Sequence record: OR670491
Reading direction: 5' to 3' (one strand)
DNA: 64,000 nt
Source of the DNA: Escherichia phage vB_EcoM_JNE01
Made by a program: the position numbers and the translations under genes. Positions within the stretch are counted from its first letter, which is position 1; each line of letters begins with the position of its first letter. Below are positions 1 through 64,000 of the stretch, in pieces. The notes below the pieces were generated by a model. It did no database searches. It had not been told where the DNA came from and was given only the letters and a program-made list of their open reading frames with translations.

Positions 1-219
1 GGGTTAGATGTTGGTGAGTTTATTTGGAATGGTGGAGACTGCCACATTTACAAAAACCACGTTGAACAAGTAAAAGAACAACTACTTCGTGAGCCACACG
101 AACTACCAGAATTATGGTTAGATCCTTCAATTACTTCTATCGAAGATTTGAAAATGAATTCATTCAAACTACTGAATTACAATCCAATGGCAACAATCAA
201 AGCACCAATGGCTGTATAA
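1..219 (+). CDS. thyA: thymidylate synthase, C-terminal fragment (5' end outside window)
   Basis: Frame-1 translation GLDVGEFIWNGGDCHIYKNHVEQ...LLNYNPMATIKAPMAV* matches the conserved ThyA C-terminus (GDxHxYxNH ... HPxIKAPxA); stop TAA at 217-219. Confidence 0.85.
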   Translation, partial: GLDVGEFIWNGGDCHIYKNHVEQVKEQLLREPHELPELWLDPSITSIEDLKMNSFKLLNYNPMATIKAPMAV

Positions 220-222
220 ACG

Positions 223-253
223 AAAGGGAGAACATATGTTCTCCCTTTTTTAT
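223..253. terminator. bidirectional intrinsic terminator
   Basis: Perfect 20-nt palindrome GGGAGAACAT/ATGTTCTCCC flanked by A-run upstream and TTTTTT downstream; lies between convergent thyA and the minus-strand fiber gene. Confidence 0.7.
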
Positions 254-2217
254 TATCTTAATGTTACCAATGTTCTTCCAGCAAACCTTACATCAGGTGA
301 AGAAGGGATGCTAAAGACCACGTTAGTGCCGTTAAACGTCACGCTATCGACCTCAACTCGTGTATACACACCAGTACTCACTAGTTCCTGAATCTCTGCT
401 GTAACGATGTTACTGGCTGTTACAGTGAGTGTATAGTAGTCACCACTAAGCACCCATGCAGACGCAGTGAATGGGTCAGTACGAACAGAACCAGAACCGA
501 TTGGAACCCACTGTCCTTGTACTTTTTGCATTGATGTACGTTCGGTGTTGGAGTATGCAATCATACCATCTACACCTACACTGTTATCAATAGTAGCTAG
601 TACTGGTAATTGAATACCATAACGGTTGAAACGTGTACGAATAGTACCATTATCAAGAATAGTTACGTCAGCGTAATTACCCATAGATACTTTTAAATCA
701 GCACTTAGCAATTGAATAGTTGATTGGTTAGCTGTACTTTCTAAAGTAAAGATACCACTTTCCATTAGATTAAGATTTTTGAATCTATTACTTGCAGCAT
801 TGAATACGGTATTAGCTGCAAAAGTACTTACACCATTGATAGTAACTGTATCAGTATTAGCATCACCTAAAACAGTATTACCTTTAACGTTCAGGTTACC
901 ACTTGCTGTAATGTTAGTTACGTTCAAACCACCACTAAGAGTAGTTGCACCATCAACTGTCAAATCACCATGAAGTACTGTAATACCATTTCTAAATTCA
1001 GCTTGAACTTTGTTCATTGAACTTAGTGAGATAATATTACTATCACCACTAATACCTACGTTAGTATTAGTTGCATTATCAAAACGTATAGTTGGAGTAG
1101 CTGCTGGTGTTGTATTTGAATAGTAAAGTACTAATGCACCATTAGTTACACGTACACGTTCAGTTCCATTAGTCGTGAAACCAATAGTATCATCTTGTGG
1201 ATGGAAAATACCAGTATTCGGGTCAGACCATTTGGCTGGATCATTACCTGGGTTTGTTATTGGATCAAATGCGTTATTGTTAAATGACAATGCTGGAGCA
1301 GAGGCTGTACCATATGTTATACCAAAACGACCTGCACCTTTAGTTCCATCGTCATACATGGAATCACCATCACGACGAAGACCTTCAACTGCAATGTTAT
1401 CAAGCATAGTTTGAACAGTACTGGAGTTTTTAACGAACTCACGATTGTTTGCAATCATTACTGTATTATCATATAATACTGAAGCCGCTGCAATACTTGC
1501 TCTTGATTGACGCAAACGAATGTTTTTAGTATCAGTTATAATAATCCAGTCACCATCAGAAAGTGCGGTTTGGTTCATAGGTGAACCACTAGCAAATGCG
1601 TTTGTCAAATCAGTGTCTTGTGCAAGATTAACTAAACCAGTGTGACCTGTGGATGGAATTGAAGCAGTTACAATACGAGCAAATGCATAACTTACTAGTT
1701 TAGAACCAGCAACGATTGGATTGGAATCAACGTAATACATTATTTGAATCCAGTTCCCTTGACCAGTTGGGTTGGTAGGCGTAAATGTTACTGGACTTGT
1801 AGCTGGACTGTTTGCTTCAAAGTGAGCTTGTGCCGCGTCCATGATACCACGAACAACATAATAATCACCTTTAATACTTTCAGCAGGGGCTGGAAGTGGG
1901 CTTTGTGTTAGTGGAGGATCAATATCATCTTCAATAGGTGAATATGTACCAACGAATTGAAGACCACTGGTAATTGAATCAGGTAATTGTGAAGTTAATA
2001 GTTTACCATTGTTATCTAAGTTAGCAAATCTTCTATATGAAACCGTCCCATCTTCAAAATCAAGTACACCTTCAAACGCTTTCCATTCTTGGTTGTATCG
2101 AAACATACCAGACCTGATAACATCAGTTGTTTGTTTAGTTGGTGCTTTAGGTAATTCTAGAAAGGATTTACTATCTATAATTACACCGCCATCACCTCTA
2201 ATTCGATTTATACTCAT
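253..2217 (-). CDS. tail fiber protein (654 aa)
   Basis: Long ORF with GAGGAAA RBS before ATG; Gly/Thr/Asn/Ser-rich beta-structure-type sequence with repetitive VTxNGxxT segments typical of phage fibers; sits in fiber cluster. Confidence 0.6.
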   Translation of the reverse strand: MSINRIRGDGGVIIDSKSFLELPKAPTKQTTDVIRSGMFRYNQEWKAFEGVLDFEDGTVSYRRFANLDNNGKLLTSQLPDSITSGLQFVGTYSPIEDDIDPPLTQSPLPAPAESIKGDYYVVRGIMDAAQAHFEANSPATSPVTFTPTNPTGQGNWIQIMYYVDSNPIVAGSKLVSYAFARIVTASIPSTGHTGLVNLAQDTDLTNAFASGSPMNQTALSDGDWIIITDTKNIRLRQSRASIAAASVLYDNTVMIANNREFVKNSSTVQTMLDNIAVEGLRRDGDSMYDDGTKGAGRFGITYGTASAPALSFNNNAFDPITNPGNDPAKWSDPNTGIFHPQDDTIGFTTNGTERVRVTNGALVLYYSNTTPAATPTIRFDNATNTNVGISGDSNIISLSSMNKVQAEFRNGITVLHGDLTVDGATTLSGGLNVTNITASGNLNVKGNTVLGDANTDTVTINGVSTFAANTVFNAASNRFKNLNLMESGIFTLESTANQSTIQLLSADLKVSMGNYADVTILDNGTIRTRFNRYGIQLPVLATIDNSVGVDGMIAYSNTERTSMQKVQGQWVPIGSGSVRTDPFTASAWVLSGDYYTLTVTASNIVTAEIQELVSTGVYTRVEVDSVTFNGTNVVFSIPSSPDVRFAGRTLVTLR

Positions 2218-2236
2218 GTAATATTTCCTCAGAATA

Positions 2237-2246
2237 GATTTATATA
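2237..2246 (-). promoter_or_regulatory. putative late promoter (TATAAATC on minus strand)
   Basis: Reverse complement reads TATATAAATC about 20 nt upstream of the ATG at 2217; 7/8 match to the T4 late consensus TATAAATA. Confidence 0.45.
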
Positions 2247-2260
2247 TTATGTATTTATTT

Positions 2261-2295
2261 TAGATAAAAGAAAAGGCCAACCATAGTTGACCTTA
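2261..2295 (-). terminator. intrinsic terminator after the 260-aa gene
   Basis: On minus strand AAGGTCAAC-tatg-GTTGGCCTT stem (one G-U pair) followed by TTCTTTTATC. Confidence 0.5.
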
Positions 2296-2308
2296 GAATA
2301 GTTATATA

Positions 2309-3091
2309 TTAACGAGTGCGTTCTGGAATTTCTACCCCTTCATACACCCATTTTGCTGCTAACTGTAGTTGGCGAATAGGTTCATCACCTACATCTTGTA
2401 CTGCATTAATTGCAGAAACTTGTGCATCACATTCAGCGAATACTGCATCAATCATAGCAAACAATTCATCATTTAGTTGAGTCATTTCTGCTGCTGAAAG
2501 AGTTAAAATTGCATCTGCAAGATATAAAGAAACTGATTCTTTACCAGCTTGAACTTGTGTGTAATAGTTTAGAACCATTTGACGACCAGCAATATCAGTT
2601 GGAATTAAATGATCTTTGAACTTATAACCAGCGGTTGAACGTTCAGAACGTGCACTATAGGTTCTTGCTACTAGTTCACTTTGTACATCAATGAAATTTG
2701 AATCCACATAATTGTAAGTTTTAAGAGCAGTTAGTGCTTTATAATCCCCTTGTGCTTCTTCAATAAAAGTAACTTCAGGTTGACTGGAATCTTTTAATTT
2801 GACGAATTCTAGATATTCACCAATTGCGTTAGTATTCCCGACATTTTTATTTTCCAACCACCAGAAACCTTCTTCTTTACGTACATCATCATTTCCTACA
2901 GGAGCCGGAGAGTTAGGAGAAACCGAGATGCCGTATAGTGGACGAATGTCAGAATACATGTTAAAATATTCTTTCCCTTCATCTGGGGTTGCGATAGTGC
3001 GAGGCTTCAATCCTTTTACGTTAACTGGATTGGAAATGATATTTCCGAGTTCGTAATTTTCTTGAGAGCTACCCTTAACAAATGTAAACAT
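2309..3091 (-). CDS. hypothetical protein between fiber genes (possible fiber assembly or accessory protein)
   Basis: ORF track 2309..3100 begins at GTG; an ATG three codons downstream (MFTFVKG...) is preceded by AAGGTGG RBS, so start placed at 3091; no recognisable motif. Confidence 0.55.
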   Translation of the reverse strand: MFTFVKGSSQENYELGNIISNPVNVKGLKPRTIATPDEGKEYFNMYSDIRPLYGISVSPNSPAPVGNDDVRKEEGFWWLENKNVGNTNAIGEYLEFVKLKDSSQPEVTFIEEAQGDYKALTALKTYNYVDSNFIDVQSELVARTYSARSERSTAGYKFKDHLIPTDIAGRQMVLNYYTQVQAGKESVSLYLADAILTLSAAEMTQLNDELFAMIDAVFAECDAQVSAINAVQDVGDEPIRQLQLAAKWVYEGVEIPERTR

Positions 3092-3125
3092 ATAAACCAC
3101 CTTATTTTATTTTTTTTTGAATTAG

Positions 3126-3166
3126 TATCGAAAAACCAGTACTGATCATTGTGACCAGTACTGGGG
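3126..3166 (-). terminator. intrinsic terminator after giant fiber A
   Basis: Two copies of the palindrome CCAGTACTG(G) separated by 10 nt form a stem; on minus strand followed by TTTTTCG. Confidence 0.45.
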
Positions 3167-3173
3167 ACATCAA

Positions 3174-6100
3174 TTATGAAGTACGTTGAGCAATAAACAA
3201 GTCAATAACGTTACTTACACCATCATATACTGCTTGGTAGATAGTAACACTGTTCGCTGCTAGGTTCTGTTCACCATCCACAATAGAGTAAGATGGGTCA
3301 GCAGTTAGTACACGGTTACCAGTTGCATCTTGCTTCGCATACATGAAGATAGATGCAGCTTTACCACCACCAATCAGGCCAGCAATTGGTGCTAGTGTGG
3401 TGTTCTGGTCTAGAGTGATAAAGTACACACTAGTAGAGCCATCAGGAGTCCATGTACCAGCCGGAGCAACAGTACTGGAAGTAACTTGTGATGGGATAAC
3501 ATCATACTTCTTAGTAGTTACAGAAGTAGTTACAAAGTTAGCTTCGTCAGTAGTGAATACACCAGCAACTTCAATACCTTTTTCGAAAGTAGCTTTCTCA
3601 ATGAAAGTACTTGTTCCGTTAACTGTGATAACATCTGCTGCTGCATCACCTAGTGTTACGCTACCAGTGGTAGTTAGTGCACCAGATATATTTACAGCCG
3701 CTAGGGTACTTGTACCAGTTACTGCTAGAGTTGAACCGATTGTTGCAGTGCCAGAAGTTGTTAGGTTAGTAACAGAAGCTTCTGCTAGTGTTGCTTTACC
3801 AGTTACACCTAGTGTACCACCAACAGTTGCTGCACCAGTTACGCCTAAAGTAGTTCCAACAGTTACTGCACCAGTGAAGGTTCCACCAACACCACTTACG
3901 TTACCACTGAACTCACCATCAACGCCTTTAACTTTACCAGTACTGGTGATTGCACCAGAACCTAAAGTACCAGTGATTGTCGCTGCTCCACCAACTGTTA
4001 AGTTACCAGTTGATTGCATTGAACCACCTTTAACTAGGTTAGTACTTGTTAGTGATTTAACGTTTACATCAGCATTTGATTGGTCAACGTTGGCATATAG
4101 AACACCACCAACTGTAAAGTTACCAGTAGTAACAACGTTACCGTTAACTGTTAAGTTGTTGTTTTGTGATCCAACTGCACCAAATGTACCAGAGTTTGCA
4201 ATAACTGCTGCGTCAGTTGAAATGTTACCAACTGCGGATAGAGTTGCAGAAGCTTCAATTGCATATGGTTCTAGTGTTTGACCACTTACGTCGATATCGG
4301 CGTTAATGCCACCTTCAACACGTAGTTTACCAGCAATAAAAGTATCAGGGAAAATCTGAACAGTTTCAGGTTGTTCACCAACTTTAACACCAACTACTAG
4401 GTTTGCACCAGTTTTAACTGTACCAGTTTCTAGTGAACCAGAAGTTACTTTGCCAGTTACTTTTGCATCAGCAGCTACAGTTAGTGCATCACCGGAAGCG
4501 GAGGACAATGCCAATGATGGAGCAGAAACAGCACCAGTTACACCTAAAGTGCCACCAACAGTTGCGTTACTTGTTACACCTAGTGTACCACCGAATGTAC
4601 CGTTTGTATCACTGTGGATAGCAGCAGAAGTAGACAAACTCTTCGCAACGATATCAGATGTTGTTAGGTCTAAACCACCAGCAGGAGTAAATGTACCGCT
4701 TACTGTTAGGTCATTAGTGAAAGATGAATTACCAGCCATAGTTAAACCAGCAGTACCAACAATACTTGTTGCAGAAACTGCACCAGTATCTAGTGAACCA
4801 GTTGTTGCTTTACCAGTTACACCTAAAGTATTACCTAAAGTAACAGCACCAGTTGTAGATAAAGTACCAGCTACAATTGCATTACCTTTAACATCAAGAC
4901 CAGTACCAGAAGCATTGGACAATGTTAGGGACGGAGCAGAAACTGCACCAGTTACACCTAGTGTACCAGCGATAGTTGAGTCACCACCAATAGTTGCCCC
5001 CGCAGTGCTCTTAATTGTGGTTGCCACGTCAAGGCTGTTTGCAGTAATATCAGAAGTAGATAGATCCAAACCACCCACTGGAGTGAATACACCGTTAACC
5101 GTTACAGCATCAGCAAATGTTGCAGCACCAGTTACACCTAGTGTACTACTAAATGTTCCAGATGTTGCAGAAACTGCACCAGTATCTAACGAACCAGTAG
5201 TTGCTTTACCTGTTACACCAAGAGTACCACCAACAGTTTGATTTCCGGTAACAGTAAGAGTCCCAGTTTGTGCATCAACAGTTGTGATTTTACCTGAACC
5301 ACTGATATCAGTAGTAGATACACCACCACTTAGAGTACTCAAACCAGTTGCTTTTAGGGTTGTCGCAACATCAAGACTGTTTGCTGTAATGTCTGCACCA
5401 CTTAGATCCAAACCACCTTCAGGAATAAATTCACCTTTAACAGTTAGTTTTTGAACTACTGAATCACCAGTTACGGTTAGAGCAGAAGAAGTTAAACCAC
5501 CGTTCAAAGTTGCTGCACCAGTAACACCAAGTGTACCACCGACAGCCGCATTAGAAGTTACTGAAGCGTTTTCTAGAGTTGCAGTACCGGAGATATTTGC
5601 ACCTTGTGCAGTGATACTACCAGTATCAACACGTACACCACCAGCTACAACTTGAATACCACCTGTATTAACAGTTAGTTTATTACCAACAGTTGCTGCA
5701 CCAGTTAGAGTGCTTGTACCAGCTACAGACAAGTTACCGGAAACGGCTGGGCTACCAGTTACATTACCAGTTGTTAGAACTAGATCAGCACCAACAGTAG
5801 TATTACCGACAGAAGCTAAAGTGTTTGCAGTTACATCAGAAGCAGATAGGTCAAATGTACCAGCTACTACCAAGTCACCACCGATATTTGCACCACCAGT
5901 AGTAGTGATTGATTTAGCACTAACATCAGTTGTTGCTAGGTCAATTGCACCTGGAGTTACAGTTCCGGTTACAGTTAAATCACCTGTTACTTTAGTGTTG
6001 CTTGCAATTTCCACACCAGTTTCGTTAGAAATGGTTGGAGTTACCAAGGAAACAGCAGTTGCTTGACCAGATACTGTTAGTGAAGTTCCAATTACTGCAT

Positions 6101-9100
6101 CTGCACTTGTGCGTAGACTTGTTAGAATTGATGGACCTTCAACAGATAGCTCAGTTGCATTAACTGCATTAATAGTTGCAGTAGTAGATTTAAGTACTGG
6201 AAGTACGTTAGCATTAACTAAGTCAGTACTTTGAATAATACCAGCAGAAGATAGTGATTTAACACTAACATCAGCAGCACTAAGATCAACAGTGCCAGCT
6301 ACTACTAAGTTACCACCAATGTTTGCACCTTCGGTTGTTGTAATAGATTTAGCACTAACATCAGTAGTGGTTAGGTCAATAGAACCTGGAGTTACGGAAC
6401 CAGTCACTACTAGATTACCAGTTACGGTAGTGTCGTTTTTAATTTCAACACCAGCAGCATTTGCAATTGATGGAGTAGTTAGTGAACCAACGGTAGCATT
6501 ACCAGTTACATCAAGAGTAGTACCCACAGATACTGCACCAGTAGCATCGAGTGAAGCTACATTAGATGCACCACTAACATTTAGTGCGGTTACATTTGCA
6601 GTTCCAACAGTTGCTGTGGTACTATTAAGTACTGGAAGTACGTTTGCATCAGTTGCGTTAGTAGAAGTTACAATACCTGGAGTAGTTAAAGATTTAACAC
6701 TAACGTCTGCTGCACTAAGATCAACTGTACCAGCTACTACTAAGTTGCCACCGATAGATGCACCAGCAGTTGTAGATATGGATTGAGCACTAACATCAGT
6801 CGTTGATAGATCAATTGCACCTGGGGTAAGTGTACCAGTGACAGTTACATTATCAGTAAAAGTAGTGTTACCGTTAATAGTTGGTGAAGTTAGAGTTCCA
6901 GTTGATAATGAACCAGTAGTTGCTGCACCAGTTAAATTCATAGAAGAACCAGCGATAGCTACACCTTCGATATTACCAGTTACTTTCAAAGAAGAACCAG
7001 AAATAGCTGCTGCACTAACGTTACCAGTTGCAGTGATTGCACCAGCACTTACATCGGCTAGGGTACTTGCACCAGCAACACTTAGGGTTGTGGTTACATC
7101 AACTTTATTAGGAGCAATATCAAGACCATCAACGTTAGCATCTGCTACAACACCAGTTGTAGTTCCAGTTACTACTAGGTCTTTAACTGTTACTGTTTGA
7201 CCAGTTACTGTCACATTCCCGCTAAATGCACCCGCTGCACCACTTACATCACCACTGAATGTACCGTTCACACCACTTACATTACCAGTAAATGTACCAT
7301 CAACACCGCTCACATTACCACTGAACTCACCACCAACGCCTTTTACGTTACCAGTACTGGTAATTGCTCCAGAGTTTAGTGCTCCAGTCACGTTAGCAGT
7401 TCCACCAACGAGTAAGTTAGCATTAATAGTTGCACCACCAGTTGATTCTAATGATGAAGATTTAATTTCACCAGCCGCAATAACGGAATTAGGTGTTAAA
7501 TCCTGACCACTCACATCAACTGTTAGACCAGTTACGACACCAGTGAAGTCTACATCATTAAGAATGGTTTTACCATTAACTTTTAGACGAGGTGTTGCTG
7601 GGCTTTGTGTTGAGTTACCTAGAATTTCTACATAATCTAATTTGTTTAGACCTTTACCTGTAATACCATAGGTCGCAAGAGACTCATCACCAAAAGTTGC
7701 AGTTTTTTGTACAGTAAGAGTTACCGGAGCCATAGATTCAGACTGGATTTCGTTCTGTAGTAGAACTGTTGGACGTTGACCTGCTGCGGAATAACCAAAA
7801 CCTAGTTTAACGTCAGCATTTGCAACGTTTTGACCAAGGGTAATGGCTTTAACAGTTGCAGTTGTGTTGTTACCAGTGATGTTTGCACCTAATGTAACTG
7901 CTCCGTTAAGACCAGTAGCACCACTTACGTTCAAACTGGTAGCCTGGATATCATCTAAATCAAATGTACCACCTAATGTTCCAGAAACATTGATGTTATT
8001 GAAGTTTGCAGTACCAGTACTTTCAATATTAGGTAATGTTGCAGTTCCAGTTACTTCTAAATCAGTGACCTTAGTTAGTCCTTTGGTTACTTCGAGTAAA
8101 GGAGTACTAGGATCTTGTGTTAAGTTACCACTAATAGTTACATAATCTAATTTGTTTAGACCTTTACTTGCGATACTATAGGTGGAAAGAGATTCATCAC
8201 CAAACGTCGCACTTTTTAGTACGTTTAGGTTAGTTGGTGACATTAATTCGGTTTGAATTTCGTTTTGTAGAACTACAGTTGGGCGAAGCCCTGCCGCTGA
8301 ATATGTAAAACTCAAGCGATCAGTACTACTTGCTGCGTTAGCACCCAATTTAATGTCTTTGAATGTCGCAGTTGTATTGATACCAGTGATGTTTGCACCT
8401 AATGTAACTGCTCCGTTAAGACCAGAAGCACCACTTACGTTCAATGAAGTTGCATTAATGTCATCAAGACTGAATGTACCACCAAGAACACCATTTATGT
8501 TAATATCATTGAAGTTAGCTGTACCAGTACTTTCAATATTAGGAATAGTAGCAGAACCAGTTACTTCGAAATCAGTTACTTTAGTTAAACCTTTAGTAAC
8601 TTCAAGTAAAGGAGTAGTTGGTGATTGAACTGTGTTACCACTAATAGATACATAATCTAATTTGTTTAGACCTTTACCTGTGATACCGTAAGTATCGAGA
8701 GACTCATCACCAAATGTTGCAGTTTTGAGTACGTTTAGGTTTGTTGGTGACATTAATTCAGATTGAATTTCGTTCTGTAGAACAACTGTAGGTCGTTGAC
8801 CTGATGCTGAATAGGTAAAACTCAAGCGATAAGTACTGCTTGCTGAGTTTGCACCCAATTTAATGTCTTTGAATGTCGCAGTACTATTGATACCAGTAAC
8901 GTTAGCACCAAATGTAACAGCACCTTGTAAACCAGAAGCACCACTTACGTTCAATGTAGTTGCATTAATGTCATCAAGGCTGAATGTACCGCCTAGTGTA
9001 CCACTAATATTAACATCTTTGAAGTTTGCTGTACCAGTGCCAGTGATAGTTTCACTAGAAATTGCAGTGATTGTTGCTTCATTTGCAGTTAATTTATCAA

Positions 9101-9536
9101 AAGCAGCAGTTGTGCCTACACCAGCAGTGATGTTACCATCAAATTGTGTAGTTCCGGTGACTTCTAATTGGTCAACTGTTGTGTTTTTAAGAACAGCAGA
9201 ACCAGCAGTTTGATTAATATCGTTGGCAAATGACGCAGTGCCGTTAAAAGATGCATTGGAGTTAACAGTTGCAGTATCAGAACCGACAACAGCATCACCA
9301 ATTACAGAATTACCTTTAATATCTACGCCACCATTAAGAGATGCTTTACCAGCTACGTCTAGGGTAGAAGTGATATTAGCAGTTGCTGCTTCAATTGCAG
9401 TAAATGTTGCATTTGCGAAAGAAACTGTACCATTTACGGTTACATTTTTCTCAAATACAGCATTACCTTTAACCAAAAGATCTTTATTTACCGTAGCACC
9501 ACCAGTAACATCTAGATCCGTCTTTATAGAGTACAT
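3174..9536 (-). CDS. giant tail fiber protein A (2120 aa), paralog of the fiber at 9675..14561
   Basis: Single ORF; N-terminus MYSIKTDLDVTGG... and C-terminus ...TLDQNTTLAPIAGLIG...FIAQR shared with neighbouring gene; Thr/Gly/Val/Ser-rich repetitive beta-type sequence; three tandem ~170-aa repeats; GGAGGG RBS. Confidence 0.8.
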   Translation of the reverse strand: MYSIKTDLDVTGGATVNKDLLVKGNAVFEKNVTVNGTVSFANATFTAIEAATANITSTLDVAGKASLNGGVDIKGNSVIGDAVVGSDTATVNSNASFNGTASFANDINQTAGSAVLKNTTVDQLEVTGTTQFDGNITAGVGTTAAFDKLTANEATITAISSETITGTGTANFKDVNISGTLGGTFSLDDINATTLNVSGASGLQGAVTFGANVTGINSTATFKDIKLGANSASSTYRLSFTYSASGQRPTVVLQNEIQSELMSPTNLNVLKTATFGDESLDTYGITGKGLNKLDYVSISGNTVQSPTTPLLEVTKGLTKVTDFEVTGSATIPNIESTGTANFNDININGVLGGTFSLDDINATSLNVSGASGLNGAVTLGANITGINTTATFKDIKLGANAASSTDRLSFTYSAAGLRPTVVLQNEIQTELMSPTNLNVLKSATFGDESLSTYSIASKGLNKLDYVTISGNLTQDPSTPLLEVTKGLTKVTDLEVTGTATLPNIESTGTANFNNINVSGTLGGTFDLDDIQATSLNVSGATGLNGAVTLGANITGNNTTATVKAITLGQNVANADVKLGFGYSAAGQRPTVLLQNEIQSESMAPVTLTVQKTATFGDESLATYGITGKGLNKLDYVEILGNSTQSPATPRLKVNGKTILNDVDFTGVVTGLTVDVSGQDLTPNSVIAAGEIKSSSLESTGGATINANLLVGGTANVTGALNSGAITSTGNVKGVGGEFSGNVSGVDGTFTGNVSGVNGTFSGDVSGAAGAFSGNVTVTGQTVTVKDLVVTGTTTGVVADANVDGLDIAPNKVDVTTTLSVAGASTLADVSAGAITATGNVSAAAISGSSLKVTGNIEGVAIAGSSMNLTGAATTGSLSTGTLTSPTINGNTTFTDNVTVTGTLTPGAIDLSTTDVSAQSISTTAGASIGGNLVVAGTVDLSAADVSVKSLTTPGIVTSTNATDANVLPVLNSTTATVGTANVTALNVSGASNVASLDATGAVSVGTTLDVTGNATVGSLTTPSIANAAGVEIKNDTTVTGNLVVTGSVTPGSIDLTTTDVSAKSITTTEGANIGGNLVVAGTVDLSAADVSVKSLSSAGIIQSTDLVNANVLPVLKSTTATINAVNATELSVEGPSILTSLRTSADAVIGTSLTVSGQATAVSLVTPTISNETGVEIASNTKVTGDLTVTGTVTPGAIDLATTDVSAKSITTTGGANIGGDLVVAGTFDLSASDVTANTLASVGNTTVGADLVLTTGNVTGSPAVSGNLSVAGTSTLTGAATVGNKLTVNTGGIQVVAGGVRVDTGSITAQGANISGTATLENASVTSNAAVGGTLGVTGAATLNGGLTSSALTVTGDSVVQKLTVKGEFIPEGGLDLSGADITANSLDVATTLKATGLSTLSGGVSTTDISGSGKITTVDAQTGTLTVTGNQTVGGTLGVTGKATTGSLDTGAVSATSGTFSSTLGVTGAATFADAVTVNGVFTPVGGLDLSTSDITANSLDVATTIKSTAGATIGGDSTIAGTLGVTGAVSAPSLTLSNASGTGLDVKGNAIVAGTLSTTGAVTLGNTLGVTGKATTGSLDTGAVSATSIVGTAGLTMAGNSSFTNDLTVSGTFTPAGGLDLTTSDIVAKSLSTSAAIHSDTNGTFGGTLGVTSNATVGGTLGVTGAVSAPSLALSSASGDALTVAADAKVTGKVTSGSLETGTVKTGANLVVGVKVGEQPETVQIFPDTFIAGKLRVEGGINADIDVSGQTLEPYAIEASATLSAVGNISTDAAVIANSGTFGAVGSQNNNLTVNGNVVTTGNFTVGGVLYANVDQSNADVNVKSLTSTNLVKGGSMQSTGNLTVGGAATITGTLGSGAITSTGKVKGVDGEFSGNVSGVGGTFTGAVTVGTTLGVTGAATVGGTLGVTGKATLAEASVTNLTTSGTATIGSTLAVTGTSTLAAVNISGALTTTGSVTLGDAAADVITVNGTSTFIEKATFEKGIEVAGVFTTDEANFVTTSVTTKKYDVIPSQVTSSTVAPAGTWTPDGSTSVYFITLDQNTTLAPIAGLIGGGKAASIFMYAKQDATGNRVLTADPSYSIVDGEQNLAANSVTIYQAVYDGVSNVIDLFIAQRTS
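7470..9040. repeat. three tandem ~510-bp coding repeats inside fiber A
   Basis: Motif CATAATCTAATTTGTTTAGACC recurs at about 7631, 8141 and 8651 (period 510); encoded protein repeats TGTANFxDxNxSGxLGGTFxLDDI... x3. Confidence 0.8.
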
Positions 9537-9575
9537 ATAGTTCCCTCCATTTTGGGTTATTAAAATACCATGTTT

Positions 9576-9592
9576 ATGTTTATATATTTAGT
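9576..9592 (-). promoter_or_regulatory. putative late promoter of fiber A (CTAAATATATAAAC)
   Basis: Minus strand reads AACTAAATATATAAACA 40-50 nt upstream of ATG; same block found upstream of fiber B. Confidence 0.4.
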
Positions 9593-9629
9593 TGAATTAA
9601 TTGTTTTGGAACTCTCAAAGATAATTATT

Positions 9630-9663
9630 TAGGGAAAAGAAAAAGCCAACACGAGGTTGGCTT
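9630..9663 (-). terminator. intrinsic terminator after fiber B
   Basis: AGCCAAC-loop-GTTGGCT hairpin; minus strand then TTTTTCTTTT. Confidence 0.6.
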
Positions 9664-9674
9664 TCTTTTATTTG

Positions 9675-12600
9675 TTATACACGTTGAGCAATGAAGGTAT
9701 CAAATACAGTACTGAAACCATCATAAACAACTTGAATGATACTAACTTGGTTCACAACTGAACTTACCTGACCAGATACAACTGCGTATTCAGCAGGGAT
9801 AGTTAGAACAGCATCACTAACAGTTGGTGTTACGTAAATGTATACAGAACACGCTTCACCGCTACCGATTAGACCAGTAATTGGTGCTAGGGTAGTGTTT
9901 TGGTCAAGAGTTAGACGATATACGTTACTAGAACCATCTGGAGTCCATGTACCGGATACAGAAGCGGTAGAAGCTACTACTGAAGTTGGTAGAACAGAGT
10001 ATTTCTTAGTGATTACAGTACTGGTTGTGAAATCAGCATCAGTAGTGTTCAATGCACCAGTCACCGTTAGGGCTTTATCAATCACAACGTTCTCTTTGAA
10101 GGTTGCAGTGCCATTAACAGTGATAGTATCAGCGGCAGCATCACCTAGAACAACATTACCATTAGCGGTTAATGTACCAGTAAAGGTTGCAGAACCAGTT
10201 ACGGCTACACTTGCTAGTGTTGCTAAACCTGTTGTAGTTATGGATGCAGTTGAAATTTCACTTTGAACGCTTAAGTTTTCAGAGAATGTTGCTGCACCTG
10301 TAACGGCTACACCACCATTCAGACTCGCTAGTCCAGTTACTGCAAGGGTAGAGCCGGTTTCTAAACTTCCACCAGTAATTTTACCAGTTGCAGTAATTGT
10401 TGTACCAGCAGAAATTGAAGTCCCCGCATTCACATTGTTGGTTGCAGTTAAAGATTTAACAGCTACATCAGAATCCGCTTGGTTCAATTGTGCGTTTAGT
10501 ACTCCTGTTACTGTGAAGTCACCGTTGGTTACAACGTTACCATTTACGGTTAGGTTGTTGTTTAGTGAACCAGAATCACCAATTGTTGCTGCTTTAGCAA
10601 TCATGGTTGCACCAGAAGTGATGTTACCAACTGCACTAACAGTTGAATCAGCCGCAATTGCGAATGGTTCTAATGTTTGACCGCTTACATCGATATCGGC
10701 GTTAATACCACCATCAACACGTAGTTTACCAGCAATATATGTATCAGGAACAATATGAACTGTTTCTGGTTGAACTGCTAGAGGTGTGCCAACTGTAAAT
10801 GATGTACCAGTTTTCACTGCACCACTTGCGGTTAGATCTGCAACGGTTGTTGCTCCAGTCACACCTAGTGTACCACCAACTGTAGTATTACCAGTAGAAG
10901 ATAAAACTCCTGCCCCGACAGTTCCAGATGCAGTTAATGATGTTGCATTGATGTCTGCTGTTGATATTCCACCACTCAATGTACTCAAACCAGTAACACT
11001 TAAAGTAGTTGATGAAGACAAGCTATTTGCAGAAACATCAGCACCAGTTAGATCCAAACCACCTTGTGGAATCAATGTACCTTCAACTGTTACGTTACCT
11101 TTTGCCACGGTTGCACCAGTTACTTCCAAAGACGCAGCAGTTGCTTTACCAGAGGTAGATAGAGTTGAAACACTTGTTGCACCAGCTTGTACTACACCAA
11201 GAGTTGAGGTTCCAGTAACACCAAGAGTGGTTGTTACGGATGCACTTGATAGGGTACTTGCCCCAGCAGTTAGCCCAGCAAGAGATGTTGTACCAGTTAC
11301 GCCTAGTGTACCACCAACGGTAGTATTACCAGAGATTACAGGAGCACCAGTAATTACCCCAGTTGTTAGTACTAAATCAGCACCAACAGTTGTGTTTCCA
11401 GTACTTGCTAGTGTTGCAGCTTGTAGGTTTGTACCACTTAGGTCAAATGTACCATCAACTGTTAAATTACCTGCAACGTGTGCATTACCAAGAGAGTTAA
11501 GTGACTTAACAGAAACATCAGTAGTGCTTAGATCAATTGCACCAGCAGTTAAAGTACCAGATGCATGGAAATCACCAGTAACATTTGTGGATTTTGAAAT
11601 TTCAACTGTTGCACCAGGAGCCGTGAAGGATGCACCACTAATTGCACCAGTTGCCGCTACAGAACTAGCATCAATTGCAGTTGCAGATACAGCAGCAAGG
11701 GTAGAAGCACCAACAACATCAAGTGAGCCAGAAGCAGAAATATTACTTGTATTAATATTAGCTACAGTACTTTCCCCAGATACATTCAATGTTGTTGCTT
11801 TTGCTGCACCTAATGTACTATCGGTTGAAGATAGTTTAGGGAATGTATTGGTTTTTAATGCATCAGTACTAACAAAACTTAATGCAGATACATCTGCACC
11901 ACTTAAATCAACAGTACCTGCAACAGATAGGTTTCCACCGATAGTAGCACCTTCAGTTGTGGTTATTGAGTTAGAAGTTATGTCAACTGAGCTTAGGTCA
12001 AGACCACCTTGCGGGGTAAAGACACCTGTTACGGTTAGGTCTTTAGCTGCTACTACATTACTAGCAAGATTCAATGTTCCCGCACCAGACGCTCCAGCTT
12101 GAACCGTAGGAGTTGTTACAGAAGTTGAAATTGTAGCAGTTGTAGAAGATAAACGTGAACCAGAAACAACACCAGTACTGGTCAATGTTCCAACTTTTGC
12201 AGCACCAGTAGTTGTGATAGTACCACCAGATACATCACCGGAAGCTACTACAGAAGATGCGTTAACAACACCAAAGGTACTTGGGTTAGTTGCAGTAATA
12301 GATTTTGCAGTTACATCAGCAGAACTAAGATCGATAGCACCAGATACAGCAAGAGAACCACCTACGGTTACGTTTCCAGTAGTAGTTAAAGATGCAGCAC
12401 TTACATCAGTAGTACTTAAATCAATCCCACTTGGAGTTAGTGTTCCAGTGATCGTAACATCATTAGCAAATGTAGTATTCCCACTGATAGTTGGAGCAGT
12501 TAGTGAACCAACAGTCGCAGCACCAGTTACTTCTAAAGAACCAGCAGTTGCTTTACCGGACACACCTAGTGAATTACCTAAAGTAACAGCACCAGTTACA

Positions 12601-14561
12601 CCTAATGTACCACCAACTGTAGCATTACTCACTACATGAAGACCAGTACCAGATGCACCATTTAGTGTTAGATACCCTGCCGATGCTGCACCAGATATAG
12701 TTGCTGAACTTGCATTAACAGCAGCCAATGTGGTTTCACCAGCAACACTTAGTGTTGTTGTTACATCAACTTTATTAGGAGCAATATCAAGGCCATCTAC
12801 GTCGGCTACGGCGGTTACACCAGTTGTGGTTCCAGTTACTACTAGATCCTTAACAGTTACTGTTTGGCCTTGTACGGTTACATTACCATCTAAAATACTA
12901 TCTCCAGTTACACCTAATGTTCCACCAAGAGACGTTCCACCTGTGACTTCTAGATAGCCAGCAGTGGTTTTGCCAGTAGAAGTTAATGTTGTTCCCTGAA
13001 TACCAGACGTTGCAGTTACGGAGTTAGGAGTTAGATCCTGCCCACTAACATCAACAGTTAGGCCAGTAACAGTTCCTGTGAATTCTACATCACCTAGAAC
13101 CGATTTACCAGCAACAGAAAGTTGTGGAGTTCCTGGAGCTTGAGTAGCGTTACCAGCGATTTCTAGATAATCTAGTTTGTTTAGACCTTTACCTGTGATA
13201 CCATATGTTGCTAGTGAAGCATCACCAAAGGTTGCAGTTTTCTGAACAGTTAATGTAGCAGGAGACATTAATTCAGATTGAATTTCGTTCTGTAGAAGAA
13301 CAGTTGGGCGTTGACCAACGGCAGTATAAGCAAAACCAACTTTGGTATCAGCACTTGCAGATGCTGGACCTAGGTTTAGTGCTTTAATATTTGCAGTAGT
13401 GTTAGTACCACTGATATTACCACCTAGAGTTACAGAACCTTCAAGACTAGTTAGGCCAGATACTTTTAGTGTTTGTGCTTCGATATCACCTAAACTGAAT
13501 GTACCACCAAGAACACCACTTACGTTAATGTTATTGAAGTTTGCAGTGCCAGTACTTTCAATATTAGGAATAGTAGCAGAACCAGTTACTTCGAAATCAG
13601 TTACTTTAGTTAAACCTTTAGTAACTTCAAGTAAAGGGGTAGCTGGTGATTGAACTGCGTTACCACTAATAGTTACATAATCTAATTTGTTTAGACCATT
13701 ACCAGTGATACCAAAAGTACTTAAAGATGCATCACCAAAAGTAGCAGACTTAAGAACAGTTAGGGATGCTGGAGACATTAGCTCGGACTGAATTTCGTTT
13801 TGTAGAATTACAGTTGGGCGTTGGCCTGGTGCGGTATAAGTGAAGCTTAAACGGTAAGCACTGCTTGCGGAGTTAGCACCGATTTTGACATCTTTAAATG
13901 TTGCAGTTGTGTTGATACCAGTGATGTTCGCACCTAGAGTAACAGCACCCTGTAGGCTACTTTGACCAGACACAGTTAGGGTAGTTGCGTTTACATCAGA
14001 AAGACTGAATGCACCACCTAGTGTACCACTTATGGTAACATCGTTAAAGCTGGCTGTACCAGTACTATTAATGTCGGTTGCATTTAAAGTTGCAATAGTT
14101 GCTTCGTTTGCAGATAGTTTATCAAATGCAGCAGTAGTTCCTGCGTCAGCATTAATATTACCTTTAAAAGTTGAAATTCCATCAACTGATAGTGAGTCAA
14201 CAGATGTTGCTTTCAAATCAACATTACCAGCAGTTTGACGAATATTACCACCAAATGAAACACCAGAGTTAAAAGTTGCTGCGGAGTTAATTGTAGCAGT
14301 ATCAGTACCTGGTGCTACTGCACCAATCACAGTGCTACCTACCACTTCAACACCACCATTAAGAGATGCTTTACCAGCTACATCTAGGGTAGAAGTGATA
14401 TTAGCAGTTGCTGCTTCAATTGCAGTGAATGTAGCATTTGCAAAAGAAACTGTACCATTTACGGTAAGATTCTTATTGAATACTGCATCACCTTTAACTA
14501 ATAGATCTTTACCGACTACAGCACCACCAGTAATATCTAGATCAGTTTTAATCGAGTACAT
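9675..14561 (-). CDS. giant tail fiber protein B (1628 aa), paralog of fiber A
   Basis: N-terminal ~80 aa and C-terminal ~60 aa nearly identical in pattern to fiber A; two tandem ~170-aa repeats; GGAGGG RBS. Confidence 0.8.
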   Translation of the reverse strand: MYSIKTDLDITGGAVVGKDLLVKGDAVFNKNLTVNGTVSFANATFTAIEAATANITSTLDVAGKASLNGGVEVVGSTVIGAVAPGTDTATINSAATFNSGVSFGGNIRQTAGNVDLKATSVDSLSVDGISTFKGNINADAGTTAAFDKLSANEATIATLNATDINSTGTASFNDVTISGTLGGAFSLSDVNATTLTVSGQSSLQGAVTLGANITGINTTATFKDVKIGANSASSAYRLSFTYTAPGQRPTVILQNEIQSELMSPASLTVLKSATFGDASLSTFGITGNGLNKLDYVTISGNAVQSPATPLLEVTKGLTKVTDFEVTGSATIPNIESTGTANFNNINVSGVLGGTFSLGDIEAQTLKVSGLTSLEGSVTLGGNISGTNTTANIKALNLGPASASADTKVGFAYTAVGQRPTVLLQNEIQSELMSPATLTVQKTATFGDASLATYGITGKGLNKLDYLEIAGNATQAPGTPQLSVAGKSVLGDVEFTGTVTGLTVDVSGQDLTPNSVTATSGIQGTTLTSTGKTTAGYLEVTGGTSLGGTLGVTGDSILDGNVTVQGQTVTVKDLVVTGTTTGVTAVADVDGLDIAPNKVDVTTTLSVAGETTLAAVNASSATISGAASAGYLTLNGASGTGLHVVSNATVGGTLGVTGAVTLGNSLGVSGKATAGSLEVTGAATVGSLTAPTISGNTTFANDVTITGTLTPSGIDLSTTDVSAASLTTTGNVTVGGSLAVSGAIDLSSADVTAKSITATNPSTFGVVNASSVVASGDVSGGTITTTGAAKVGTLTSTGVVSGSRLSSTTATISTSVTTPTVQAGASGAGTLNLASNVVAAKDLTVTGVFTPQGGLDLSSVDITSNSITTTEGATIGGNLSVAGTVDLSGADVSALSFVSTDALKTNTFPKLSSTDSTLGAAKATTLNVSGESTVANINTSNISASGSLDVVGASTLAAVSATAIDASSVAATGAISGASFTAPGATVEISKSTNVTGDFHASGTLTAGAIDLSTTDVSVKSLNSLGNAHVAGNLTVDGTFDLSGTNLQAATLASTGNTTVGADLVLTTGVITGAPVISGNTTVGGTLGVTGTTSLAGLTAGASTLSSASVTTTLGVTGTSTLGVVQAGATSVSTLSTSGKATAASLEVTGATVAKGNVTVEGTLIPQGGLDLTGADVSANSLSSSTTLSVTGLSTLSGGISTADINATSLTASGTVGAGVLSSTGNTTVGGTLGVTGATTVADLTASGAVKTGTSFTVGTPLAVQPETVHIVPDTYIAGKLRVDGGINADIDVSGQTLEPFAIAADSTVSAVGNITSGATMIAKAATIGDSGSLNNNLTVNGNVVTNGDFTVTGVLNAQLNQADSDVAVKSLTATNNVNAGTSISAGTTITATGKITGGSLETGSTLAVTGLASLNGGVAVTGAATFSENLSVQSEISTASITTTGLATLASVAVTGSATFTGTLTANGNVVLGDAAADTITVNGTATFKENVVIDKALTVTGALNTTDADFTTSTVITKKYSVLPTSVVASTASVSGTWTPDGSSNVYRLTLDQNTTLAPITGLIGSGEACSVYIYVTPTVSDAVLTIPAEYAVVSGQVSSVVNQVSIIQVVYDGFSTVFDTFIAQRV
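13060..14066. repeat. two tandem ~505-bp coding repeats inside fiber B, homologous to the fiber A repeats
   Basis: TCTAATTTGTTTAGACC recurs about 505 bp apart (near 13170 and 13680); stretches such as GGAATAGTAGCAGAACCAGTTACTTCGAAATCAGTTACTTTAGTTAAACC are shared with fiber A around 8530-8600. Confidence 0.75.
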
Positions 14562-14612
14562 TTAGTTCCCTCCATTTGAATGATTATAAACATAACCATT
14601 CTCGTTAATATG

Positions 14613-14623
14613 TATATATTTAG
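14613..14623 (-). promoter_or_regulatory. putative late promoter of fiber B (CTAAATATATA)
   Basis: Minus strand AAACTAAATATATACAT about 55 nt upstream of ATG; leader ends in the same AAATGGAGGGAACT RBS block as fiber A. Confidence 0.4.
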
Positions 14624-14633
14624 TTTATGATAT

Positions 14634-14665
14634 AAAAAAACCAGACCTGATACTAAAGGTCTGGT
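14634..14665 (-). terminator. intrinsic terminator after the 298-aa fiber/spike gene
   Basis: CCAGACC-loop-GGTCTGG hairpin followed on minus strand by TTTTTTT. Confidence 0.65.
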
Positions 14666-14673
14666 TATATTTT

Positions 14674-15570
14674 TTATTTACCGGATATTACAACCTTGCC
14701 ACTAAATGCAACATAGGATGTGAATATAACATTACCACTAGCATCAATTTGAGTTTCAGCAGTAACAGCTTCAAAAGGTGCAAGAGCAGTACTGCCTTGT
14801 ACTTTATTACCGTATAGAGAAACGTATAGATTGTCAGGGGTTTGTTTATGATCTGCTGCTGGAATAGTTAGAGTGAATTGATCACCGGAAGCTACCCAAT
14901 CAGCCTGATTAATAAGTTTACTGTATGGTACTGTCATAGTTGTTGCTCCTATAATATTAATTTTAACACTTGCGTATTCTGAAAGCTGACCAACTACTTC
15001 TAGAGTTATATCACCAATACCAGAAACTGTAACGTTAGTTTGGAATACAGAATCCAAATCGACATCACCTGGGTCACCTTGCAATTGAACCATAATATCA
15101 GCACCGCGACCATGAATAGATTCAGGAAGAGTGTATGTATATTTGTCAGATGAACCTGGCTCTAATACAAATGCTGAAACTGGAACAGTATGTGTGGTTA
15201 CATAAGAACTATCACTACCAGGAGTAGATGATTTAAGTGGTTTCCATACACCAAGGTCTTTAATATAAATCTGAAGTGTATTTTCAGCATCAACTAGGAA
15301 ATACACATCACCATCGGTTCCCAATGCATCAGCAGGAGCTACAGTACCGCGAAGAATACCACCAGCACCACCGCCACCATGTGCGTTTAAATATCCCAAG
15401 GTTACCAGATGGGTATTAGCTGTTGGGTCAGCCGCAGAAATTGGAAGAAGACCAGTTCCTGTATAGTTTTGAATTTGCACAACACTACCATTCGTAGTGA
15501 TTTGTGCACCATTTTTACCAAGTATGAAGGTCTTCTTCATGGTTCCTTCTAAATTAGAAAAAACTGCCAT
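14674..15570 (-). CDS. tail fiber/spike protein with conserved N-terminal anchor domain (298 aa)
   Basis: Start moved to the ATG preceded by AAAGGAGATGA RBS (MAVFSNLEGTMKKTFILGKNGAQI...); N-terminal ~110 aa parallel the N-terminus of the adjacent tailspike (VFSNLEGTM..FILGK.GA.I). Confidence 0.7.
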   Translation of the reverse strand: MAVFSNLEGTMKKTFILGKNGAQITTNGSVVQIQNYTGTGLLPISAADPTANTHLVTLGYLNAHGGGGAGGILRGTVAPADALGTDGDVYFLVDAENTLQIYIKDLGVWKPLKSSTPGSDSSYVTTHTVPVSAFVLEPGSSDKYTYTLPESIHGRGADIMVQLQGDPGDVDLDSVFQTNVTVSGIGDITLEVVGQLSEYASVKINIIGATTMTVPYSKLINQADWVASGDQFTLTIPAADHKQTPDNLYVSLYGNKVQGSTALAPFEAVTAETQIDASGNVIFTSYVAFSGKVVISGK

Positions 15571-15584
15571 TTTAATCATCTCCT

Positions 15585-17727
15585 TTATGATAGAGTTATA
15601 TATGTTATTGGCTGTGCCGCTTTTAATAATGCACCTGCTGCTGTAGCAGTTACAATTGGGTCGGCAATGTCAACGCGGTATGCGTTTGATACTACGTAAA
15701 CTGCTCTGGTGATGTATGTTAATAAATCTTCACCATTTGCCCCAGCACCTGTAATGAGTATTTGTGTTCCAGCAGCTTTCGCATATTGGTTATCACCCCA
15801 TGATACGCCTAACGCCTCTATATATGTTTGTCCTACAACCGTTTGTCGTATGGTGTCGTATTTTCCGAAGAAAGAACCACCAACTGTTACAATATATTTA
15901 CTCCCTGACTGGTTGTGAATAATTGTACCTTGTGGGAAATAACGACCACCAGGGAACGTGTCATATGGAACATAATATTGTTCAACTACAGGTATCAGTA
16001 CTGGACCACGGTGACCAGTTCCGTCAATATCAGTTGGTACTTTAAAGTTGTTAGATGATTGGTCAATTCTATCCACATACATTTTAGCAAAACTATATTT
16101 GGATATGTTACAATCATCTTGGACTACACAGTTTGTCCAGTTTGTATATGTATATTTAGAACGGGTATACAAACCACCACCTTCACCTTCTGTTGACAAG
16201 TGTTGACCAATAACATCTAACTCTTTAGTGCGAATATCACTAAACTTAGAAGCTGATGGAAGACCACGCCATTGAATCTTAGTACAAGTTACATTGGATA
16301 ATTCAGTATTGTTTGTCCAGTTATCAGAACAAGATGTATAAACTAAAATAGTTGATTCTGGAATATACAAATTAGATAATTTAAAGTTACGTGGAGGTCC
16401 AGCAAATTTACCAGAAGTTACACCCCAGTTTATAGAAACCATACGTGTAGTTACTGATGCGTCATTTAATAGATGTCCAGTAAGACCATCGACAATAAAG
16501 TCTTTTGAACCATAAGTGATAACACCACAGGTAGTAAGGCCAGTACCAGTCGATACCAATGAGGATGGATATACCTCGTTATCTAAAATTTTAAAATCTT
16601 TACCAACTTCAACGTGAATACACTGACGAACGTTATAAACTCTATTGTTTTTAATAACAAAGTTTTTAACATATTGTGAATCAGGAGCATCAACGTCATA
16701 TGGACCAGAACCCGCTACCCCAATTCCTATACCCCAGTTTGATAATGGGATTGGTGCATTAGTACCGTCAACGTTTTCAATAATATTTCCTTCAATTACA
16801 AAACCATCAGGATAATGAGAGTTGATAACGTTTAGTTCGATTGCATCCCCATAGATATCGTGAATATGGTTATAAGAATAACGCCCTACTGTCATTTTTT
16901 CACCCGTGCCTTGTTGAAGAACTCCATACTTACAAAGAGTCATTTCATTAAAGCAGAAATCAATAGTGCCAGTTTGAGTCATACCTTGCATTAAAAACGC
17001 AGCAGTACTGGTAATGTTTATAAATTTATTAAAATAAAATTTACCATCACCACCAAAGAATTTAAGATAACAACCAGTTAATGTAGCAAATTGTATATGG
17101 CAGTTGATTACAGAAATCATAGTACCGCCGTTACCTGTTATTGTTCCACCAAACCAAGTTATATCTTCCAAGTATAAGGCTGTTTTAATTCTATAATTAC
17201 CTTTACCTTGAACTTGAATTTTATTCTCTTTTGCATATACTGCACAGGCATTTACTGCCGCAGTGTCATCTGTTTCACCATCACCTGCTGCCCCAAACTC
17301 TTCAGGAGTTACATAGAACTGTGCTTGTTGAAGTGTTCCTCCTGTTATCAATCCAATATAATCTCCGTCCGTTAACACTTGACAAAATATCTTTATTAAC
17401 GTATAGTGATTTTACCCATTTACCATCAATTTTTAGAAATATATCAACAATCCCTTCACTGTTAGTTTGGAAATATGTATAATTATTTTTACCGATATCA
17501 TCTGAAGGGATGGCTTCACCAAACATTACGGTTGGGTGATCTTCTAGATACTTAACATTGACAGCAGAATCGGCATCAACCGCAGACCCTACTTTAACTG
17601 GTAGAAATTTTTCACCAAATGAATCCTTTATTGAAATGGAATCATCTGAAAAACTAATCAAGGCTCCTTTTTTACCAAGGATGAATGAGGGCTGCATGGT
17701 TCCTTCTAAATTAGAAAAAACTGACAT
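15585..17727 (-). CDS. tailspike with pectate-lyase-type beta-helix (depolymerase-like); N-terminal anchor domain and enzymatic domain in different frames (apparent +1 frameshift near 17380-17410)
   Basis: ORF 17302..17727 encodes the anchor domain (MSVFSNLEGTMQPSFILGKKGALI...); ORF 15585..17378 (+1 frame, starts only at GTG without RBS, in-frame stop 11 codons upstream) encodes ...EEFGAAGDGETDDTAAVNA..., the classic right-handed beta-helix pectate lyase/tailspike signature. Confidence 0.6.
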
Positions 17728-17741
17728 AATCAATACCCCCG

Positions 17742-18869
17742 TTAGATGTTATCGCTAATTGGTTGTATTGGTGATTGCCATGCCAAAGTACAGATAATTT
17801 TAATTTGACCATAAGCACTGTTGTTTACAGAGTCGTTGAAAATACAAGAGATAATTTCATCTTTATCAGAAACAGTGTGGTTAACTTCGTTAACAATAAA
17901 ACGCATTTTACGGTTAATGTCAAAATAATCAACTGGAGCAATTACAGTACCCCCAATATCTTCTTGTGCTTCACCACCGAAACGAACAAACATTTCGTTA
18001 ACTGGTAAATCATAAGCTTGTTGTACATCAACATCGATATTAGTAACTAGGTATCCAGCAGGACATGTACCAATAACTAGAACGGCGTTAGTCCATGAAT
18101 GATCAATAGTGTTTACAATAACCAAGGAATCTTTACCTGGAGCACCTGTAGCACCTGGTAGACCTTGTTCACCTTGAATACCCTGTTTACCACGGAATTC
18201 AATACCAGTACTCCACTCTTTGGAAGGCGGGGTTGTGGTGTTTACAATATCAACATAGTATAGTTTACCATCTGTGGTATTATAGAAGCAGTAGTCTTCA
18301 GGAAGGTCAGTAATACTAGGGAATACATCACCAGTACTATCAATATGGAATCGTCCACGTAGACCTTGTGGGCCACGGAATTGTACACCATCACTCCAAG
18401 TTGCAGTTACTGATTGATAGAAATAAACTTTACCATCAGTTGTATTATAGAATGTATAGTTGTTTACGAGGTTAGTAGTTGGGAATGTATCACCAGAGCT
18501 ATCAATATGGAATGATTTACCAGCTTCACCAGTATCACCTTTACCAAATTCTACAACGTTCCAAGTACTATTACTGTCAGTTGCGGCGTTGGTTTTGAAA
18601 TATAGCTTACTAGTTCCGTTTGCAAGACTAAGATAGCACCAGCCAAGTTCTTCACCTACTCGGAATGATTCATCTGGGATTTCAAAACCTATCTCGTTTG
18701 GATAAAAGTTTTTACCATTTGTACCATCTCTACCAACAACAAGACCTAGATCTTGAATTGTGTTGTCAGCGTAAGTTACGATCAAATGTCCAGCAGAGTT
18801 GATAACTAAACTCTTTATGCCGGAATTATTGCATGAACTACTAGTCCCATTATTAAATGAAATTGTCAT
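17742..18869 (-). CDS. collagen-like repeat-containing fiber protein (375 aa)
   Basis: Start placed at MTISFNNG (AAAGGAAATAATA RBS) rather than the upstream ORF-track start; contains G-x-y triplet runs GPQGLRG and GKQGIQGEQGLPGATGAPGKD. Confidence 0.6.
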   Translation of the reverse strand: MTISFNNGTSSSCNNSGIKSLVINSAGHLIVTYADNTIQDLGLVVGRDGTNGKNFYPNEIGFEIPDESFRVGEELGWCYLSLANGTSKLYFKTNAATDSNSTWNVVEFGKGDTGEAGKSFHIDSSGDTFPTTNLVNNYTFYNTTDGKVYFYQSVTATWSDGVQFRGPQGLRGRFHIDSTGDVFPSITDLPEDYCFYNTTDGKLYYVDIVNTTTPPSKEWSTGIEFRGKQGIQGEQGLPGATGAPGKDSLVIVNTIDHSWTNAVLVIGTCPAGYLVTNIDVDVQQAYDLPVNEMFVRFGGEAQEDIGGTVIAPVDYFDINRKMRFIVNEVNHTVSDKDEIISCIFNDSVNNSAYGQIKIICTLAWQSPIQPISDNI

Positions 18870-18907
18870 TATTATTTCCTTTTTATAAGTGAATCGTAAT
18901 ATACCAA

Positions 18908-18914
18908 TATTTAT
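18908..18914 (-). promoter_or_regulatory. putative late promoter (ATAAATA) for the collagen-like gene
   Basis: Minus strand CTGATAAATATTGG about 39 nt upstream of ATG. Confidence 0.4.
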
Positions 18915-18941
18915 CAGTACAAAATACATTTCGACATCATT

Positions 18942-18949
18942 AATAAATA
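18942..18949 (+). promoter_or_regulatory. putative late promoter (ATAAATAAAT) for the plus-strand genes 18982-21215
   Basis: TAATAAATAAATG about 32 nt upstream of ATG 18982; divergent from the minus-strand promoter. Confidence 0.4.
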
Positions 18950-18981
18950 AATGAAAGTTCACTACTAAAAAGGGCTTAACA

Positions 18982-19479
18982 ATGGCATTAAGATCAAAAG
19001 ATTTCCTATTCAAGCGTAAAGCTAAAGACGGTTCATGGCAAGAGTTCCCTGAATCTGACAGTTGGTATCCATCAAACCTAGATTATCTCTGGAATGAGCA
19101 AACACTACCTCTTGCAAGTGGTGGTTACTATGGAAGTACAACTGGGTTACATACAATTTCCTTTACCCTGCGTAACTTCATCGGTAGAATTTATGTACTA
19201 GCAACTCTAGCAAGTAACCCGTCAGATGATGATTGGTTCCCTATTAAATTTACCGAAAGCTGCAATTATTATCTTGAATTCACTGATACTGTTATTCTAA
19301 ACCCAAATGGCGGTGATCTTATCAGAGAACAAGGTACAACTGGTACATTTGCTGAAACATTAACTGGTAACTTTACCTATCTCAAAATTGGTATCGACCG
19401 TGACTACATTAGTAAGTACCCTTCTGATGTTCAGAAGAGTTTAGCTGGTAAATTAGAACAAATTTTAATAAACTATTAA
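18982..19479 (+). CDS. hypothetical late protein (165 aa)
   Basis: ORF with AAGGG RBS; no recognisable motif. Confidence 0.5.
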   Translation: MALRSKDFLFKRKAKDGSWQEFPESDSWYPSNLDYLWNEQTLPLASGGYYGSTTGLHTISFTLRNFIGRIYVLATLASNPSDDDWFPIKFTESCNYYLEFTDTVILNPNGGDLIREQGTTGTFAETLTGNFTYLKIGIDRDYISKYPSDVQKSLAGKLEQILINY

Positions 19480-19492
19480 TTAAGGATTAGAA

Positions 19493-20101
19493 ATGAAGTT
19501 TGAAACAGAACAACCAAAACTATTTGTTAAGGGTCATGTACTAATTACTGATGTTACTGATCCAGAACATGAAAAAATTGTTTTAGACAAGTCCAACGCA
19601 ATTCACCCTGAAAATATGAGTACTGCTATTGCGAATGCTCTAGCTTATAACCAAGATAGTACGGGTATTCCTATCGGTTCTATTAGTGAAATGCGTTTTG
19701 GTAATGGTGGTACAGTAGTATTGAGTACTGGTCGCGTTACTTACAAAAAACCACGTGTAACATCGTTTGGTGGCTTGTATTCTGAAACATATTTGAAGAA
19801 AATCAACCCGCGTATCACTGCTGGTATTGATGCACAATACAATAACATTACAACTGTTCACATCCCAGGCCAATCTTATACTGATATCGTTTGTATCTGT
19901 ACTCTAGGTCTAGGTGAACCATCTGACCAAGCAGTTAGTTCCGGTACAAGCATGGATGGAACCTATGTATTTGATGAATTGGGGTTATATACAGATGGTG
20001 ATAGTGGTATTCCACTTACTCACATCATTTTCCACCCAGTTGAGAAAAGTGCTAACCGTGTATTGCAAATTAAATACACTGTACGTGTACAACTTCAATA
20101 A
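19493..20101 (+). CDS. hypothetical late protein (202 aa), probably structural
   Basis: ORF with AAGGA RBS tightly packed after previous gene; Gly/Thr-rich. Confidence 0.5.
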   Translation: MKFETEQPKLFVKGHVLITDVTDPEHEKIVLDKSNAIHPENMSTAIANALAYNQDSTGIPIGSISEMRFGNGGTVVLSTGRVTYKKPRVTSFGGLYSETYLKKINPRITAGIDAQYNNITTVHIPGQSYTDIVCICTLGLGEPSDQAVSSGTSMDGTYVFDELGLYTDGDSGIPLTHIIFHPVEKSANRVLQIKYTVRVQLQ

Positions 20102-20114
20102 TAAGAGGTAGAAT

Positions 20115-21215
20115 ATGAATATTAACTATACAATTTATCGTAGTGATGGTACAGTTTATGCTACCATCCCTAATAACGTAATTCTTGGACCGAATCAACC
20201 TGGTTCGAACCCAGTACCTCTAAACTTGGTCGGTCGTAACAAAGTTGGTTACGGTCAAGCATGGAATGAAAACTTTTTACATTTAGTTGAGCATTTTAGT
20301 GGTAGTGTTGCTCCACGTGGTAACGTTAAAGGTCAAATCTGGTACAGAAACACTGGTGCTACTGGTGAGTTGCTAATTTCTCTTCTTGACAACGCCAGAC
20401 AACCAGAAGATACTGTTACGGAAGCAGAATGGGCTTCTATCCCAATGATTAGTGTTTTTAACACTATTCCTGATGGTGAAAACAGTGTTATGGGACGTAT
20501 GGTTTTAACCAGCAATGGTGATTCCCTCCGTGTCCTAATGAAAAACAAAGAATGGCGTGAAATCCAGACATCCAGACCAGAAAACAAAGAGTACTCAACT
20601 CTTTTAGATATCAACTATGATACTGGTAAGAAATATATCGAATTTACTCAAAGTGCCAGTACTAAACCACTAGCTTACTTTAATATGGGTGGTACTTCTC
20701 AAGTTGACGAGGATAACTGGACTACTTTCACTAATGGTACTGGTGTATTTGAATTTGGTAGCAACTATTTCTACGAATTAAAAATTATGATTCGTGAAGT
20801 AAGTGATGCAACTGGTTCAGTGGTGTCTTTACCATATAATTCCAAAACATTTATGATTAAAGGTCAATTCTATGTTGATAACCAAGGTACATTTGTTCCT
20901 GGTTCAGTTGGTGCAAGCTCTATCCCTGATCCACGTCGAATTACTCAACTAGAATCAATTAAAGACGTTATTACAAGCAGCCGCCCTAACTGGGATGTTA
21001 ATATTGTAATCAACGGTGTAGATTCAACGATTCCTAATCCAAATGGCGTTACTAAAGCTGATTATGAGAACTGGGTAATCAATTCATTGAACTCTAACAA
21101 AAACTTAGGCTTCAGGATTGATGGTTCAATCAGTAATCTGGTTGCTGGGGAATCTGTTAAGCTTCAGGCTTCAGTACTATTGAATATTACTGGTATCCCA
21201 CTAATTGGTGTATAA
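20115..21215 (+). CDS. hypothetical late protein (366 aa), probably tail/fiber-associated
   Basis: ORF with AGAGG RBS; N-terminus IYRSDGTVYATIPNNVILGPNQPGS...LVGRNKVGYGQAWNENF resembles fiber N-terminal regions; followed by terminator. Confidence 0.5.
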   Translation: MNINYTIYRSDGTVYATIPNNVILGPNQPGSNPVPLNLVGRNKVGYGQAWNENFLHLVEHFSGSVAPRGNVKGQIWYRNTGATGELLISLLDNARQPEDTVTEAEWASIPMISVFNTIPDGENSVMGRMVLTSNGDSLRVLMKNKEWREIQTSRPENKEYSTLLDINYDTGKKYIEFTQSASTKPLAYFNMGGTSQVDEDNWTTFTNGTGVFEFGSNYFYELKIMIREVSDATGSVVSLPYNSKTFMIKGQFYVDNQGTFVPGSVGASSIPDPRRITQLESIKDVITSSRPNWDVNIVINGVDSTIPNPNGVTKADYENWVINSLNSNKNLGFRIDGSISNLVAGESVKLQASVLLNITGIPLIGV

Positions 21216-21250
21216 AAGAAAAGGAGAGCATTAAGCTCTCCTTTTTTATT
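21216..21250. terminator. bidirectional intrinsic terminator
   Basis: AGGAGAGC-atta-GCTCTCCT hairpin then TTTTTTATT; between convergent genes. Confidence 0.7.
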
Positions 21251-21713
21251 AATAACGATAAGGTAAACTGTTGACAAACTGCTTACCTTGATTTATACTT
21301 TCCCACAATGAAAGGAAATCTTTCATCAAATTAGTGTTAAGTAAAGTGTTTTTAGCTCCTGGGTGAAGCGGCTTAGGCCACGAACCAATTTTTACCCATG
21401 CATATCCTGAACTCTCATGGTTTAGTATTGGAACAAATTCATTTTCAACAACAACAACAAAAGAATAATATCTGAACTTACCATTCTTAGTACAAAATAC
21501 GTCGAATGGAATAATATCAATAATATCAGGTATAGAATCACCCAACTCTTCTTTCATTTCACGATGTAAACCTTGAATCGGAGTTTCCTTATGTTCAAGC
21601 TTCCCACCAACAAACGCCCAGTTATTTGAATATGTACTTCTTTCAGATCGTAGATTCAACATCATATGACCAGTGCTTTTCGATAAAAATATAGCACCTA
21701 CTGCTTCATTCAT
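21249..21713 (-). CDS. Nudix hydrolase
   Basis: Contains complete Nudix box GGKLEHKETPIQGLHREMKEELG (Gx5Ex7REUxEExGU); AAGGAGG RBS. Confidence 0.8.
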   Translation of the reverse strand: MNEAVGAIFLSKSTGHMMLNLRSERSTYSNNWAFVGGKLEHKETPIQGLHREMKEELGDSIPDIIDIIPFDVFCTKNGKFRYYSFVVVVENEFVPILNHESSGYAWVKIGSWPKPLHPGAKNTLLNTNLMKDFLSLWESINQGKQFVNSLPYRY

Positions 21714-21725
21714 AACAACACCTCC

Positions 21726-23069
21726 TTATTTGTCAGTGAAAGTTATCTTCCAGTATCCTTGACGGTATTGAGACATAATACTATTATGCCATTTGAATTT
21801 GTCATTATAACGATAATAGTGGCTGTCAGTACGGTTGTAAACATAGTTGTGTACTGTTAGCGGATCTATCAATTCAACACCATCATTTGTTATTTTAAAC
21901 AAAGCGTATGCTGGAATTTCTGTATCTTTATAAACGATGCCATGTATAGTGTTATTTACATAATATTGTTCAGGTATAGCGTTATATAATTCAGATGATT
22001 TCGTTACAAATCCAGTCAACGTATAATCAACACGGTAATTAGTGCTGTCAAGTTGGACTACAATCTTATTCGCTTCTGCATCTTCACCATAAGATGTGAT
22101 GACACCCTTAAGCGGATTATCTTCTTCAATTGCTTGTTGGAATTTGATACCAATTTTCTTATTTTTGTATTCAGGTTCCAAATACTCCATGTATTTTTCC
22201 CAAGAATAGATATTTCCACTTGGTGTGATTGGGTTCATAGACTGACTTACTAAAGTAAGAACATAACTATCAGGGATAGAAAGTCTAGAGTCAGTAATTT
22301 CATCAACTTTAATACATAGATTCTTTGGAGTAAACACATCAGTGATTATATCAGTGAAGTTTCCAAATTCCATATCAAATTCATCAATACCACTTTGAAT
22401 ATTCGTTGTGATTTGTTGAATAAGTTTTGGTTTCTCTACAATAGCTGGTAGAGAGAACCAGATTGTTGTTTCAAAAGTTAGAACCATGATATCTAAATCG
22501 GTATCAGTACCCTGTGGGAATCCACGAGTACTGAATTGACAATCGATTAACTCAACATCACTAAGAGAAGTCCAATCCAATGGGTTCTCGGTAAGCTGTA
22601 ACTGAATACTCGGTGCAAACAAAGTTGAGATCTGTTCGAACAATTCCATTTTTGTTTGTGTTTGAGTAACCCAAATATTCAAATCAAACGTAAATGTCCA
22701 AGGCACAGGGTTGTGCCTAGTTACTTTATGTTGCTTATCTAACTTCTTAGTATATTCGTTCTGTGCTGGTGACTCATTAGTACCGAAGATAATAGTTTCA
22801 TTTGCGTTAGAACGAATACTTTTCCTATCCATCTTAAGTTGGTTTACACTAATAGTCATGATTGGTGCTGATGGTAATACGTTTTCACTGTTACCATTGA
22901 TAATAGCAGCAGCCAAACGTGAAATGTCAGCATATCTACATGGAACTTTCTTATATTTCGCCTTCCCTTCACTATCGATTCCGTTCTGAACTTGAAATTC
23001 ACCAAAAACACGAATCAAATGTTTCAGTACTCGACGAAATTGTCCATCATAATAATAATCTACTTTCAT
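21726..23069 (-). CDS. 15: gp15-like tail completion / sheath stabiliser protein (447 aa)
   Basis: N-terminus MKVDYYYDGQFRRVLKHLIRVFGEFQVQ...KYKKVPCRYAD parallels T4 gp15 MFGYFYNSSFRRYATLMGDLFSNIQIKRQ...KFIRVPITYAS (recalled from memory); AAGGA RBS. Confidence 0.55.
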   Translation of the reverse strand: MKVDYYYDGQFRRVLKHLIRVFGEFQVQNGIDSEGKAKYKKVPCRYADISRLAAAIINGNSENVLPSAPIMTISVNQLKMDRKSIRSNANETIIFGTNESPAQNEYTKKLDKQHKVTRHNPVPWTFTFDLNIWVTQTQTKMELFEQISTLFAPSIQLQLTENPLDWTSLSDVELIDCQFSTRGFPQGTDTDLDIMVLTFETTIWFSLPAIVEKPKLIQQITTNIQSGIDEFDMEFGNFTDIITDVFTPKNLCIKVDEITDSRLSIPDSYVLTLVSQSMNPITPSGNIYSWEKYMEYLEPEYKNKKIGIKFQQAIEEDNPLKGVITSYGEDAEANKIVVQLDSTNYRVDYTLTGFVTKSSELYNAIPEQYYVNNTIHGIVYKDTEIPAYALFKITNDGVELIDPLTVHNYVYNRTDSHYYRYNDKFKWHNSIMSQYRQGYWKITFTDK

Positions 23070-24556
23070 TCGCTATCCTTATGTACTCTATATACAATGT
23101 TTGGTTTAACTGCGTCATGCAACGGAACTCTGTTTGGATTATTCACAAACGAAGTTAGTGCTAGGTCTGCACCTTCCCACGGTTTTCTTCCACCATAATC
23201 GAAAATTACCCAAGAATTCTTATCAGCACTGTATTCCCATAGTGTTACTGGTGTGTAATCAGTTCTATAGAAGAATTCCCCATCAGAAACATCAGTTGGG
23301 AACTCAGTTCCTTCACCAACAGTTCCACGAGCCGGAGGAATACGAGGACGATAGTCTTGTTGTGAGTCAATGTTGCCATAAACACTATTAGAAGTGAAAG
23401 CATCATTCACGTAAGTTACTTCTGGTAGCTGCCACTCACCATCTCTGTACTGATAAATGGTAGGAACAACATATTTTATGTAAAAATCATCAACCCCTTG
23501 CGGTGGTGTATCTTCTGTTGTATACTGCACATCACAGTTGAGCCACTTTTTAGAAGATTTGTCGTATTGATAGAGAGAATATCCGGTTATATCAGATTCA
23601 TTCTCTTTAAAGAAGAAATCTCCGTCACTTGGCTTACGTGGGAACAGTGTTCCGTTAATAACTGAAACATCTTCCCATGTGCCATTGACAAGTTCTTTCA
23701 GTACTGGTAAACTCTTCTTCAAGAAATACATTTTATCGGCTGGTTCTCCTGGGAATTCATATCCATTGAGAACAAATTTGGATAAATCCATAGTATCGGG
23801 TCTGTCATCAAATAGATGTTCGTTGGTAAAGTGAATATAAGGTACTTCGTCATCAGCTTGCATAATGATACGGTTCATAATATCCATTTCATTACCGTAG
23901 TTGCTGTTTTCGGAGCCGCCATCTGTGTTACCATTACCATTGTTTGGATCATCTGGGTTATCAGGGTAGTTATTGTTGTCAAGTAGCTCTGAATATTCAG
24001 GTGAATCGGTAAGTGGTTTAACACGGAGTTTAAAAATGTGATGTTGCCATGTAACTGAGTAACCTTCAGATGTTCTAAACGCATCTTGTACTACATAGAA
24101 GCGGTTAAGACCTGAATCTTTACCAATTACATCAAAATCACGAAGGTTAGGAAGTTCAATAACATCGCCTGGCATTATTTTTCTTCCCAAGCGTTGCATC
24201 ATAGTGTTATAATGAACTGTAATATCCATTGTGTTAAAGTTAAAGAACAACCCAGGGATTTTTAAATCAGGAGTTGCTTCTTGGACTTGATAAACACAGC
24301 TAAATGTGATAGCCTCTAAGTTGTAGTTACGATTAGGAGTATCACCAAAAATTAAATCACCAATGCTTGACACGGTGCTATCATTTGTGAGATAATCTCC
24401 ACCGTAAGATAAATCAGTGTTGTCGGCAACTTGTTTTGCCCCAACATACGCGTAGAGCCACATGTCTACGCCGCCGATGTTGTACTGTTCGGCTATGGCA
24501 GAATCAATAAACTGATAGTCTTTGGTTCTACCTTTCTTCCACATTTTATATGCCAT
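23066..24556 (-). CDS. putative neck protein (gp13/gp14 position), 497 aa
   Basis: Start moved to MAYKMWKKG (GGAGA RBS); position immediately upstream of gp15-like gene as in T4 13-14-15 order; no sequence motif confirmed. Confidence 0.4.
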   Translation of the reverse strand: MAYKMWKKGRTKDYQFIDSAIAEQYNIGGVDMWLYAYVGAKQVADNTDLSYGGDYLTNDSTVSSIGDLIFGDTPNRNYNLEAITFSCVYQVQEATPDLKIPGLFFNFNTMDITVHYNTMMQRLGRKIMPGDVIELPNLRDFDVIGKDSGLNRFYVVQDAFRTSEGYSVTWQHHIFKLRVKPLTDSPEYSELLDNNNYPDNPDDPNNGNGNTDGGSENSNYGNEMDIMNRIIMQADDEVPYIHFTNEHLFDDRPDTMDLSKFVLNGYEFPGEPADKMYFLKKSLPVLKELVNGTWEDVSVINGTLFPRKPSDGDFFFKENESDITGYSLYQYDKSSKKWLNCDVQYTTEDTPPQGVDDFYIKYVVPTIYQYRDGEWQLPEVTYVNDAFTSNSVYGNIDSQQDYRPRIPPARGTVGEGTEFPTDVSDGEFFYRTDYTPVTLWEYSADKNSWVIFDYGGRKPWEGADLALTSFVNNPNRVPLHDAVKPNIVYRVHKDSE

Positions 24557-24597
24557 TGTTCGTCTCCAAAATAAATCGGGTATATCTCTATTTACCT

Positions 24598-24628
24598 TGT
24601 TGACAACAGCAAATAATGTGATATAATG
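24598..24628 (+). promoter_or_regulatory. sigma70-type early promoter for clpA-like gene
   Basis: TTGACA - 16 nt - TATAAT with TGn extended -10 (TGATATAAT), about 40 nt upstream of ATG 24668 which has AGGAGA RBS. Confidence 0.65.
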
Positions 24629-24667
24629 TTTATTAATTAGAGTGAGTTTAATCACATAGGAGAACAC

Positions 24668-26953
24668 ATGAACCTGACACAACTATTCAAGAAAAGCGAC
24701 GAACTGGCAACCTCTATGGGTCATACTTTTTTGACAATTGACCATGTGAGTGCTACAGTACTGACAGTTGATAGCATTGTTGACGTATTCAAGTCGATGG
24801 ACATTGACGCTGCAAAGCTTCATGCACGTTTGATTGATTATTTGAAAAACAACCCAGTTCCACCAGCACCAAAAAGTACTTTAGATGATGACTCGAACCG
24901 TACTTCACTTCTAGTGAATCGCGTGATGCAGGAACTGTCTAAAAAAGCAGTGATTGAACAGCTAAATCGTGATGATTTCTCCATTGATGCATATTTTGTT
25001 CTGTTTGAATGTTTGTCCTTCCCAAATACTGCATTCGAAGCAGTACTGAAAGAAGAAGGGGTTTCTTGTACTGAAGTAGCACGTACACTACAGAAACATG
25101 TAGAAGATATTGATACTGGCATCAACCTAAAAAGTATTAGCGACGAACCAACAGGGGACAAAAAAGTGGCTCAACAGCAACCAGCATCTAAGCAGAAAAG
25201 TTTGGAAGATTACACTACCAACCTTACCGCACTAGCGAAGGAAGGTAAACTCGACCCAATGATTGGTCGTCAAAAAGAGCTTGCTTCTCTCGTTGAGACT
25301 CTTGCTCGTAAAACTAAGAAGAACGCAATCCTAACTGGTGAAGCTGGCGTAGGTAAAACTCAAATCGTTGATGGTTTGGCACAAGCAATCGCAAATGGTG
25401 ATGTTCCAGAGCATCTAAAAGATGTGGAACTACTGTCTCTGAACGTTGGTGCACTAACTGCTGGTACAAAATACCGTGGTGAGTTTGAAGAACGCATTGA
25501 CAATCTTCTAAAAGAACTGAAGAAACGCGAAAACACCATCGTCTTCATCGATGAAATCCATATCATGGTTGGTGCTGGTTCTGCGAGCAACGGTTCAATG
25601 GATATGAGCAACATGCTCAAACCTGCTCTATCTCGTGGTGAGATTCGTGTCATCGGTGCAACCACTTATGACGAATATCGTAAAAACATCGAGAAAGACA
25701 GTGCTCTATCACGTCGTTTTATGAAAATTGATGTTGTTGAACCAACAGTTGAAGAAACTCGTGAAATTATCAACGGTCTACAAAAGACTTATGAGAAATT
25801 CCACAATGTAACCTTCACTAAAGGTGCGATGGATGCAGTTATTACACTAAGTGATAAGTTCCTGAAGAACAAACACTTCCCTGACAAAGCAATCGACCTA
25901 ATGGATGCGTCAGCAGCGAAGAAACGTTCTCGTGACAATGGTAATGAAATTACTGTTGGTGATATCCAAGAAGTTGTTGCTGGAATCGCTAACCTAGACC
26001 TGAACGTAGTTGCTTGTACTGAAAGTGAGCGTATGCGTAGTCTTCCTGATGCACTTCGTTCTCGTGTATATGGTCAAGAAGAAGCAGTAACTAAATTGGT
26101 TGATAACGTGATGGTTGCTCGTGCAGGTCTACGTGAATCTTCCAGTGTTCAGGGTGCATTCATGTTTGTTGGACCATCTGGTACTGGTAAAACTGAAATC
26201 ACCAAAGCGTTGGCTGATGCAACTGGTTCTAAACTGATTCGTTTCGATATGTCTGAGTTCTCTCAAGAACACACTGTGTCTAAACTGATTGGTTCACCTC
26301 CAGGTTATGTTGGTCACGATTCTGGTAATGGCCTACTACTAGACCAGATTGAGCAATACCCGAATGCAGTGCTGCTACTTGATGAAATCGAGAAAGCAGA
26401 TCGTAAAGTACTGTTGACTTTCCTTCAAGTTCTTGATGAAGGTCGTCTAACTGGTTCTCAAGGTAAGACTGTTTACTTCAACAACGTAACTGTTGTTATG
26501 ACAACTAACCTTGGTGCAGCAGACTCTACAAAACGTAGTATCGGTATGAGTGGTAGTGATACAGCACAGGATAAAGCGATTAAAGCTTTCCTACCGCCTG
26601 AATTCATCAACCGTATCGACAGTATCGTTACATTCAATGATTTGTCTTCTGATGCAATTCAGAGTATCATTGATAAATTCATGGGTAGTTTGAACGAACA
26701 AGTTAAAGACCGTGGTGTTAAGGTTTCTCTAACTAAAGCGGCTCGTGAATGGTTGGCGAAGAATGGCGTTAAGAACGGAATGGGTGCTCGTCCAATGAAA
26801 CGTACCATTGAACAGAATATCCGTGTTCCTCTGGCGAAAGAAATGCTTTGTGGTTCACTGGTTGATGGCGGTTCAGTAACATTTGATGTTATCAACGGTT
26901 CACTAGGCATTAAGCCAAAGCGTGTTAAAGCAGCAGATAAAGTAGAAGCGTAA
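24668..26953 (+). CDS. clpA: ClpA-type two-domain AAA+ unfoldase (761 aa)
   Basis: Two Walker A boxes (GEAGVGKTQ and GPSGTGKTE), Walker B IVFIDEIH and LLLDEIEKA, sensor/arginine-finger context GARPMKR, and KRSIGMSG loop aligning with the ClpA IGL ClpP-docking loop; collinear with E. coli ClpA over the full length. Confidence 0.9.
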   Translation: MNLTQLFKKSDELATSMGHTFLTIDHVSATVLTVDSIVDVFKSMDIDAAKLHARLIDYLKNNPVPPAPKSTLDDDSNRTSLLVNRVMQELSKKAVIEQLNRDDFSIDAYFVLFECLSFPNTAFEAVLKEEGVSCTEVARTLQKHVEDIDTGINLKSISDEPTGDKKVAQQQPASKQKSLEDYTTNLTALAKEGKLDPMIGRQKELASLVETLARKTKKNAILTGEAGVGKTQIVDGLAQAIANGDVPEHLKDVELLSLNVGALTAGTKYRGEFEERIDNLLKELKKRENTIVFIDEIHIMVGAGSASNGSMDMSNMLKPALSRGEIRVIGATTYDEYRKNIEKDSALSRRFMKIDVVEPTVEETREIINGLQKTYEKFHNVTFTKGAMDAVITLSDKFLKNKHFPDKAIDLMDASAAKKRSRDNGNEITVGDIQEVVAGIANLDLNVVACTESERMRSLPDALRSRVYGQEEAVTKLVDNVMVARAGLRESSSVQGAFMFVGPSGTGKTEITKALADATGSKLIRFDMSEFSQEHTVSKLIGSPPGYVGHDSGNGLLLDQIEQYPNAVLLLDEIEKADRKVLLTFLQVLDEGRLTGSQGKTVYFNNVTVVMTTNLGAADSTKRSIGMSGSDTAQDKAIKAFLPPEFINRIDSIVTFNDLSSDAIQSIIDKFMGSLNEQVKDRGVKVSLTKAAREWLAKNGVKNGMGARPMKRTIEQNIRVPLAKEMLCGSLVDGGSVTFDVINGSLGIKPKRVKAADKVEA

Positions 26954-26954
26954 A

Positions 26955-26990
26955 AAAGAAAAGGAGAGCATATGCTCTCCTTTTTTATTA
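26955..26990. terminator. bidirectional intrinsic terminator
   Basis: AGGAGAGCATATGCTCTCCT perfect palindrome then TTTTTTATT; same hairpin family as 223 and 21216. Confidence 0.75.
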
Positions 26991-29900
26991 ACTAAATTTT
27001 AATAAACGACCTACATCCAATCCACTAATTGTCAAACTGTCTGTATAAACACTCAATTCAATTGGCAAATAGTTCTCACCATATTTCTTGAACTTATCAA
27101 TGTTTCCTAAGTTCATGCCAGTAAATGTATATGTCTCATCTAGTTTGAAATCATGTTCCGCACTGTACATCGCACCACGTAGTAAGTTATTTGCATTACG
27201 TACTTGGACTTTCTCGTAACCCAATGAAATAACATCATTCAGTGAAGCTGCTGCACCCGATAGAACATTATTGGTAACACTGTATGGGCTTACCGATGAA
27301 GGTTGTGAAACATAGGTCATATGTTCATTCTCAATCATCGTAATGCTTGTCACAGTACTACCAACAGCGGTAATATAAGCATTTGATACTAGTGGGTAGT
27401 TATACACCCAAACCCCGTCAGAATTACGTGTAGGTTCTAGTAAACCAGCATCGTATTCAAACACGTTAATCTCAACGCTATCAACCATTCTTGTTCTTAC
27501 TAGTTCACTTAGAACACCAGAACCAGTAATAGGTAGATTATAGCCGTTATCGATTGTAACCCCGTCCACAACGAAAATTTCATTTGACACTAACCATAGG
27601 TCAATATCACTTGAAGTTATTCCGTCATTATATGAACCGTTATCTAATGTCGTGTCATAAAATACTTCGTATTTCATTGCATCAATTGCATAGTTTCGGT
27701 TTTCTTCGTATAATTTAACTCCATTAACAACAAATTCAGGATCTGCGAATGTTCTAATACGAACTAGGTTCAGTGCTAGAGGCATTGCATGTTCACCAGC
27801 TTTGTTAGTAGTGATGTTATCAAACATCAGTACTGCACCAGTTGAATCTAGTAATTCAACAGTACCATTGGCTGTATTATTTCGTACAGTGAATAGTTTA
27901 GGTGTAGTTCCTGTTTTGATTTTAGATACACTCAAGATGGTTTCCCATGTATCGTTTTGGTATCTTACAAAATCCTCACCATCAGTGGTGAAAATCATAA
28001 CTTTATCCCCATTAGCTAATGAATTATCTACTAACTTCATTTGACTTTGAGTTTGCACTGATTTCACTTGATAGAAGTATTTTTCATCATACTTATCTGT
28101 TGTTGCACTAATATCGTTAGATACTTTTGCGTATGAAGGAATACTAATAATTGCTTGTCCATAGTTGTAAGGATTGATTAGAACCATACCTTCAACATGT
28201 AAGCGACTATTGTCACGTAGCTGAACTTGAGCAGCAGTATCAAAGCCATATCCATCAATCGTTACTCTGATTTGACCGATATCACGTTCCGCTGGGTTCA
28301 CATCACGAATATCAATGATATAAGGATCAACCTCATCGTCTTGTACTGACCATTTCATGGTAGCTGTTTGTGATTCTAGTGCTAGGTTATCGAAAGAGTT
28401 CATATCATTATAATATTTCGCACCTTCAATACCGTCTAGTATTTGTTTATAATCAGAATACATTGGATTGTTAACATCTTGCGGTAAATCATCCAAATTG
28501 ATTTCAGCTAAACTTACAGCCTGACCAGTTGTGATGTAGATATCTTCGATGAAATCGTCAATACTTTGATTACGTGGAATACTAACAAACGTATCATTTA
28601 CTTTAGCATATACATATTTTCTAGGAATCATAGTGAATGCATAGTTTTGTACAGAATTATTACTTAGTACTTCTTCGGCAATTTCATAATTATTGGAAGC
28701 ATCCTTGTTAAACAAGTTACGCATACCAGTTAATACATGAACTGCGTCGGTGTAATATCTTCTTACTTCAATTACAACTTCTTCACCATCTTCATCTTGA
28801 ATTGTTTGTTCTTCCATGAACTTATACATGTAAACGCCGTATTCAACTTCTAGCTCAATTCTAACTTCCTCGTCACTGAACGCAGGATTTGCAGTTTTAA
28901 TCAAATCAACATATTTCTTATACAATTCACTGGATACTTCATAATAACCTAAGTTATAATCAGTACTGCTTGCGAAACCAAACGGTAGACGAGTGCTTGG
29001 GTTGTCAGTGAAGGTCACTCCACTAAAACCACATCCAACTTCATCATGAATAACTTCATTACTAGCACCAGTGTACAGCTTCAATCGGTTAGAAAGAGTG
29101 TTGTACTGAACATAATGTTTAACATCGTCAAACACTTCGTTATTTGTCGCTTCTGCATAAATGCGGTGAAGATTTTGGGTAAATTCTTCAGTTAGTGCTA
29201 AGTTATCAGAATTTTCTTTATACCAATCGTTAATTGCTTTAGCAGCACCCATTGTAATATTCATACTTGGATATAGAATTTGCATTTGGTATGCAACTTG
29301 TAAATCTAAAGTTTCTGAATTATTTTCAGGGAAGGTATAAATGAATCTTTGTAACTCAAAATCACTGACTACATCTTTTTCGTTACTTTGATACTTGTTG
29401 TTAACTGCATTTAGTACATCTAGGCTTGCCAAATCTTCATTTGGTTTACACTGAATGTTGTCATAATGCATAATCACATCAATTTCTTGGAAACGTCTAT
29501 TTGGTGTTACAAAATCGCTTGGCAATGAACCAATTTGTTCCCATCTCTGAGTAACATCACTAAACTGTGCGTATTCATAGTCCCAAATATCTTTTTCAGT
29601 TTTAACCCAAGAACCATCAACAAGAATATAGCCATTTGGATCGAGGTCGTTGCATAATCCTTTGATAACATCATCATCTGATGTTTTCTGTTCAATCTGA
29701 GAACGAATCTTAGTTCTGTACGGTTTAACTTCTTCAAAGTACTCGACAATTTGATTAATCAAGTTATCGTTTGAATAGTTCTGTACAAGAGATTGCTCTA
29801 GACCAATAATATAAATGTAAGATGTTTTGAATACCCAGTCCACAACACCCTGTTCAACGTGAACATACTTAACCATATCAAATACTATTGTACTTTGATG

Positions 29901-32900
29901 TAAATCGAAAGAGTTTTTCAATAAAGCTAGTGCTTTACGAACGTTAATCTCTCTATTACTCAATGAACCACTTTCAGTTCTCACAGTATAATCAGCATAC
30001 AACATATCGTTCAATTCAATTGTACTGTTTTCACGTCCAATTGCTTTCCAATATATAGATTCACGTGATTCTGCTTTAATGTAAAGAGTCCATATACCAT
30101 CACTATCAGTAACACGAATTACATCACCGATTTGGTAGTTTTTAGCATTTGCATCATCTAAACTGTCTTCTTGTGTATAAGAAGTTGTGCTACTGTATCC
30201 TTCATCATACCAGTCGGCAAGATTCCAGTACTGAGTCATGTCTAGAGACGTTCCCAATGATTCTTCAAAGTCAGCGTGCTTGATCATTTTGTGTTGACCT
30301 TCACCACGGTTCTCTAATGTGATGGTAACGATGCTACCAGCACTAGATGGGCTATTCATTAGATGAATATAACCGTTAGCGTCAATGTGAACAAAATAAA
30401 CAGAGCTTGTGGTAAGTGGGGTCGGTAATGAGCCGCTTGTACTAACCAGTACTGCATCGTTTTCTTTGAACTTATCACTTTCTGGTGCAATTACTAACTC
30501 ACTATTGTAAGAAAGAACACGGAAAGCAACTTCATTTGGGTTAACTTCAGTTGTTTTAACGTTAAACACTTCAGCCATCACAACTGTATTAGTTGTCATG
30601 TTTTGTGAACGGTAAAAATCATTTGCACTGTCTACAAAAGTACGGCGAGCTTCAATAACATCTTGGAACCATGTTTTATTGGAACCTAAACCATTATCAA
30701 CGGCTGGATATAGCAAATCAATCACACTACCAGACTCGGTTGTTTCTTGGCCTCTTAAAGAGTTCCACATTGAATCCCAAATTGCACTATTGAAGTTATA
30801 ACTGTCACCTTCTTTACATAGTTGATATTGGTCATGTTTGACAACTTCAGTGTTATCCATATAATATGAAATAGTTAGAACACTTGTGTCATCATTCACT
30901 TCAAATTGCATATTGCTTAGAATAAATGAGCTTTCATTGATTGGTGCGAACCAAGGAATGTTTAATTGTGCTGGTTCTTCAATGATTCTCGCAATATCAG
31001 TACAAGACTTAGTTCTGGTATGTAGTGGTGGTACATAAATGGTATCACGTACCCAGAAATAGTATTTTGTAACATAAGAATCAGTTGCACTATCATATTC
31101 CAAAAATGCACTGTAGTTATCTTCCAAAGCAGTACCGCTCGGTAGATACATAGTGTTATTTTTGTTTTTCTTAGCCATATCTTTGCAATATGTTTCCCAG
31201 TTGTATGGTTCAACAGGTGAACATACCCATTCTAGGACATCAATCTTGCTATGTGGTAACAATTTACCCCAGTTGTAGCGTTTGTATTCATTTGTTGCTT
31301 CAACATCCACAACACCGTCTGCATCAAAGATTGGACGAGTATAATCCAAGTAGTATGCAGTACTTGTGTTCCACCAAACCTGACCAACTTTATCAGCACC
31401 CCATGCTTGCAGCAATTCACCATTGCTATTGTACTGAGCAGGGTCAACTGGAGTTGTGTAGTTCACGTTTTGCATTGCCACACCAGGGATAACACCGTTA
31501 ATCGGGTCAAACACGTTAAGGTATAGTGCAGTTACGTTTGTACGGTCATCATAAGTTGTTGGGCGGTCAAACAAGGTACTTTCTGGTGCTTTATAGCTAT
31601 ATTTCTTATCCATATACGCCTGACGGTCTGCGTCAGTACTGAAACGACTCTTATAACGATATAGTTTAGGTTGAGTATCAACATCAGTAAATGTAATGTC
31701 GATTGATGTATCAAACGGAACTACCATCACTTTAGGATCTGTACCAGCAGTGTAATATTGGCTTTCAACAGTTAATGAATCAGGCATAAAGTTTGTTTCA
31801 TCAACGAAATAATAGTATTCACCATCTACCAGTGGAATGTTATCGCTCAAAGTTACTTTACAGAATTGTTCTGCATATGGGTCGTTATTTTCGATAGGTG
31901 TAATACTTAACATCTTAACTTCAGTATCAACTAAATCAAAAATATCCCATAAACCATCAACATCTTTATACATCCATACAGATTCTGGGATTTCACCAGT
32001 TTTGTTCATATATTGAATACGGTCATCGTATGCAGTACTGAATTCTTTAGTGATATATGAAATTTCATCTAAAGAAACTGGGCCAATGTCTGGTAATTGA
32101 ATATTCTCACTTCTTCCACTACGCATAGGGAATGAGAATTTACCATTTGGACGTGTAACCCAACGTGGGTCTGCACCTTGTTCACCAAAGTAAACGATGT
32201 TATTACCGTTTCCATTTGATGTTGCATGAATATCAAAAGAAACTAGTTGTGGTTGTTGTTTAAACTGATCATTGATTAGTTTAAATTGTAGGTTTTTCTT
32301 ACCATCTACGTTACCGTAAGTACCGATTTTAAACGCCCATTCTTGAAGTGCTTTATACTCTTCAGTATCGTAAGACTTAGATACGCGTAATACTTTCTCT
32401 AGTACTTGATTCGAACCTTTATCATGAATAAAACCTTTATAGAAATCTACACGGTTAGCATCGCTACCAATCATACGTTGTAGATAATCACGGGTTTGAT
32501 ATCCAATAAGGTGGTTCGATAGTTCTTGTAATTGAATATCACTAACAGGAGTTTCGCTGTTGTAATACAATTCAAAATCAGTAACTAATTTTTCAAAGGA
32601 AGGTAATGTACCAGCTTCTAGAATGATGAATCCAGGAGCTTGTAGTCTACCAGTCCATGAACCAGTAATGTAACCATACATTTTAATTAGTTCTTGTACG
32701 GAACCGAATGTTGGTTGATAGATATAATCACCGAAGATAGTCTGGTCATCGAAAATAACAGCATGTTCATATGAGCATAGACTCAAACGGATTAGTGCCA
32801 TACGTTTATCCGAATCATCAGTTGTTCTTACAGTGAAGACGTTACCAATGCGAGATGTTTCAATCTCATATTGACGAATACCTTGGTTTTGATCATCAAG

Positions 32901-35900
32901 TAGTGACCATACACCACCGCTATTCTGTGCAATTGATTGTACTGAACCAAAATCTGCACCAAATTTAGCATTTGCTGAACTTGGAGTACAAGAAATGTAT
33001 TCACCACTCACAAGAGTACTTTGACTCCATGTTACGAAATCTTTAGCAATAGTATTCCAGTCTTGTTGAGCACCAGAATCGTTTACATCTTCAAAAATCC
33101 AACCATGTTCTTTTAGATACTCACCATAACCACAAATGAAAGTATATACTTCCTGATAAGTGTTGAATACTTTACCATATTCAATTTCACTTTCATTTTT
33201 CCATTCATTGTAATGAGCAACATTACGGGTTCCAATTTTTAGTGATACTTTCTTGCCGTTCTTAACTGGTAATTTATATTTGAATTTAGCACCAACCAAA
33301 TCATAACCATCAATTTGGTATGCACTACCAGTCCATGTAATTTTCACTGCACTAATTACTTCGTCACGAATATTACTGGAACGAACTAGTCCGATAGTTT
33401 GGTTTTCTTGTGAAATCAGACCAAAAGATTTTGCTGTAAATGTTAGTTGGTCAGCTTTAGTGAAGCCACCAATTTTATGTCCCACGTTAACGTAAGAAGA
33501 ACGAACAACATCACCATATTTTGTAGTAATATTTTTATTTTGATAAGCCAAATAGTCACTAACAAACATTTGATAGCCAACGGTTCTGGTATTATTTTCA
33601 CCATGAACTACTGTAGCACTGTCAAAGTTAATTCGTTTACGGGTTTCACCATAAAGGAACTGTGGTTGACCAGTATATACAGAATTTAGACTGTTATTAC
33701 GGGTATCCCAGTAATAGTTTGCGAACTGTGCTGGTTTAGCTTTATACAATAGAAGCATTTGGTCGTAAGCGAACATAGCAGTGTTCATGTAAGTGAATTC
33801 CATGTCACCCATGTCACCATATGACCACGGTTCAGCACGATGATTCAATGAACCACTAACTAGACCTAGAACTTCAGGAGCGATGTACTCAATCTCACAA
33901 ATATCGATACCAGTGCTTGTCTTAGAGCCTGTTTTTGTAATTTTGAACGGTTGTACACCGAAACGTTTGTATTTGTCGTATTGACCTTTACGTGCACCAT
34001 ATAGGATTGTACCAGTACTGCTATCACCAATGGTTCCGTCAACTGACCATAGGCCACTTGGAACATAATCACCATTTTCGTTTAGTACTAGAGCTTCATA
34101 TACAGCAACTGTATCACTTTCACGTTCACCAACCTGTACATATGTTGGTTCATACTCTTGGTTCCACCATGATGGACGTTGAGAGAATCCTAGCATTTCC
34201 CACGGATGGGTTGCTGGACGATATGTACCGTACTGATCAGTGTAAATTGCACGCCATGAACCACGAGCAGGAATATCAGATACATGACCATCAACTACAT
34301 AATTGGTTCCAGTATAGTTCCATGTTTTCCAGTTACTTTGGACATATGCATTAGTACTGTTACTAATACCGTTGGTAGCAGTAAAGTTAATGTATCCACG
34401 CAATAGTAGAGTTTGTTTCTCTGCCATCGTATAATCAGTTGTCTGGAAATACGGGGTTGGGAATAAATCTTCACTACTTAGTACTGGTTGATAATCTACA
34501 TCTTTGAATACGTTATCAATACTATCAAAAATACGAGATTCCAATTCAAACACAACATCATCCATTTTATCAACACCGTTAATTGCACGATATGATTTGG
34601 AAATAATACCAGTGTGGCTGATATTATAGAAGCTTGATTTGCTACCTGGATTTAGGTATGTAGCTTTTTGTGGTGCATAAGCTTGTAGAATACCTAAGAA
34701 TTGTGGTGTTGGTGGAACAAATGTACGAATAAAACCAGAAGTGCTTGCTACGTTGTCATAATAGAATGGGAATGAACTATCACGTCCCATGTTAATAGCA
34801 CTAAAAATTGCATCTACAATATTAGAAGCACTATTAGCAACAAAGCCACTTGGATCTTCGTCATACATACGAATCATTTGTGTATTGAATTTGTTAATGA
34901 AGCGGAAGTATTCTGCTTGCATAAACATGATAGCTTCAAACAAATCGATATCTTCGTTTGCAGTGTGAGCCATCAATGGAAGCATTGAAGCTTCGTTTTG
35001 AATAATGTGAGTACCGACACCATTATCAACCAACCCAGCAGCTAGACGTTCTTCGTAATCGTTGAAGTCATCAGATGAACCACTTGTAATATTCTTTTGA
35101 ATAATATCCTTGAAATGTAGGGTGTACATTCCTTGGTTGATATAAATGATATTACCGTTGTATGGGTTATTTTGTAAGTTGATTGGAATTTCATATGCAC
35201 CAAGATTCTTATCAGGAGTAATAGTACTGCTATAAGTTCTGATTTGAATAACTGAATCTTCATCTAGTGCAACAGTACTATCGATTGTAATACTTTGAAC
35301 TTGATTTTTGGACACGGTTTTGCTGAAGCTGTTGGTAACTACACCATCAACTGTTAGCTCAATAATGTCATCAGAATTATCAAGTACTTTCTGTGCCAAT
35401 TCAAATGTATGATTGTATTTTACACTTTGAACACCGTCGCCAGTGATAACGTGCCAATCAAGATATGTTTCTTTTTCTGCTTTGTAATATTGGTAAGTGC
35501 GATCCACTTCGATTACATAAGCATACATTCCATCAACTGGTGAACGGAAACTTTCTAGATCGTAAACAGTACTGAATACACGATACATGTCAGTACGGGT
35601 AACTTCTAGAGTTTGTTTAACGAACTGTTTGGAATATTCAGCAGAACGAACCCAGTCAGTTTTTAGGTGCATAGAATTGTCTTCACCGATGACGTTAAAA
35701 TAATACAAACCGTCAATCTCAACTTCTTCACCTAAATGATCATATGTATAACGTTCGGACTGTAGAAAGTTCTCATATGTATAATAGTTGTAATCACCTA
35801 ATTCGATGTTATAACCATATACACCATCAGTTGGATAGTTGTAGTTGATTTTAAATCCAAATAGAGAAGAACCTTTGAAAGTACTGGATGGATAAACGGC

Positions 35901-36998
35901 ACTATCGTTTAGTTTATTACCATTGCGATCATATAATTGGAATTGTGGGAAAAAGTTAACTGTAGGTTTGGCTTGTGCTTGAACCCAATGTGCACCATCC
36001 CAATACATTGAACTATTACCATAGGTATTACCTTTAGTAATTAGAACCACGTCACCTTTAATTGGTTCACCACTTGGACGGTCTTCAGTTTCTTCTTCAG
36101 GATCTAATGCTAGACCATATACGCGTGTACCATCTTGTAATTTTTTAATGTATACTTTATAAATTCGGTTATTCTCACCACTGTTACCAATACTGGTGAA
36201 GAGAATGCGTTGACCATCTTGTGGGATAATCCCGTCAATACGAATACCGGAGTTCACATCTTTTTGAACCATATCTTCTGGTTTGATGGTATCAGAGTAC
36301 AAATCAACTGTACCACGGAATTTAGTACCGTAGTTTAGAAGTTCGATATCTTTATTGAACTCGATAATAGGTGCTTTAGCACGAACGAAACGCTCATCCT
36401 GCATTAGATCTTGGGTTAGTACTGTACCATCCCCTAATGTTTCACCTAGAGTGTACCAGAAGTTTTGTAGGGACCATGTGTTGCCGTTAGTAGCATTACG
36501 TTCCATTACAACATAGTCTGGAGTTTGAATATTGTATTCGTTTTGTGTATCCCAAAGATATGAACTGTAGTTGTTCATTTTGTTTGGGTTAATAGCAGGT
36601 GTCCATGCGTAAAACTTACCAGCAAATAGGCGACTTTCATTATCAGTTAGTGCACCGTAATGATTCATGTAGCCAACGAGGTCATCATAAAATTGAATTG
36701 AACGAATACTGCGGTCATCATTTCTTGAGACGTAAGCAGTGGATAACTGATACAGTTGACGTGCAACTGTTGATTCAGCTAGGAAGATGTTACCTTCAGC
36801 GGCGGGAGAACCCATATCACCAATATAGCCGTCAACCAATTCGTTTTCAGCCGGATTAAACCATTGTTGAATGACATCATCACTTACCTTCTGAATGTCT
36901 TCTAGACCTTGCATCCATTCAGGTAATCTTTTGATGAAAAGTTTTTTCTGTACTGCTTCAGCCGTTTGTGTAGGTTGAAACTTAAAATTATTAGTCAT
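26988..36998 (-). CDS. giant virion structural protein (3336 aa), baseplate/fiber-associated (possibly gp7-position)
   Basis: Uninterrupted ORF of ~10 kb; start placed at second ATG (MTNNFKF) which has TGGAG RBS; located directly downstream of gp6-like gene in baseplate operon; Tyr/Asn/Asp-rich beta-type composition. Confidence 0.7.
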   Translation of the reverse strand: MTNNFKFQPTQTAEAVQKKLFIKRLPEWMQGLEDIQKVSDDVIQQWFNPAENELVDGYIGDMGSPAAEGNIFLAESTVARQLYQLSTAYVSRNDDRSIRSIQFYDDLVGYMNHYGALTDNESRLFAGKFYAWTPAINPNKMNNYSSYLWDTQNEYNIQTPDYVVMERNATNGNTWSLQNFWYTLGETLGDGTVLTQDLMQDERFVRAKAPIIEFNKDIELLNYGTKFRGTVDLYSDTIKPEDMVQKDVNSGIRIDGIIPQDGQRILFTSIGNSGENNRIYKVYIKKLQDGTRVYGLALDPEEETEDRPSGEPIKGDVVLITKGNTYGNSSMYWDGAHWVQAQAKPTVNFFPQFQLYDRNGNKLNDSAVYPSSTFKGSSLFGFKINYNYPTDGVYGYNIELGDYNYYTYENFLQSERYTYDHLGEEVEIDGLYYFNVIGEDNSMHLKTDWVRSAEYSKQFVKQTLEVTRTDMYRVFSTVYDLESFRSPVDGMYAYVIEVDRTYQYYKAEKETYLDWHVITGDGVQSVKYNHTFELAQKVLDNSDDIIELTVDGVVTNSFSKTVSKNQVQSITIDSTVALDEDSVIQIRTYSSTITPDKNLGAYEIPINLQNNPYNGNIIYINQGMYTLHFKDIIQKNITSGSSDDFNDYEERLAAGLVDNGVGTHIIQNEASMLPLMAHTANEDIDLFEAIMFMQAEYFRFINKFNTQMIRMYDEDPSGFVANSASNIVDAIFSAINMGRDSSFPFYYDNVASTSGFIRTFVPPTPQFLGILQAYAPQKATYLNPGSKSSFYNISHTGIISKSYRAINGVDKMDDVVFELESRIFDSIDNVFKDVDYQPVLSSEDLFPTPYFQTTDYTMAEKQTLLLRGYINFTATNGISNSTNAYVQSNWKTWNYTGTNYVVDGHVSDIPARGSWRAIYTDQYGTYRPATHPWEMLGFSQRPSWWNQEYEPTYVQVGERESDTVAVYEALVLNENGDYVPSGLWSVDGTIGDSSTGTILYGARKGQYDKYKRFGVQPFKITKTGSKTSTGIDICEIEYIAPEVLGLVSGSLNHRAEPWSYGDMGDMEFTYMNTAMFAYDQMLLLYKAKPAQFANYYWDTRNNSLNSVYTGQPQFLYGETRKRINFDSATVVHGENNTRTVGYQMFVSDYLAYQNKNITTKYGDVVRSSYVNVGHKIGGFTKADQLTFTAKSFGLISQENQTIGLVRSSNIRDEVISAVKITWTGSAYQIDGYDLVGAKFKYKLPVKNGKKVSLKIGTRNVAHYNEWKNESEIEYGKVFNTYQEVYTFICGYGEYLKEHGWIFEDVNDSGAQQDWNTIAKDFVTWSQSTLVSGEYISCTPSSANAKFGADFGSVQSIAQNSGGVWSLLDDQNQGIRQYEIETSRIGNVFTVRTTDDSDKRMALIRLSLCSYEHAVIFDDQTIFGDYIYQPTFGSVQELIKMYGYITGSWTGRLQAPGFIILEAGTLPSFEKLVTDFELYYNSETPVSDIQLQELSNHLIGYQTRDYLQRMIGSDANRVDFYKGFIHDKGSNQVLEKVLRVSKSYDTEEYKALQEWAFKIGTYGNVDGKKNLQFKLINDQFKQQPQLVSFDIHATSNGNGNNIVYFGEQGADPRWVTRPNGKFSFPMRSGRSENIQLPDIGPVSLDEISYITKEFSTAYDDRIQYMNKTGEIPESVWMYKDVDGLWDIFDLVDTEVKMLSITPIENNDPYAEQFCKVTLSDNIPLVDGEYYYFVDETNFMPDSLTVESQYYTAGTDPKVMVVPFDTSIDITFTDVDTQPKLYRYKSRFSTDADRQAYMDKKYSYKAPESTLFDRPTTYDDRTNVTALYLNVFDPINGVIPGVAMQNVNYTTPVDPAQYNSNGELLQAWGADKVGQVWWNTSTAYYLDYTRPIFDADGVVDVEATNEYKRYNWGKLLPHSKIDVLEWVCSPVEPYNWETYCKDMAKKNKNNTMYLPSGTALEDNYSAFLEYDSATDSYVTKYYFWVRDTIYVPPLHTRTKSCTDIARIIEEPAQLNIPWFAPINESSFILSNMQFEVNDDTSVLTISYYMDNTEVVKHDQYQLCKEGDSYNFNSAIWDSMWNSLRGQETTESGSVIDLLYPAVDNGLGSNKTWFQDVIEARRTFVDSANDFYRSQNMTTNTVVMAEVFNVKTTEVNPNEVAFRVLSYNSELVIAPESDKFKENDAVLVSTSGSLPTPLTTSSVYFVHIDANGYIHLMNSPSSAGSIVTITLENRGEGQHKMIKHADFEESLGTSLDMTQYWNLADWYDEGYSSTTSYTQEDSLDDANAKNYQIGDVIRVTDSDGIWTLYIKAESRESIYWKAIGRENSTIELNDMLYADYTVRTESGSLSNREINVRKALALLKNSFDLHQSTIVFDMVKYVHVEQGVVDWVFKTSYIYIIGLEQSLVQNYSNDNLINQIVEYFEEVKPYRTKIRSQIEQKTSDDDVIKGLCNDLDPNGYILVDGSWVKTEKDIWDYEYAQFSDVTQRWEQIGSLPSDFVTPNRRFQEIDVIMHYDNIQCKPNEDLASLDVLNAVNNKYQSNEKDVVSDFELQRFIYTFPENNSETLDLQVAYQMQILYPSMNITMGAAKAINDWYKENSDNLALTEEFTQNLHRIYAEATNNEVFDDVKHYVQYNTLSNRLKLYTGASNEVIHDEVGCGFSGVTFTDNPSTRLPFGFASSTDYNLGYYEVSSELYKKYVDLIKTANPAFSDEEVRIELEVEYGVYMYKFMEEQTIQDEDGEEVVIEVRRYYTDAVHVLTGMRNLFNKDASNNYEIAEEVLSNNSVQNYAFTMIPRKYVYAKVNDTFVSIPRNQSIDDFIEDIYITTGQAVSLAEINLDDLPQDVNNPMYSDYKQILDGIEGAKYYNDMNSFDNLALESQTATMKWSVQDDEVDPYIIDIRDVNPAERDIGQIRVTIDGYGFDTAAQVQLRDNSRLHVEGMVLINPYNYGQAIISIPSYAKVSNDISATTDKYDEKYFYQVKSVQTQSQMKLVDNSLANGDKVMIFTTDGEDFVRYQNDTWETILSVSKIKTGTTPKLFTVRNNTANGTVELLDSTGAVLMFDNITTNKAGEHAMPLALNLVRIRTFADPEFVVNGVKLYEENRNYAIDAMKYEVFYDTTLDNGSYNDGITSSDIDLWLVSNEIFVVDGVTIDNGYNLPITGSGVLSELVRTRMVDSVEINVFEYDAGLLEPTRNSDGVWVYNYPLVSNAYITAVGSTVTSITMIENEHMTYVSQPSSVSPYSVTNNVLSGAAASLNDVISLGYEKVQVRNANNLLRGAMYSAEHDFKLDETYTFTGMNLGNIDKFKKYGENYLPIELSVYTDSLTISGLDVGRLLKFS

Positions 36999-37032
36999 TG
37001 TTGGACTCCATATAATTCGTTCATTCATTTGA

Positions 37033-37043
37033 TTTATTTATGA
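37033..37043 (-). promoter_or_regulatory. putative late promoter (CATAAATAAAT) for the giant protein gene
   Basis: Minus strand TATCATAAATAAATCAA about 37 nt upstream of the RBS-supported ATG at 36998. Confidence 0.45.
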
Positions 37044-37046
37044 TAT

Positions 37047-37072
37047 AAAAAAGACGTTCCGAAGAACGCCTT
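37047..37072 (-). terminator. intrinsic terminator after gp6-like gene
   Basis: GGCGTTC-ttcg-GAACGTC hairpin followed on minus strand by TTTTTTAT. Confidence 0.5.
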
Positions 37073-37079
37073 AAATGTA

Positions 37080-40000
37080 TTAAGAACCGATATTAATATT
37101 ACTCTTCGCCAAAGAGTTAACAATTTGTACGTTATCAACGGATGCAGTACTTAGGAAGATTTGGTCAGACCTTGAAGGAATTTCAAAGAGTGAACCAAAT
37201 TTGGAGTTAGGGTTTTTAGCCACAATAACGATAGTACTGATATGTCGTCCCAATTGGGAGTGAATGTAAGTACATAAATCCGTATAATAGAAGCTTTCAC
37301 CGAAATCCCAGTTATCAACGTTAAAGTATTCATTAGTTAATGATATTACATTCTGACGTACTTCATCATCACTCATTGTACTGTTAGGTAATTTGACAAC
37401 TTTAAAGTCTGCTTGATAATCTTCAACAGCACTATTTCCGAATAGTGGTAGATACTCCGCACTATGCCAGATGATACTATCGCTGATTACAATCTTCTCT
37501 TCAACTTCTTTGAAGATATCCTTCAACTCAACAGAGGTTGGTGGCTTAGGTAGGCTACTGGTAGCTCCATTCTTCAACCATACATCAACTTCAGTTTTGT
37601 ATGAGTTGGTTAAAACATACATATCGATTAAGTTCGTTCTACTTGGGTCAATACGGTTATCATCTGGTGCATAGTGCTTCCAATGGAAGTCAACGCTAGT
37701 TCTTGCATCAGTTTTTACTGTGTATTGAGACGTTACATCTATATATCCATAGTAATCTAATTTTTGGTCATCATCAACCGCAGTTCCCATGTTATTTAAT
37801 GCACGATAAAACGCAACTTCAGGTGAAACAGCACTGGCATCATCGCTGGTTGTCATATTGGAAATTAATTGGTTCAAACGGTCGTTATTATTACCAACAG
37901 TTTGTTCAATAAAGTAATATTTACCATCTACTTTAAAAGCAACCAAGAATCCTGAACCTTTACTATACAAACCACTTAGTGTAGTTGAACGAATTTCATT
38001 GTTACGCTGGAATTCATGACGCTTATAAGAGTTAGTTTCTAGAAGTGCCTGATCTACTGTGTAAGCCCATGAAGTATCAAGTAAAGTGAAAGTATCATTT
38101 GGTAATGACAGTACTGAAATGGTAAAATCATCGTTTTCTTGGAAAACTAAGATACCACCGTATTTTAATGCATCTTCACCAGTCCATGTAGGTACGATTT
38201 CATTGAACTTATTGGGTTCCAATGGAATACCATTACTATCAACTGTTTTAGATGTAATTACAACACGAGAGCCATCCAAATACCCATTTTCTTGTTGAAT
38301 TGTATCATAGATTTGGAAATCAATGTTACTAGACAACCCAGCATTGCTGGAACTGGTTGTATTTGAAGAAAGAATCTCAATTTTATCACTTTGAACTGTA
38401 CCACTACTAATATCAGTGATTTTCTTAGATGAAACAAAGTAAAAACGAACCTTATCACCACCAACAAAGATATATTCAACGCCGTTAGCATTAAATTCCC
38501 ATGTTTCAGCAGTATATTTCACATTTACTACAACTTGTGTTGTTACACCATTGTATTGTACGGTTTCTTCATTAGTACTAATCTCGATTGGAACCCATGA
38601 AGTTGTTGCGTTATCATGGATTATAACAAAATCCGTTTTCTTGTCAAGCATTGATGCAATCGCCTGTACTTCTACACTGTTAAAACGTGTACGGTACGGA
38701 AGAATGTAAGATTGTGCTTGCATTGTAGATGAAATCGATGTACTTAGAACATAATAACCATTATCAAGTACGTTTACGATACTAGCCCATACAGTTATAC
38801 CAGTATTTGCAAACTTAATCAAGGTTCCCACTTCATAATTTCCATAAACTGTACCAGATGCACCCAAAATACGACCATATGTGTTGGTTGCGTAGTTGGA
38901 ATTGTATTCAGGTGACCATTTTTGTTGAACTTCGATACCAACAGTGTTAGCTGGATATGCCTGATAACGTTGAATCACAGCATTTTCACCAATTAGTGGC
39001 TGGATGTTATCAACTGCGATACTTGCATTGGTTTTTGTAGTCGGTAAAAGTAATGAAGTGTTGAAAGTATTGTTTTCTTTATACATTGAACCGTCATCAC
39101 TAAACACATCAGTGTTTTGGTACTTACCAGTTGGGTCATTAATGTCAATAAAGCGTGATTGACCACTGTAAATTCGGTTAATTGCTTTTGATTTTAGAAC
39201 AGTGTTACCTAAACTCAATGGAGCAATGTTATAGTCTTCGCCGTTAACGAAACGGTTTTGAGTATAGTACATTTGTGGTGCACGAGCTTTAATTTGTTCA
39301 ATAGTTTCTGCACTTTGTGCTCGGTCTGATTCGTACTGAAGTGTAAATCTAACATCGAGAGTACTGGATTCGTAATTGGATTGTGATTTAGTACGATAAT
39401 TATATTTTACACTCTTATTTTGAATTTCAGAGGTTTTGATATTATATGTTTCACCATTACTAACACGATACCAAACGCGGAATGTACCACGAGGAACTAC
39501 ACCACTACGAGAGTCAGGGAACTTAATAGTAATCTGATCATTATCACGAGTAGTTATTGCAAAGATAGTTTTAAGTTGACGGTCAACGCTGTTGTATGCA
39601 ATACTTTCCATTGAAGGAACTTTAGTCCATTTAGTACGGACAATACCATCTTCGTTAATTTCTTGAACCCAAACGTCAATTTCGTTAATGTTATCTACGT
39701 TAACGTCTTGAATTCGGTTTTCTTCTCTGACATTATACTGATAATCTTGATAAGTCAATGTACCTTGTACAAAATAAACAAAGAAACCAGTGTTTGGTGA
39801 ACTAAAACCATTACCATCGTTCTGATAAACAATGTATTTTTGTTCTTGTGGCTCTGGATGACGTTCTTCAACACCAACTGATGTAATATCAGGGTTAACA
39901 ACTTCAAACGTCATTGATTCACCGTTGACAGTTGCAGAGAATGGCATACTAGGAGCAGTCATTGGTAATGTGTTCATGCGATACAATTGGCGAGATACAC

Positions 40001-40541
40001 CATTGATATCAATACGCTTAACTGGGTTACCAAATTGGTTAGTACTGACGAATGAGCTATTCATTACAAGAATAAAGTTCTCATACCAGTTTGAGTCCAT
40101 TGGGTCATTCCAACGGATGATTTTATCTTTTAATGATTCGTTAAAACTGTTACGTACATCTTGGTTAGTTTTGATTTCAGTTAGTTTTGCTGTTGCACGA
40201 CCTGGATATGAACGGCGTGGAGAATAAGAAATCATTTTAGCAAGTTTTAGTACGGATGCACGACGAGTTGCAGTGTCTAGGAAGTTTTCACGTGTATTAA
40301 GATCCATACGAAACGCTAAGTTCTGCCCCAGCATAGATATTGTATCTAGAATAAAAATAAACTGGTCGTTCTCAATCCAGTCGTTGAAAGAATCTGGATA
40401 TGTAGTACGGAGATAGTCTATCATACTTTGACGAATGGTATCGTAATCAAATGCCGTGAGATTAATTTTATAGAAACTTTCATACACTTGAGTCCAATCC
40501 TCACCACTATATAAATTAGACTGTCTTTTTTGTTGTGACAT
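37080..40541 (-). CDS. gp6-like baseplate wedge protein (1153 aa)
   Basis: N-terminal region ...DYDTIRQSMIDYLRTTYPDSFNDWIENDQFIFILDTISMLGQNLAFRMDLNTRENFLDTATRRASVLKLAKMISYSP... parallels the N-terminal domain of T4 gp6 / baseplate J family; position between gp25-like and giant protein. Confidence 0.5.
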   Translation of the reverse strand: MSQQKRQSNLYSGEDWTQVYESFYKINLTAFDYDTIRQSMIDYLRTTYPDSFNDWIENDQFIFILDTISMLGQNLAFRMDLNTRENFLDTATRRASVLKLAKMISYSPRRSYPGRATAKLTEIKTNQDVRNSFNESLKDKIIRWNDPMDSNWYENFILVMNSSFVSTNQFGNPVKRIDINGVSRQLYRMNTLPMTAPSMPFSATVNGESMTFEVVNPDITSVGVEERHPEPQEQKYIVYQNDGNGFSSPNTGFFVYFVQGTLTYQDYQYNVREENRIQDVNVDNINEIDVWVQEINEDGIVRTKWTKVPSMESIAYNSVDRQLKTIFAITTRDNDQITIKFPDSRSGVVPRGTFRVWYRVSNGETYNIKTSEIQNKSVKYNYRTKSQSNYESSTLDVRFTLQYESDRAQSAETIEQIKARAPQMYYTQNRFVNGEDYNIAPLSLGNTVLKSKAINRIYSGQSRFIDINDPTGKYQNTDVFSDDGSMYKENNTFNTSLLLPTTKTNASIAVDNIQPLIGENAVIQRYQAYPANTVGIEVQQKWSPEYNSNYATNTYGRILGASGTVYGNYEVGTLIKFANTGITVWASIVNVLDNGYYVLSTSISSTMQAQSYILPYRTRFNSVEVQAIASMLDKKTDFVIIHDNATTSWVPIEISTNEETVQYNGVTTQVVVNVKYTAETWEFNANGVEYIFVGGDKVRFYFVSSKKITDISSGTVQSDKIEILSSNTTSSSNAGLSSNIDFQIYDTIQQENGYLDGSRVVITSKTVDSNGIPLEPNKFNEIVPTWTGEDALKYGGILVFQENDDFTISVLSLPNDTFTLLDTSWAYTVDQALLETNSYKRHEFQRNNEIRSTTLSGLYSKGSGFLVAFKVDGKYYFIEQTVGNNNDRLNQLISNMTTSDDASAVSPEVAFYRALNNMGTAVDDDQKLDYYGYIDVTSQYTVKTDARTSVDFHWKHYAPDDNRIDPSRTNLIDMYVLTNSYKTEVDVWLKNGATSSLPKPPTSVELKDIFKEVEEKIVISDSIIWHSAEYLPLFGNSAVEDYQADFKVVKLPNSTMSDDEVRQNVISLTNEYFNVDNWDFGESFYYTDLCTYIHSQLGRHISTIVIVAKNPNSKFGSLFEIPSRSDQIFLSTASVDNVQIVNSLAKSNINIGS

Positions 40542-40545
40542 TGTA

Positions 40546-41310
40546 TTAATCCTTTAATATTATGTTAAAATTATCATAAAAGTACCTTTTTAGTACTGAG
40601 ATATGATCCTCATTGTATTTTATACGAAGCAAGTTAATATCATGTTCAGTACAGTACGCGTTTTTAATTTTATCATTGTGTTGAGTTTGTTTTAGTGATT
40701 CATCTCCACCCCAATGTTCTGAACATTGAAAATGCTGTTCACCATCATATTCAATACACAAATTCAAATCTTCAATATAAAAATCAAATGGTAAAGTGAA
40801 TACGTTTCGACAATCAGAAAAACGCTTTTCTTTTACATACTTCATAAAAGATAACATTTTTTCTATATCTGTTACAGCTTTTGATTGAGTTGATTCCATC
40901 ATACACTGCTCACAACCATGCCTACTAGCCAAATGATTATCAGGTCTTTGTAAAAATGACCCATGTATGGGGCATATTATGGATATATGTGTTTTGTTGT
41001 TAATATACTCCGCAGTATTGTAATCAAATTTGTTTTTAAACTTCAAATTAGCTTTTTCACGAAAATTTATAAAGTTTTTTGGACTTTTTTGACGGTTTGC
41101 ATTATATTCTTTTGAACATTTCATGCAACCTTTACCACTAGTATGATCGTTTGGTCTTTGAAGAAAAAAACCATGCTTTTCACACCCAATCCATACCTTT
41201 GTTTTTGCATTATGGTATTTAACCATACTATAATCATATCTAATTCCATGAACTCGTATTGCATTGGTCACAAATTTGTCTTTCGTTGATCTTGTGGTTG
41301 CATATTTCAT
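40546..41310 (-). CDS. free-standing homing endonuclease-like protein (two CxxC/HG repeat modules plus Vsr-like PD-(D/E)xK nuclease domain)
   Basis: Two tandem ~60-aa modules with HGxxYDYS...KVWIGCEKHGFFLQRPNDHTSGKGCMKC / ...ISIICPIHGSFLQRPDNHLASRHGCEQC; C-terminal ...FDFYIEDLNLCIEYDGEQH resembling Vsr/Hef-type endonucleases; GGAG RBS. Confidence 0.6.
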   Translation of the reverse strand: MKYATTRSTKDKFVTNAIRVHGIRYDYSMVKYHNAKTKVWIGCEKHGFFLQRPNDHTSGKGCMKCSKEYNANRQKSPKNFINFREKANLKFKNKFDYNTAEYINNKTHISIICPIHGSFLQRPDNHLASRHGCEQCMMESTQSKAVTDIEKMLSFMKYVKEKRFSDCRNVFTLPFDFYIEDLNLCIEYDGEQHFQCSEHWGGDESLKQTQHNDKIKNAYCTEHDINLLRIKYNEDHISVLKRYFYDNFNIILKD

Positions 41311-41334
41311 ATATCACTCCATGAATTATATAGA

Positions 41335-41345
41335 AATATTTATCC
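41335..41345 (-). promoter_or_regulatory. putative late promoter (GATAAATA) for the homing endonuclease gene
   Basis: Minus strand GGATAAATATTTC about 27 nt upstream of ATG. Confidence 0.4.
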
Positions 41346-41346
41346 A

Positions 41347-41378
41347 AAAAGAAAAGCACTCATGAGAGTGCTTTTGAT
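41347..41378 (-). terminator. intrinsic terminator after gp25-like gene
   Basis: AGCACTC-atga-GAGTGCT hairpin followed on minus strand by TTTTCTTTTT. Confidence 0.6.
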
Positions 41379-41379
41379 A

Positions 41380-41775
41380 TTATACAGAAGATACTGAATA
41401 AGTAGCCATTCTATTATTACTTCTAGCATCAAACACAATAGTTAGTTCTTCCAATGTTTCCAGAACCACATAACCAAGTAAAATGCTCATCTGATATCCA
41501 TACTCAATTCTGGAAATTTGAAGTTCTTTTAATTCAAGACGTGGATCTAATCCAATTATTCTTCGGGCATCAGCTTCAAGAAGGTTGATTGTATTGTAAC
41601 CATCCAGTTCGAATAGTAAATCCCATGCAATAAACCCGTAGTCAGCATCAAATGCCCTTTCGCCTTTCTTTGTATTAAAATGATTAATAAGGTCTTGACG
41701 TACCAATTCACTATCGTATAATGTTTGTGTTTTCCCTACTACTGGAGTAGAGAATCCTTTAAAAACTATAGCCAT
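41380..41775 (-). CDS. 25: gp25-like baseplate wedge protein (GPW/gp25 family, 131 aa)
   Basis: Size and motif KKGERAFDADYG matching the gp25 xGSRPFDPEFG core; AAGGAA RBS. Confidence 0.6.
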   Translation of the reverse strand: MAIVFKGFSTPVVGKTQTLYDSELVRQDLINHFNTKKGERAFDADYGFIAWDLLFELDGYNTINLLEADARRIIGLDPRLELKELQISRIEYGYQMSILLGYVVLETLEELTIVFDARSNNRMATYSVSSV

Positions 41776-41788
41776 AGTGATTCCTTAA

Positions 41789-42277
41789 TTAGACGGACTC
41801 GACAATACGTGCCATTTGTTCCGCTCTGGATGTGGTTTGCTTATACCATGTACTATCACGCATTTCTTTACCAGCAGTTTTATAATCACCACGACCGAGA
41901 GCAGCCATAGCTTTTTTGAAGTTTAAAACTTTTGATTTGCCCATTTGGAAAACCATCAACCACAATACACGTTGTACTTTAACTGGTGCGGTCATACCGA
42001 ATTGGTCATAAATTGATTTAGCGTCATTGTACGCGGATTGAGCATCTTTAATTAATAGAGCATCAGCTTCTGCTTCGGTTAGACCAGATTTGAAATTTTC
42101 ACCAGGACGAACCAAGTGACCATAACCAATTGTATCTAAACCGAGGCTGTCTTTATACACCCAAAATTTGTCATTCTTAAAATAACCCAATTTCTTTTGA
42201 TAAGCAATTGTACCTTCAAATTCTTTAACTTCTTTGAAAAATTGCTCGTCTGTGTTTTTAATTTCCCATTTACTCAT
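41789..42277 (-). CDS. T4-type lysozyme (glycoside hydrolase family 24), stand-alone copy
   Basis: LDTIGYGHL, MVFQMG and WYKQT..RA motifs as in T4 lysozyme; highly similar to the C-terminal domain of the adjacent gp5-like protein. Confidence 0.85.
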   Translation of the reverse strand: MSKWEIKNTDEQFFKEVKEFEGTIAYQKKLGYFKNDKFWVYKDSLGLDTIGYGHLVRPGENFKSGLTEAEADALLIKDAQSAYNDAKSIYDQFGMTAPVKVQRVLWLMVFQMGKSKVLNFKKAMAALGRGDYKTAGKEMRDSTWYKQTTSRAEQMARIVESV

Positions 42278-42293
42278 AAAGATTTCCTCTTAA

Positions 42294-42303
42294 TTATTTA
42301 TAG
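42294..42303 (-). promoter_or_regulatory. late promoter, perfect TATAAATA
   Basis: Minus strand CTTCTATAAATAATTAAGAGGAAATCTT-ATG; TATAAATA about 18 nt upstream of the lysozyme start with AGAGGA RBS. Confidence 0.6.
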
Positions 42304-42315
42304 AAGTAAAAATAT

Positions 42316-44979
42316 TTATTGGCAAGCCTCAATTCGACGTGCCATTAATTCTGCACGACGTGTGGTTTGTCTGTACCAAGCAGAGTTACGGATTTGTGCA
42401 GCAGCTTGCTTGTAATCACCTTTAGCTAGACAACTAAGCATAGTTTTAAATTTAAGAACACCACCTTTACCCATCTGGAATACCATTTGACATAGAACTT
42501 GCTGTGCCATATATGGCGTTTTCATGTTATAAGATGCATAAATTGATTTAGCATCATTAATCGCTTTAGTACTGTCCCTTACAAGCATATCGTTTGCTTC
42601 TTGTTCAGTAATGCCGCCGCTGAAATTTTCACCGCTGATAATCAAGTGTCCATAACCTATAGTTGGGAATCCACGACTATCTATATATCTCCAGAATTTA
42701 CCATTACGGAAATATCCTTTCGCTGCTTGATATTGTTGAGTACCTTCATATTCTTTCAATTCAGATGTAAATTGAGCATCACCAGGTACAACTTTCCAAT
42801 CAATTGCCGTTTTATCAACGGTTCCAACATTATATGATTCTTGCTGTGATGCAGCAGGAGCAGAAGTAGTTCGTTGTGTTCTTCTACGTCTAGGAACATG
42901 ACGAGAACCACGTTGTGAATAACCCGTACCGATAGTTTTGATTTTAGTTGATACAACCAATTCATCACTATCAACTGAAGGTTGAACTACTGCTTTTGGT
43001 GCGGCTTGGTTTGTTGCCTGACCTGCAATTAAGGTTTTATTTGCTGCATCAGAACCAGTACCAGTTTGTGAAGCATAGAATAACCCTGGGTCAACAGAAC
43101 CACTGAAACCGTACACACTTGATGATGTAACACGAATCTCAAACATAATGACACCATTTGCTGTACCGATTTTTTGTCCTTTTTGTACAACATCTTTATT
43201 CATCAAATCAGATTTGATATTAAAGAATACAGATTTGTATCCAGACTTATGCTGAATCAACAGTCCACCATTGGTTGCTGCGACAACACCGCCATCAGGG
43301 GCAACAATATCACCTCTGCATTGGATTTCCCAACCACTACTATCAACTTTACCACCACCTGCGACTGGTACGTTTTTACCCCAGTAACCATTCTGACGAA
43401 TAGTACCGCTACATGGCATAAACATATGCAAACCTTCATATGTAATCGTATATCCGGTCATACCAGGATCAGAAGTCATTAAATCTTCGGATTGAACTGA
43501 TTCTGTTTCTTGTGTATAGTTAATAAATTGTACTGCTTCTGTATCTTGTGCTTCTGCTAGTTCAGGAGCTACGTCATTAGCTGGTTGTGGCTGTACTGGT
43601 GCAGTAGTTGATGATCTACCACCACCTTGATATGGAGGCTCAACAGTACTTCCATGATTTTCTGCATCAACCCAGTTAGAAATGTTATGAATATGGTCAT
43701 TTAATCCAGCAGAAGGTGTTTTAAAATCAGGAGCAGAGAACATTGCAGTACCAGTATTACCTGCACTATCAACAGTTAAGTTCTGACCACCACCACTGAT
43801 GTTTACAGATGAACCACCTATTACGTTTGCACTGCTTGAACCTTTAATAGATGCAGATGAGCCAGCAGTGATATCAGTACTGCTACCACTTTGTAAACGT
43901 AGAGAAGCGGCTGTTACTAGACGTAAATCTGCACCAGAGTTCAATACAATTTGACCACCTACTTTTGCATCCAAATTACCAATTAAATCTAATTTAGTTT
44001 TACCACCAATTCGGGCATTTAGGTCTTGTCCACTCTCTATATTATAAGAACGTCCTGCAACCATGTTAATATCTTGACCAGCACGAATGTTAATGTTCTT
44101 ATCACAGTGCATGTCAATATCACCGTCACCTGAGAATCTAATACGTGCAGTACCGTCACGGTTAATCAATAGAACGTCTCCAGTGGCTTCAGAAAGCAAC
44201 AATTGAGCACCACTGCGTGTCTTTATGACTACACCTTCATTCTTACGAGAACCAACTCTGGTGTCGTTTACGGGGTTATTAAATTGTGTATCCTGGTAAC
44301 CATCTGGATCATCATCCCAAGATGGAGCAGTTAATTCTTCTTCAGTGTATCCATCATCAATAATAAAACTATTCCCGCGTGGTGATGACATACCATAGAC
44401 AGTACTGGTAGTTTGTCGAGTACTGCTGCGGTTTGCTACGCCTGCTTCTTCATCATATAGCAAGTTTTGCTTTTTAAGACCTGCGATGATAGGCACGTTT
44501 GCATATTTTTCTTGTGTAGTTGATGAAAGTGTGTTACGGTCATAGTCAGTTACTGGTAATGGCATATCAGTACCACCATAGTTACTTACTTCGGTAGCCA
44601 TACCAGGAACCATAGTGTTCATTCGTTGATCATAAACACACCCAATCCAGTATGCTTGGAATGTACGAGCCTGTGCAAATATAACAACCACAGTACAACC
44701 AACATCTGGAGGTACAGCCCAAAAACCATACCCTTTAGGGAACTGACCATAAGCTTCCGCACTTGGAATGCCTGGTGTTTTCCCTGCGAATGGAGACATG
44801 TAAGATGCTTCAATCCATGACTCCTTCGAGTTCTTGTCACTTTGTGAACCCTGAATCCATACTTTCAGTTTTCCTGATTTGGTAGGGTCACGGTTATCCA
44901 TTACTGTTGCCAGTTGTGGATAAGAAGGGTCGAAACGACCCAACTGTTGTTGTGCATACTTCTTACTAGTATCTGCCAT
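42316..44979 (-). CDS. 5: gp5-like baseplate hub / cell-puncturing protein with beta-helix repeats, degenerate M23-like domain and C-terminal lysozyme domain (887 aa)
   Basis: Central repeats NINIRAGQDINMVAGRSYNIESGQDLNARIGGKTKLDL... typical of gp5/VgrG beta-helix; segment GDIVAPDGGVVAA...LIQHKSGYKSVF...GQKIGTANG resembles LytM/M23 fold without HxH; C-terminal TIGYGHL...MVFQMG...WYRQT lysozyme domain; AAGGAAA RBS. Confidence 0.75.
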   Translation of the reverse strand: MADTSKKYAQQQLGRFDPSYPQLATVMDNRDPTKSGKLKVWIQGSQSDKNSKESWIEASYMSPFAGKTPGIPSAEAYGQFPKGYGFWAVPPDVGCTVVVIFAQARTFQAYWIGCVYDQRMNTMVPGMATEVSNYGGTDMPLPVTDYDRNTLSSTTQEKYANVPIIAGLKKQNLLYDEEAGVANRSSTRQTTSTVYGMSSPRGNSFIIDDGYTEEELTAPSWDDDPDGYQDTQFNNPVNDTRVGSRKNEGVVIKTRSGAQLLLSEATGDVLLINRDGTARIRFSGDGDIDMHCDKNINIRAGQDINMVAGRSYNIESGQDLNARIGGKTKLDLIGNLDAKVGGQIVLNSGADLRLVTAASLRLQSGSSTDITAGSSASIKGSSSANVIGGSSVNISGGGQNLTVDSAGNTGTAMFSAPDFKTPSAGLNDHIHNISNWVDAENHGSTVEPPYQGGGRSSTTAPVQPQPANDVAPELAEAQDTEAVQFINYTQETESVQSEDLMTSDPGMTGYTITYEGLHMFMPCSGTIRQNGYWGKNVPVAGGGKVDSSGWEIQCRGDIVAPDGGVVAATNGGLLIQHKSGYKSVFFNIKSDLMNKDVVQKGQKIGTANGVIMFEIRVTSSSVYGFSGSVDPGLFYASQTGTGSDAANKTLIAGQATNQAAPKAVVQPSVDSDELVVSTKIKTIGTGYSQRGSRHVPRRRRTQRTTSAPAASQQESYNVGTVDKTAIDWKVVPGDAQFTSELKEYEGTQQYQAAKGYFRNGKFWRYIDSRGFPTIGYGHLIISGENFSGGITEQEANDMLVRDSTKAINDAKSIYASYNMKTPYMAQQVLCQMVFQMGKGGVLKFKTMLSCLAKGDYKQAAAQIRNSAWYRQTTRRAELMARRIEACQ

Positions 44980-44990
44980 TTTAAATTTCC

Positions 44991-47129
44991 TTATTCGATT
45001 ATACTATCATGTCGCTTCAATGCACGAATAACGATAGCGGCTTGTATTTGTTGTGTGAAAGAGCCACCTGCACCAAAATCATGAACAATCTTATTAATTC
45101 GATAGATAGTTTGGTTAAATGTAGTTGGAGTTGTGATATCCAATACACCAGTATTATCATTGATAGATACAACTGGTTGCAATTTCAATAAAAGATAAGC
45201 TTCGGATGTTATATAGTTTGCAACGTGGTAATCTTCTGGATTTATTTCCATATCTTCACCATTGATAACTTGTTCAAGATATTGGAGATAAGAATAGTCA
45301 CTCCAGCCAATCCAGAATGGGTCACCAACAACTTTCATATCTAATTTACACAAGAATGGTCTATTATAATAGTTGTCACGTATTTTACGTCTATCCATTT
45401 CATATGTGCTACTGTTATCGTTAAGAGATGCAGATAGTGTTGTTTCATTATTCGTTGCTTCGGTTGGCATAGTGAATATTTCACCATTTCTGTGACCAAT
45501 ACCATCAGTACCGGAGTCACTTGAATCATATGTAGTTACATAGTCTTCAATATAATCAGGTAATACGTTAACTTGATAGTTATTAAGTCTGTCTTGTTCA
45601 TCAGATGCACCAACTTGCATGATATTCTTAGCTGCGTTCTCAACTTTATCCAATAATTCCTGCTGTGCTTGTGTAATCATACCACCAACACTCTTAGTTG
45701 CACGAATATCCTTTGTTGCAGCCCATGCTTCGGGTATACTATTGTACTGAACACCTTGAATATTCAATTCTTGTGATGCGTGAGTGCCCTGATGGTTCGC
45801 TACATCTTGGATTGGGCCTGGGTTGCGAGTAGTTGCAACAAAAAATTGCTGATCGAACTTCAAGTCCAAATCCAATACTTCTGTGTTTAAACCAGAGAAT
45901 TGATAATTATAAGTTTTCATGTTTATTTTTGGTTTATTGTCATTTGGGTCAACATATTTCTCTGCGTTCTCAAAAAAGTACTCAAATGTGAAGTTTTCTG
46001 GTTGCAAATCGTTCTCATGAACGACATCACCAATTTTAAATCTCACAATATAGAAAACGACCTTATAAACTGATGTGTTACGATAATTATCGAACCCTAC
46101 ATATTGTTTAACCGGAATAATGTTAACAAATTGACGTACACTGGTACTTTCATCAGCCCTTACTGTGCATGTATCAATAACATCATCGATAATACGAGAT
46201 ATTGGTGTACTTGGGTTCCATGAGAAGTTTTTAGAACCCTGACTTCCACTCTTTGTCGCACCAGTTTCTGCCATTTGCTTTGAATCATAGTTAATTATCA
46301 AATCTTGTAGGTCTGGTGCGACTTTAAACTCAAAGAACTTACCTTCAGATAGTTCACTGAATTTATAACGCAAGTAACCGTATTGCTGATCAGCCATTTG
46401 ATTCAATTTGTCTTCAATATCAAAACAAAAATCACCAAAGTTCTCTGCTACACAGGTGAATGGTTCTTTTAAAGTCCATTCCACGTTATCTACAAGGGCC
46501 GCACGGTTGTGTACTAACGATAATGTGTACAGCATAGTACTTCCACTCTCAGATGCACTTGCTGCAACACTGTTAATCTTAACAGACCATTTACGGGTAG
46601 TGTCTGGAATTACTTCTGGACGACCATCAGCATTAAAACCTATAAATTTCAATTCTAATATCAAAGGTAAGTCCATAAATTTATGGTAACGTAATTTATT
46701 ACTTAAAGAAATTAGTTCATCATACAAACTCATACTATTGTTTTCAGATATCTTCATTACTGCGGTGTTGAAGCAGTAGTTAGTAGTCATGCCAGGTGTT
46801 GATGGTCCTGCTTGCGTCATCTGAACACTTGTGATATTATACTTACCAGTTACACCACTTTCCGATATAACATGACGTTGAACTTCAGCATTTGGCAAGA
46901 GCCAGAAGTTTTTGAAGTCATCTTTATCAAGTGCAAACAAAGAAAAGTGCCATGTTGGGTTGTCATACTTAAGAAGCTTGTTCTCATAAGGTATAACGAA
47001 CTCCGACAAGTCCAAATCTTCATACACTTGGTCAACACTAGTGTTTTGTTTAGGAAGTGATTGCAAATTACTTACTTGTGCTTTATAATTGTTCTTAAGG
47101 TTTGATGCCATACCTTTAATGTCTGCCAT
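44991..47129 (-). CDS. putative baseplate hub protein (gp27-position), 712 aa
   Basis: Immediately upstream of and translationally coupled to gp5-like gene; GGAG RBS; assignment by position, only weak motif resemblance. Confidence 0.4.
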   Translation of the reverse strand: MADIKGMASNLKNNYKAQVSNLQSLPKQNTSVDQVYEDLDLSEFVIPYENKLLKYDNPTWHFSLFALDKDDFKNFWLLPNAEVQRHVISESGVTGKYNITSVQMTQAGPSTPGMTTNYCFNTAVMKISENNSMSLYDELISLSNKLRYHKFMDLPLILELKFIGFNADGRPEVIPDTTRKWSVKINSVAASASESGSTMLYTLSLVHNRAALVDNVEWTLKEPFTCVAENFGDFCFDIEDKLNQMADQQYGYLRYKFSELSEGKFFEFKVAPDLQDLIINYDSKQMAETGATKSGSQGSKNFSWNPSTPISRIIDDVIDTCTVRADESTSVRQFVNIIPVKQYVGFDNYRNTSVYKVVFYIVRFKIGDVVHENDLQPENFTFEYFFENAEKYVDPNDNKPKINMKTYNYQFSGLNTEVLDLDLKFDQQFFVATTRNPGPIQDVANHQGTHASQELNIQGVQYNSIPEAWAATKDIRATKSVGGMITQAQQELLDKVENAAKNIMQVGASDEQDRLNNYQVNVLPDYIEDYVTTYDSSDSGTDGIGHRNGEIFTMPTEATNNETTLSASLNDNSSTYEMDRRKIRDNYYNRPFLCKLDMKVVGDPFWIGWSDYSYLQYLEQVINGEDMEINPEDYHVANYITSEAYLLLKLQPVVSINDNTGVLDITTPTTFNQTIYRINKIVHDFGAGGSFTQQIQAAIVIRALKRHDSIIE

Positions 47130-47140
47130 AATTTACTCCG

Positions 47141-47455
47141 TTAACCTACGTTACGTGTACCATTTAAGAATGTTTGTACACGCTGACTTGATGGGATGCG
47201 AATTGATACTCCACTTTTGAAGTTGTAGATTGGGTCAGAACCCAAAATGTTGGGATTCAAAAGGGCAAAAACATAGTACAGGCGTTCGTTACCATACATT
47301 TCATATGCTAAACGCCAAGGTTGAAATTCATACTTAGGGGGAATTTCATAGATATCATCGGTATCTGCTGGAACAATATCTCGTGGTAGATTGTACCCTA
47401 GATACCAGGTTTGTTTCACCTTAGCATAAGGTGAATATTGACTATATGTTGACAT
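47141..47455 (-). CDS. gp53-like baseplate wedge protein (LysM-like), 104 aa
   Basis: WRLAYEMYGNERLYYVFALLNPN resembles T4 gp53 LANAIYGNPQLYWVLLMCNDN; start overlaps stop of upstream gene. Confidence 0.45.
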   Translation of the reverse strand: MSTYSQYSPYAKVKQTWYLGYNLPRDIVPADTDDIYEIPPKYEFQPWRLAYEMYGNERLYYVFALLNPNILGSDPIYNFKSGVSIRIPSSQRVQTFLNGTRNVG

Positions 47456-48186
47456 TAAATAAATCCTCCATTGCGTAATAGTTCACCACGTTTAAATGAA
47501 TTCAAGTTGAATTTCTTCGTCATGAAATCAGACGTGGGTTGTTCTTCCAACTGAATAACAACTGAAATCTTTTGAGGAACCCATACTTCATCTTGTGGAT
47601 TCATATAGCCAGTACTTCTAAGTTGGTTGAAGAACTCACGACTATCTTTATCAGCTAAGTTGAAAGTACTGTTACTACTATCTAGTGGTACTTGAATATA
47701 CGATACATCGTTTGGGTATGTAAAGTTATAAGATTTCATAATTACAGGAATATCATTATATGTATAACGACCATAACCACTTAAAAGTAAAATTGGTGGT
47801 GGAGCACCAGGTATCGCCAGTTCAGGGTTGTTGGCGGCAGCAGCCTGACGACCAAAATCCATCAACGATACTGAACGGATGAAGTGCATACATGCTAGTG
47901 TATAAAGTGCTTCAGCCGCAGTATTTGCATAGAATTCACCTTGGATAGTGAAGACTGTGTTTGTTGTGTTTTTGTAGTTGTTATAGTTACTGTTTGTGTG
48001 TATAGGCGACTGTGTTTCATATTGCACAGATCTTTGTTCGGAAATTGTAGGTGTTACAGTCCAGACAAGACCATTAGTTGGACGCAGAAACGACAGTAAT
48101 GTAGGTTCAGCACTATTGCCAAAATCACCATATACGTAATTAGCACCTGCGGTTTTAGGTCTTAATCGAATTCTACGATCAATCAT
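47455..48186 (-). CDS. hypothetical baseplate/tail protein (243 aa), first gene of the late baseplate operon
   Basis: ORF with GGAGAATCAAA RBS and perfect late promoter upstream. Confidence 0.5.
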   Translation of the reverse strand: MIDRRIRLRPKTAGANYVYGDFGNSAEPTLLSFLRPTNGLVWTVTPTISEQRSVQYETQSPIHTNSNYNNYKNTTNTVFTIQGEFYANTAAEALYTLACMHFIRSVSLMDFGRQAAAANNPELAIPGAPPPILLLSGYGRYTYNDIPVIMKSYNFTYPNDVSYIQVPLDSSNSTFNLADKDSREFFNQLRSTGYMNPQDEVWVPQKISVVIQLEEQPTSDFMTKKFNLNSFKRGELLRNGGFI

Positions 48187-48217
48187 TTTGATTCTCCATT
48201 ATAAGGGAACATTTGAT

Positions 48218-48227
48218 GTATTTATAC
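48218..48227 (-). promoter_or_regulatory. late promoter, perfect TATAAATA, for baseplate operon
   Basis: Minus strand CCACGTATAAATACATC about 33 nt upstream of ATG 48186. Confidence 0.6.
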
Positions 48228-48247
48228 GTGGAACAAAGTTGATTTTG

Positions 48248-48258
48248 GTGCTATAATA
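48248..48258 (+). promoter_or_regulatory. extended -10 promoter (TGcTATAAT) for gp55 gene
   Basis: GGTGCTATAATAAC about 55 nt upstream of the RBS-supported ATG 48313; divergent from the late promoter. Confidence 0.5.
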
Positions 48259-48312
48259 ACATTGATGGTACAAGGATTGTGCCAATTGGTTTCAAAACAT
48301 GGAGAGTTAATA

Positions 48313-49152
48313 ATGTCAATTAAACCCAAGCGTAAAAAGTATCTCAACAATGCTGATTTGCTTAGAGAAATTCAGAAAAGTAAAATGTCATATTGCTGGT
48401 TGTTAGACAAAAGCTACAGTATGTACGATTACATTGTTTTTGATGAATCTGAAATTACAGCAGAAATGTTGGATAAAGCTAAAGCTGCTCGTATCAAACG
48501 TCTTAACAATGAGATGCTTGATGCAGTACGTGAAAAAGAGGGTATGAGTGCTAAGAAAGCGAAGGAATACGCAGAAGCAAACAATTTAGTACTCACTGAT
48601 GTAGCCATTGATGAAGTTGTTATTCGTGTCATCACTGATGAACATATCCAACCGGATACACGAGTGAATTTTGAACCTTTTAAACATTACATTGTTGATG
48701 AAGAAGGTATCCTGTATGAAGTTGCTCGCTCTCACTGGAAAGGTGATTTAGAAGAAGGTGAGTTCTGCTTGACACATGGCAAAATCACAAATGAACTAGG
48801 TAAGATGTTCATCAAACTAGCAGAAGAAATCTCTCACAAATCAAACTATCGTAACTATACGTATCTTGATGAAATGATGGGTGATGCTAGAATACAATTA
48901 GTTAAAAACGCACTACTCTTTAAAGAGAGTATTCTTTATAAGAAAGATAAACCAGCAGTACAGTTGAATCCTTTCTCATATTATACTTCGTTTGTCAACA
49001 ACAGTTTCAGGTCAATCCTGAACAGTGAGAAGAATGTACGTAACATCCGTGATGATCTTCTTGAGATGCATGGTTTTACACCTTCCCATACACGACAAAT
49101 TGAAATTGAAATGAATATGATTGAAAGGAAGAACGAAGATGGCTCTATTTGA
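48313..49152 (+). CDS. 55: gp55-like late-transcription sigma factor
   Basis: MSIKPKRKKYLNNADLLREIQ parallels T4 gp55 N-terminus (KPKYNYVNNKELLQAII); further matches ...KLAEEISHKSNYRNYT... and NPFSYYTSFVNNSF; start moved to ATG with GGAGAG RBS. Confidence 0.8.
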   Translation: MSIKPKRKKYLNNADLLREIQKSKMSYCWLLDKSYSMYDYIVFDESEITAEMLDKAKAARIKRLNNEMLDAVREKEGMSAKKAKEYAEANNLVLTDVAIDEVVIRVITDEHIQPDTRVNFEPFKHYIVDEEGILYEVARSHWKGDLEEGEFCLTHGKITNELGKMFIKLAEEISHKSNYRNYTYLDEMMGDARIQLVKNALLFKESILYKKDKPAVQLNPFSYYTSFVNNSFRSILNSEKNVRNIRDDLLEMHGFTPSHTRQIEIEMNMIERKNEDGSI

Positions 49153-50170
49153 TAAACTGATTACATTTACTGACATTCATCTAGGATTGAAGAATAACAG
49201 TAAGCAACACAATGAAGATTGTTTAAACTTTATCCGCTTCATGATAAAGATTGCCAAAGAAAAGGGCATTACTAAATGTGCCTTTCTTGGTGATTACTTC
49301 CATAACAGAAGTAACATTAACATTCAAACATTGAACTATGGTTTAGAAATTCTACAATTACTAAATGACAACTTTGAAAAAACATATTTCTTAGTTGGGA
49401 ACCACGATATGTATCATAAAAATAAACGTGACATTACGAGTATCAATATGGCACAGGTTTATGAGAACATCGAGTTCATTAATGAGATTACTACAATCGA
49501 TGATTGTACTTTCATTCCATTTATGATTGAAGATGAATACAAACTACTACCACAACTTAAAAGTAAGTATGTTTTCGGACACCTTGAGTTGCCTGGATAC
49601 ATGCTTAACAAGATGGTTGAAATGCCAGATCATGGCAAAGAGACAGAAGGTTCATTTAGTGGGTGTGAATATGTTTTTAGTGGACACTTTCATAAGCGTC
49701 AATCTAAAATCACCCCTAAAGGTACTCGCGTAATTTATACTGGTAACTGTTTTCCGCATAATTTCTCTGACACTTGGGATGATGCTAGAGGTGTGATGAT
49801 TTTAGAACACGGAATGGAACCAATTTTCCAAACGTGGTCTGAAGCACCTAAGTATAGAACATTTACTCTTTCAGAATTACTAACCGACCCTAGTTTCTAT
49901 CTTCAAGATAATACTATTTCAAAGATTCAGGTTGATATCCAAATCACTACTGATGAGATTAGTTTTATCCGTGATACTTTTACTAAACTGTATAACATTC
50001 GTGAGTTTAACGTTGTTACCAGTAAGCAAAGTATTAAGGAATTACTTGAAGAAGGTGAAAGTTTTGAAAGTACTGAATCAGTTGATGATATTGTTATGCA
50101 ACAAATCATGGAAATTGATTCACCTATGTTCGATAAAAATCTCCTAATTCAAATTTATAGATCATTATAA
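49139..50170 (+). CDS. 47: gp47-like recombination nuclease subunit (Mre11/SbcD calcineurin-like phosphoesterase)
   Basis: Phosphoesterase motifs DIHLG, GDYFH, GNHDMY, GHLE, GHFH; AAGGAAG RBS; overlaps end of gp55 gene. Confidence 0.85.
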   Translation: MALFDKLITFTDIHLGLKNNSKQHNEDCLNFIRFMIKIAKEKGITKCAFLGDYFHNRSNINIQTLNYGLEILQLLNDNFEKTYFLVGNHDMYHKNKRDITSINMAQVYENIEFINEITTIDDCTFIPFMIEDEYKLLPQLKSKYVFGHLELPGYMLNKMVEMPDHGKETEGSFSGCEYVFSGHFHKRQSKITPKGTRVIYTGNCFPHNFSDTWDDARGVMILEHGMEPIFQTWSEAPKYRTFTLSELLTDPSFYLQDNTISKIQVDIQITTDEISFIRDTFTKLYNIREFNVVTSKQSIKELLEEGESFESTESVDDIVMQQIMEIDSPMFDKNLLIQIYRSL

Positions 50171-50179
50171 GGAAATTCT

Positions 50180-52327
50180 GTGCTAAACATTACAAGTATA
50201 TCGATGAGAAACTTCTTCTCCTTTGGGAATGCACCACAAGTTATTGAAATGAATGGTGCTGATATCTCCCTAGTGCTAGGACAAAACAACGATGCAGTTA
50301 TTGAAGGTGGCGACAGTTCTGGTCGCCGTAATGGTGTAGGTAAAAGTGCCATTATACAAGGTTTAGTATATGGTTTGTTTGGCAAAAGTATTGGTAATGA
50401 TATTAAAATTCCAAACTTAGTTAATAAAACTAATGCTAAGAACTGTGAAGTAATCGTTGAGTTCGAAAAGGATGGGGTAAATTATAGAGTTGAACGTGGT
50501 AGAAGTCCTACTTACTTTAACTTTATTACTGTAGGAACTGATAATACAGTTACAGACGAATCAAGGGGTGAAAAGAAAGATACCCAAGAAGATCTAAATG
50601 AGATTTTGGGTATTTCTCAACTCCTGTTCGAACATATTGTAGTACTGAATGCTAACGTAGAACCATTTTTGGCATTAGGTGCTCAACGTCAACGTGATAT
50701 GATCGAAGAACTCCTTGGGATTACACAATTGACTGAAAAAGCTGAACTACTTAAGGATATGAACAAAGAATCCAAGCGTTTAGCAGAACAAGAGAAGTTT
50801 AAGAACGAAACAGTTGCTGCTAGTAATGAACGTATACAGAAAAGTATCGAATCATTGCAGGAACAAGCAAATAACTTCGAAATCGAGAAGTCAAAACGTG
50901 TTGAAAGTCTGGAAAGTGAGATTAGTTTGTATAGTACTGTTAACTTTGAGGATTTGTACAAAGCTGCTGCTCTTAATGAAGAAGCAATTGCTCATAACCT
51001 TAATATTGACAATCTATCCATCCGAGTACAAGATCTGGCTTCTAAATTTGAGACATACAATGCCGATTTAGAACGTAACAAAAGTATTCTTGCTCAAAAT
51101 ATCGATAATCTAAAGAACATTGATATTAATGCGGAGTTAAAGAGTCATGAAGAACTGGAAATGTGGAAACAATTAGATACTATTCTAAAAGAGAACAATA
51201 ACCAAAAGCGTTTCAAAGAACAGAAGTTAAATTCATTGAAAGCTAACCTTCAAACTTATAAAACTTCGTTTAGTGCAGAAGATAACAAACGTATTGAGTT
51301 GGAAAAGAGTAAATGTCCAACGTGTTTGACTACACTTGAACATAATGAACACACAATGTCATTGAAAGCTAAAATTCAAGAGACTATTGATTCATTACAT
51401 CTGAAAATTGATGAATGTACTCGTGAAATTGAGCAAGTAGAAGGTGAAATTGGTGCTATTGAGATCTTCGATATGCCACCTAAACCTATTACTCATTACA
51501 ATACGTTGACTGAAGCACAAATGCATGAACATAAGCTTCAAGAGTTGCAGAAAAAGTATGATGAGGTTCCAATTAATATCTATCAAGAAGAGTTGATGAA
51601 CTCCTATGATACTTTGAACTCATTAGTTCGTAAAGAAGTATCCGAGTCATTGACTCAATCAGAAGTAAGAGAGATTGAATTGGCTTATAACTCATTAAAA
51701 CAACAACTGGAACGTGAATTAGCAACGACTAATACTTTTATTAGTCAAATTAACACGCTTACTCAAGATTCACTTGTTGCAATCGATTATTCCGATTATA
51801 ATAACTTAGATAAGTTGGCTAATCACCAAGATTTCTTAGTTAAGCTGCTTCTCAATAAAGATTCATATGTTCGTAAACGTATCATTGAACAAAATATCTC
51901 ATATCTGAACAACCGTCTTCAGTACTACATCGAAATGTGTGGTTCAGAGCATAGCGTTGTGTTCCTTAACGATCTAAGCGTTGAGATTGAGAAAAGTGGT
52001 CAATACTTTGACTATAAACAATTAAGTCGTGGGGAAAGAACAAGGGTTAACATTGCGTTATCTTGTGCATTCCGTGATACTTATGAGTCTCTATATCAAA
52101 GTATTAACATTCTGATTATCGATGAGATGATTGACCAAGGTCTAGATTCAAGTGGTGTTCTTCGTGTGTGGTCTATCTTCCAAGATATGTCTGCTGTACG
52201 TGGTAAAAACGTATATGCAATTTCACACAGAGAAGAGTTGCTTTCTAAGACTGAAAAAATCCTTAAAGTAGTAAAAGAATACGGTTTCAGTACTGTTGAA
52301 TATACTACTCTGGATGATGTATTCTAA
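50180..52327 (+). CDS. 46: gp46-like recombination ATPase (Rad50/SbcC family)
   Basis: Walker A GRRNGVGKSAII, long coiled-coil with CPTC zinc hook, signature LSRGER and Walker B LIIDEMIDQGLD; GTG start after AAGGAA. Confidence 0.85.
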   Translation: MLNITSISMRNFFSFGNAPQVIEMNGADISLVLGQNNDAVIEGGDSSGRRNGVGKSAIIQGLVYGLFGKSIGNDIKIPNLVNKTNAKNCEVIVEFEKDGVNYRVERGRSPTYFNFITVGTDNTVTDESRGEKKDTQEDLNEILGISQLLFEHIVVLNANVEPFLALGAQRQRDMIEELLGITQLTEKAELLKDMNKESKRLAEQEKFKNETVAASNERIQKSIESLQEQANNFEIEKSKRVESLESEISLYSTVNFEDLYKAAALNEEAIAHNLNIDNLSIRVQDLASKFETYNADLERNKSILAQNIDNLKNIDINAELKSHEELEMWKQLDTILKENNNQKRFKEQKLNSLKANLQTYKTSFSAEDNKRIELEKSKCPTCLTTLEHNEHTMSLKAKIQETIDSLHLKIDECTREIEQVEGEIGAIEIFDMPPKPITHYNTLTEAQMHEHKLQELQKKYDEVPINIYQEELMNSYDTLNSLVRKEVSESLTQSEVREIELAYNSLKQQLERELATTNTFISQINTLTQDSLVAIDYSDYNNLDKLANHQDFLVKLLLNKDSYVRKRIIEQNISYLNNRLQYYIEMCGSEHSVVFLNDLSVEIEKSGQYFDYKQLSRGERTRVNIALSCAFRDTYESLYQSINILIIDEMIDQGLDSSGVLRVWSIFQDMSAVRGKNVYAISHREELLSKTEKILKVVKEYGFSTVEYTTLDDVF

Positions 52328-52332
52328 TAACA

Positions 52333-52360
52333 CAAAAGGGAGCCTTAGCTCCCTTTTTTC
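52333..52360. terminator. bidirectional intrinsic terminator
   Basis: GGGAGC-ctta-GCTCCC hairpin then TTTTTT; stop codon of the minus-strand gene lies in the loop. Confidence 0.7.
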
Positions 52361-52836
52361 ACATGCAACATATTTAATTTACCTTCCTTGATAAGCTTCC
52401 TAGCTTGCTTTACACGAGCAGCATTGTTAGCACCAGGGATGATATCGTACTCTTCCAGAATAGCGTTCTGTTGGGCTGCTGGGAGCCTTTTAAACTTACC
52501 TACATCAACTGCTAAAGCAGTGTGGTGTATAATCTGTTCCTCTTCAGGGATGCTATTATTTTTCTCTAAATAGTCTGCAAGATTACGCAGTACTTCGTAT
52601 AGGGGTTTATCAGTTAAGTGCTTCATATAGCGATTAAAGCTGTTCTGAACCTTTCCTTCCCATGCGTTCACTTCATTCTGGAGTACTTCACGACAGTGTT
52701 GATTCTCGAAGTGATAGTGATCCAGTACTGGTTTAGTGATAGTTTCTTTGATGATAGGATCTATACCTTTTTGTTTTTTAAGTAATTCATTTCGATAGTT
52801 TGCAGCGTCTTTACTATCTTTCAATCTTCGTTTCAT
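52345..52836 (-). CDS. putative endonuclease VII-like (gp49-like) protein, 163 aa
   Basis: VLDHYHFENQH...VLQNEVNAWEG...FNR aligns with the T4 Endo VII catalytic core HLDHDH...LCNLCNAAEG...FNR, but the four Zn-ligand cysteines are absent; AAGAGGGG RBS. Confidence 0.4.
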   Translation of the reverse strand: MKRRLKDSKDAANYRNELLKKQKGIDPIIKETITKPVLDHYHFENQHCREVLQNEVNAWEGKVQNSFNRYMKHLTDKPLYEVLRNLADYLEKNNSIPEEEQIIHHTALAVDVGKFKRLPAAQQNAILEEYDIIPGANNAARVKQARKLIKEGKLNMLHVKKGS

Positions 52837-52865
52837 AAATCCCCTCTTAACTAATTCCTATTGAA

Positions 52866-52874
52866 ATATTTATG
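52866..52874 (-). promoter_or_regulatory. putative late promoter (CATAAATA) for the Endo VII-like gene
   Basis: Minus strand AACGCATAAATATTTC about 31 nt upstream of ATG. Confidence 0.45.
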
Positions 52875-52947
52875 CGTTAGTTTTCAGTGCAGGAACTAAG
52901 TACTTTTTCATAAAAAAATCACATAATACTGAGACACTTTTAAAAAA

Positions 52948-52959
52948 TGTGCTATAATG
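52948..52959 (+). promoter_or_regulatory. extended -10 promoter (TGcTATAAT) reading into the ORF-free island
   Basis: AATGTGCTATAATGTT; no protein-coding gene follows for ~450 nt. Confidence 0.45.
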
Positions 52960-52964
52960 TTTAT

Positions 52965-53412
52965 TGTAGTAATGACAATCCTGTTGAATGCAGAAATGCA
53001 TATAAATTAGAACCTGATCCTATCGAAAACGTAGATGGCAGATGAGCAGTTCAACAGTGCGATGAGCAAAAGAAACCCGTCAGATGTGGGCATAGTTTGA
53101 ACCCCTCACGGCAATGCGGCTCAATAAAGAACTCCGATAAGATACAGAGAGTTCCTCGATAGACATATAAGGTAAATTCCTTACCAGATTATCTAAGGGA
53201 GTTTTTGATTTATTTCAAAAACAGCTTGAAGTTTGATTGTATAGACTTTCAAGTGAGTGTCAGGATGTTTAAGACTGACGACCGTTGCATATGACTGCGA
53301 TAGAGAGAAACAGAGCAACCCGCTTTCGTTCTTAATTAATTAAGAAATTCGCAATACAATAATTCCGATGCCATCAGCGTCAAGATTAAGAGACTTCATT
53401 GTCTCTTTTTTA
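52965..53412 (+). ncRNA. candidate non-coding RNA transcription unit (~450 nt)
   Basis: Bounded by the TGnTATAAT promoter and a hairpin plus T-tract terminator; no ORF of 60 aa or more on the plus strand; only a short RBS-less peptide; GC-richer structured-looking stretches (e.g. CCCGTCAGATGTGGGCATAGTTTGAACCCCTCACGG). Confidence 0.3.
53386..53412 (+). terminator. intrinsic terminator ending the candidate ncRNA
   Basis: AAGAGAC-ttcatt-GTCTCTT then TTTTTATT. Confidence 0.55.
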
Positions 53413-53611
53413 TTATCTTCATTCCCCTGCGGGGGGATGAAATATCCTCAACAAATCCCGTCAAGTATTAAATCATTTAAAGTTCTTTATAATTATATTA
53501 AAATGAATATGAGTTACGTCAGTAACGAATATTCTTCAGCTAACGAATGAAATGAGTTAGATGAGTTCAATATAATCCTTCTAGTATAATTCAAATCATC
53601 ATAATTTAGAT

Positions 53612-53646
53612 ACAAAAAAAACCAGCAATAGATGCTGGCTTAGTAG
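53612..53646 (-). terminator. intrinsic terminator after the 70-aa gene
   Basis: On minus strand CCAGCA-tctatt-GCTGG followed by TTTTTTTT. Confidence 0.6.
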
Positions 53647-53650
53647 TGAG

Positions 53651-53863
53651 TTACTGCTTCCCGTTGAGTTTTTTAATTTTCTTATTAAATGACTTAACTA
53701 ATAAATTCCTGTCAATTACTGGCATATTAAGGAGTGTTCCGTAGTCAATATTTTCCATATTCACAGCACACTCCATAAGTGCTTCTTTGATCTCTTTTTT
53801 ATTCAGTTCTATTTCCTTCAAAAATTCTTGAATTTCTTCTGGAGTTGACTGGAGAAGCGTCAT
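53651..53863 (-). CDS. hypothetical protein (70 aa)
   Basis: Small ORF translationally coupled (ATGA overlap) to the upstream 278-aa gene; Lys/Glu-rich helical. Confidence 0.45.
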   Translation of the reverse strand: MTLLQSTPEEIQEFLKEIELNKKEIKEALMECAVNMENIDYGTLLNMPVIDRNLLVKSFNKKIKKLNGKQ

Positions 53864-54696
53864 GCGAAAAAATGACTAGGGTCATACTTGAGTCCTTCAA
53901 TTTCCCATTGATGAGAACACTCACTGCATTCAACTTCCATAGTATGAGAAATACCTACTTCAAGTACTTCATCCATTTTTTCTTTGATTACTTTAATAAC
54001 TGCTTTGGATTGTTGTCCTAACCATTCTACAATGAATTCCTTTTCAGTTACTTCATCCCCGTCAGGAGTAATAATTTTGTTAATGACTCCAGCGATCATA
54101 TCGAAGTTCAACTGTGCCATCTTTTCAAAGATCTCACCAAATAGTTTAATTTTCTCTTCTTCTTCAATACCAGCACCTTCTAAGTACTTACTTTTCTGCT
54201 GTTCTGCGAACATACGTTCAGCAAAGTCAGAGTATTCCTTCCAAGTCAAAGGACGAAACTCCAAAGTAAGTCCGTTATCTAGGTTGACAGTCGGTACTTC
54301 TTCGAATACACTAGCAGTCTCAAGTAGGAAACTTAAGTCACGTTCAAAACGTCCTTCTTTGTGACATTCAGGACATTCAACGTTGACATCATAAGTAGTT
54401 TCTTTAGATGCTACTTTAATTGCGATAAGAAGTTGCTCAATGTCGTTGACATACAATCCATCTGCATCTATAATGTTTGGTACGCAGTTCTCGATAACAC
54501 GGGATACAGATTCACCACTCAAAAGCATGTCAGGGGTGTTAAGTGTCATCTCATCACGAGCACTACGAGCACAAATGCCACATTTTACGCTTTTACTACC
54601 GAGAACACCTTCACTGTAAGGGATCACGGCATTACTGATTAGTTTAGTACTAAGTTCTTCAATTTTAGTGTATTTTGCTAATGGGTTCATAGCCAT
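53860..54696 (-). CDS. hypothetical zinc-ribbon protein (278 aa)
   Basis: Three CxxC pairs (CGIC, CPEC, CSEC); TGGAGAAACTA RBS; late promoter-like motif upstream. Confidence 0.5.
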   Translation of the reverse strand: MAMNPLAKYTKIEELSTKLISNAVIPYSEGVLGSKSVKCGICARSARDEMTLNTPDMLLSGESVSRVIENCVPNIIDADGLYVNDIEQLLIAIKVASKETTYDVNVECPECHKEGRFERDLSFLLETASVFEEVPTVNLDNGLTLEFRPLTWKEYSDFAERMFAEQQKSKYLEGAGIEEEEKIKLFGEIFEKMAQLNFDMIAGVINKIITPDGDEVTEKEFIVEWLGQQSKAVIKVIKEKMDEVLEVGISHTMEVECSECSHQWEIEGLKYDPSHFFA

Positions 54697-54733
54697 TTTA
54701 GTTTCTCCATGTAATTCAAAAAATGTGTTTATA

Positions 54734-54742
54734 GTATTTATC
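54734..54742 (-). promoter_or_regulatory. putative late promoter (GATAAATA)
   Basis: Minus strand CAGGATAAATACTATAAACAC about 38 nt upstream of ATG 54696. Confidence 0.4.
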
Positions 54743-54771
54743 CTGATAAATTATCCAAAATGAGGTAAATT

Positions 54772-55308
54772 ATGTTAAAAGATTTTTATAAAAAATATTC
54801 CGAGCGTGTTAAAGCATTCTTTGGGATCTCATTCCTGTGCTTAGTGTTCGCAGCAGGGTTCTTTAGCTATGATTCATATAAAACTGATGAACCACCAGCT
54901 AACCATGCTCTTGAGAAGCTTAAAAGCAAACTACATGAACGTGAGTTGAGTGCGGGTACTCATATGCTACGTGGTAAAGCATACCGCTTTGATTACAGTA
55001 CTAATGAATTTGATAAGAAAGTTTGGGTAATCCTGAACGTGAAGTTCAAAGAAGACAAGGTGTACTTAGGAGACACTTACTCTATTGTACTGACATATAT
55101 CGGAACTGATGCAGATGGTCTTGACTATTATTACAAAGCTCATCATTACATCAAGGGTATCCCTGAATTACAAAAAGAAGGATATTACCTAGATTATCTG
55201 GTTATTCATGACCCAGCACGTAAGGCAGTATCAGTTAATACTACCCCAAGTGGGAACCAAACTGGTGTACCAGACACATTTATCGGAACGCTAGACCCAG
55301 TATTCTAA
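54772..55308 (+). CDS. small membrane-anchored protein (178 aa), function unknown
   Basis: N-terminal hydrophobic segment AFFGISFLCLVFAAGFFSY after a basic stretch (signal anchor); TGAGG RBS; own terminator. Confidence 0.55.
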   Translation: MLKDFYKKYSERVKAFFGISFLCLVFAAGFFSYDSYKTDEPPANHALEKLKSKLHERELSAGTHMLRGKAYRFDYSTNEFDKKVWVILNVKFKEDKVYLGDTYSIVLTYIGTDADGLDYYYKAHHYIKGIPELQKEGYYLDYLVIHDPARKAVSVNTTPSGNQTGVPDTFIGTLDPVF

Positions 55309-55329
55309 AATAATATAACTAAATCCACT

Positions 55330-55368
55330 AAGCCCAAGGGTATATTCTACTCTTGGGCTTTTTTTATT
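55330..55368 (+). terminator. intrinsic terminator
   Basis: AGCCCAAG-loop-CTTGGGCT hairpin followed by TTTTTTTATT. Confidence 0.7.
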
Positions 55369-55378
55369 CAAAAAATGT

Positions 55379-55387
55379 CATAAATAT
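55379..55387 (+). promoter_or_regulatory. putative late promoter (CATAAATA)
   Basis: GTCATAAATATCTT about 33 nt upstream of ATG 55420. Confidence 0.45.
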
Positions 55388-55419
55388 CTTTATACTACAA
55401 TTTATTAAAAGGGATTGTT

Positions 55420-57651
55420 ATGGCTATCAATACGAGTGATTACCTTCTTCAGCAGTTGGTTAATCAGAATAAAGATAATAACGATAGTTTAACTGCAATA
55501 AGAGAACTATTGGCTGACAACTTAAAACAGAATTCTAAGAAAAAGACAGGCTCCAGTAGTCCAGGTTCCCCAAGACCAGGTGGTTCCGGTGGACGTGGTG
55601 GTTCAGGAAGCGGTTCCGGTAACAAAAACACTTTCGGAAAAATGTTTAAATCACTATCATCTGAAGTTTCTAACGTAAGTAAAACAATGATGAACAGTAG
55701 TGCGAACGTAAGCACTGTAGTGAACTCATTAGGTATGAGTGCATCATCAGCAGCCGGAGCATTAACAATGATTCCTGGCCCGATTGGTGTAGCTGCAACT
55801 GCATTTAAAATGGTAGCTGACGTAGGAATGGCAGTATACAACGTCCTGAACGCACAATTAGAAGTCTACACTAAAATTAACAGTGCAGGTGTTGCATTGG
55901 CTGAAGGTTATGGTTCAGTACTGAAAGGTGCTGGTGCGTCAATGATGAGTGTTGACAACTTTGCTGCGGCATTACAAACACACAGTGCTGTTGTTGCACA
56001 GTTGGATGGGGTTTATGGGGATGGTGTATCATCATTTGGTAAATTATTGGGAAGTGTTCAATTGGCACAAAACCAATTAGGCTTATATGGTGTATCACAA
56101 CAAACTCTAACTGATTTAACTGCACGTAATATTAAATTCCAAAAACAATACGGTGGGGCTGAAATGATTCGTAATATGAATCAGGCTCAAAGTAGTGAAC
56201 AGTTTATTACTACATTAACTAAATTCAGTAAAAGTATAGGTGAATCAGTAGATTCATTATTGAATAAAACAAAGAACTTGGATAAATCTATTGATACTCG
56301 TTCTATGATCATTGCACTTAAAAACTATTCTCATTTACCAAAAGAAACTGCTGCTCTTACATCAAAAGCTTTTAACGAAGCTGCATCTTCAATGGGTGAT
56401 ATGGGCAGTGATTATTTGCGTTTGATTTCTCATAGACTATCAATTGGTGGTATTCCTGATGACCTATTTTCTCCAGTACTGAATGAGGTTGCGGATCTTG
56501 GTGAGTATATGGTTAAGTCTGGGATTACAGATGCTAATGTAATTCGCCAGAAACAAATCGAGTACGTTCGTGCTAACCGTGAAACAATTGAACAAGATAT
56601 TCTTTATCAACGTAGTATCGGTAATGAACAAGCTGCCCTATTTGAAAGTCAATTACTAGACCTAGAAGCAGCAGCGAATGACCCTAAAAATAGCCCAGCA
56701 GATAAACTAACACAATTCACAAACCGCTTTAATATGTGGATTAGTAAAACATTCTCTGAACCATTTAATAAACTCTATGCTGATACACAGAATTCAGTAG
56801 TTGATTACCTTTCTGGTATTGCAGATAGAACTGATGGTGCATGGGAATTCCTATGGGAATTTGCTAAGGATGGTTTCGGATTAATCCCAATTGCTAAAGA
56901 TGCAATAGAATATGTTGATGGCCTAGGTGCAGAATTCTCAACTTGGTTGGATAATTTGGGTTCCGATTTAATGGGTGGCTCATATGATAAGATTTCTAAT
57001 GCGTTTAACTCTTTCATTGATAACCTAGTTGATTTGCCTGGTAAACTTTGGGATTCAGTTTCTGGTTGGTTTGGTGGCGGTGAAAAAGAAAAACCTAAAA
57101 CACAAGAACCATCTGTGGATGTTACCAATAAGTCCCAGTATATAACCACCGAACAGACAACACTAAATAAGATTACAGATTCAGTTATGGGGTTGTTTGA
57201 TTCGATATATACACCATTCAAACAGTGGAATGACGCAAGAACATGGACACCACCTAAGCCAACAGATAAAGAAGCAATGTGGCGTATGGGTGATCTAATC
57301 TCTAGTAATAATGGTAAAAAACCAATATCTACTCCACGTATTGAGAAAACCGAAAACGTGGTTCCAGATGTAGTACTGGAAAGAAAAATGTTTGATAAAT
57401 CAGCTTGGAAGCCCGGTGAAGCACCTTATCAAGCCGAAAAGCCAATTGATTTTGAGTCATTTGTCAATGATCGCAAAGACCTAAATATAACAAACAGGGC
57501 AGACGTACCGCAACTACAAGCTATGGATGAACAGTCAGAGATTTTGAAACGCTTGGCTGATGCATCAGAAGCATCACTGTCAGCCATTCAACAAACAAAT
57601 AACTTCTTGAGAACTATCTCTGAGAACACTCAAGGTGAAAGAAACAGTTAA
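55420..57651 (+). CDS. hypothetical virion protein (743 aa), possible tape-measure or ejected protein
   Basis: Gly/Ser-rich low-complexity N-terminal stretch (GSSSPGSPRPGGSGGRGGSGSGSG), hydrophobic helices, long helical remainder; immediately upstream of and overlapping portal gene. Confidence 0.35.
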   Translation: MAINTSDYLLQQLVNQNKDNNDSLTAIRELLADNLKQNSKKKTGSSSPGSPRPGGSGGRGGSGSGSGNKNTFGKMFKSLSSEVSNVSKTMMNSSANVSTVVNSLGMSASSAAGALTMIPGPIGVAATAFKMVADVGMAVYNVLNAQLEVYTKINSAGVALAEGYGSVLKGAGASMMSVDNFAAALQTHSAVVAQLDGVYGDGVSSFGKLLGSVQLAQNQLGLYGVSQQTLTDLTARNIKFQKQYGGAEMIRNMNQAQSSEQFITTLTKFSKSIGESVDSLLNKTKNLDKSIDTRSMIIALKNYSHLPKETAALTSKAFNEAASSMGDMGSDYLRLISHRLSIGGIPDDLFSPVLNEVADLGEYMVKSGITDANVIRQKQIEYVRANRETIEQDILYQRSIGNEQAALFESQLLDLEAAANDPKNSPADKLTQFTNRFNMWISKTFSEPFNKLYADTQNSVVDYLSGIADRTDGAWEFLWEFAKDGFGLIPIAKDAIEYVDGLGAEFSTWLDNLGSDLMGGSYDKISNAFNSFIDNLVDLPGKLWDSVSGWFGGGEKEKPKTQEPSVDVTNKSQYITTEQTTLNKITDSVMGLFDSIYTPFKQWNDARTWTPPKPTDKEAMWRMGDLISSNNGKKPISTPRIEKTENVVPDVVLERKMFDKSAWKPGEAPYQAEKPIDFESFVNDRKDLNITNRADVPQLQAMDEQSEILKRLADASEASLSAIQQTNNFLRTISENTQGERNS

Positions 57652-57661
57652 GGACATAATA

Positions 57662-59398
57662 ATGAGTTGGAAACGACATATGACAGTTGGGAGATCGAAA
57701 CTTTCGAAAACCCCAAATCAGTCCAGTAATAGCAATAAAACTACAGGTTCAAAGTCAAATTTCGCTTCGTACCTACCAATAGTTTATAATGGTCTGGCTA
57801 ACCGTACTGATCGTTATAGTCAGTACGACCAAATGGACCAAGATCCTGAAATTAGAACTGCTCTAAACATTATAGCAGACTTCTGTACACAAAGTACTGA
57901 GGATTTTGGTCTACCTTACAAAATTAAATATAAAGACGATATCGGTGATACCGAAGTCACTACCATTGAAGACCGTCTTGATGCTTGGACAGAACAAAAC
58001 GACTTCAAAACCAGAATGTATGAAATTGTTCGTGGCCTTTTAAAATACGGCGACCAATTCTTTATTCGTGACCCTGAAACATATGACTGGTACTGGGTAA
58101 GCCCACAAAACGTTGAACAAGTATTTGTCAACGAGGCAACAGGCAAAACCCCAGTTATCTATTATATTCGTGACGTATCATTGAATCTAAAAGATAAAGT
58201 CTTTAGTAACCTTCAAGTTGGTTTTGACAAAACAGCATATCCTGGTGGCATCCCATCTACTCTAGGTGGCGGCGGTGCAGTAGCAGCAGGTGGTGCTTCC
58301 GGCTTCACTAACCAAGGAAATACCTCCGACCCATTCAGTACTAACGGTCGTATGGATGTTATCCCAGTTGGTGCAGAACACGTCATTCACCTAACACTAA
58401 ATACAGGACAAGATGGCGTTTGGCCTTTTGGTTCTAGTATACTCGAAGATGTCTTTAAAGTATATAAACAAAAAGAGCTACTCGAAGATAGTATCATTAT
58501 CTATCGTGTTCAGCGTGCTCCAGAACGTCGCGTATTTAAAATTGACTGCGGTGATATGCAAACACACCAAGCTATGGCTTATGTAGAACGCTTCAAAAAT
58601 GAAATACACCAACGCCGTATACCTTCTAATAAAGGTGGCAGTACTTCACTAATGGATGCAGCATATAACCCACTAAGTATTCTAGAAGATTACTTTTTCC
58701 CACAAACTTCAGAAGGTCGTGGTTCAGATGTTCAAACCCTACCTGGTGGTGATAACTTAGGTCAGATTGATGACTTACGTTACTTTAATAATAAATTAGT
58801 TCGTGGCCTACAAATCCCAGCATCATACCTTCCACAAGGTCCAGATGATGGCGGTGTTTCAATGTTTGGTGACGGTGCAACACAAGCAATGGCAAGTGAA
58901 CTTCGTTTTAATAACCAATGTATGCGTTATCAACGTTTAGTACAAAAAGTATTTGATAGTGAATTTAAACGTTTTATGGTTAAAAATGGATACAACATTA
59001 GTACTTCTTCTTTTGAAGTAATTATGAATCCACCAATGAACCTAGCATCTTACCGTAAAGCAGAACTAGATGCAAAACTAATTAACACTTACATGCCATT
59101 GAATGATCTACCTTATATGTCTAAACAGACTATTCTTAAGAAAATGGGCTTCTCCCAAGCTGATATTGTTGAAAACGAACAATTGTGGCTACAAGAAAAC
59201 CCTCAAGACGGTAGTAATCAACCGACTTCAGAAGACGATGCAGCAGGTTTACAATCAGTTGGTATCGACGCTCCAAATGACCCAGGAATGGATTTAGGGT
59301 TGGATGACGAAGGAAACTTGGAAAGTGCTGATGCAGAATACCAAGAACAACAAGGAAGTGCCTCTTTTGACCCGAATAATTTAGGCGATTCTTTTTAA
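57662..59398 (+). CDS. 20: portal vertex protein (gp20-like)
   Basis: IIIYRVQRAPERRVFKIDCGDM...EDYFFPQTSEGRGSDVQTLPGGDNLGQIDDLRYF...PQGPDDGGVSMFGDG parallels T4 gp20 [22 protein letters not shown]...TLPGADNTGNMEDIRWF...QGGVMFDSG; start at MSWKR after AAGGA. Confidence 0.85.
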   Translation: MSWKRHMTVGRSKLSKTPNQSSNSNKTTGSKSNFASYLPIVYNGLANRTDRYSQYDQMDQDPEIRTALNIIADFCTQSTEDFGLPYKIKYKDDIGDTEVTTIEDRLDAWTEQNDFKTRMYEIVRGLLKYGDQFFIRDPETYDWYWVSPQNVEQVFVNEATGKTPVIYYIRDVSLNLKDKVFSNLQVGFDKTAYPGGIPSTLGGGGAVAAGGASGFTNQGNTSDPFSTNGRMDVIPVGAEHVIHLTLNTGQDGVWPFGSSILEDVFKVYKQKELLEDSIIIYRVQRAPERRVFKIDCGDMQTHQAMAYVERFKNEIHQRRIPSNKGGSTSLMDAAYNPLSILEDYFFPQTSEGRGSDVQTLPGGDNLGQIDDLRYFNNKLVRGLQIPASYLPQGPDDGGVSMFGDGATQAMASELRFNNQCMRYQRLVQKVFDSEFKRFMVKNGYNISTSSFEVIMNPPMNLASYRKAELDAKLINTYMPLNDLPYMSKQTILKKMGFSQADIVENEQLWLQENPQDGSNQPTSEDDAAGLQSVGIDAPNDPGMDLGLDDEGNLESADAEYQEQQGSASFDPNNLGDSF

Positions 59399-59472
59399 TA
59401 ATAAATAACAATGTATAAAAATGAGGGTGATTAATTCATCCTCATTATAATGCATTATTCAAAGGAGACGAA

Positions 59473-59700
59473 ATGTTAAAGGACATCTTTGAATCTAGCA
59501 GTGATTCTATGTACGACCCTGAAGATGATCAGAACGTTTATAAAATTACTGATTCTCGTAAACCAAAATTAACATTACAAGTACTGAACAATTTAAGAAA
59601 GTACCGTGAGTTTAAGGCACATGAAGAACAACGACGCAAAGCAGTTGTTGCAGTTGTTTATGCCCCAGCACCCGCTGGAGATGGTTCTGGATTAATGTAA
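59473..59700 (+). CDS. small prohead core-like protein (gp67 position), 75 aa
   Basis: Position between portal and protease as T4 gene 67; AAAGGAGA RBS. Confidence 0.4.
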   Translation: MLKDIFESSSDSMYDPEDDQNVYKITDSRKPKLTLQVLNNLRKYREFKAHEEQRRKAVVAVVYAPAPAGDGSGLM

Positions 59701-59749
59701 ACAAAAATCGCACTTTTTAAAGCGTTTAAAAATGGCGAAATTTTTCAGT

Positions 59750-59758
59750 ACTAAATAA
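59750..59758 (+). promoter_or_regulatory. putative late promoter (CTAAATA) with conserved leader
   Basis: CTAAATAATATCATACT...ACGAATATAA... block nearly identical to the leader upstream of the major capsid gene. Confidence 0.5.
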
Positions 59759-59800
59759 TATCATACTTTATACGAATATAATATATCTATGGAGGATATA

Positions 59801-60643
59801 ATGGCGAATTTAAAACTACTACAAGAAGCAATTGAAGCTTTCGCAAACGGCGAGCAAGATGTTGCAGATAAAAAAATGCGTAAGTACTTTGTTGAGCAAG
59901 CTCAAGAAATTAACAAAGAACTAGAAGAAAGCATGGAAGACGAAGAAGAAATTGAAGTCAAGGATGAAGAAAAACTTGATGAAGATTTCGATGTACAACC
60001 TGATGCTGGCCTAAACTCTGAAATCGAATTCGCTCTAGGTGAAGAAGATGAAAGTGCCGAAGCTGAAGTCGAAGAATTTGGTTCTGAAGACGATGGCGAA
60101 GTTGAAGTTGGTGCTGAAGAAGAAGTTGAAGGTGATGCTGGTGTTCCTTCCGAAGATCAATGGGAATCCATTCAAGATGCTTTCCGTGGCCTACAAGACA
60201 TGTTTGATGAAATCGGTGGCGATGTAGACGTTGACCTAGACTCTGAAGAAGAAGTTGAAGGTGATGTTGAAGAATTTGGTGCTGATGGTGAAGAAGCAGA
60301 AGACGAATTTAGTGATGTTCAATTCGGTGATGAAAAAGTTGGTGAATCTTTCAAACTAAAACCAGTAGCTGGTGTTGATAAGAAAGAAAAAGCTGGTGCT
60401 AACACCAAGTCCCCAGTGGCTGGTCAAGCAAAATCTCCAGTAGCTGGCGTAGAACCAGTTAAATTCGCTAAAGCAACCGAAACTCAAGTTGATGACGATT
60501 TCGAAACCGCTGACACCCTATCTGCTAAGAAAGAAGATATGGCTAAAAATGCTCGTGGTGAAATGAAAGACGTTAAAGCACCTAAAGTTGCCGCTGCTGC
60601 GAAAAGTCGCTCAGTACTACCAAAATCTCAACCAAAAATCTAA
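59801..60643 (+). CDS. highly acidic prohead core / scaffold-associated protein (gp68 position), 280 aa
   Basis: Start at MANLK after GGAGGA; Asp/Glu-rich with internal repeats (EEVEGD, KSPVAG); between gp67-position gene and protease. Confidence 0.5.
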   Translation: MANLKLLQEAIEAFANGEQDVADKKMRKYFVEQAQEINKELEESMEDEEEIEVKDEEKLDEDFDVQPDAGLNSEIEFALGEEDESAEAEVEEFGSEDDGEVEVGAEEEVEGDAGVPSEDQWESIQDAFRGLQDMFDEIGGDVDVDLDSEEEVEGDVEEFGADGEEAEDEFSDVQFGDEKVGESFKLKPVAGVDKKEKAGANTKSPVAGQAKSPVAGVEPVKFAKATETQVDDDFETADTLSAKKEDMAKNARGEMKDVKAPKVAAAAKSRSVLPKSQPKI

Positions 60644-60644
60644 C

Positions 60645-60653
60645 AATAAATAA
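60645..60653 (+). promoter_or_regulatory. putative late promoter (AATAAATA)
   Basis: CAATAAATAAAAG about 22 nt upstream of ATG 60675, then GAAGGAGA RBS. Confidence 0.4.
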
Positions 60654-60674
60654 AAGAAAGAAGGAGATCATTAT

Positions 60675-61295
60675 ATGAGTATGATTCGTGAATGGTCTTC
60701 ATTCAATGATTCTAATATTGTTCTGGAACATCGTGATAACGGATTTGGCGGTCGTGATTGCTACCTACGTGGTATTGCAATTCAGGCCGACCAAAGAAAC
60801 TTGAACGAGAGAATTTACCCTTTATCTGAAATTACGAAGGCCGTAAATAATATGGGTCAACGTTTAGCTAAAGGGGAAAGCATTCTAGTAGAATGTGACC
60901 ATCCAGAAACATTAACCATTAACCTAGACCGTGTAGCTGCAATGATTACCAAAGTCTGGATGGAAGGTGCTAATGGTATGGCAGAAATCAAATTGCTTGA
61001 TACTGCTCATGGTCAAAATATTCGTAAAATGCTAGAGGCTGGCGTAAAACTTGGTGTCAGTTCACGCGGTTCCGGTAACGTAGATTATAATGGAATAGTT
61101 TCTGATTTTGAAATTATCACTATCGATATTGTTGCTCAACCTAGTGCTCCAGAGGCATACCCAACTGCGGTATTTGAATCTCTAATGAGCAAGTACGGAT
61201 CACCTTGTAATAGTCCTAAAAAAATCAATGAATCTAAAACAGTAAATAATGTAGATTCTGAAATTTACGATTTTTTCAAGAAATTAAAAGGTTAA
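60675..61295 (+). CDS. 21: prohead core protease (gp21-like)
   Basis: ERIYP, GVSSRGSG and IDIVAQPSAPEAY parallel T4 gp21 KRIYP, GVSSRGLG, IDLVSMPSAPDAY. Confidence 0.85.
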   Translation: MSMIREWSSFNDSNIVLEHRDNGFGGRDCYLRGIAIQADQRNLNERIYPLSEITKAVNNMGQRLAKGESILVECDHPETLTINLDRVAAMITKVWMEGANGMAEIKLLDTAHGQNIRKMLEAGVKLGVSSRGSGNVDYNGIVSDFEIITIDIVAQPSAPEAYPTAVFESLMSKYGSPCNSPKKINESKTVNNVDSEIYDFFKKLKG

Positions 61296-61305
61296 CATTT
61301 TAAAA

Positions 61306-61315
61306 ATATAAATAT
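61306..61315 (+). promoter_or_regulatory. late promoter, perfect TATAAATA, overlapping an inverted repeat
   Basis: AAATATAAATATCTGTA; 9-bp inverted repeat ATATCTGTA/TACAGATAT begins inside the promoter. Confidence 0.55.
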
Positions 61316-61362
61316 CTGTATGTTGAAGTACAGATATTTCAGTACTTAAAGGAGAGAACAGG

Positions 61363-62478
61363 ATGTCTAAATTAGAAAAGCTTCTAAAAGAATCATCACT
61401 TTCTGATGAGGCAAAACAGCTAATTCAGGAAGCATGGAATGAAGAAAAGAATACACTTGCCGCAGAAATGCGTGAAGAAATGAAAGGTCGATACAAACAA
61501 GATTTGTCCGAGCTAACCGAAGGTCTAAATACTATGGTTACTCAAGTTATCGCTGAAGAAATGGGTGCAGTATATGATGAGAAAAAACGTCTTGTAGAAG
61601 ACCGTGTAACTCTTCGTAAAACCCTAGGTAATTTCTCTCAGTTCGCAAACTCTGTATTGGCTGAAGAAGTCAAACAACTACGTAAAGAACGTAAACATCT
61701 AAGAGAAAGTATGAGCAAATTTGTTAATTTCTCAAACGGTATCTTAGCTGAAGAACTAAAAGAATTCCACGTGGAAAAACGTCAACTAGTAGAAACTCGC
61801 GTTAAACTACTTGCTGAAGGTTCCCGTCAAATTGCTGAAGCACGTAACAACTTCATCAAACGTACCTCTGAAAGTGCTGCTAAATACATTGCAGAAACAA
61901 CTCAGAAGAACCTATACGCTTTGAAACAAGATCTTGTTGAAGCAAAACAAAATATGTTTGGTCGTAAAATTTTCGAAGCATTTGCTCAAGAATTCCATAT
62001 CAAACAATTTAACGAGAATTCACTTCTACGTTCCCTAACTGAATCAGTTAAGTCTAAAGAAGACGAAATTGCTCAAGTTAAATCTGAACTAAATGAATCT
62101 GTTGCTGCTGTTAAAGCTGCGAAAACCAAACTCCGTATTATGGAAGATACTCAAACCCGTAATGCAATTATGTCCGAGTTGGTGAAGCCACTAAATACTC
62201 AGCAAAAACAAATTATGGAATCCCTTCTAGCTACTTCTCCTACAGAAAAGCTTAAAGACGATTTCAGCAAGTACCATAAGTCAGTACTTAACGGTACTAA
62301 AGTAAATGAATCTGCTACCTCTCGTCAAGCAGTTCAGTCTTCAGCTAAGAAAACTCTTGCCGAAGGTAAAGTAATCACTGGCAACCGTCAGGCTATTGTT
62401 GAAAGCGAAGAAATGACCGCTGACGATATGGCATTCCTAAAAGAACTCGATGTTCTTTCTGGTATCAATAAAAAATAA
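61363..62478 (+). CDS. prohead scaffolding protein (gp22 position), 371 aa
   Basis: Lys/Glu-rich coiled-coil-type sequence between protease and major capsid genes; AAAGGAGAG RBS. Confidence 0.6.
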   Translation: MSKLEKLLKESSLSDEAKQLIQEAWNEEKNTLAAEMREEMKGRYKQDLSELTEGLNTMVTQVIAEEMGAVYDEKKRLVEDRVTLRKTLGNFSQFANSVLAEEVKQLRKERKHLRESMSKFVNFSNGILAEELKEFHVEKRQLVETRVKLLAEGSRQIAEARNNFIKRTSESAAKYIAETTQKNLYALKQDLVEAKQNMFGRKIFEAFAQEFHIKQFNENSLLRSLTESVKSKEDEIAQVKSELNESVAAVKAAKTKLRIMEDTQTRNAIMSELVKPLNTQQKQIMESLLATSPTEKLKDDFSKYHKSVLNGTKVNESATSRQAVQSSAKKTLAEGKVITGNRQAIVESEEMTADDMAFLKELDVLSGINKK

Positions 62479-62515
62479 ACATTTTAAAGCATTTTAATAA
62501 TCAATCTTTTCAGTT

Positions 62516-62525
62516 CTATAAATAA
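62516..62525 (+). promoter_or_regulatory. late promoter, perfect TATAAATA, for major capsid gene
   Basis: TTCTATAAATAATATCATACT... about 45 nt upstream of ATG 62570; AAGGAGAT RBS. Confidence 0.6.
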
Positions 62526-62569
62526 TATCATACTGAAAAACGAATATAACATCTTTAAGGAGATATACA

Positions 62570-63745
62570 ATGTCACAACTACTAAATGAATCCAAATGGG
62601 TAGCAGTTAAAGAGAAACTAGTTGAAGGTCTACAAGGTACTCGTAAGTCCGTAATGGAAACCGTACTTGATAACCATCGTAAACTAATGCTTAACGAATC
62701 TGCTACTTCTGGTGCAACCACCGCTGGTAACATCGCTACTCTAAACAAAGTGATTCTACCAATTATGCGTCGTGTAATGCCTACCGTAATCGCTAACGAA
62801 ATCATCGGTGTTCAGCCAATGACTGGCCCAGTTGGTCAGATCCACACCCTACGTGTTCAATATGCTGACAACGCTCCTGGTGTTATCGCTGGTGAAGAAA
62901 TGCTTTCTCCATACAAAATCGCTAAAGCGTATTCTGGTGAACTAAACGCTGACAACAGCAACCCACAAGCTGCTCCTACTAGCCAACTAGAAGGTACTAT
63001 GGGTCGTCGCGTTAACATCCGTATCCTACGTGAAACTGTTGAAGCGAAATCTCGTCGTCTATCTGCACGTTGGACTGTTGAATCTGCACAAGATGCTCAA
63101 TCCCAACATGGTATCGATGTTGAAGCTGAACTAATGGCTGCTATCGCTCAAGAAGTTACCGTTGAAATCGACCAAGAGCTACTAAGCCGTCTACGTGCAC
63201 TACCTGGTGCTGCTGCTGTAACTTATGACCAATCTAAAGTTACTGGTGTTGCTACCTTCGTTGGTGACGAACACGCCGCTCTAGCTACTCTAATCAACCG
63301 TCAAGCGAACGAAGTTGCTCGTCGTACCAAACGTGGTGCTGCGAACTGGGCTGTTGTTTCTCCAACCGCTCTAACCATTCTACAGTCTGCAACTACTTCT
63401 AGTTTTGCACGTACTACTGAAGGTACTTTCGAAGCTCCAACTAACGTTAAATTTGTTGGTACTCTAAACAGTACTATGCGTATTTTTGTAGACACTTACG
63501 CCAGCGATGTCGAGGACATTTTGATTGGTTATAAAGGTAATGCAGAAACTGATGCTGGTGTATTCTACTGCCCATACATCCCACTAATGGCATCTGGTAC
63601 TGTAATGGACCCTAACACTGGAGAACTCGTTACGACCTTCTTGACACGTTATGGTTACGTTCAACTAACTGACTCAACCAGTTCTTTAGGTAATGCTGCG
63701 GATTACTACAGCAAAATCGCTATCAAAAACGTTACTTTCATGTAA
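62570..63745 (+). CDS. 23: major capsid protein (gp23-like), 391 aa
   Basis: IANEIIGVQPMTGPVGQIHTLRV, VEAKSRRLSARWTVESAQDAQSQHGIDVEAEL and VFYCPYIPLM parallel T4 gp23 IAFDICGVQPMNSPTGQVFALRA, IEAKSRQLKAAYSIELAQDLRAVHGMDADAEL, IYYAPYVAL. Confidence 0.85.
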   Translation: MSQLLNESKWVAVKEKLVEGLQGTRKSVMETVLDNHRKLMLNESATSGATTAGNIATLNKVILPIMRRVMPTVIANEIIGVQPMTGPVGQIHTLRVQYADNAPGVIAGEEMLSPYKIAKAYSGELNADNSNPQAAPTSQLEGTMGRRVNIRILRETVEAKSRRLSARWTVESAQDAQSQHGIDVEAELMAAIAQEVTVEIDQELLSRLRALPGAAAVTYDQSKVTGVATFVGDEHAALATLINRQANEVARRTKRGAANWAVVSPTALTILQSATTSSFARTTEGTFEAPTNVKFVGTLNSTMRIFVDTYASDVEDILIGYKGNAETDAGVFYCPYIPLMASGTVMDPNTGELVTTFLTRYGYVQLTDSTSSLGNAADYYSKIAIKNVTFM

Positions 63746-63785
63746 TTGTAAACGATTTAAAAGATTTAATCAAGAATTTAAAAAC

Positions 63786-63815
63786 AATAGGGACTCTTCG
63801 GAGTCCCTTTTCTTT
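63786..63815 (+). terminator. intrinsic terminator after major capsid gene
   Basis: GGGACTC-ttcg-GAGTCCC hairpin followed by TTTTCTTTTG. Confidence 0.7.
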
Positions 63816-63889
63816 TGTAAATACACTTGCACTACATACGTAATCGTGATATTATATTTTTATGGTAAACACAAGGATTTTCTTAAATT

Positions 63890-64000
63890 ATGGCTAGTAA
63901 ATTTAATGAACAATATTATGTTGATAAAATTGAAGGTATCATCAAACGTAATAACTTGAACATGAAATTCATAAAAATCATAAACTTCAAAAATGCTAAA
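63890..64000 (+). CDS. hypothetical protein, 5' fragment (continues beyond window)
   Basis: ATG at about 63890 opens a frame (MASKFNEQYYVDKIEGIIKRNNL...) that runs to the window edge; weak AAGGA-like RBS. Confidence 0.3.
   Translation, partial: MASKFNEQYYVDKIEGIIKRNNLNMKFIKIINFKNAK

Follow-up and report, generated by a model that had tools for sequence, protein, structure and literature searches.

The regions immediately upstream of the gene encoding an acidic virion structural protein and of the major capsid protein gene are paralogous copies of one control segment. They probably trace back to an old duplication that was followed by partial homogenisation, and not to a dedicated translational operator. 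The original prediction had described a duplicated cassette of about 50 nt in front of these two genes in the window (the whole 64-kb stretch of DNA analysed here). The near-identical leaders were both found where it had placed them and their similarity is real; however, the similar segment measures about 100 nt and reaches from the upstream stop codon to the ATG.

Two copies of one control region in the head-gene module

The last 7 kb of the window showed 98.7% identity with Escherichia phage Turkey5 and 86-89% identity with the 121Q/PBECO4 group. On this similarity, the source of the window is assigned to the Asteriusvirus-type jumbo coliphages of the 121Q/PBECO4 group. Asteriusvirus consists of ~350-kb jumbo myoviruses that are kin of RaK2, GAP32, and CBB. 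A T4-like head module lies on the + strand of the window and contains the genes for the portal (57635-59398), a 75-aa product (59473-59700), the acidic virion structural protein (59801-60643; 280 aa, 30% Asp + Glu), the prohead protease (60675-61295), the scaffold (61363-62478), and the major capsid protein (62570-63745; 391 aa). The major capsid protein matched Pfam PF07068 Gp23 (E = 4e-90) and was 98% identical to the major head protein of 121Q. The acidic protein matched PHROG 15696 (E = 8e-104), which is labelled 'virion structural protein', and mass spectrometry of phAPEC6 virions has shown its homologue gp228c to be present (PMC7247149). It had been named an acidic core protein in the prediction. 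An acidic virion protein it is, but 'core' describes only the position of its gene between those for the portal and the protease, the site occupied in T4 by the prohead-core genes (genes 67/68).

The acidic-gene copy occupies 59701-59800 on the + strand and comprises, in alignment with the capsid copy, a terminator-like hairpin, a T-tract, a late promoter, a leader, and a Shine-Dalgarno sequence. The hairpin, located 3' of the 75-aa gene (59708-59738), had a predicted energy of -7.9 kcal/mol (RNAfold, z = -1.4). It carries TTTTTAAAGC in its loop (59714-59723) and is followed by the T-tract at 59741-59745. A simple terminator scan did not flag this hairpin; its homologue in phage Munch is annotated as a terminator, and the corresponding stems of Munch, GAP32, and RaK2 are stronger. 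The late promoter box ACTAAATA (59750-59757, core TAAATA at 59752-59757) has a predicted start near A59763, and the Shine-Dalgarno sequence GGAGG (59791-59795) precedes the ATG of the acidic gene (59801-59803). Two details of the prediction needed correction here: the octamer is ACTAAATA and not the perfect TATAAATA, and the true start, which relatives annotate after GGAGGATATAATG, is at 59801 and not at the upstream in-frame ATG at 59789.

The capsid copy occupies 62479-62569 on the + strand and, in alignment with the acidic-gene copy, consists of a hairpin remnant, a T-tract, a late promoter, a leader, and a Shine-Dalgarno sequence. In this alignment, TTTTAAAGC at 62482-62490 is the remnant of the terminator-hairpin loop of the acidic-gene copy, from which the stem has gone; 62476-62527 folded at 0 kcal/mol. 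The late promoter box TATAAATA (62517-62524) is the perfect T4 consensus, with a predicted start near A62530, and is followed by the Shine-Dalgarno sequence AAGGAG (62557-62562) and the ATG of the major capsid gene (62570-62572).

The two copies (59701-59800 and 62479-62569, ~100 nt) were 84% identical over the aligned columns. Both contain TTTTAAAGC (59715-59723 and 62482-62490) and the T-tract followed by CAGT (59741-59749 and 62507-62514). The block AAATAATATCATACT, which covers the 3' part of the promoter, the start region, and the first transcribed bases, is identical at 15/15 positions (59753-59767 and 62520-62534), and so is the block ACGAATATAA within the 5'UTR (59772-59781 and 62540-62549). 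As the original prediction had stated, the conservation goes beyond the promoter octamer: identity was also found in the start region, in the 5'UTR, and in ~45 nt upstream of the promoter, and the alignment of both copies showed that it is not confined to the promoter and the ribosome-binding site (RBS).

The alignment of upstream regions that had been proposed as a check was done as an all-pairs local alignment of the 100 nt upstream of 36 window genes (630 pairs). The acidic/capsid pair ranked first with a score of 73, compared with 50 for the runner-up, which consists of the leaders of two paralogous giant genes, and 31 for the 99th percentile. Shuffled sequences gave a mean score of 19.5 (sd 3.3), which places the acidic/capsid pair at z = 16. 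From the promoter to the ATG, the two copies were 77% identical, versus 31-67% among unrelated late leaders of the window.

The segment is present in two copies per genome. A pattern search allowing ≤3 mismatches found no further match to AAATAATATCATACT with <3 mismatches in the 64-kb window. We also built an nhmmer profile from eight cassette sequences and searched the window and the whole 348-kb genome of 121Q. The profile recovered the acidic-gene copy (E = 2.5e-27) and the capsid copy (E = 1.4e-17) in the window and just two copies in 121Q (E = 2e-25 and 1e-16; next match, 0.077). Thus, neither the mismatch pattern searches of the window nor the profile searches of both sequences found a third copy. 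Among phages, blastn of the cassette matched 36 records, all of them Asteriusvirus-type phages of E. coli or Salmonella, and 34 of these had exactly two cassette places. The cassette had been proposed to serve highly expressed head genes. This part of the prediction is not supported: the tail sheath, tail tube, scaffold, and protease genes have leaders unlike the cassette, which therefore does not mark highly expressed late genes in general.

We compared the head modules of 14 GenBank relatives and 80 IMG/VR contigs. The gene order between both cassette copies was the same in all relatives examined. Among Asteriusvirus genomes, the intergenic identity was 88-97% for both cassette regions and 93-97% for the capsid copy region, versus 63-89% at the third codon positions of the neighbouring genes; the region before the scaffold gene likewise fell within 88-97%. 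Since intergenic identity exceeds that at third codon positions, both regions are constrained cis-regulatory DNA. This pattern points to purifying selection on both whole intergenic regions, strongest in the capsid copy.

Predicted late promoters and unstructured leaders

In the window, nTAAATA is found 20-70 nt before the ATG of most structural genes. The 121Q genome has 231 copies of TAAATA, versus 600-780 copies of hexamers with the same composition, and 30% of the TAAATA copies lie upstream of SD-ATG-ORFs, versus 4-10% for control hexamers. The avoidance of TAAATA elsewhere in the genome supports its assignment as the promoter core. For CBB and GAP32, ATAAATA has been described in front of structural genes, and these phages, too, have a gp55-like sigma factor (PMC5259590). 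The window encodes such a protein at 48262-49152 on the + strand (start codon uncertain; PHROG 12791, E = 1e-150; PHROG 234). PHROG 12791 is labelled 'sigma factor for late transcription', and the 121Q homologue is annotated as gp591. This gp55-like sigma factor is presumed to read both promoters.

The T4 late promoter has a TATA box of 8 bp, which precedes the start by about one helical turn, and an A/T-rich downstream region, lacks a -35 element, and tolerates variants at -13/-12 (PMC2988020). The two promoters studied here resemble T4 late promoters (TATAAATA, e.g. that of gene 23) in the TATA-like 8-bp box, the A/T-rich downstream sequence, and the lack of a -35 element (PMC2988020), and the -13/-12 variants fall within the T4-family tolerance. 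As in T4, a gp55-like sigma factor is phage-encoded, and within the cluster of head genes a separate late promoter precedes the major capsid gene. Unlike in T4, the conserved core is shorter (nTAAATA), the acidic-gene copy has ACTAAATA, and the CBB analysis did not find homologues of gp33 and gp45 in the phage group (PMC5259590). A further difference is that the two promoters share ~100 nt of flanking sequence by descent. To our knowledge, sharing of flanks by descent has not been described for T4 late promoters.

By every sequence-level test applied, both are T4-type late promoters, with predicted activity. A promoter scan predicted no sigma70-type promoter on the + strand between 59300 and 63900. 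GAATATAAT was considered as a sigma70-type promoter and rejected, because it has no matching -35 element and the + strand scan was empty. Our literature search returned no prior description of the cassette and neither a start-site map nor expression data for this clade; promoter use and start sites are therefore given as predictions. Host RNA polymerase carrying the gp55-like sigma factor would read each nTAAATA, ~10 bp before the start, and transcription would begin at the CA ~6 nt downstream of the box, at ~59763 and ~62530. The product would be a 38-40-nt, A/U-rich, unstructured 5'UTR with GGAG(G) 5-7 nt before the ATG.

The predicted leaders folded no better than shuffled sequences (z = -0.1 and +1.1), and a search with the covariance models of Rfam 15 gave no match in either cassette; two chance-level matches (E = 0.3-0.6, far below the gathering scores) lay inside coding sequence. 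The prediction had suggested a shared cis-regulatory or translational-control element. Its first half agrees with the constraint described above, whereas translational control is not borne out by these unstructured leaders without an Rfam match. The flanks of late promoters are T-rich upstream and A-rich downstream, with nothing else in their profile, and ATATCATACT, which belongs to the block AAATAATATCATACT, and ACGAATATAA fall outside this general profile. This extra 5'UTR identity is specific to Asteriusvirus. Every Asteriusvirus genome examined had the block ACGAATATAA unchanged in its capsid leader; ACGAAAAAAC in Munch and GCAAAAAATA in GAP32 stand at the same position of the capsid leader. 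In the acidic-gene leader, the block varies, reading ACGAATGTAA in 121Q and PBECO4, ATGAATGTAA in Ecwhy_1, and AGGAATTAAA in A4, and other genera have unrelated A/T-rich sequence in its place. This drift speaks against a translational-control element, as do the lack of a capsid copy in distant relatives and the two leaders of other genera, which are barely more alike than unrelated late leaders.

We consider it quite improbable that the shared 5'UTR blocks (ATATCATACT, ACGAATATAA, and ATCT-N-GGAG-ATAT) form a dedicated cis element, be it a site bound by a factor of the phage or the host or a translational enhancer or operator, for post-transcriptional co-regulation of the two most abundant head proteins. 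Such an element would account for the identity of the copies throughout the 5'UTR and for a capsid 5'UTR that is near-invariant in Asteriusvirus while third codon positions differ by 11-23%. Short inverted repeats around the Shine-Dalgarno sequence in several lineages (TATATC/GATATA and TTAATT/AATTAA) would also fit. In addition, ACGAATATA occurs in the tail sheath leader, with ~0.04 chance matches expected in late leaders; that motif, however, belongs there to another conserved palindrome, CGAATATTCG, and its genome-wide count equals the expectation from composition. Such an element is further disfavoured by the freedom of ACGAATATAA to vary in the acidic-gene leader of close relatives, by its absence from both leaders in other genera, by leaders with neither significant structure nor an Rfam family, and by a profile search that gave no third copy on other abundant late genes.

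Two related candidates were rejected. A mini-hairpin with the Shine-Dalgarno sequence in its loop had stems of 3-6 A/U pairs and energies within the range of shuffles. The idea that abundant late mRNAs generally carry ACGAATATA failed on the genome count of the motif and on the other palindrome that contains the sheath copy. The tail sheath is the third very abundant protein, and ACGAATATA in its leader is a weak lead. The near-invariance of the whole capsid 5'UTR within Asteriusvirus indicates, at the sequence level, a constraint beyond the promoter and the RBS for which the duplication does not account.

The inverted repeat enclosing the capsid promoter

In the capsid copy only, an inverted repeat, TTTTCAGT-N17-ACTGAAAA, encloses the promoter; the acidic-gene promoter region folded at 0 kcal/mol. 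Its arms, located by folding, lie at 62507-62514 and 62532-62539 on the + strand. The 5' arm is the former terminator T-tract, and the 3' arm corresponds to about +3 to +10 of the predicted transcript. The enclosing stem has 8 bp in the window and 9 bp at the homologous site of 121Q, where it is longer than the promoter-enclosing stem at any other of 74 TAAATA sites. With shuffled flanks, 9-bp stems arose at a frequency of ~0.003 and 8-bp stems at ~0.01. Compensatory variants of the repeat were found in GAP32, CBB, and relatives (TTTTCTGT/ACAGAAAA), in contig L017 (TTTGT/ACAAA), and in RaK2 (CTTTTTCA/TGAAAAAG); contig L020 and Vibrio phage 2.275.O have other stems around the capsid promoter.

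Because loop length varies between genera, a single consensus structure was unusable on MAFFT alignments, and the hairpin was scored by per-sequence folding and by stem counts against shuffles. Counts of enclosing pairs against shuffles did not discriminate in this A/T-rich sequence. The mean folding z of the capsid promoters from eight non-redundant lineages was -2.5 (p = 0.004). Acidic-gene promoters gave -0.3 in the enterobacterial phages and -0.9 in distant relatives, and the other late promoters of 121Q gave -1.1. Many distant relatives have GGCTGT...ACAGCC around the GTAAATA of the acidic gene. Promoter-enclosing structure as a general property of late promoters was rejected, as the tendency towards it was weak (median z = -0.6; 28% below -2). 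The capsid inverted repeat, with its compensatory changes in other genera, is the one new feature.

In the T4 genes e, soc, 49, and I-TevI, the late promoter lies inside a hairpin whose 3' arm hides the RBS in read-through transcripts (PMC3014915). The capsid copy resembles these genes in that the arms stand on either side of the late promoter, so that a hairpin could form in read-through RNA and not in promoter-initiated RNA. It differs in that the 3' arm does not pair with the Shine-Dalgarno sequence and in that the acidic-gene copy has no repeat. Between the end of the 3' arm (62539) and the GGAG core (62559-62562) lie 19 nt, and the Shine-Dalgarno sequence is left uncovered; it was also essentially free in the fold of the full intergenic RNA. 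Since the arm stops short of the Shine-Dalgarno sequence, the mechanism is not that of T4 e and soc, and there is no translational masking. As a guess, the hairpin may form in read-through RNA, where it would not terminate transcription but would promote stability or processing of the message; a role of the repeat at the DNA level is also conceivable.

The exact T4 e/soc design (PMC3014915) is found at the tail sheath gene of the phage group, outside the window, where TTGGAGGAT at the RBS is matched by its exact complement, ATCCTCCAA, on the 5' side of TAAATA. This anti-SD/SD arrangement is conserved across genera, and the same type of design occurs at position 35043 of 121Q. It is rather unlikely, though worth stating, that the hairpin-enclosed promoters of the capsid gene and of the acidic gene in distant relatives and the anti-SD/SD arrangement of the sheath gene together represent one general device of RaK2-type jumbo phages. 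Such a device would set the behaviour of read-through RNA apart from that of promoter-initiated RNA; at the capsid gene this would involve processing, stability, or suppression of termination and no masking of the RBS, and it would add a hitherto undescribed variant to the T4 gene e/soc principle.

Origin of the capsid copy and its meaning

In PA5oct and most of the environmental relatives (~60; capsid protein 63-70% identical), the stop codon of the scaffold gene lies ~20-30 nt from the capsid ATG, without a promoter between them, and a terminator and GTAAATA precede the acidic-type gene. Among the relatives examined, a separate promoter for the capsid gene was confined to contig L020, Vibrio phage 2.275.O, and the enterobacterial clade, which consists of Asteriusvirus, Munch-like phages, Mimasvirus, Eneladusvirus, and Alcyoneusvirus. 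Since the distant relatives have the promoter before the acidic gene only, it is the copy at the capsid gene that is derived. The capsid copies of Munch and GAP32 retain TTTTTAA.GC and the T-tract of the terminator region and have lost the 3' arm, as would be expected if the whole unit was copied and its stem was lost afterwards.

From promoter to ATG, the within-genome identity of the two leaders was 0.77 in the window, 0.77 in contig L020, and 0.71 in the Vibrio phage, compared with 0.63-0.69 for cross-genome leader pairs. Outside Asteriusvirus, L020, and the Vibrio phage, within-genome identity was 0.62-0.69 and showed no excess, unrelated late leaders being at 0.31-0.67. The high identity of the leaders is thus lineage-specific; genome-wide concerted evolution of the two leaders was rejected, with support in three lineages only. 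With so weak an excess elsewhere, the case for a single ancient duplication rests mainly on the upstream homology of TTTTTAA.GC and the T-tract, which are set in A/T-rich sequence of low complexity; the duplication may also have occurred independently in several lineages.

The similarity could in principle be convergence, in which the regions are not copies and selection for maximal late expression produced the same promoter, start region, leader, and Shine-Dalgarno sequence. The T-rich upstream and A-rich downstream flanks common to the late promoters of the phage are compatible with this, and in most genera the paralogs are hardly closer to each other than unrelated late leaders are. We nevertheless regard it as very unlikely. 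The shared ATATCATACT and ACGAATATAA lie outside the general late-promoter profile, the very abundant sheath and tube genes did not arrive at the cassette, and an alignment z of 16 would have to be explained. Moreover, the ~45 nt upstream that are alike form a terminator hairpin at the acidic gene but are a remnant without structure at the capsid gene, and a shared function therefore does not explain this upstream similarity.

PeSLs of T4-like phages (Arbiol et al. 2010; Comeau et al. 2014) are likewise short intergenic composites of a terminator stem-loop and a promoter that spread by copying or recombination; their promoters are early ones, they are numerous in hyperplastic regions, and they are associated with accessory-gene indels (PMC2839356, PMC4122927). 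That the present cassette is a mobile or recombinogenic element of this kind, whose repeats mediate module exchange or rearrangement, is extremely improbable: the acidic-gene copy is such a composite and was copied at least once, as in the terminator/promoter repeats that mediate indels (PMC2839356, PMC4122927), but there are two copies per genome only, the stem-loop is in the acidic-gene copy only, the promoters are of the late and not the early sigma70 type, the copies flank conserved essential core genes of the head (protease and scaffold) and not variable regions, the genes between them keep their order in all relatives examined, and no gene gain, loss, or rearrangement junction has so far been seen in the cassette.

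Old duplication with later partial homogenisation thus remains the preferred reading, and its steps may be pictured as follows. The ancestor would have had a single late promoter behind a terminator hairpin, driving an acidic protein-protease-scaffold-capsid operon. On the branch from which the enterobacterial and some Vibrio relatives descend, the entire unit of terminator, promoter, and leader would have been copied to a site before the capsid gene, where it would serve as the gene's own booster promoter. In the capsid copy, the terminator stem presumably decayed, and the old T-tract may have become the 5' arm of the new promoter-enclosing hairpin. The extra matches within Asteriusvirus (the ATATC start region and ACGAATATAA) could stem from later local homogenisation, by short-tract gene conversion or by parallel change. 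For ACGAATATAA, a short transfer from the capsid copy to the acidic-gene copy and subsequent drift, with purifying selection mainly on the capsid copy, would be a plausible course; the drift of this block in the acidic-gene copy only fits transfer and drift better than a jointly required motif. A conversion tract of ~10-12 nt would be unusually short, and selection for a shared motif may have contributed instead.

The cassette is no new kind of regulatory element; it is an ordinary regulatory duplication of modest evolutionary interest. It illustrates how a phage operon, by duplicating the control region in front of it, can acquire a second, internal promoter that boosts its most abundant product. 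The example is dated by the presence of the capsid copy in the enterobacterial clade and its absence in PA5oct-like and environmental relatives. For annotators of the poorly characterised 350-kb phages, the analysis offers a tested late-promoter core, nTAAATA, that is strongly avoided elsewhere in the genome. The two near-identical natural leaders, with defined block differences, a hairpin arm, and a terminator stem, may be used to dissect late expression in these phages.

Inverted repeats and hairpins in the head module

An inverted repeat (TTTTCAGT / ACTGAAAA, window 62507-62539) flanks the capsid late promoter on both sides; in other genera, compensatory changes preserve it, and it stops short of the ribosome-binding site of the capsid gene. 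The sister copy of the cassette, located before the acidic protein gene, carries no such promoter-enclosing inverted repeat.

At the scaffold gene, the late promoter (TATAAATA, 61307-61314) shares bases with the 5' arm of a hairpin with an 11-bp stem (AAATATCTGTA, 61310-61320 / TACAGATATTT, 61329-61339). Since transcripts initiated here would be without the greater part of that arm, the hairpin is predicted to be possible only in read-through RNA. This hairpin is followed by TTCAGTAC, as is also seen in the acidic-gene cassette. A TAAATA copy of its own (59402-59407) precedes the 75-aa gene, directly behind the stop codon of the portal gene, and the predicted leader of the 75-aa gene contains an 11-bp hairpin, AATGAGGGTGA / TCATCCTCATT (59420-59446). 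A strong G+C-rich hairpin (AGGGACTCTTCGGAGTCCCT, 63789-63808), with T-runs on both strands, was found 3' of the capsid gene; it looks like a bidirectional terminator that closes the head operon.

Shared and altered upstream regions

ACGAATATA was present in the leaders of three genes for very abundant structural proteins, namely the acidic protein (59772-59781), the capsid (62540-62549), and the tail sheath (262808 of the related Asteriusvirus 121Q; L100:12808). Its genome frequency is at chance level, with ca. 0.04 leader matches expected, and its sharing by these three leaders may be a coincidence.

The second-best pair of upstream regions within the window belonged to two giant repeat-rich paralogous genes on the minus strand (2120 aa, 3174-9536; 1628 aa, 9675-14561), whose leaders are alike (AACTAAATATATA ... 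AAATGGAGGGAACTA, near 9537-9640 and 14562-14665). In Salmonella phage SD-1_S14 (L088:600-690), ca. 27 nt containing the acidic-gene promoter are missing (GGC|TACTTTATACG), and the acidic gene is broken into fragments. This record represents either a natural defective variant or a low-quality assembly.

Anti-SD/SD arrangements around late promoters

In the tail sheath gene leader of 121Q (262750-262853; L100:12750-12853), ATCCTCCAA adjoins the late promoter on its upstream side and is exactly complementary, in reverse orientation, to TTGGAGGAT, which lies at the ribosome-binding site. This complementarity was kept from Asteriusvirus through Mimasvirus-type contigs (L100, L102-L112, and L136-L138). 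The arrangement matches the design of T4 genes e and soc, which silences read-through transcripts. The sheath leader also contains a conserved palindrome, CGAATAT(A)TTCG. A second anti-SD/SD arrangement (CTCCAAGATT ... AATCTTGGAG) surrounds a TAAATA promoter before gene 49 of 121Q (35043; L095:35020-35080).

TAAATA in the whole 121Q genome

TAAATA was depleted ca. 3-fold in the whole 121Q genome (L095-L101), with 231 copies versus 600-780 for matched hexamers. Of the TAAATA copies, 30% were located upstream of SD-ATG-ORFs. This depletion, together with the placement before ORFs, provides a late-promoter signature that is usable genome-wide.
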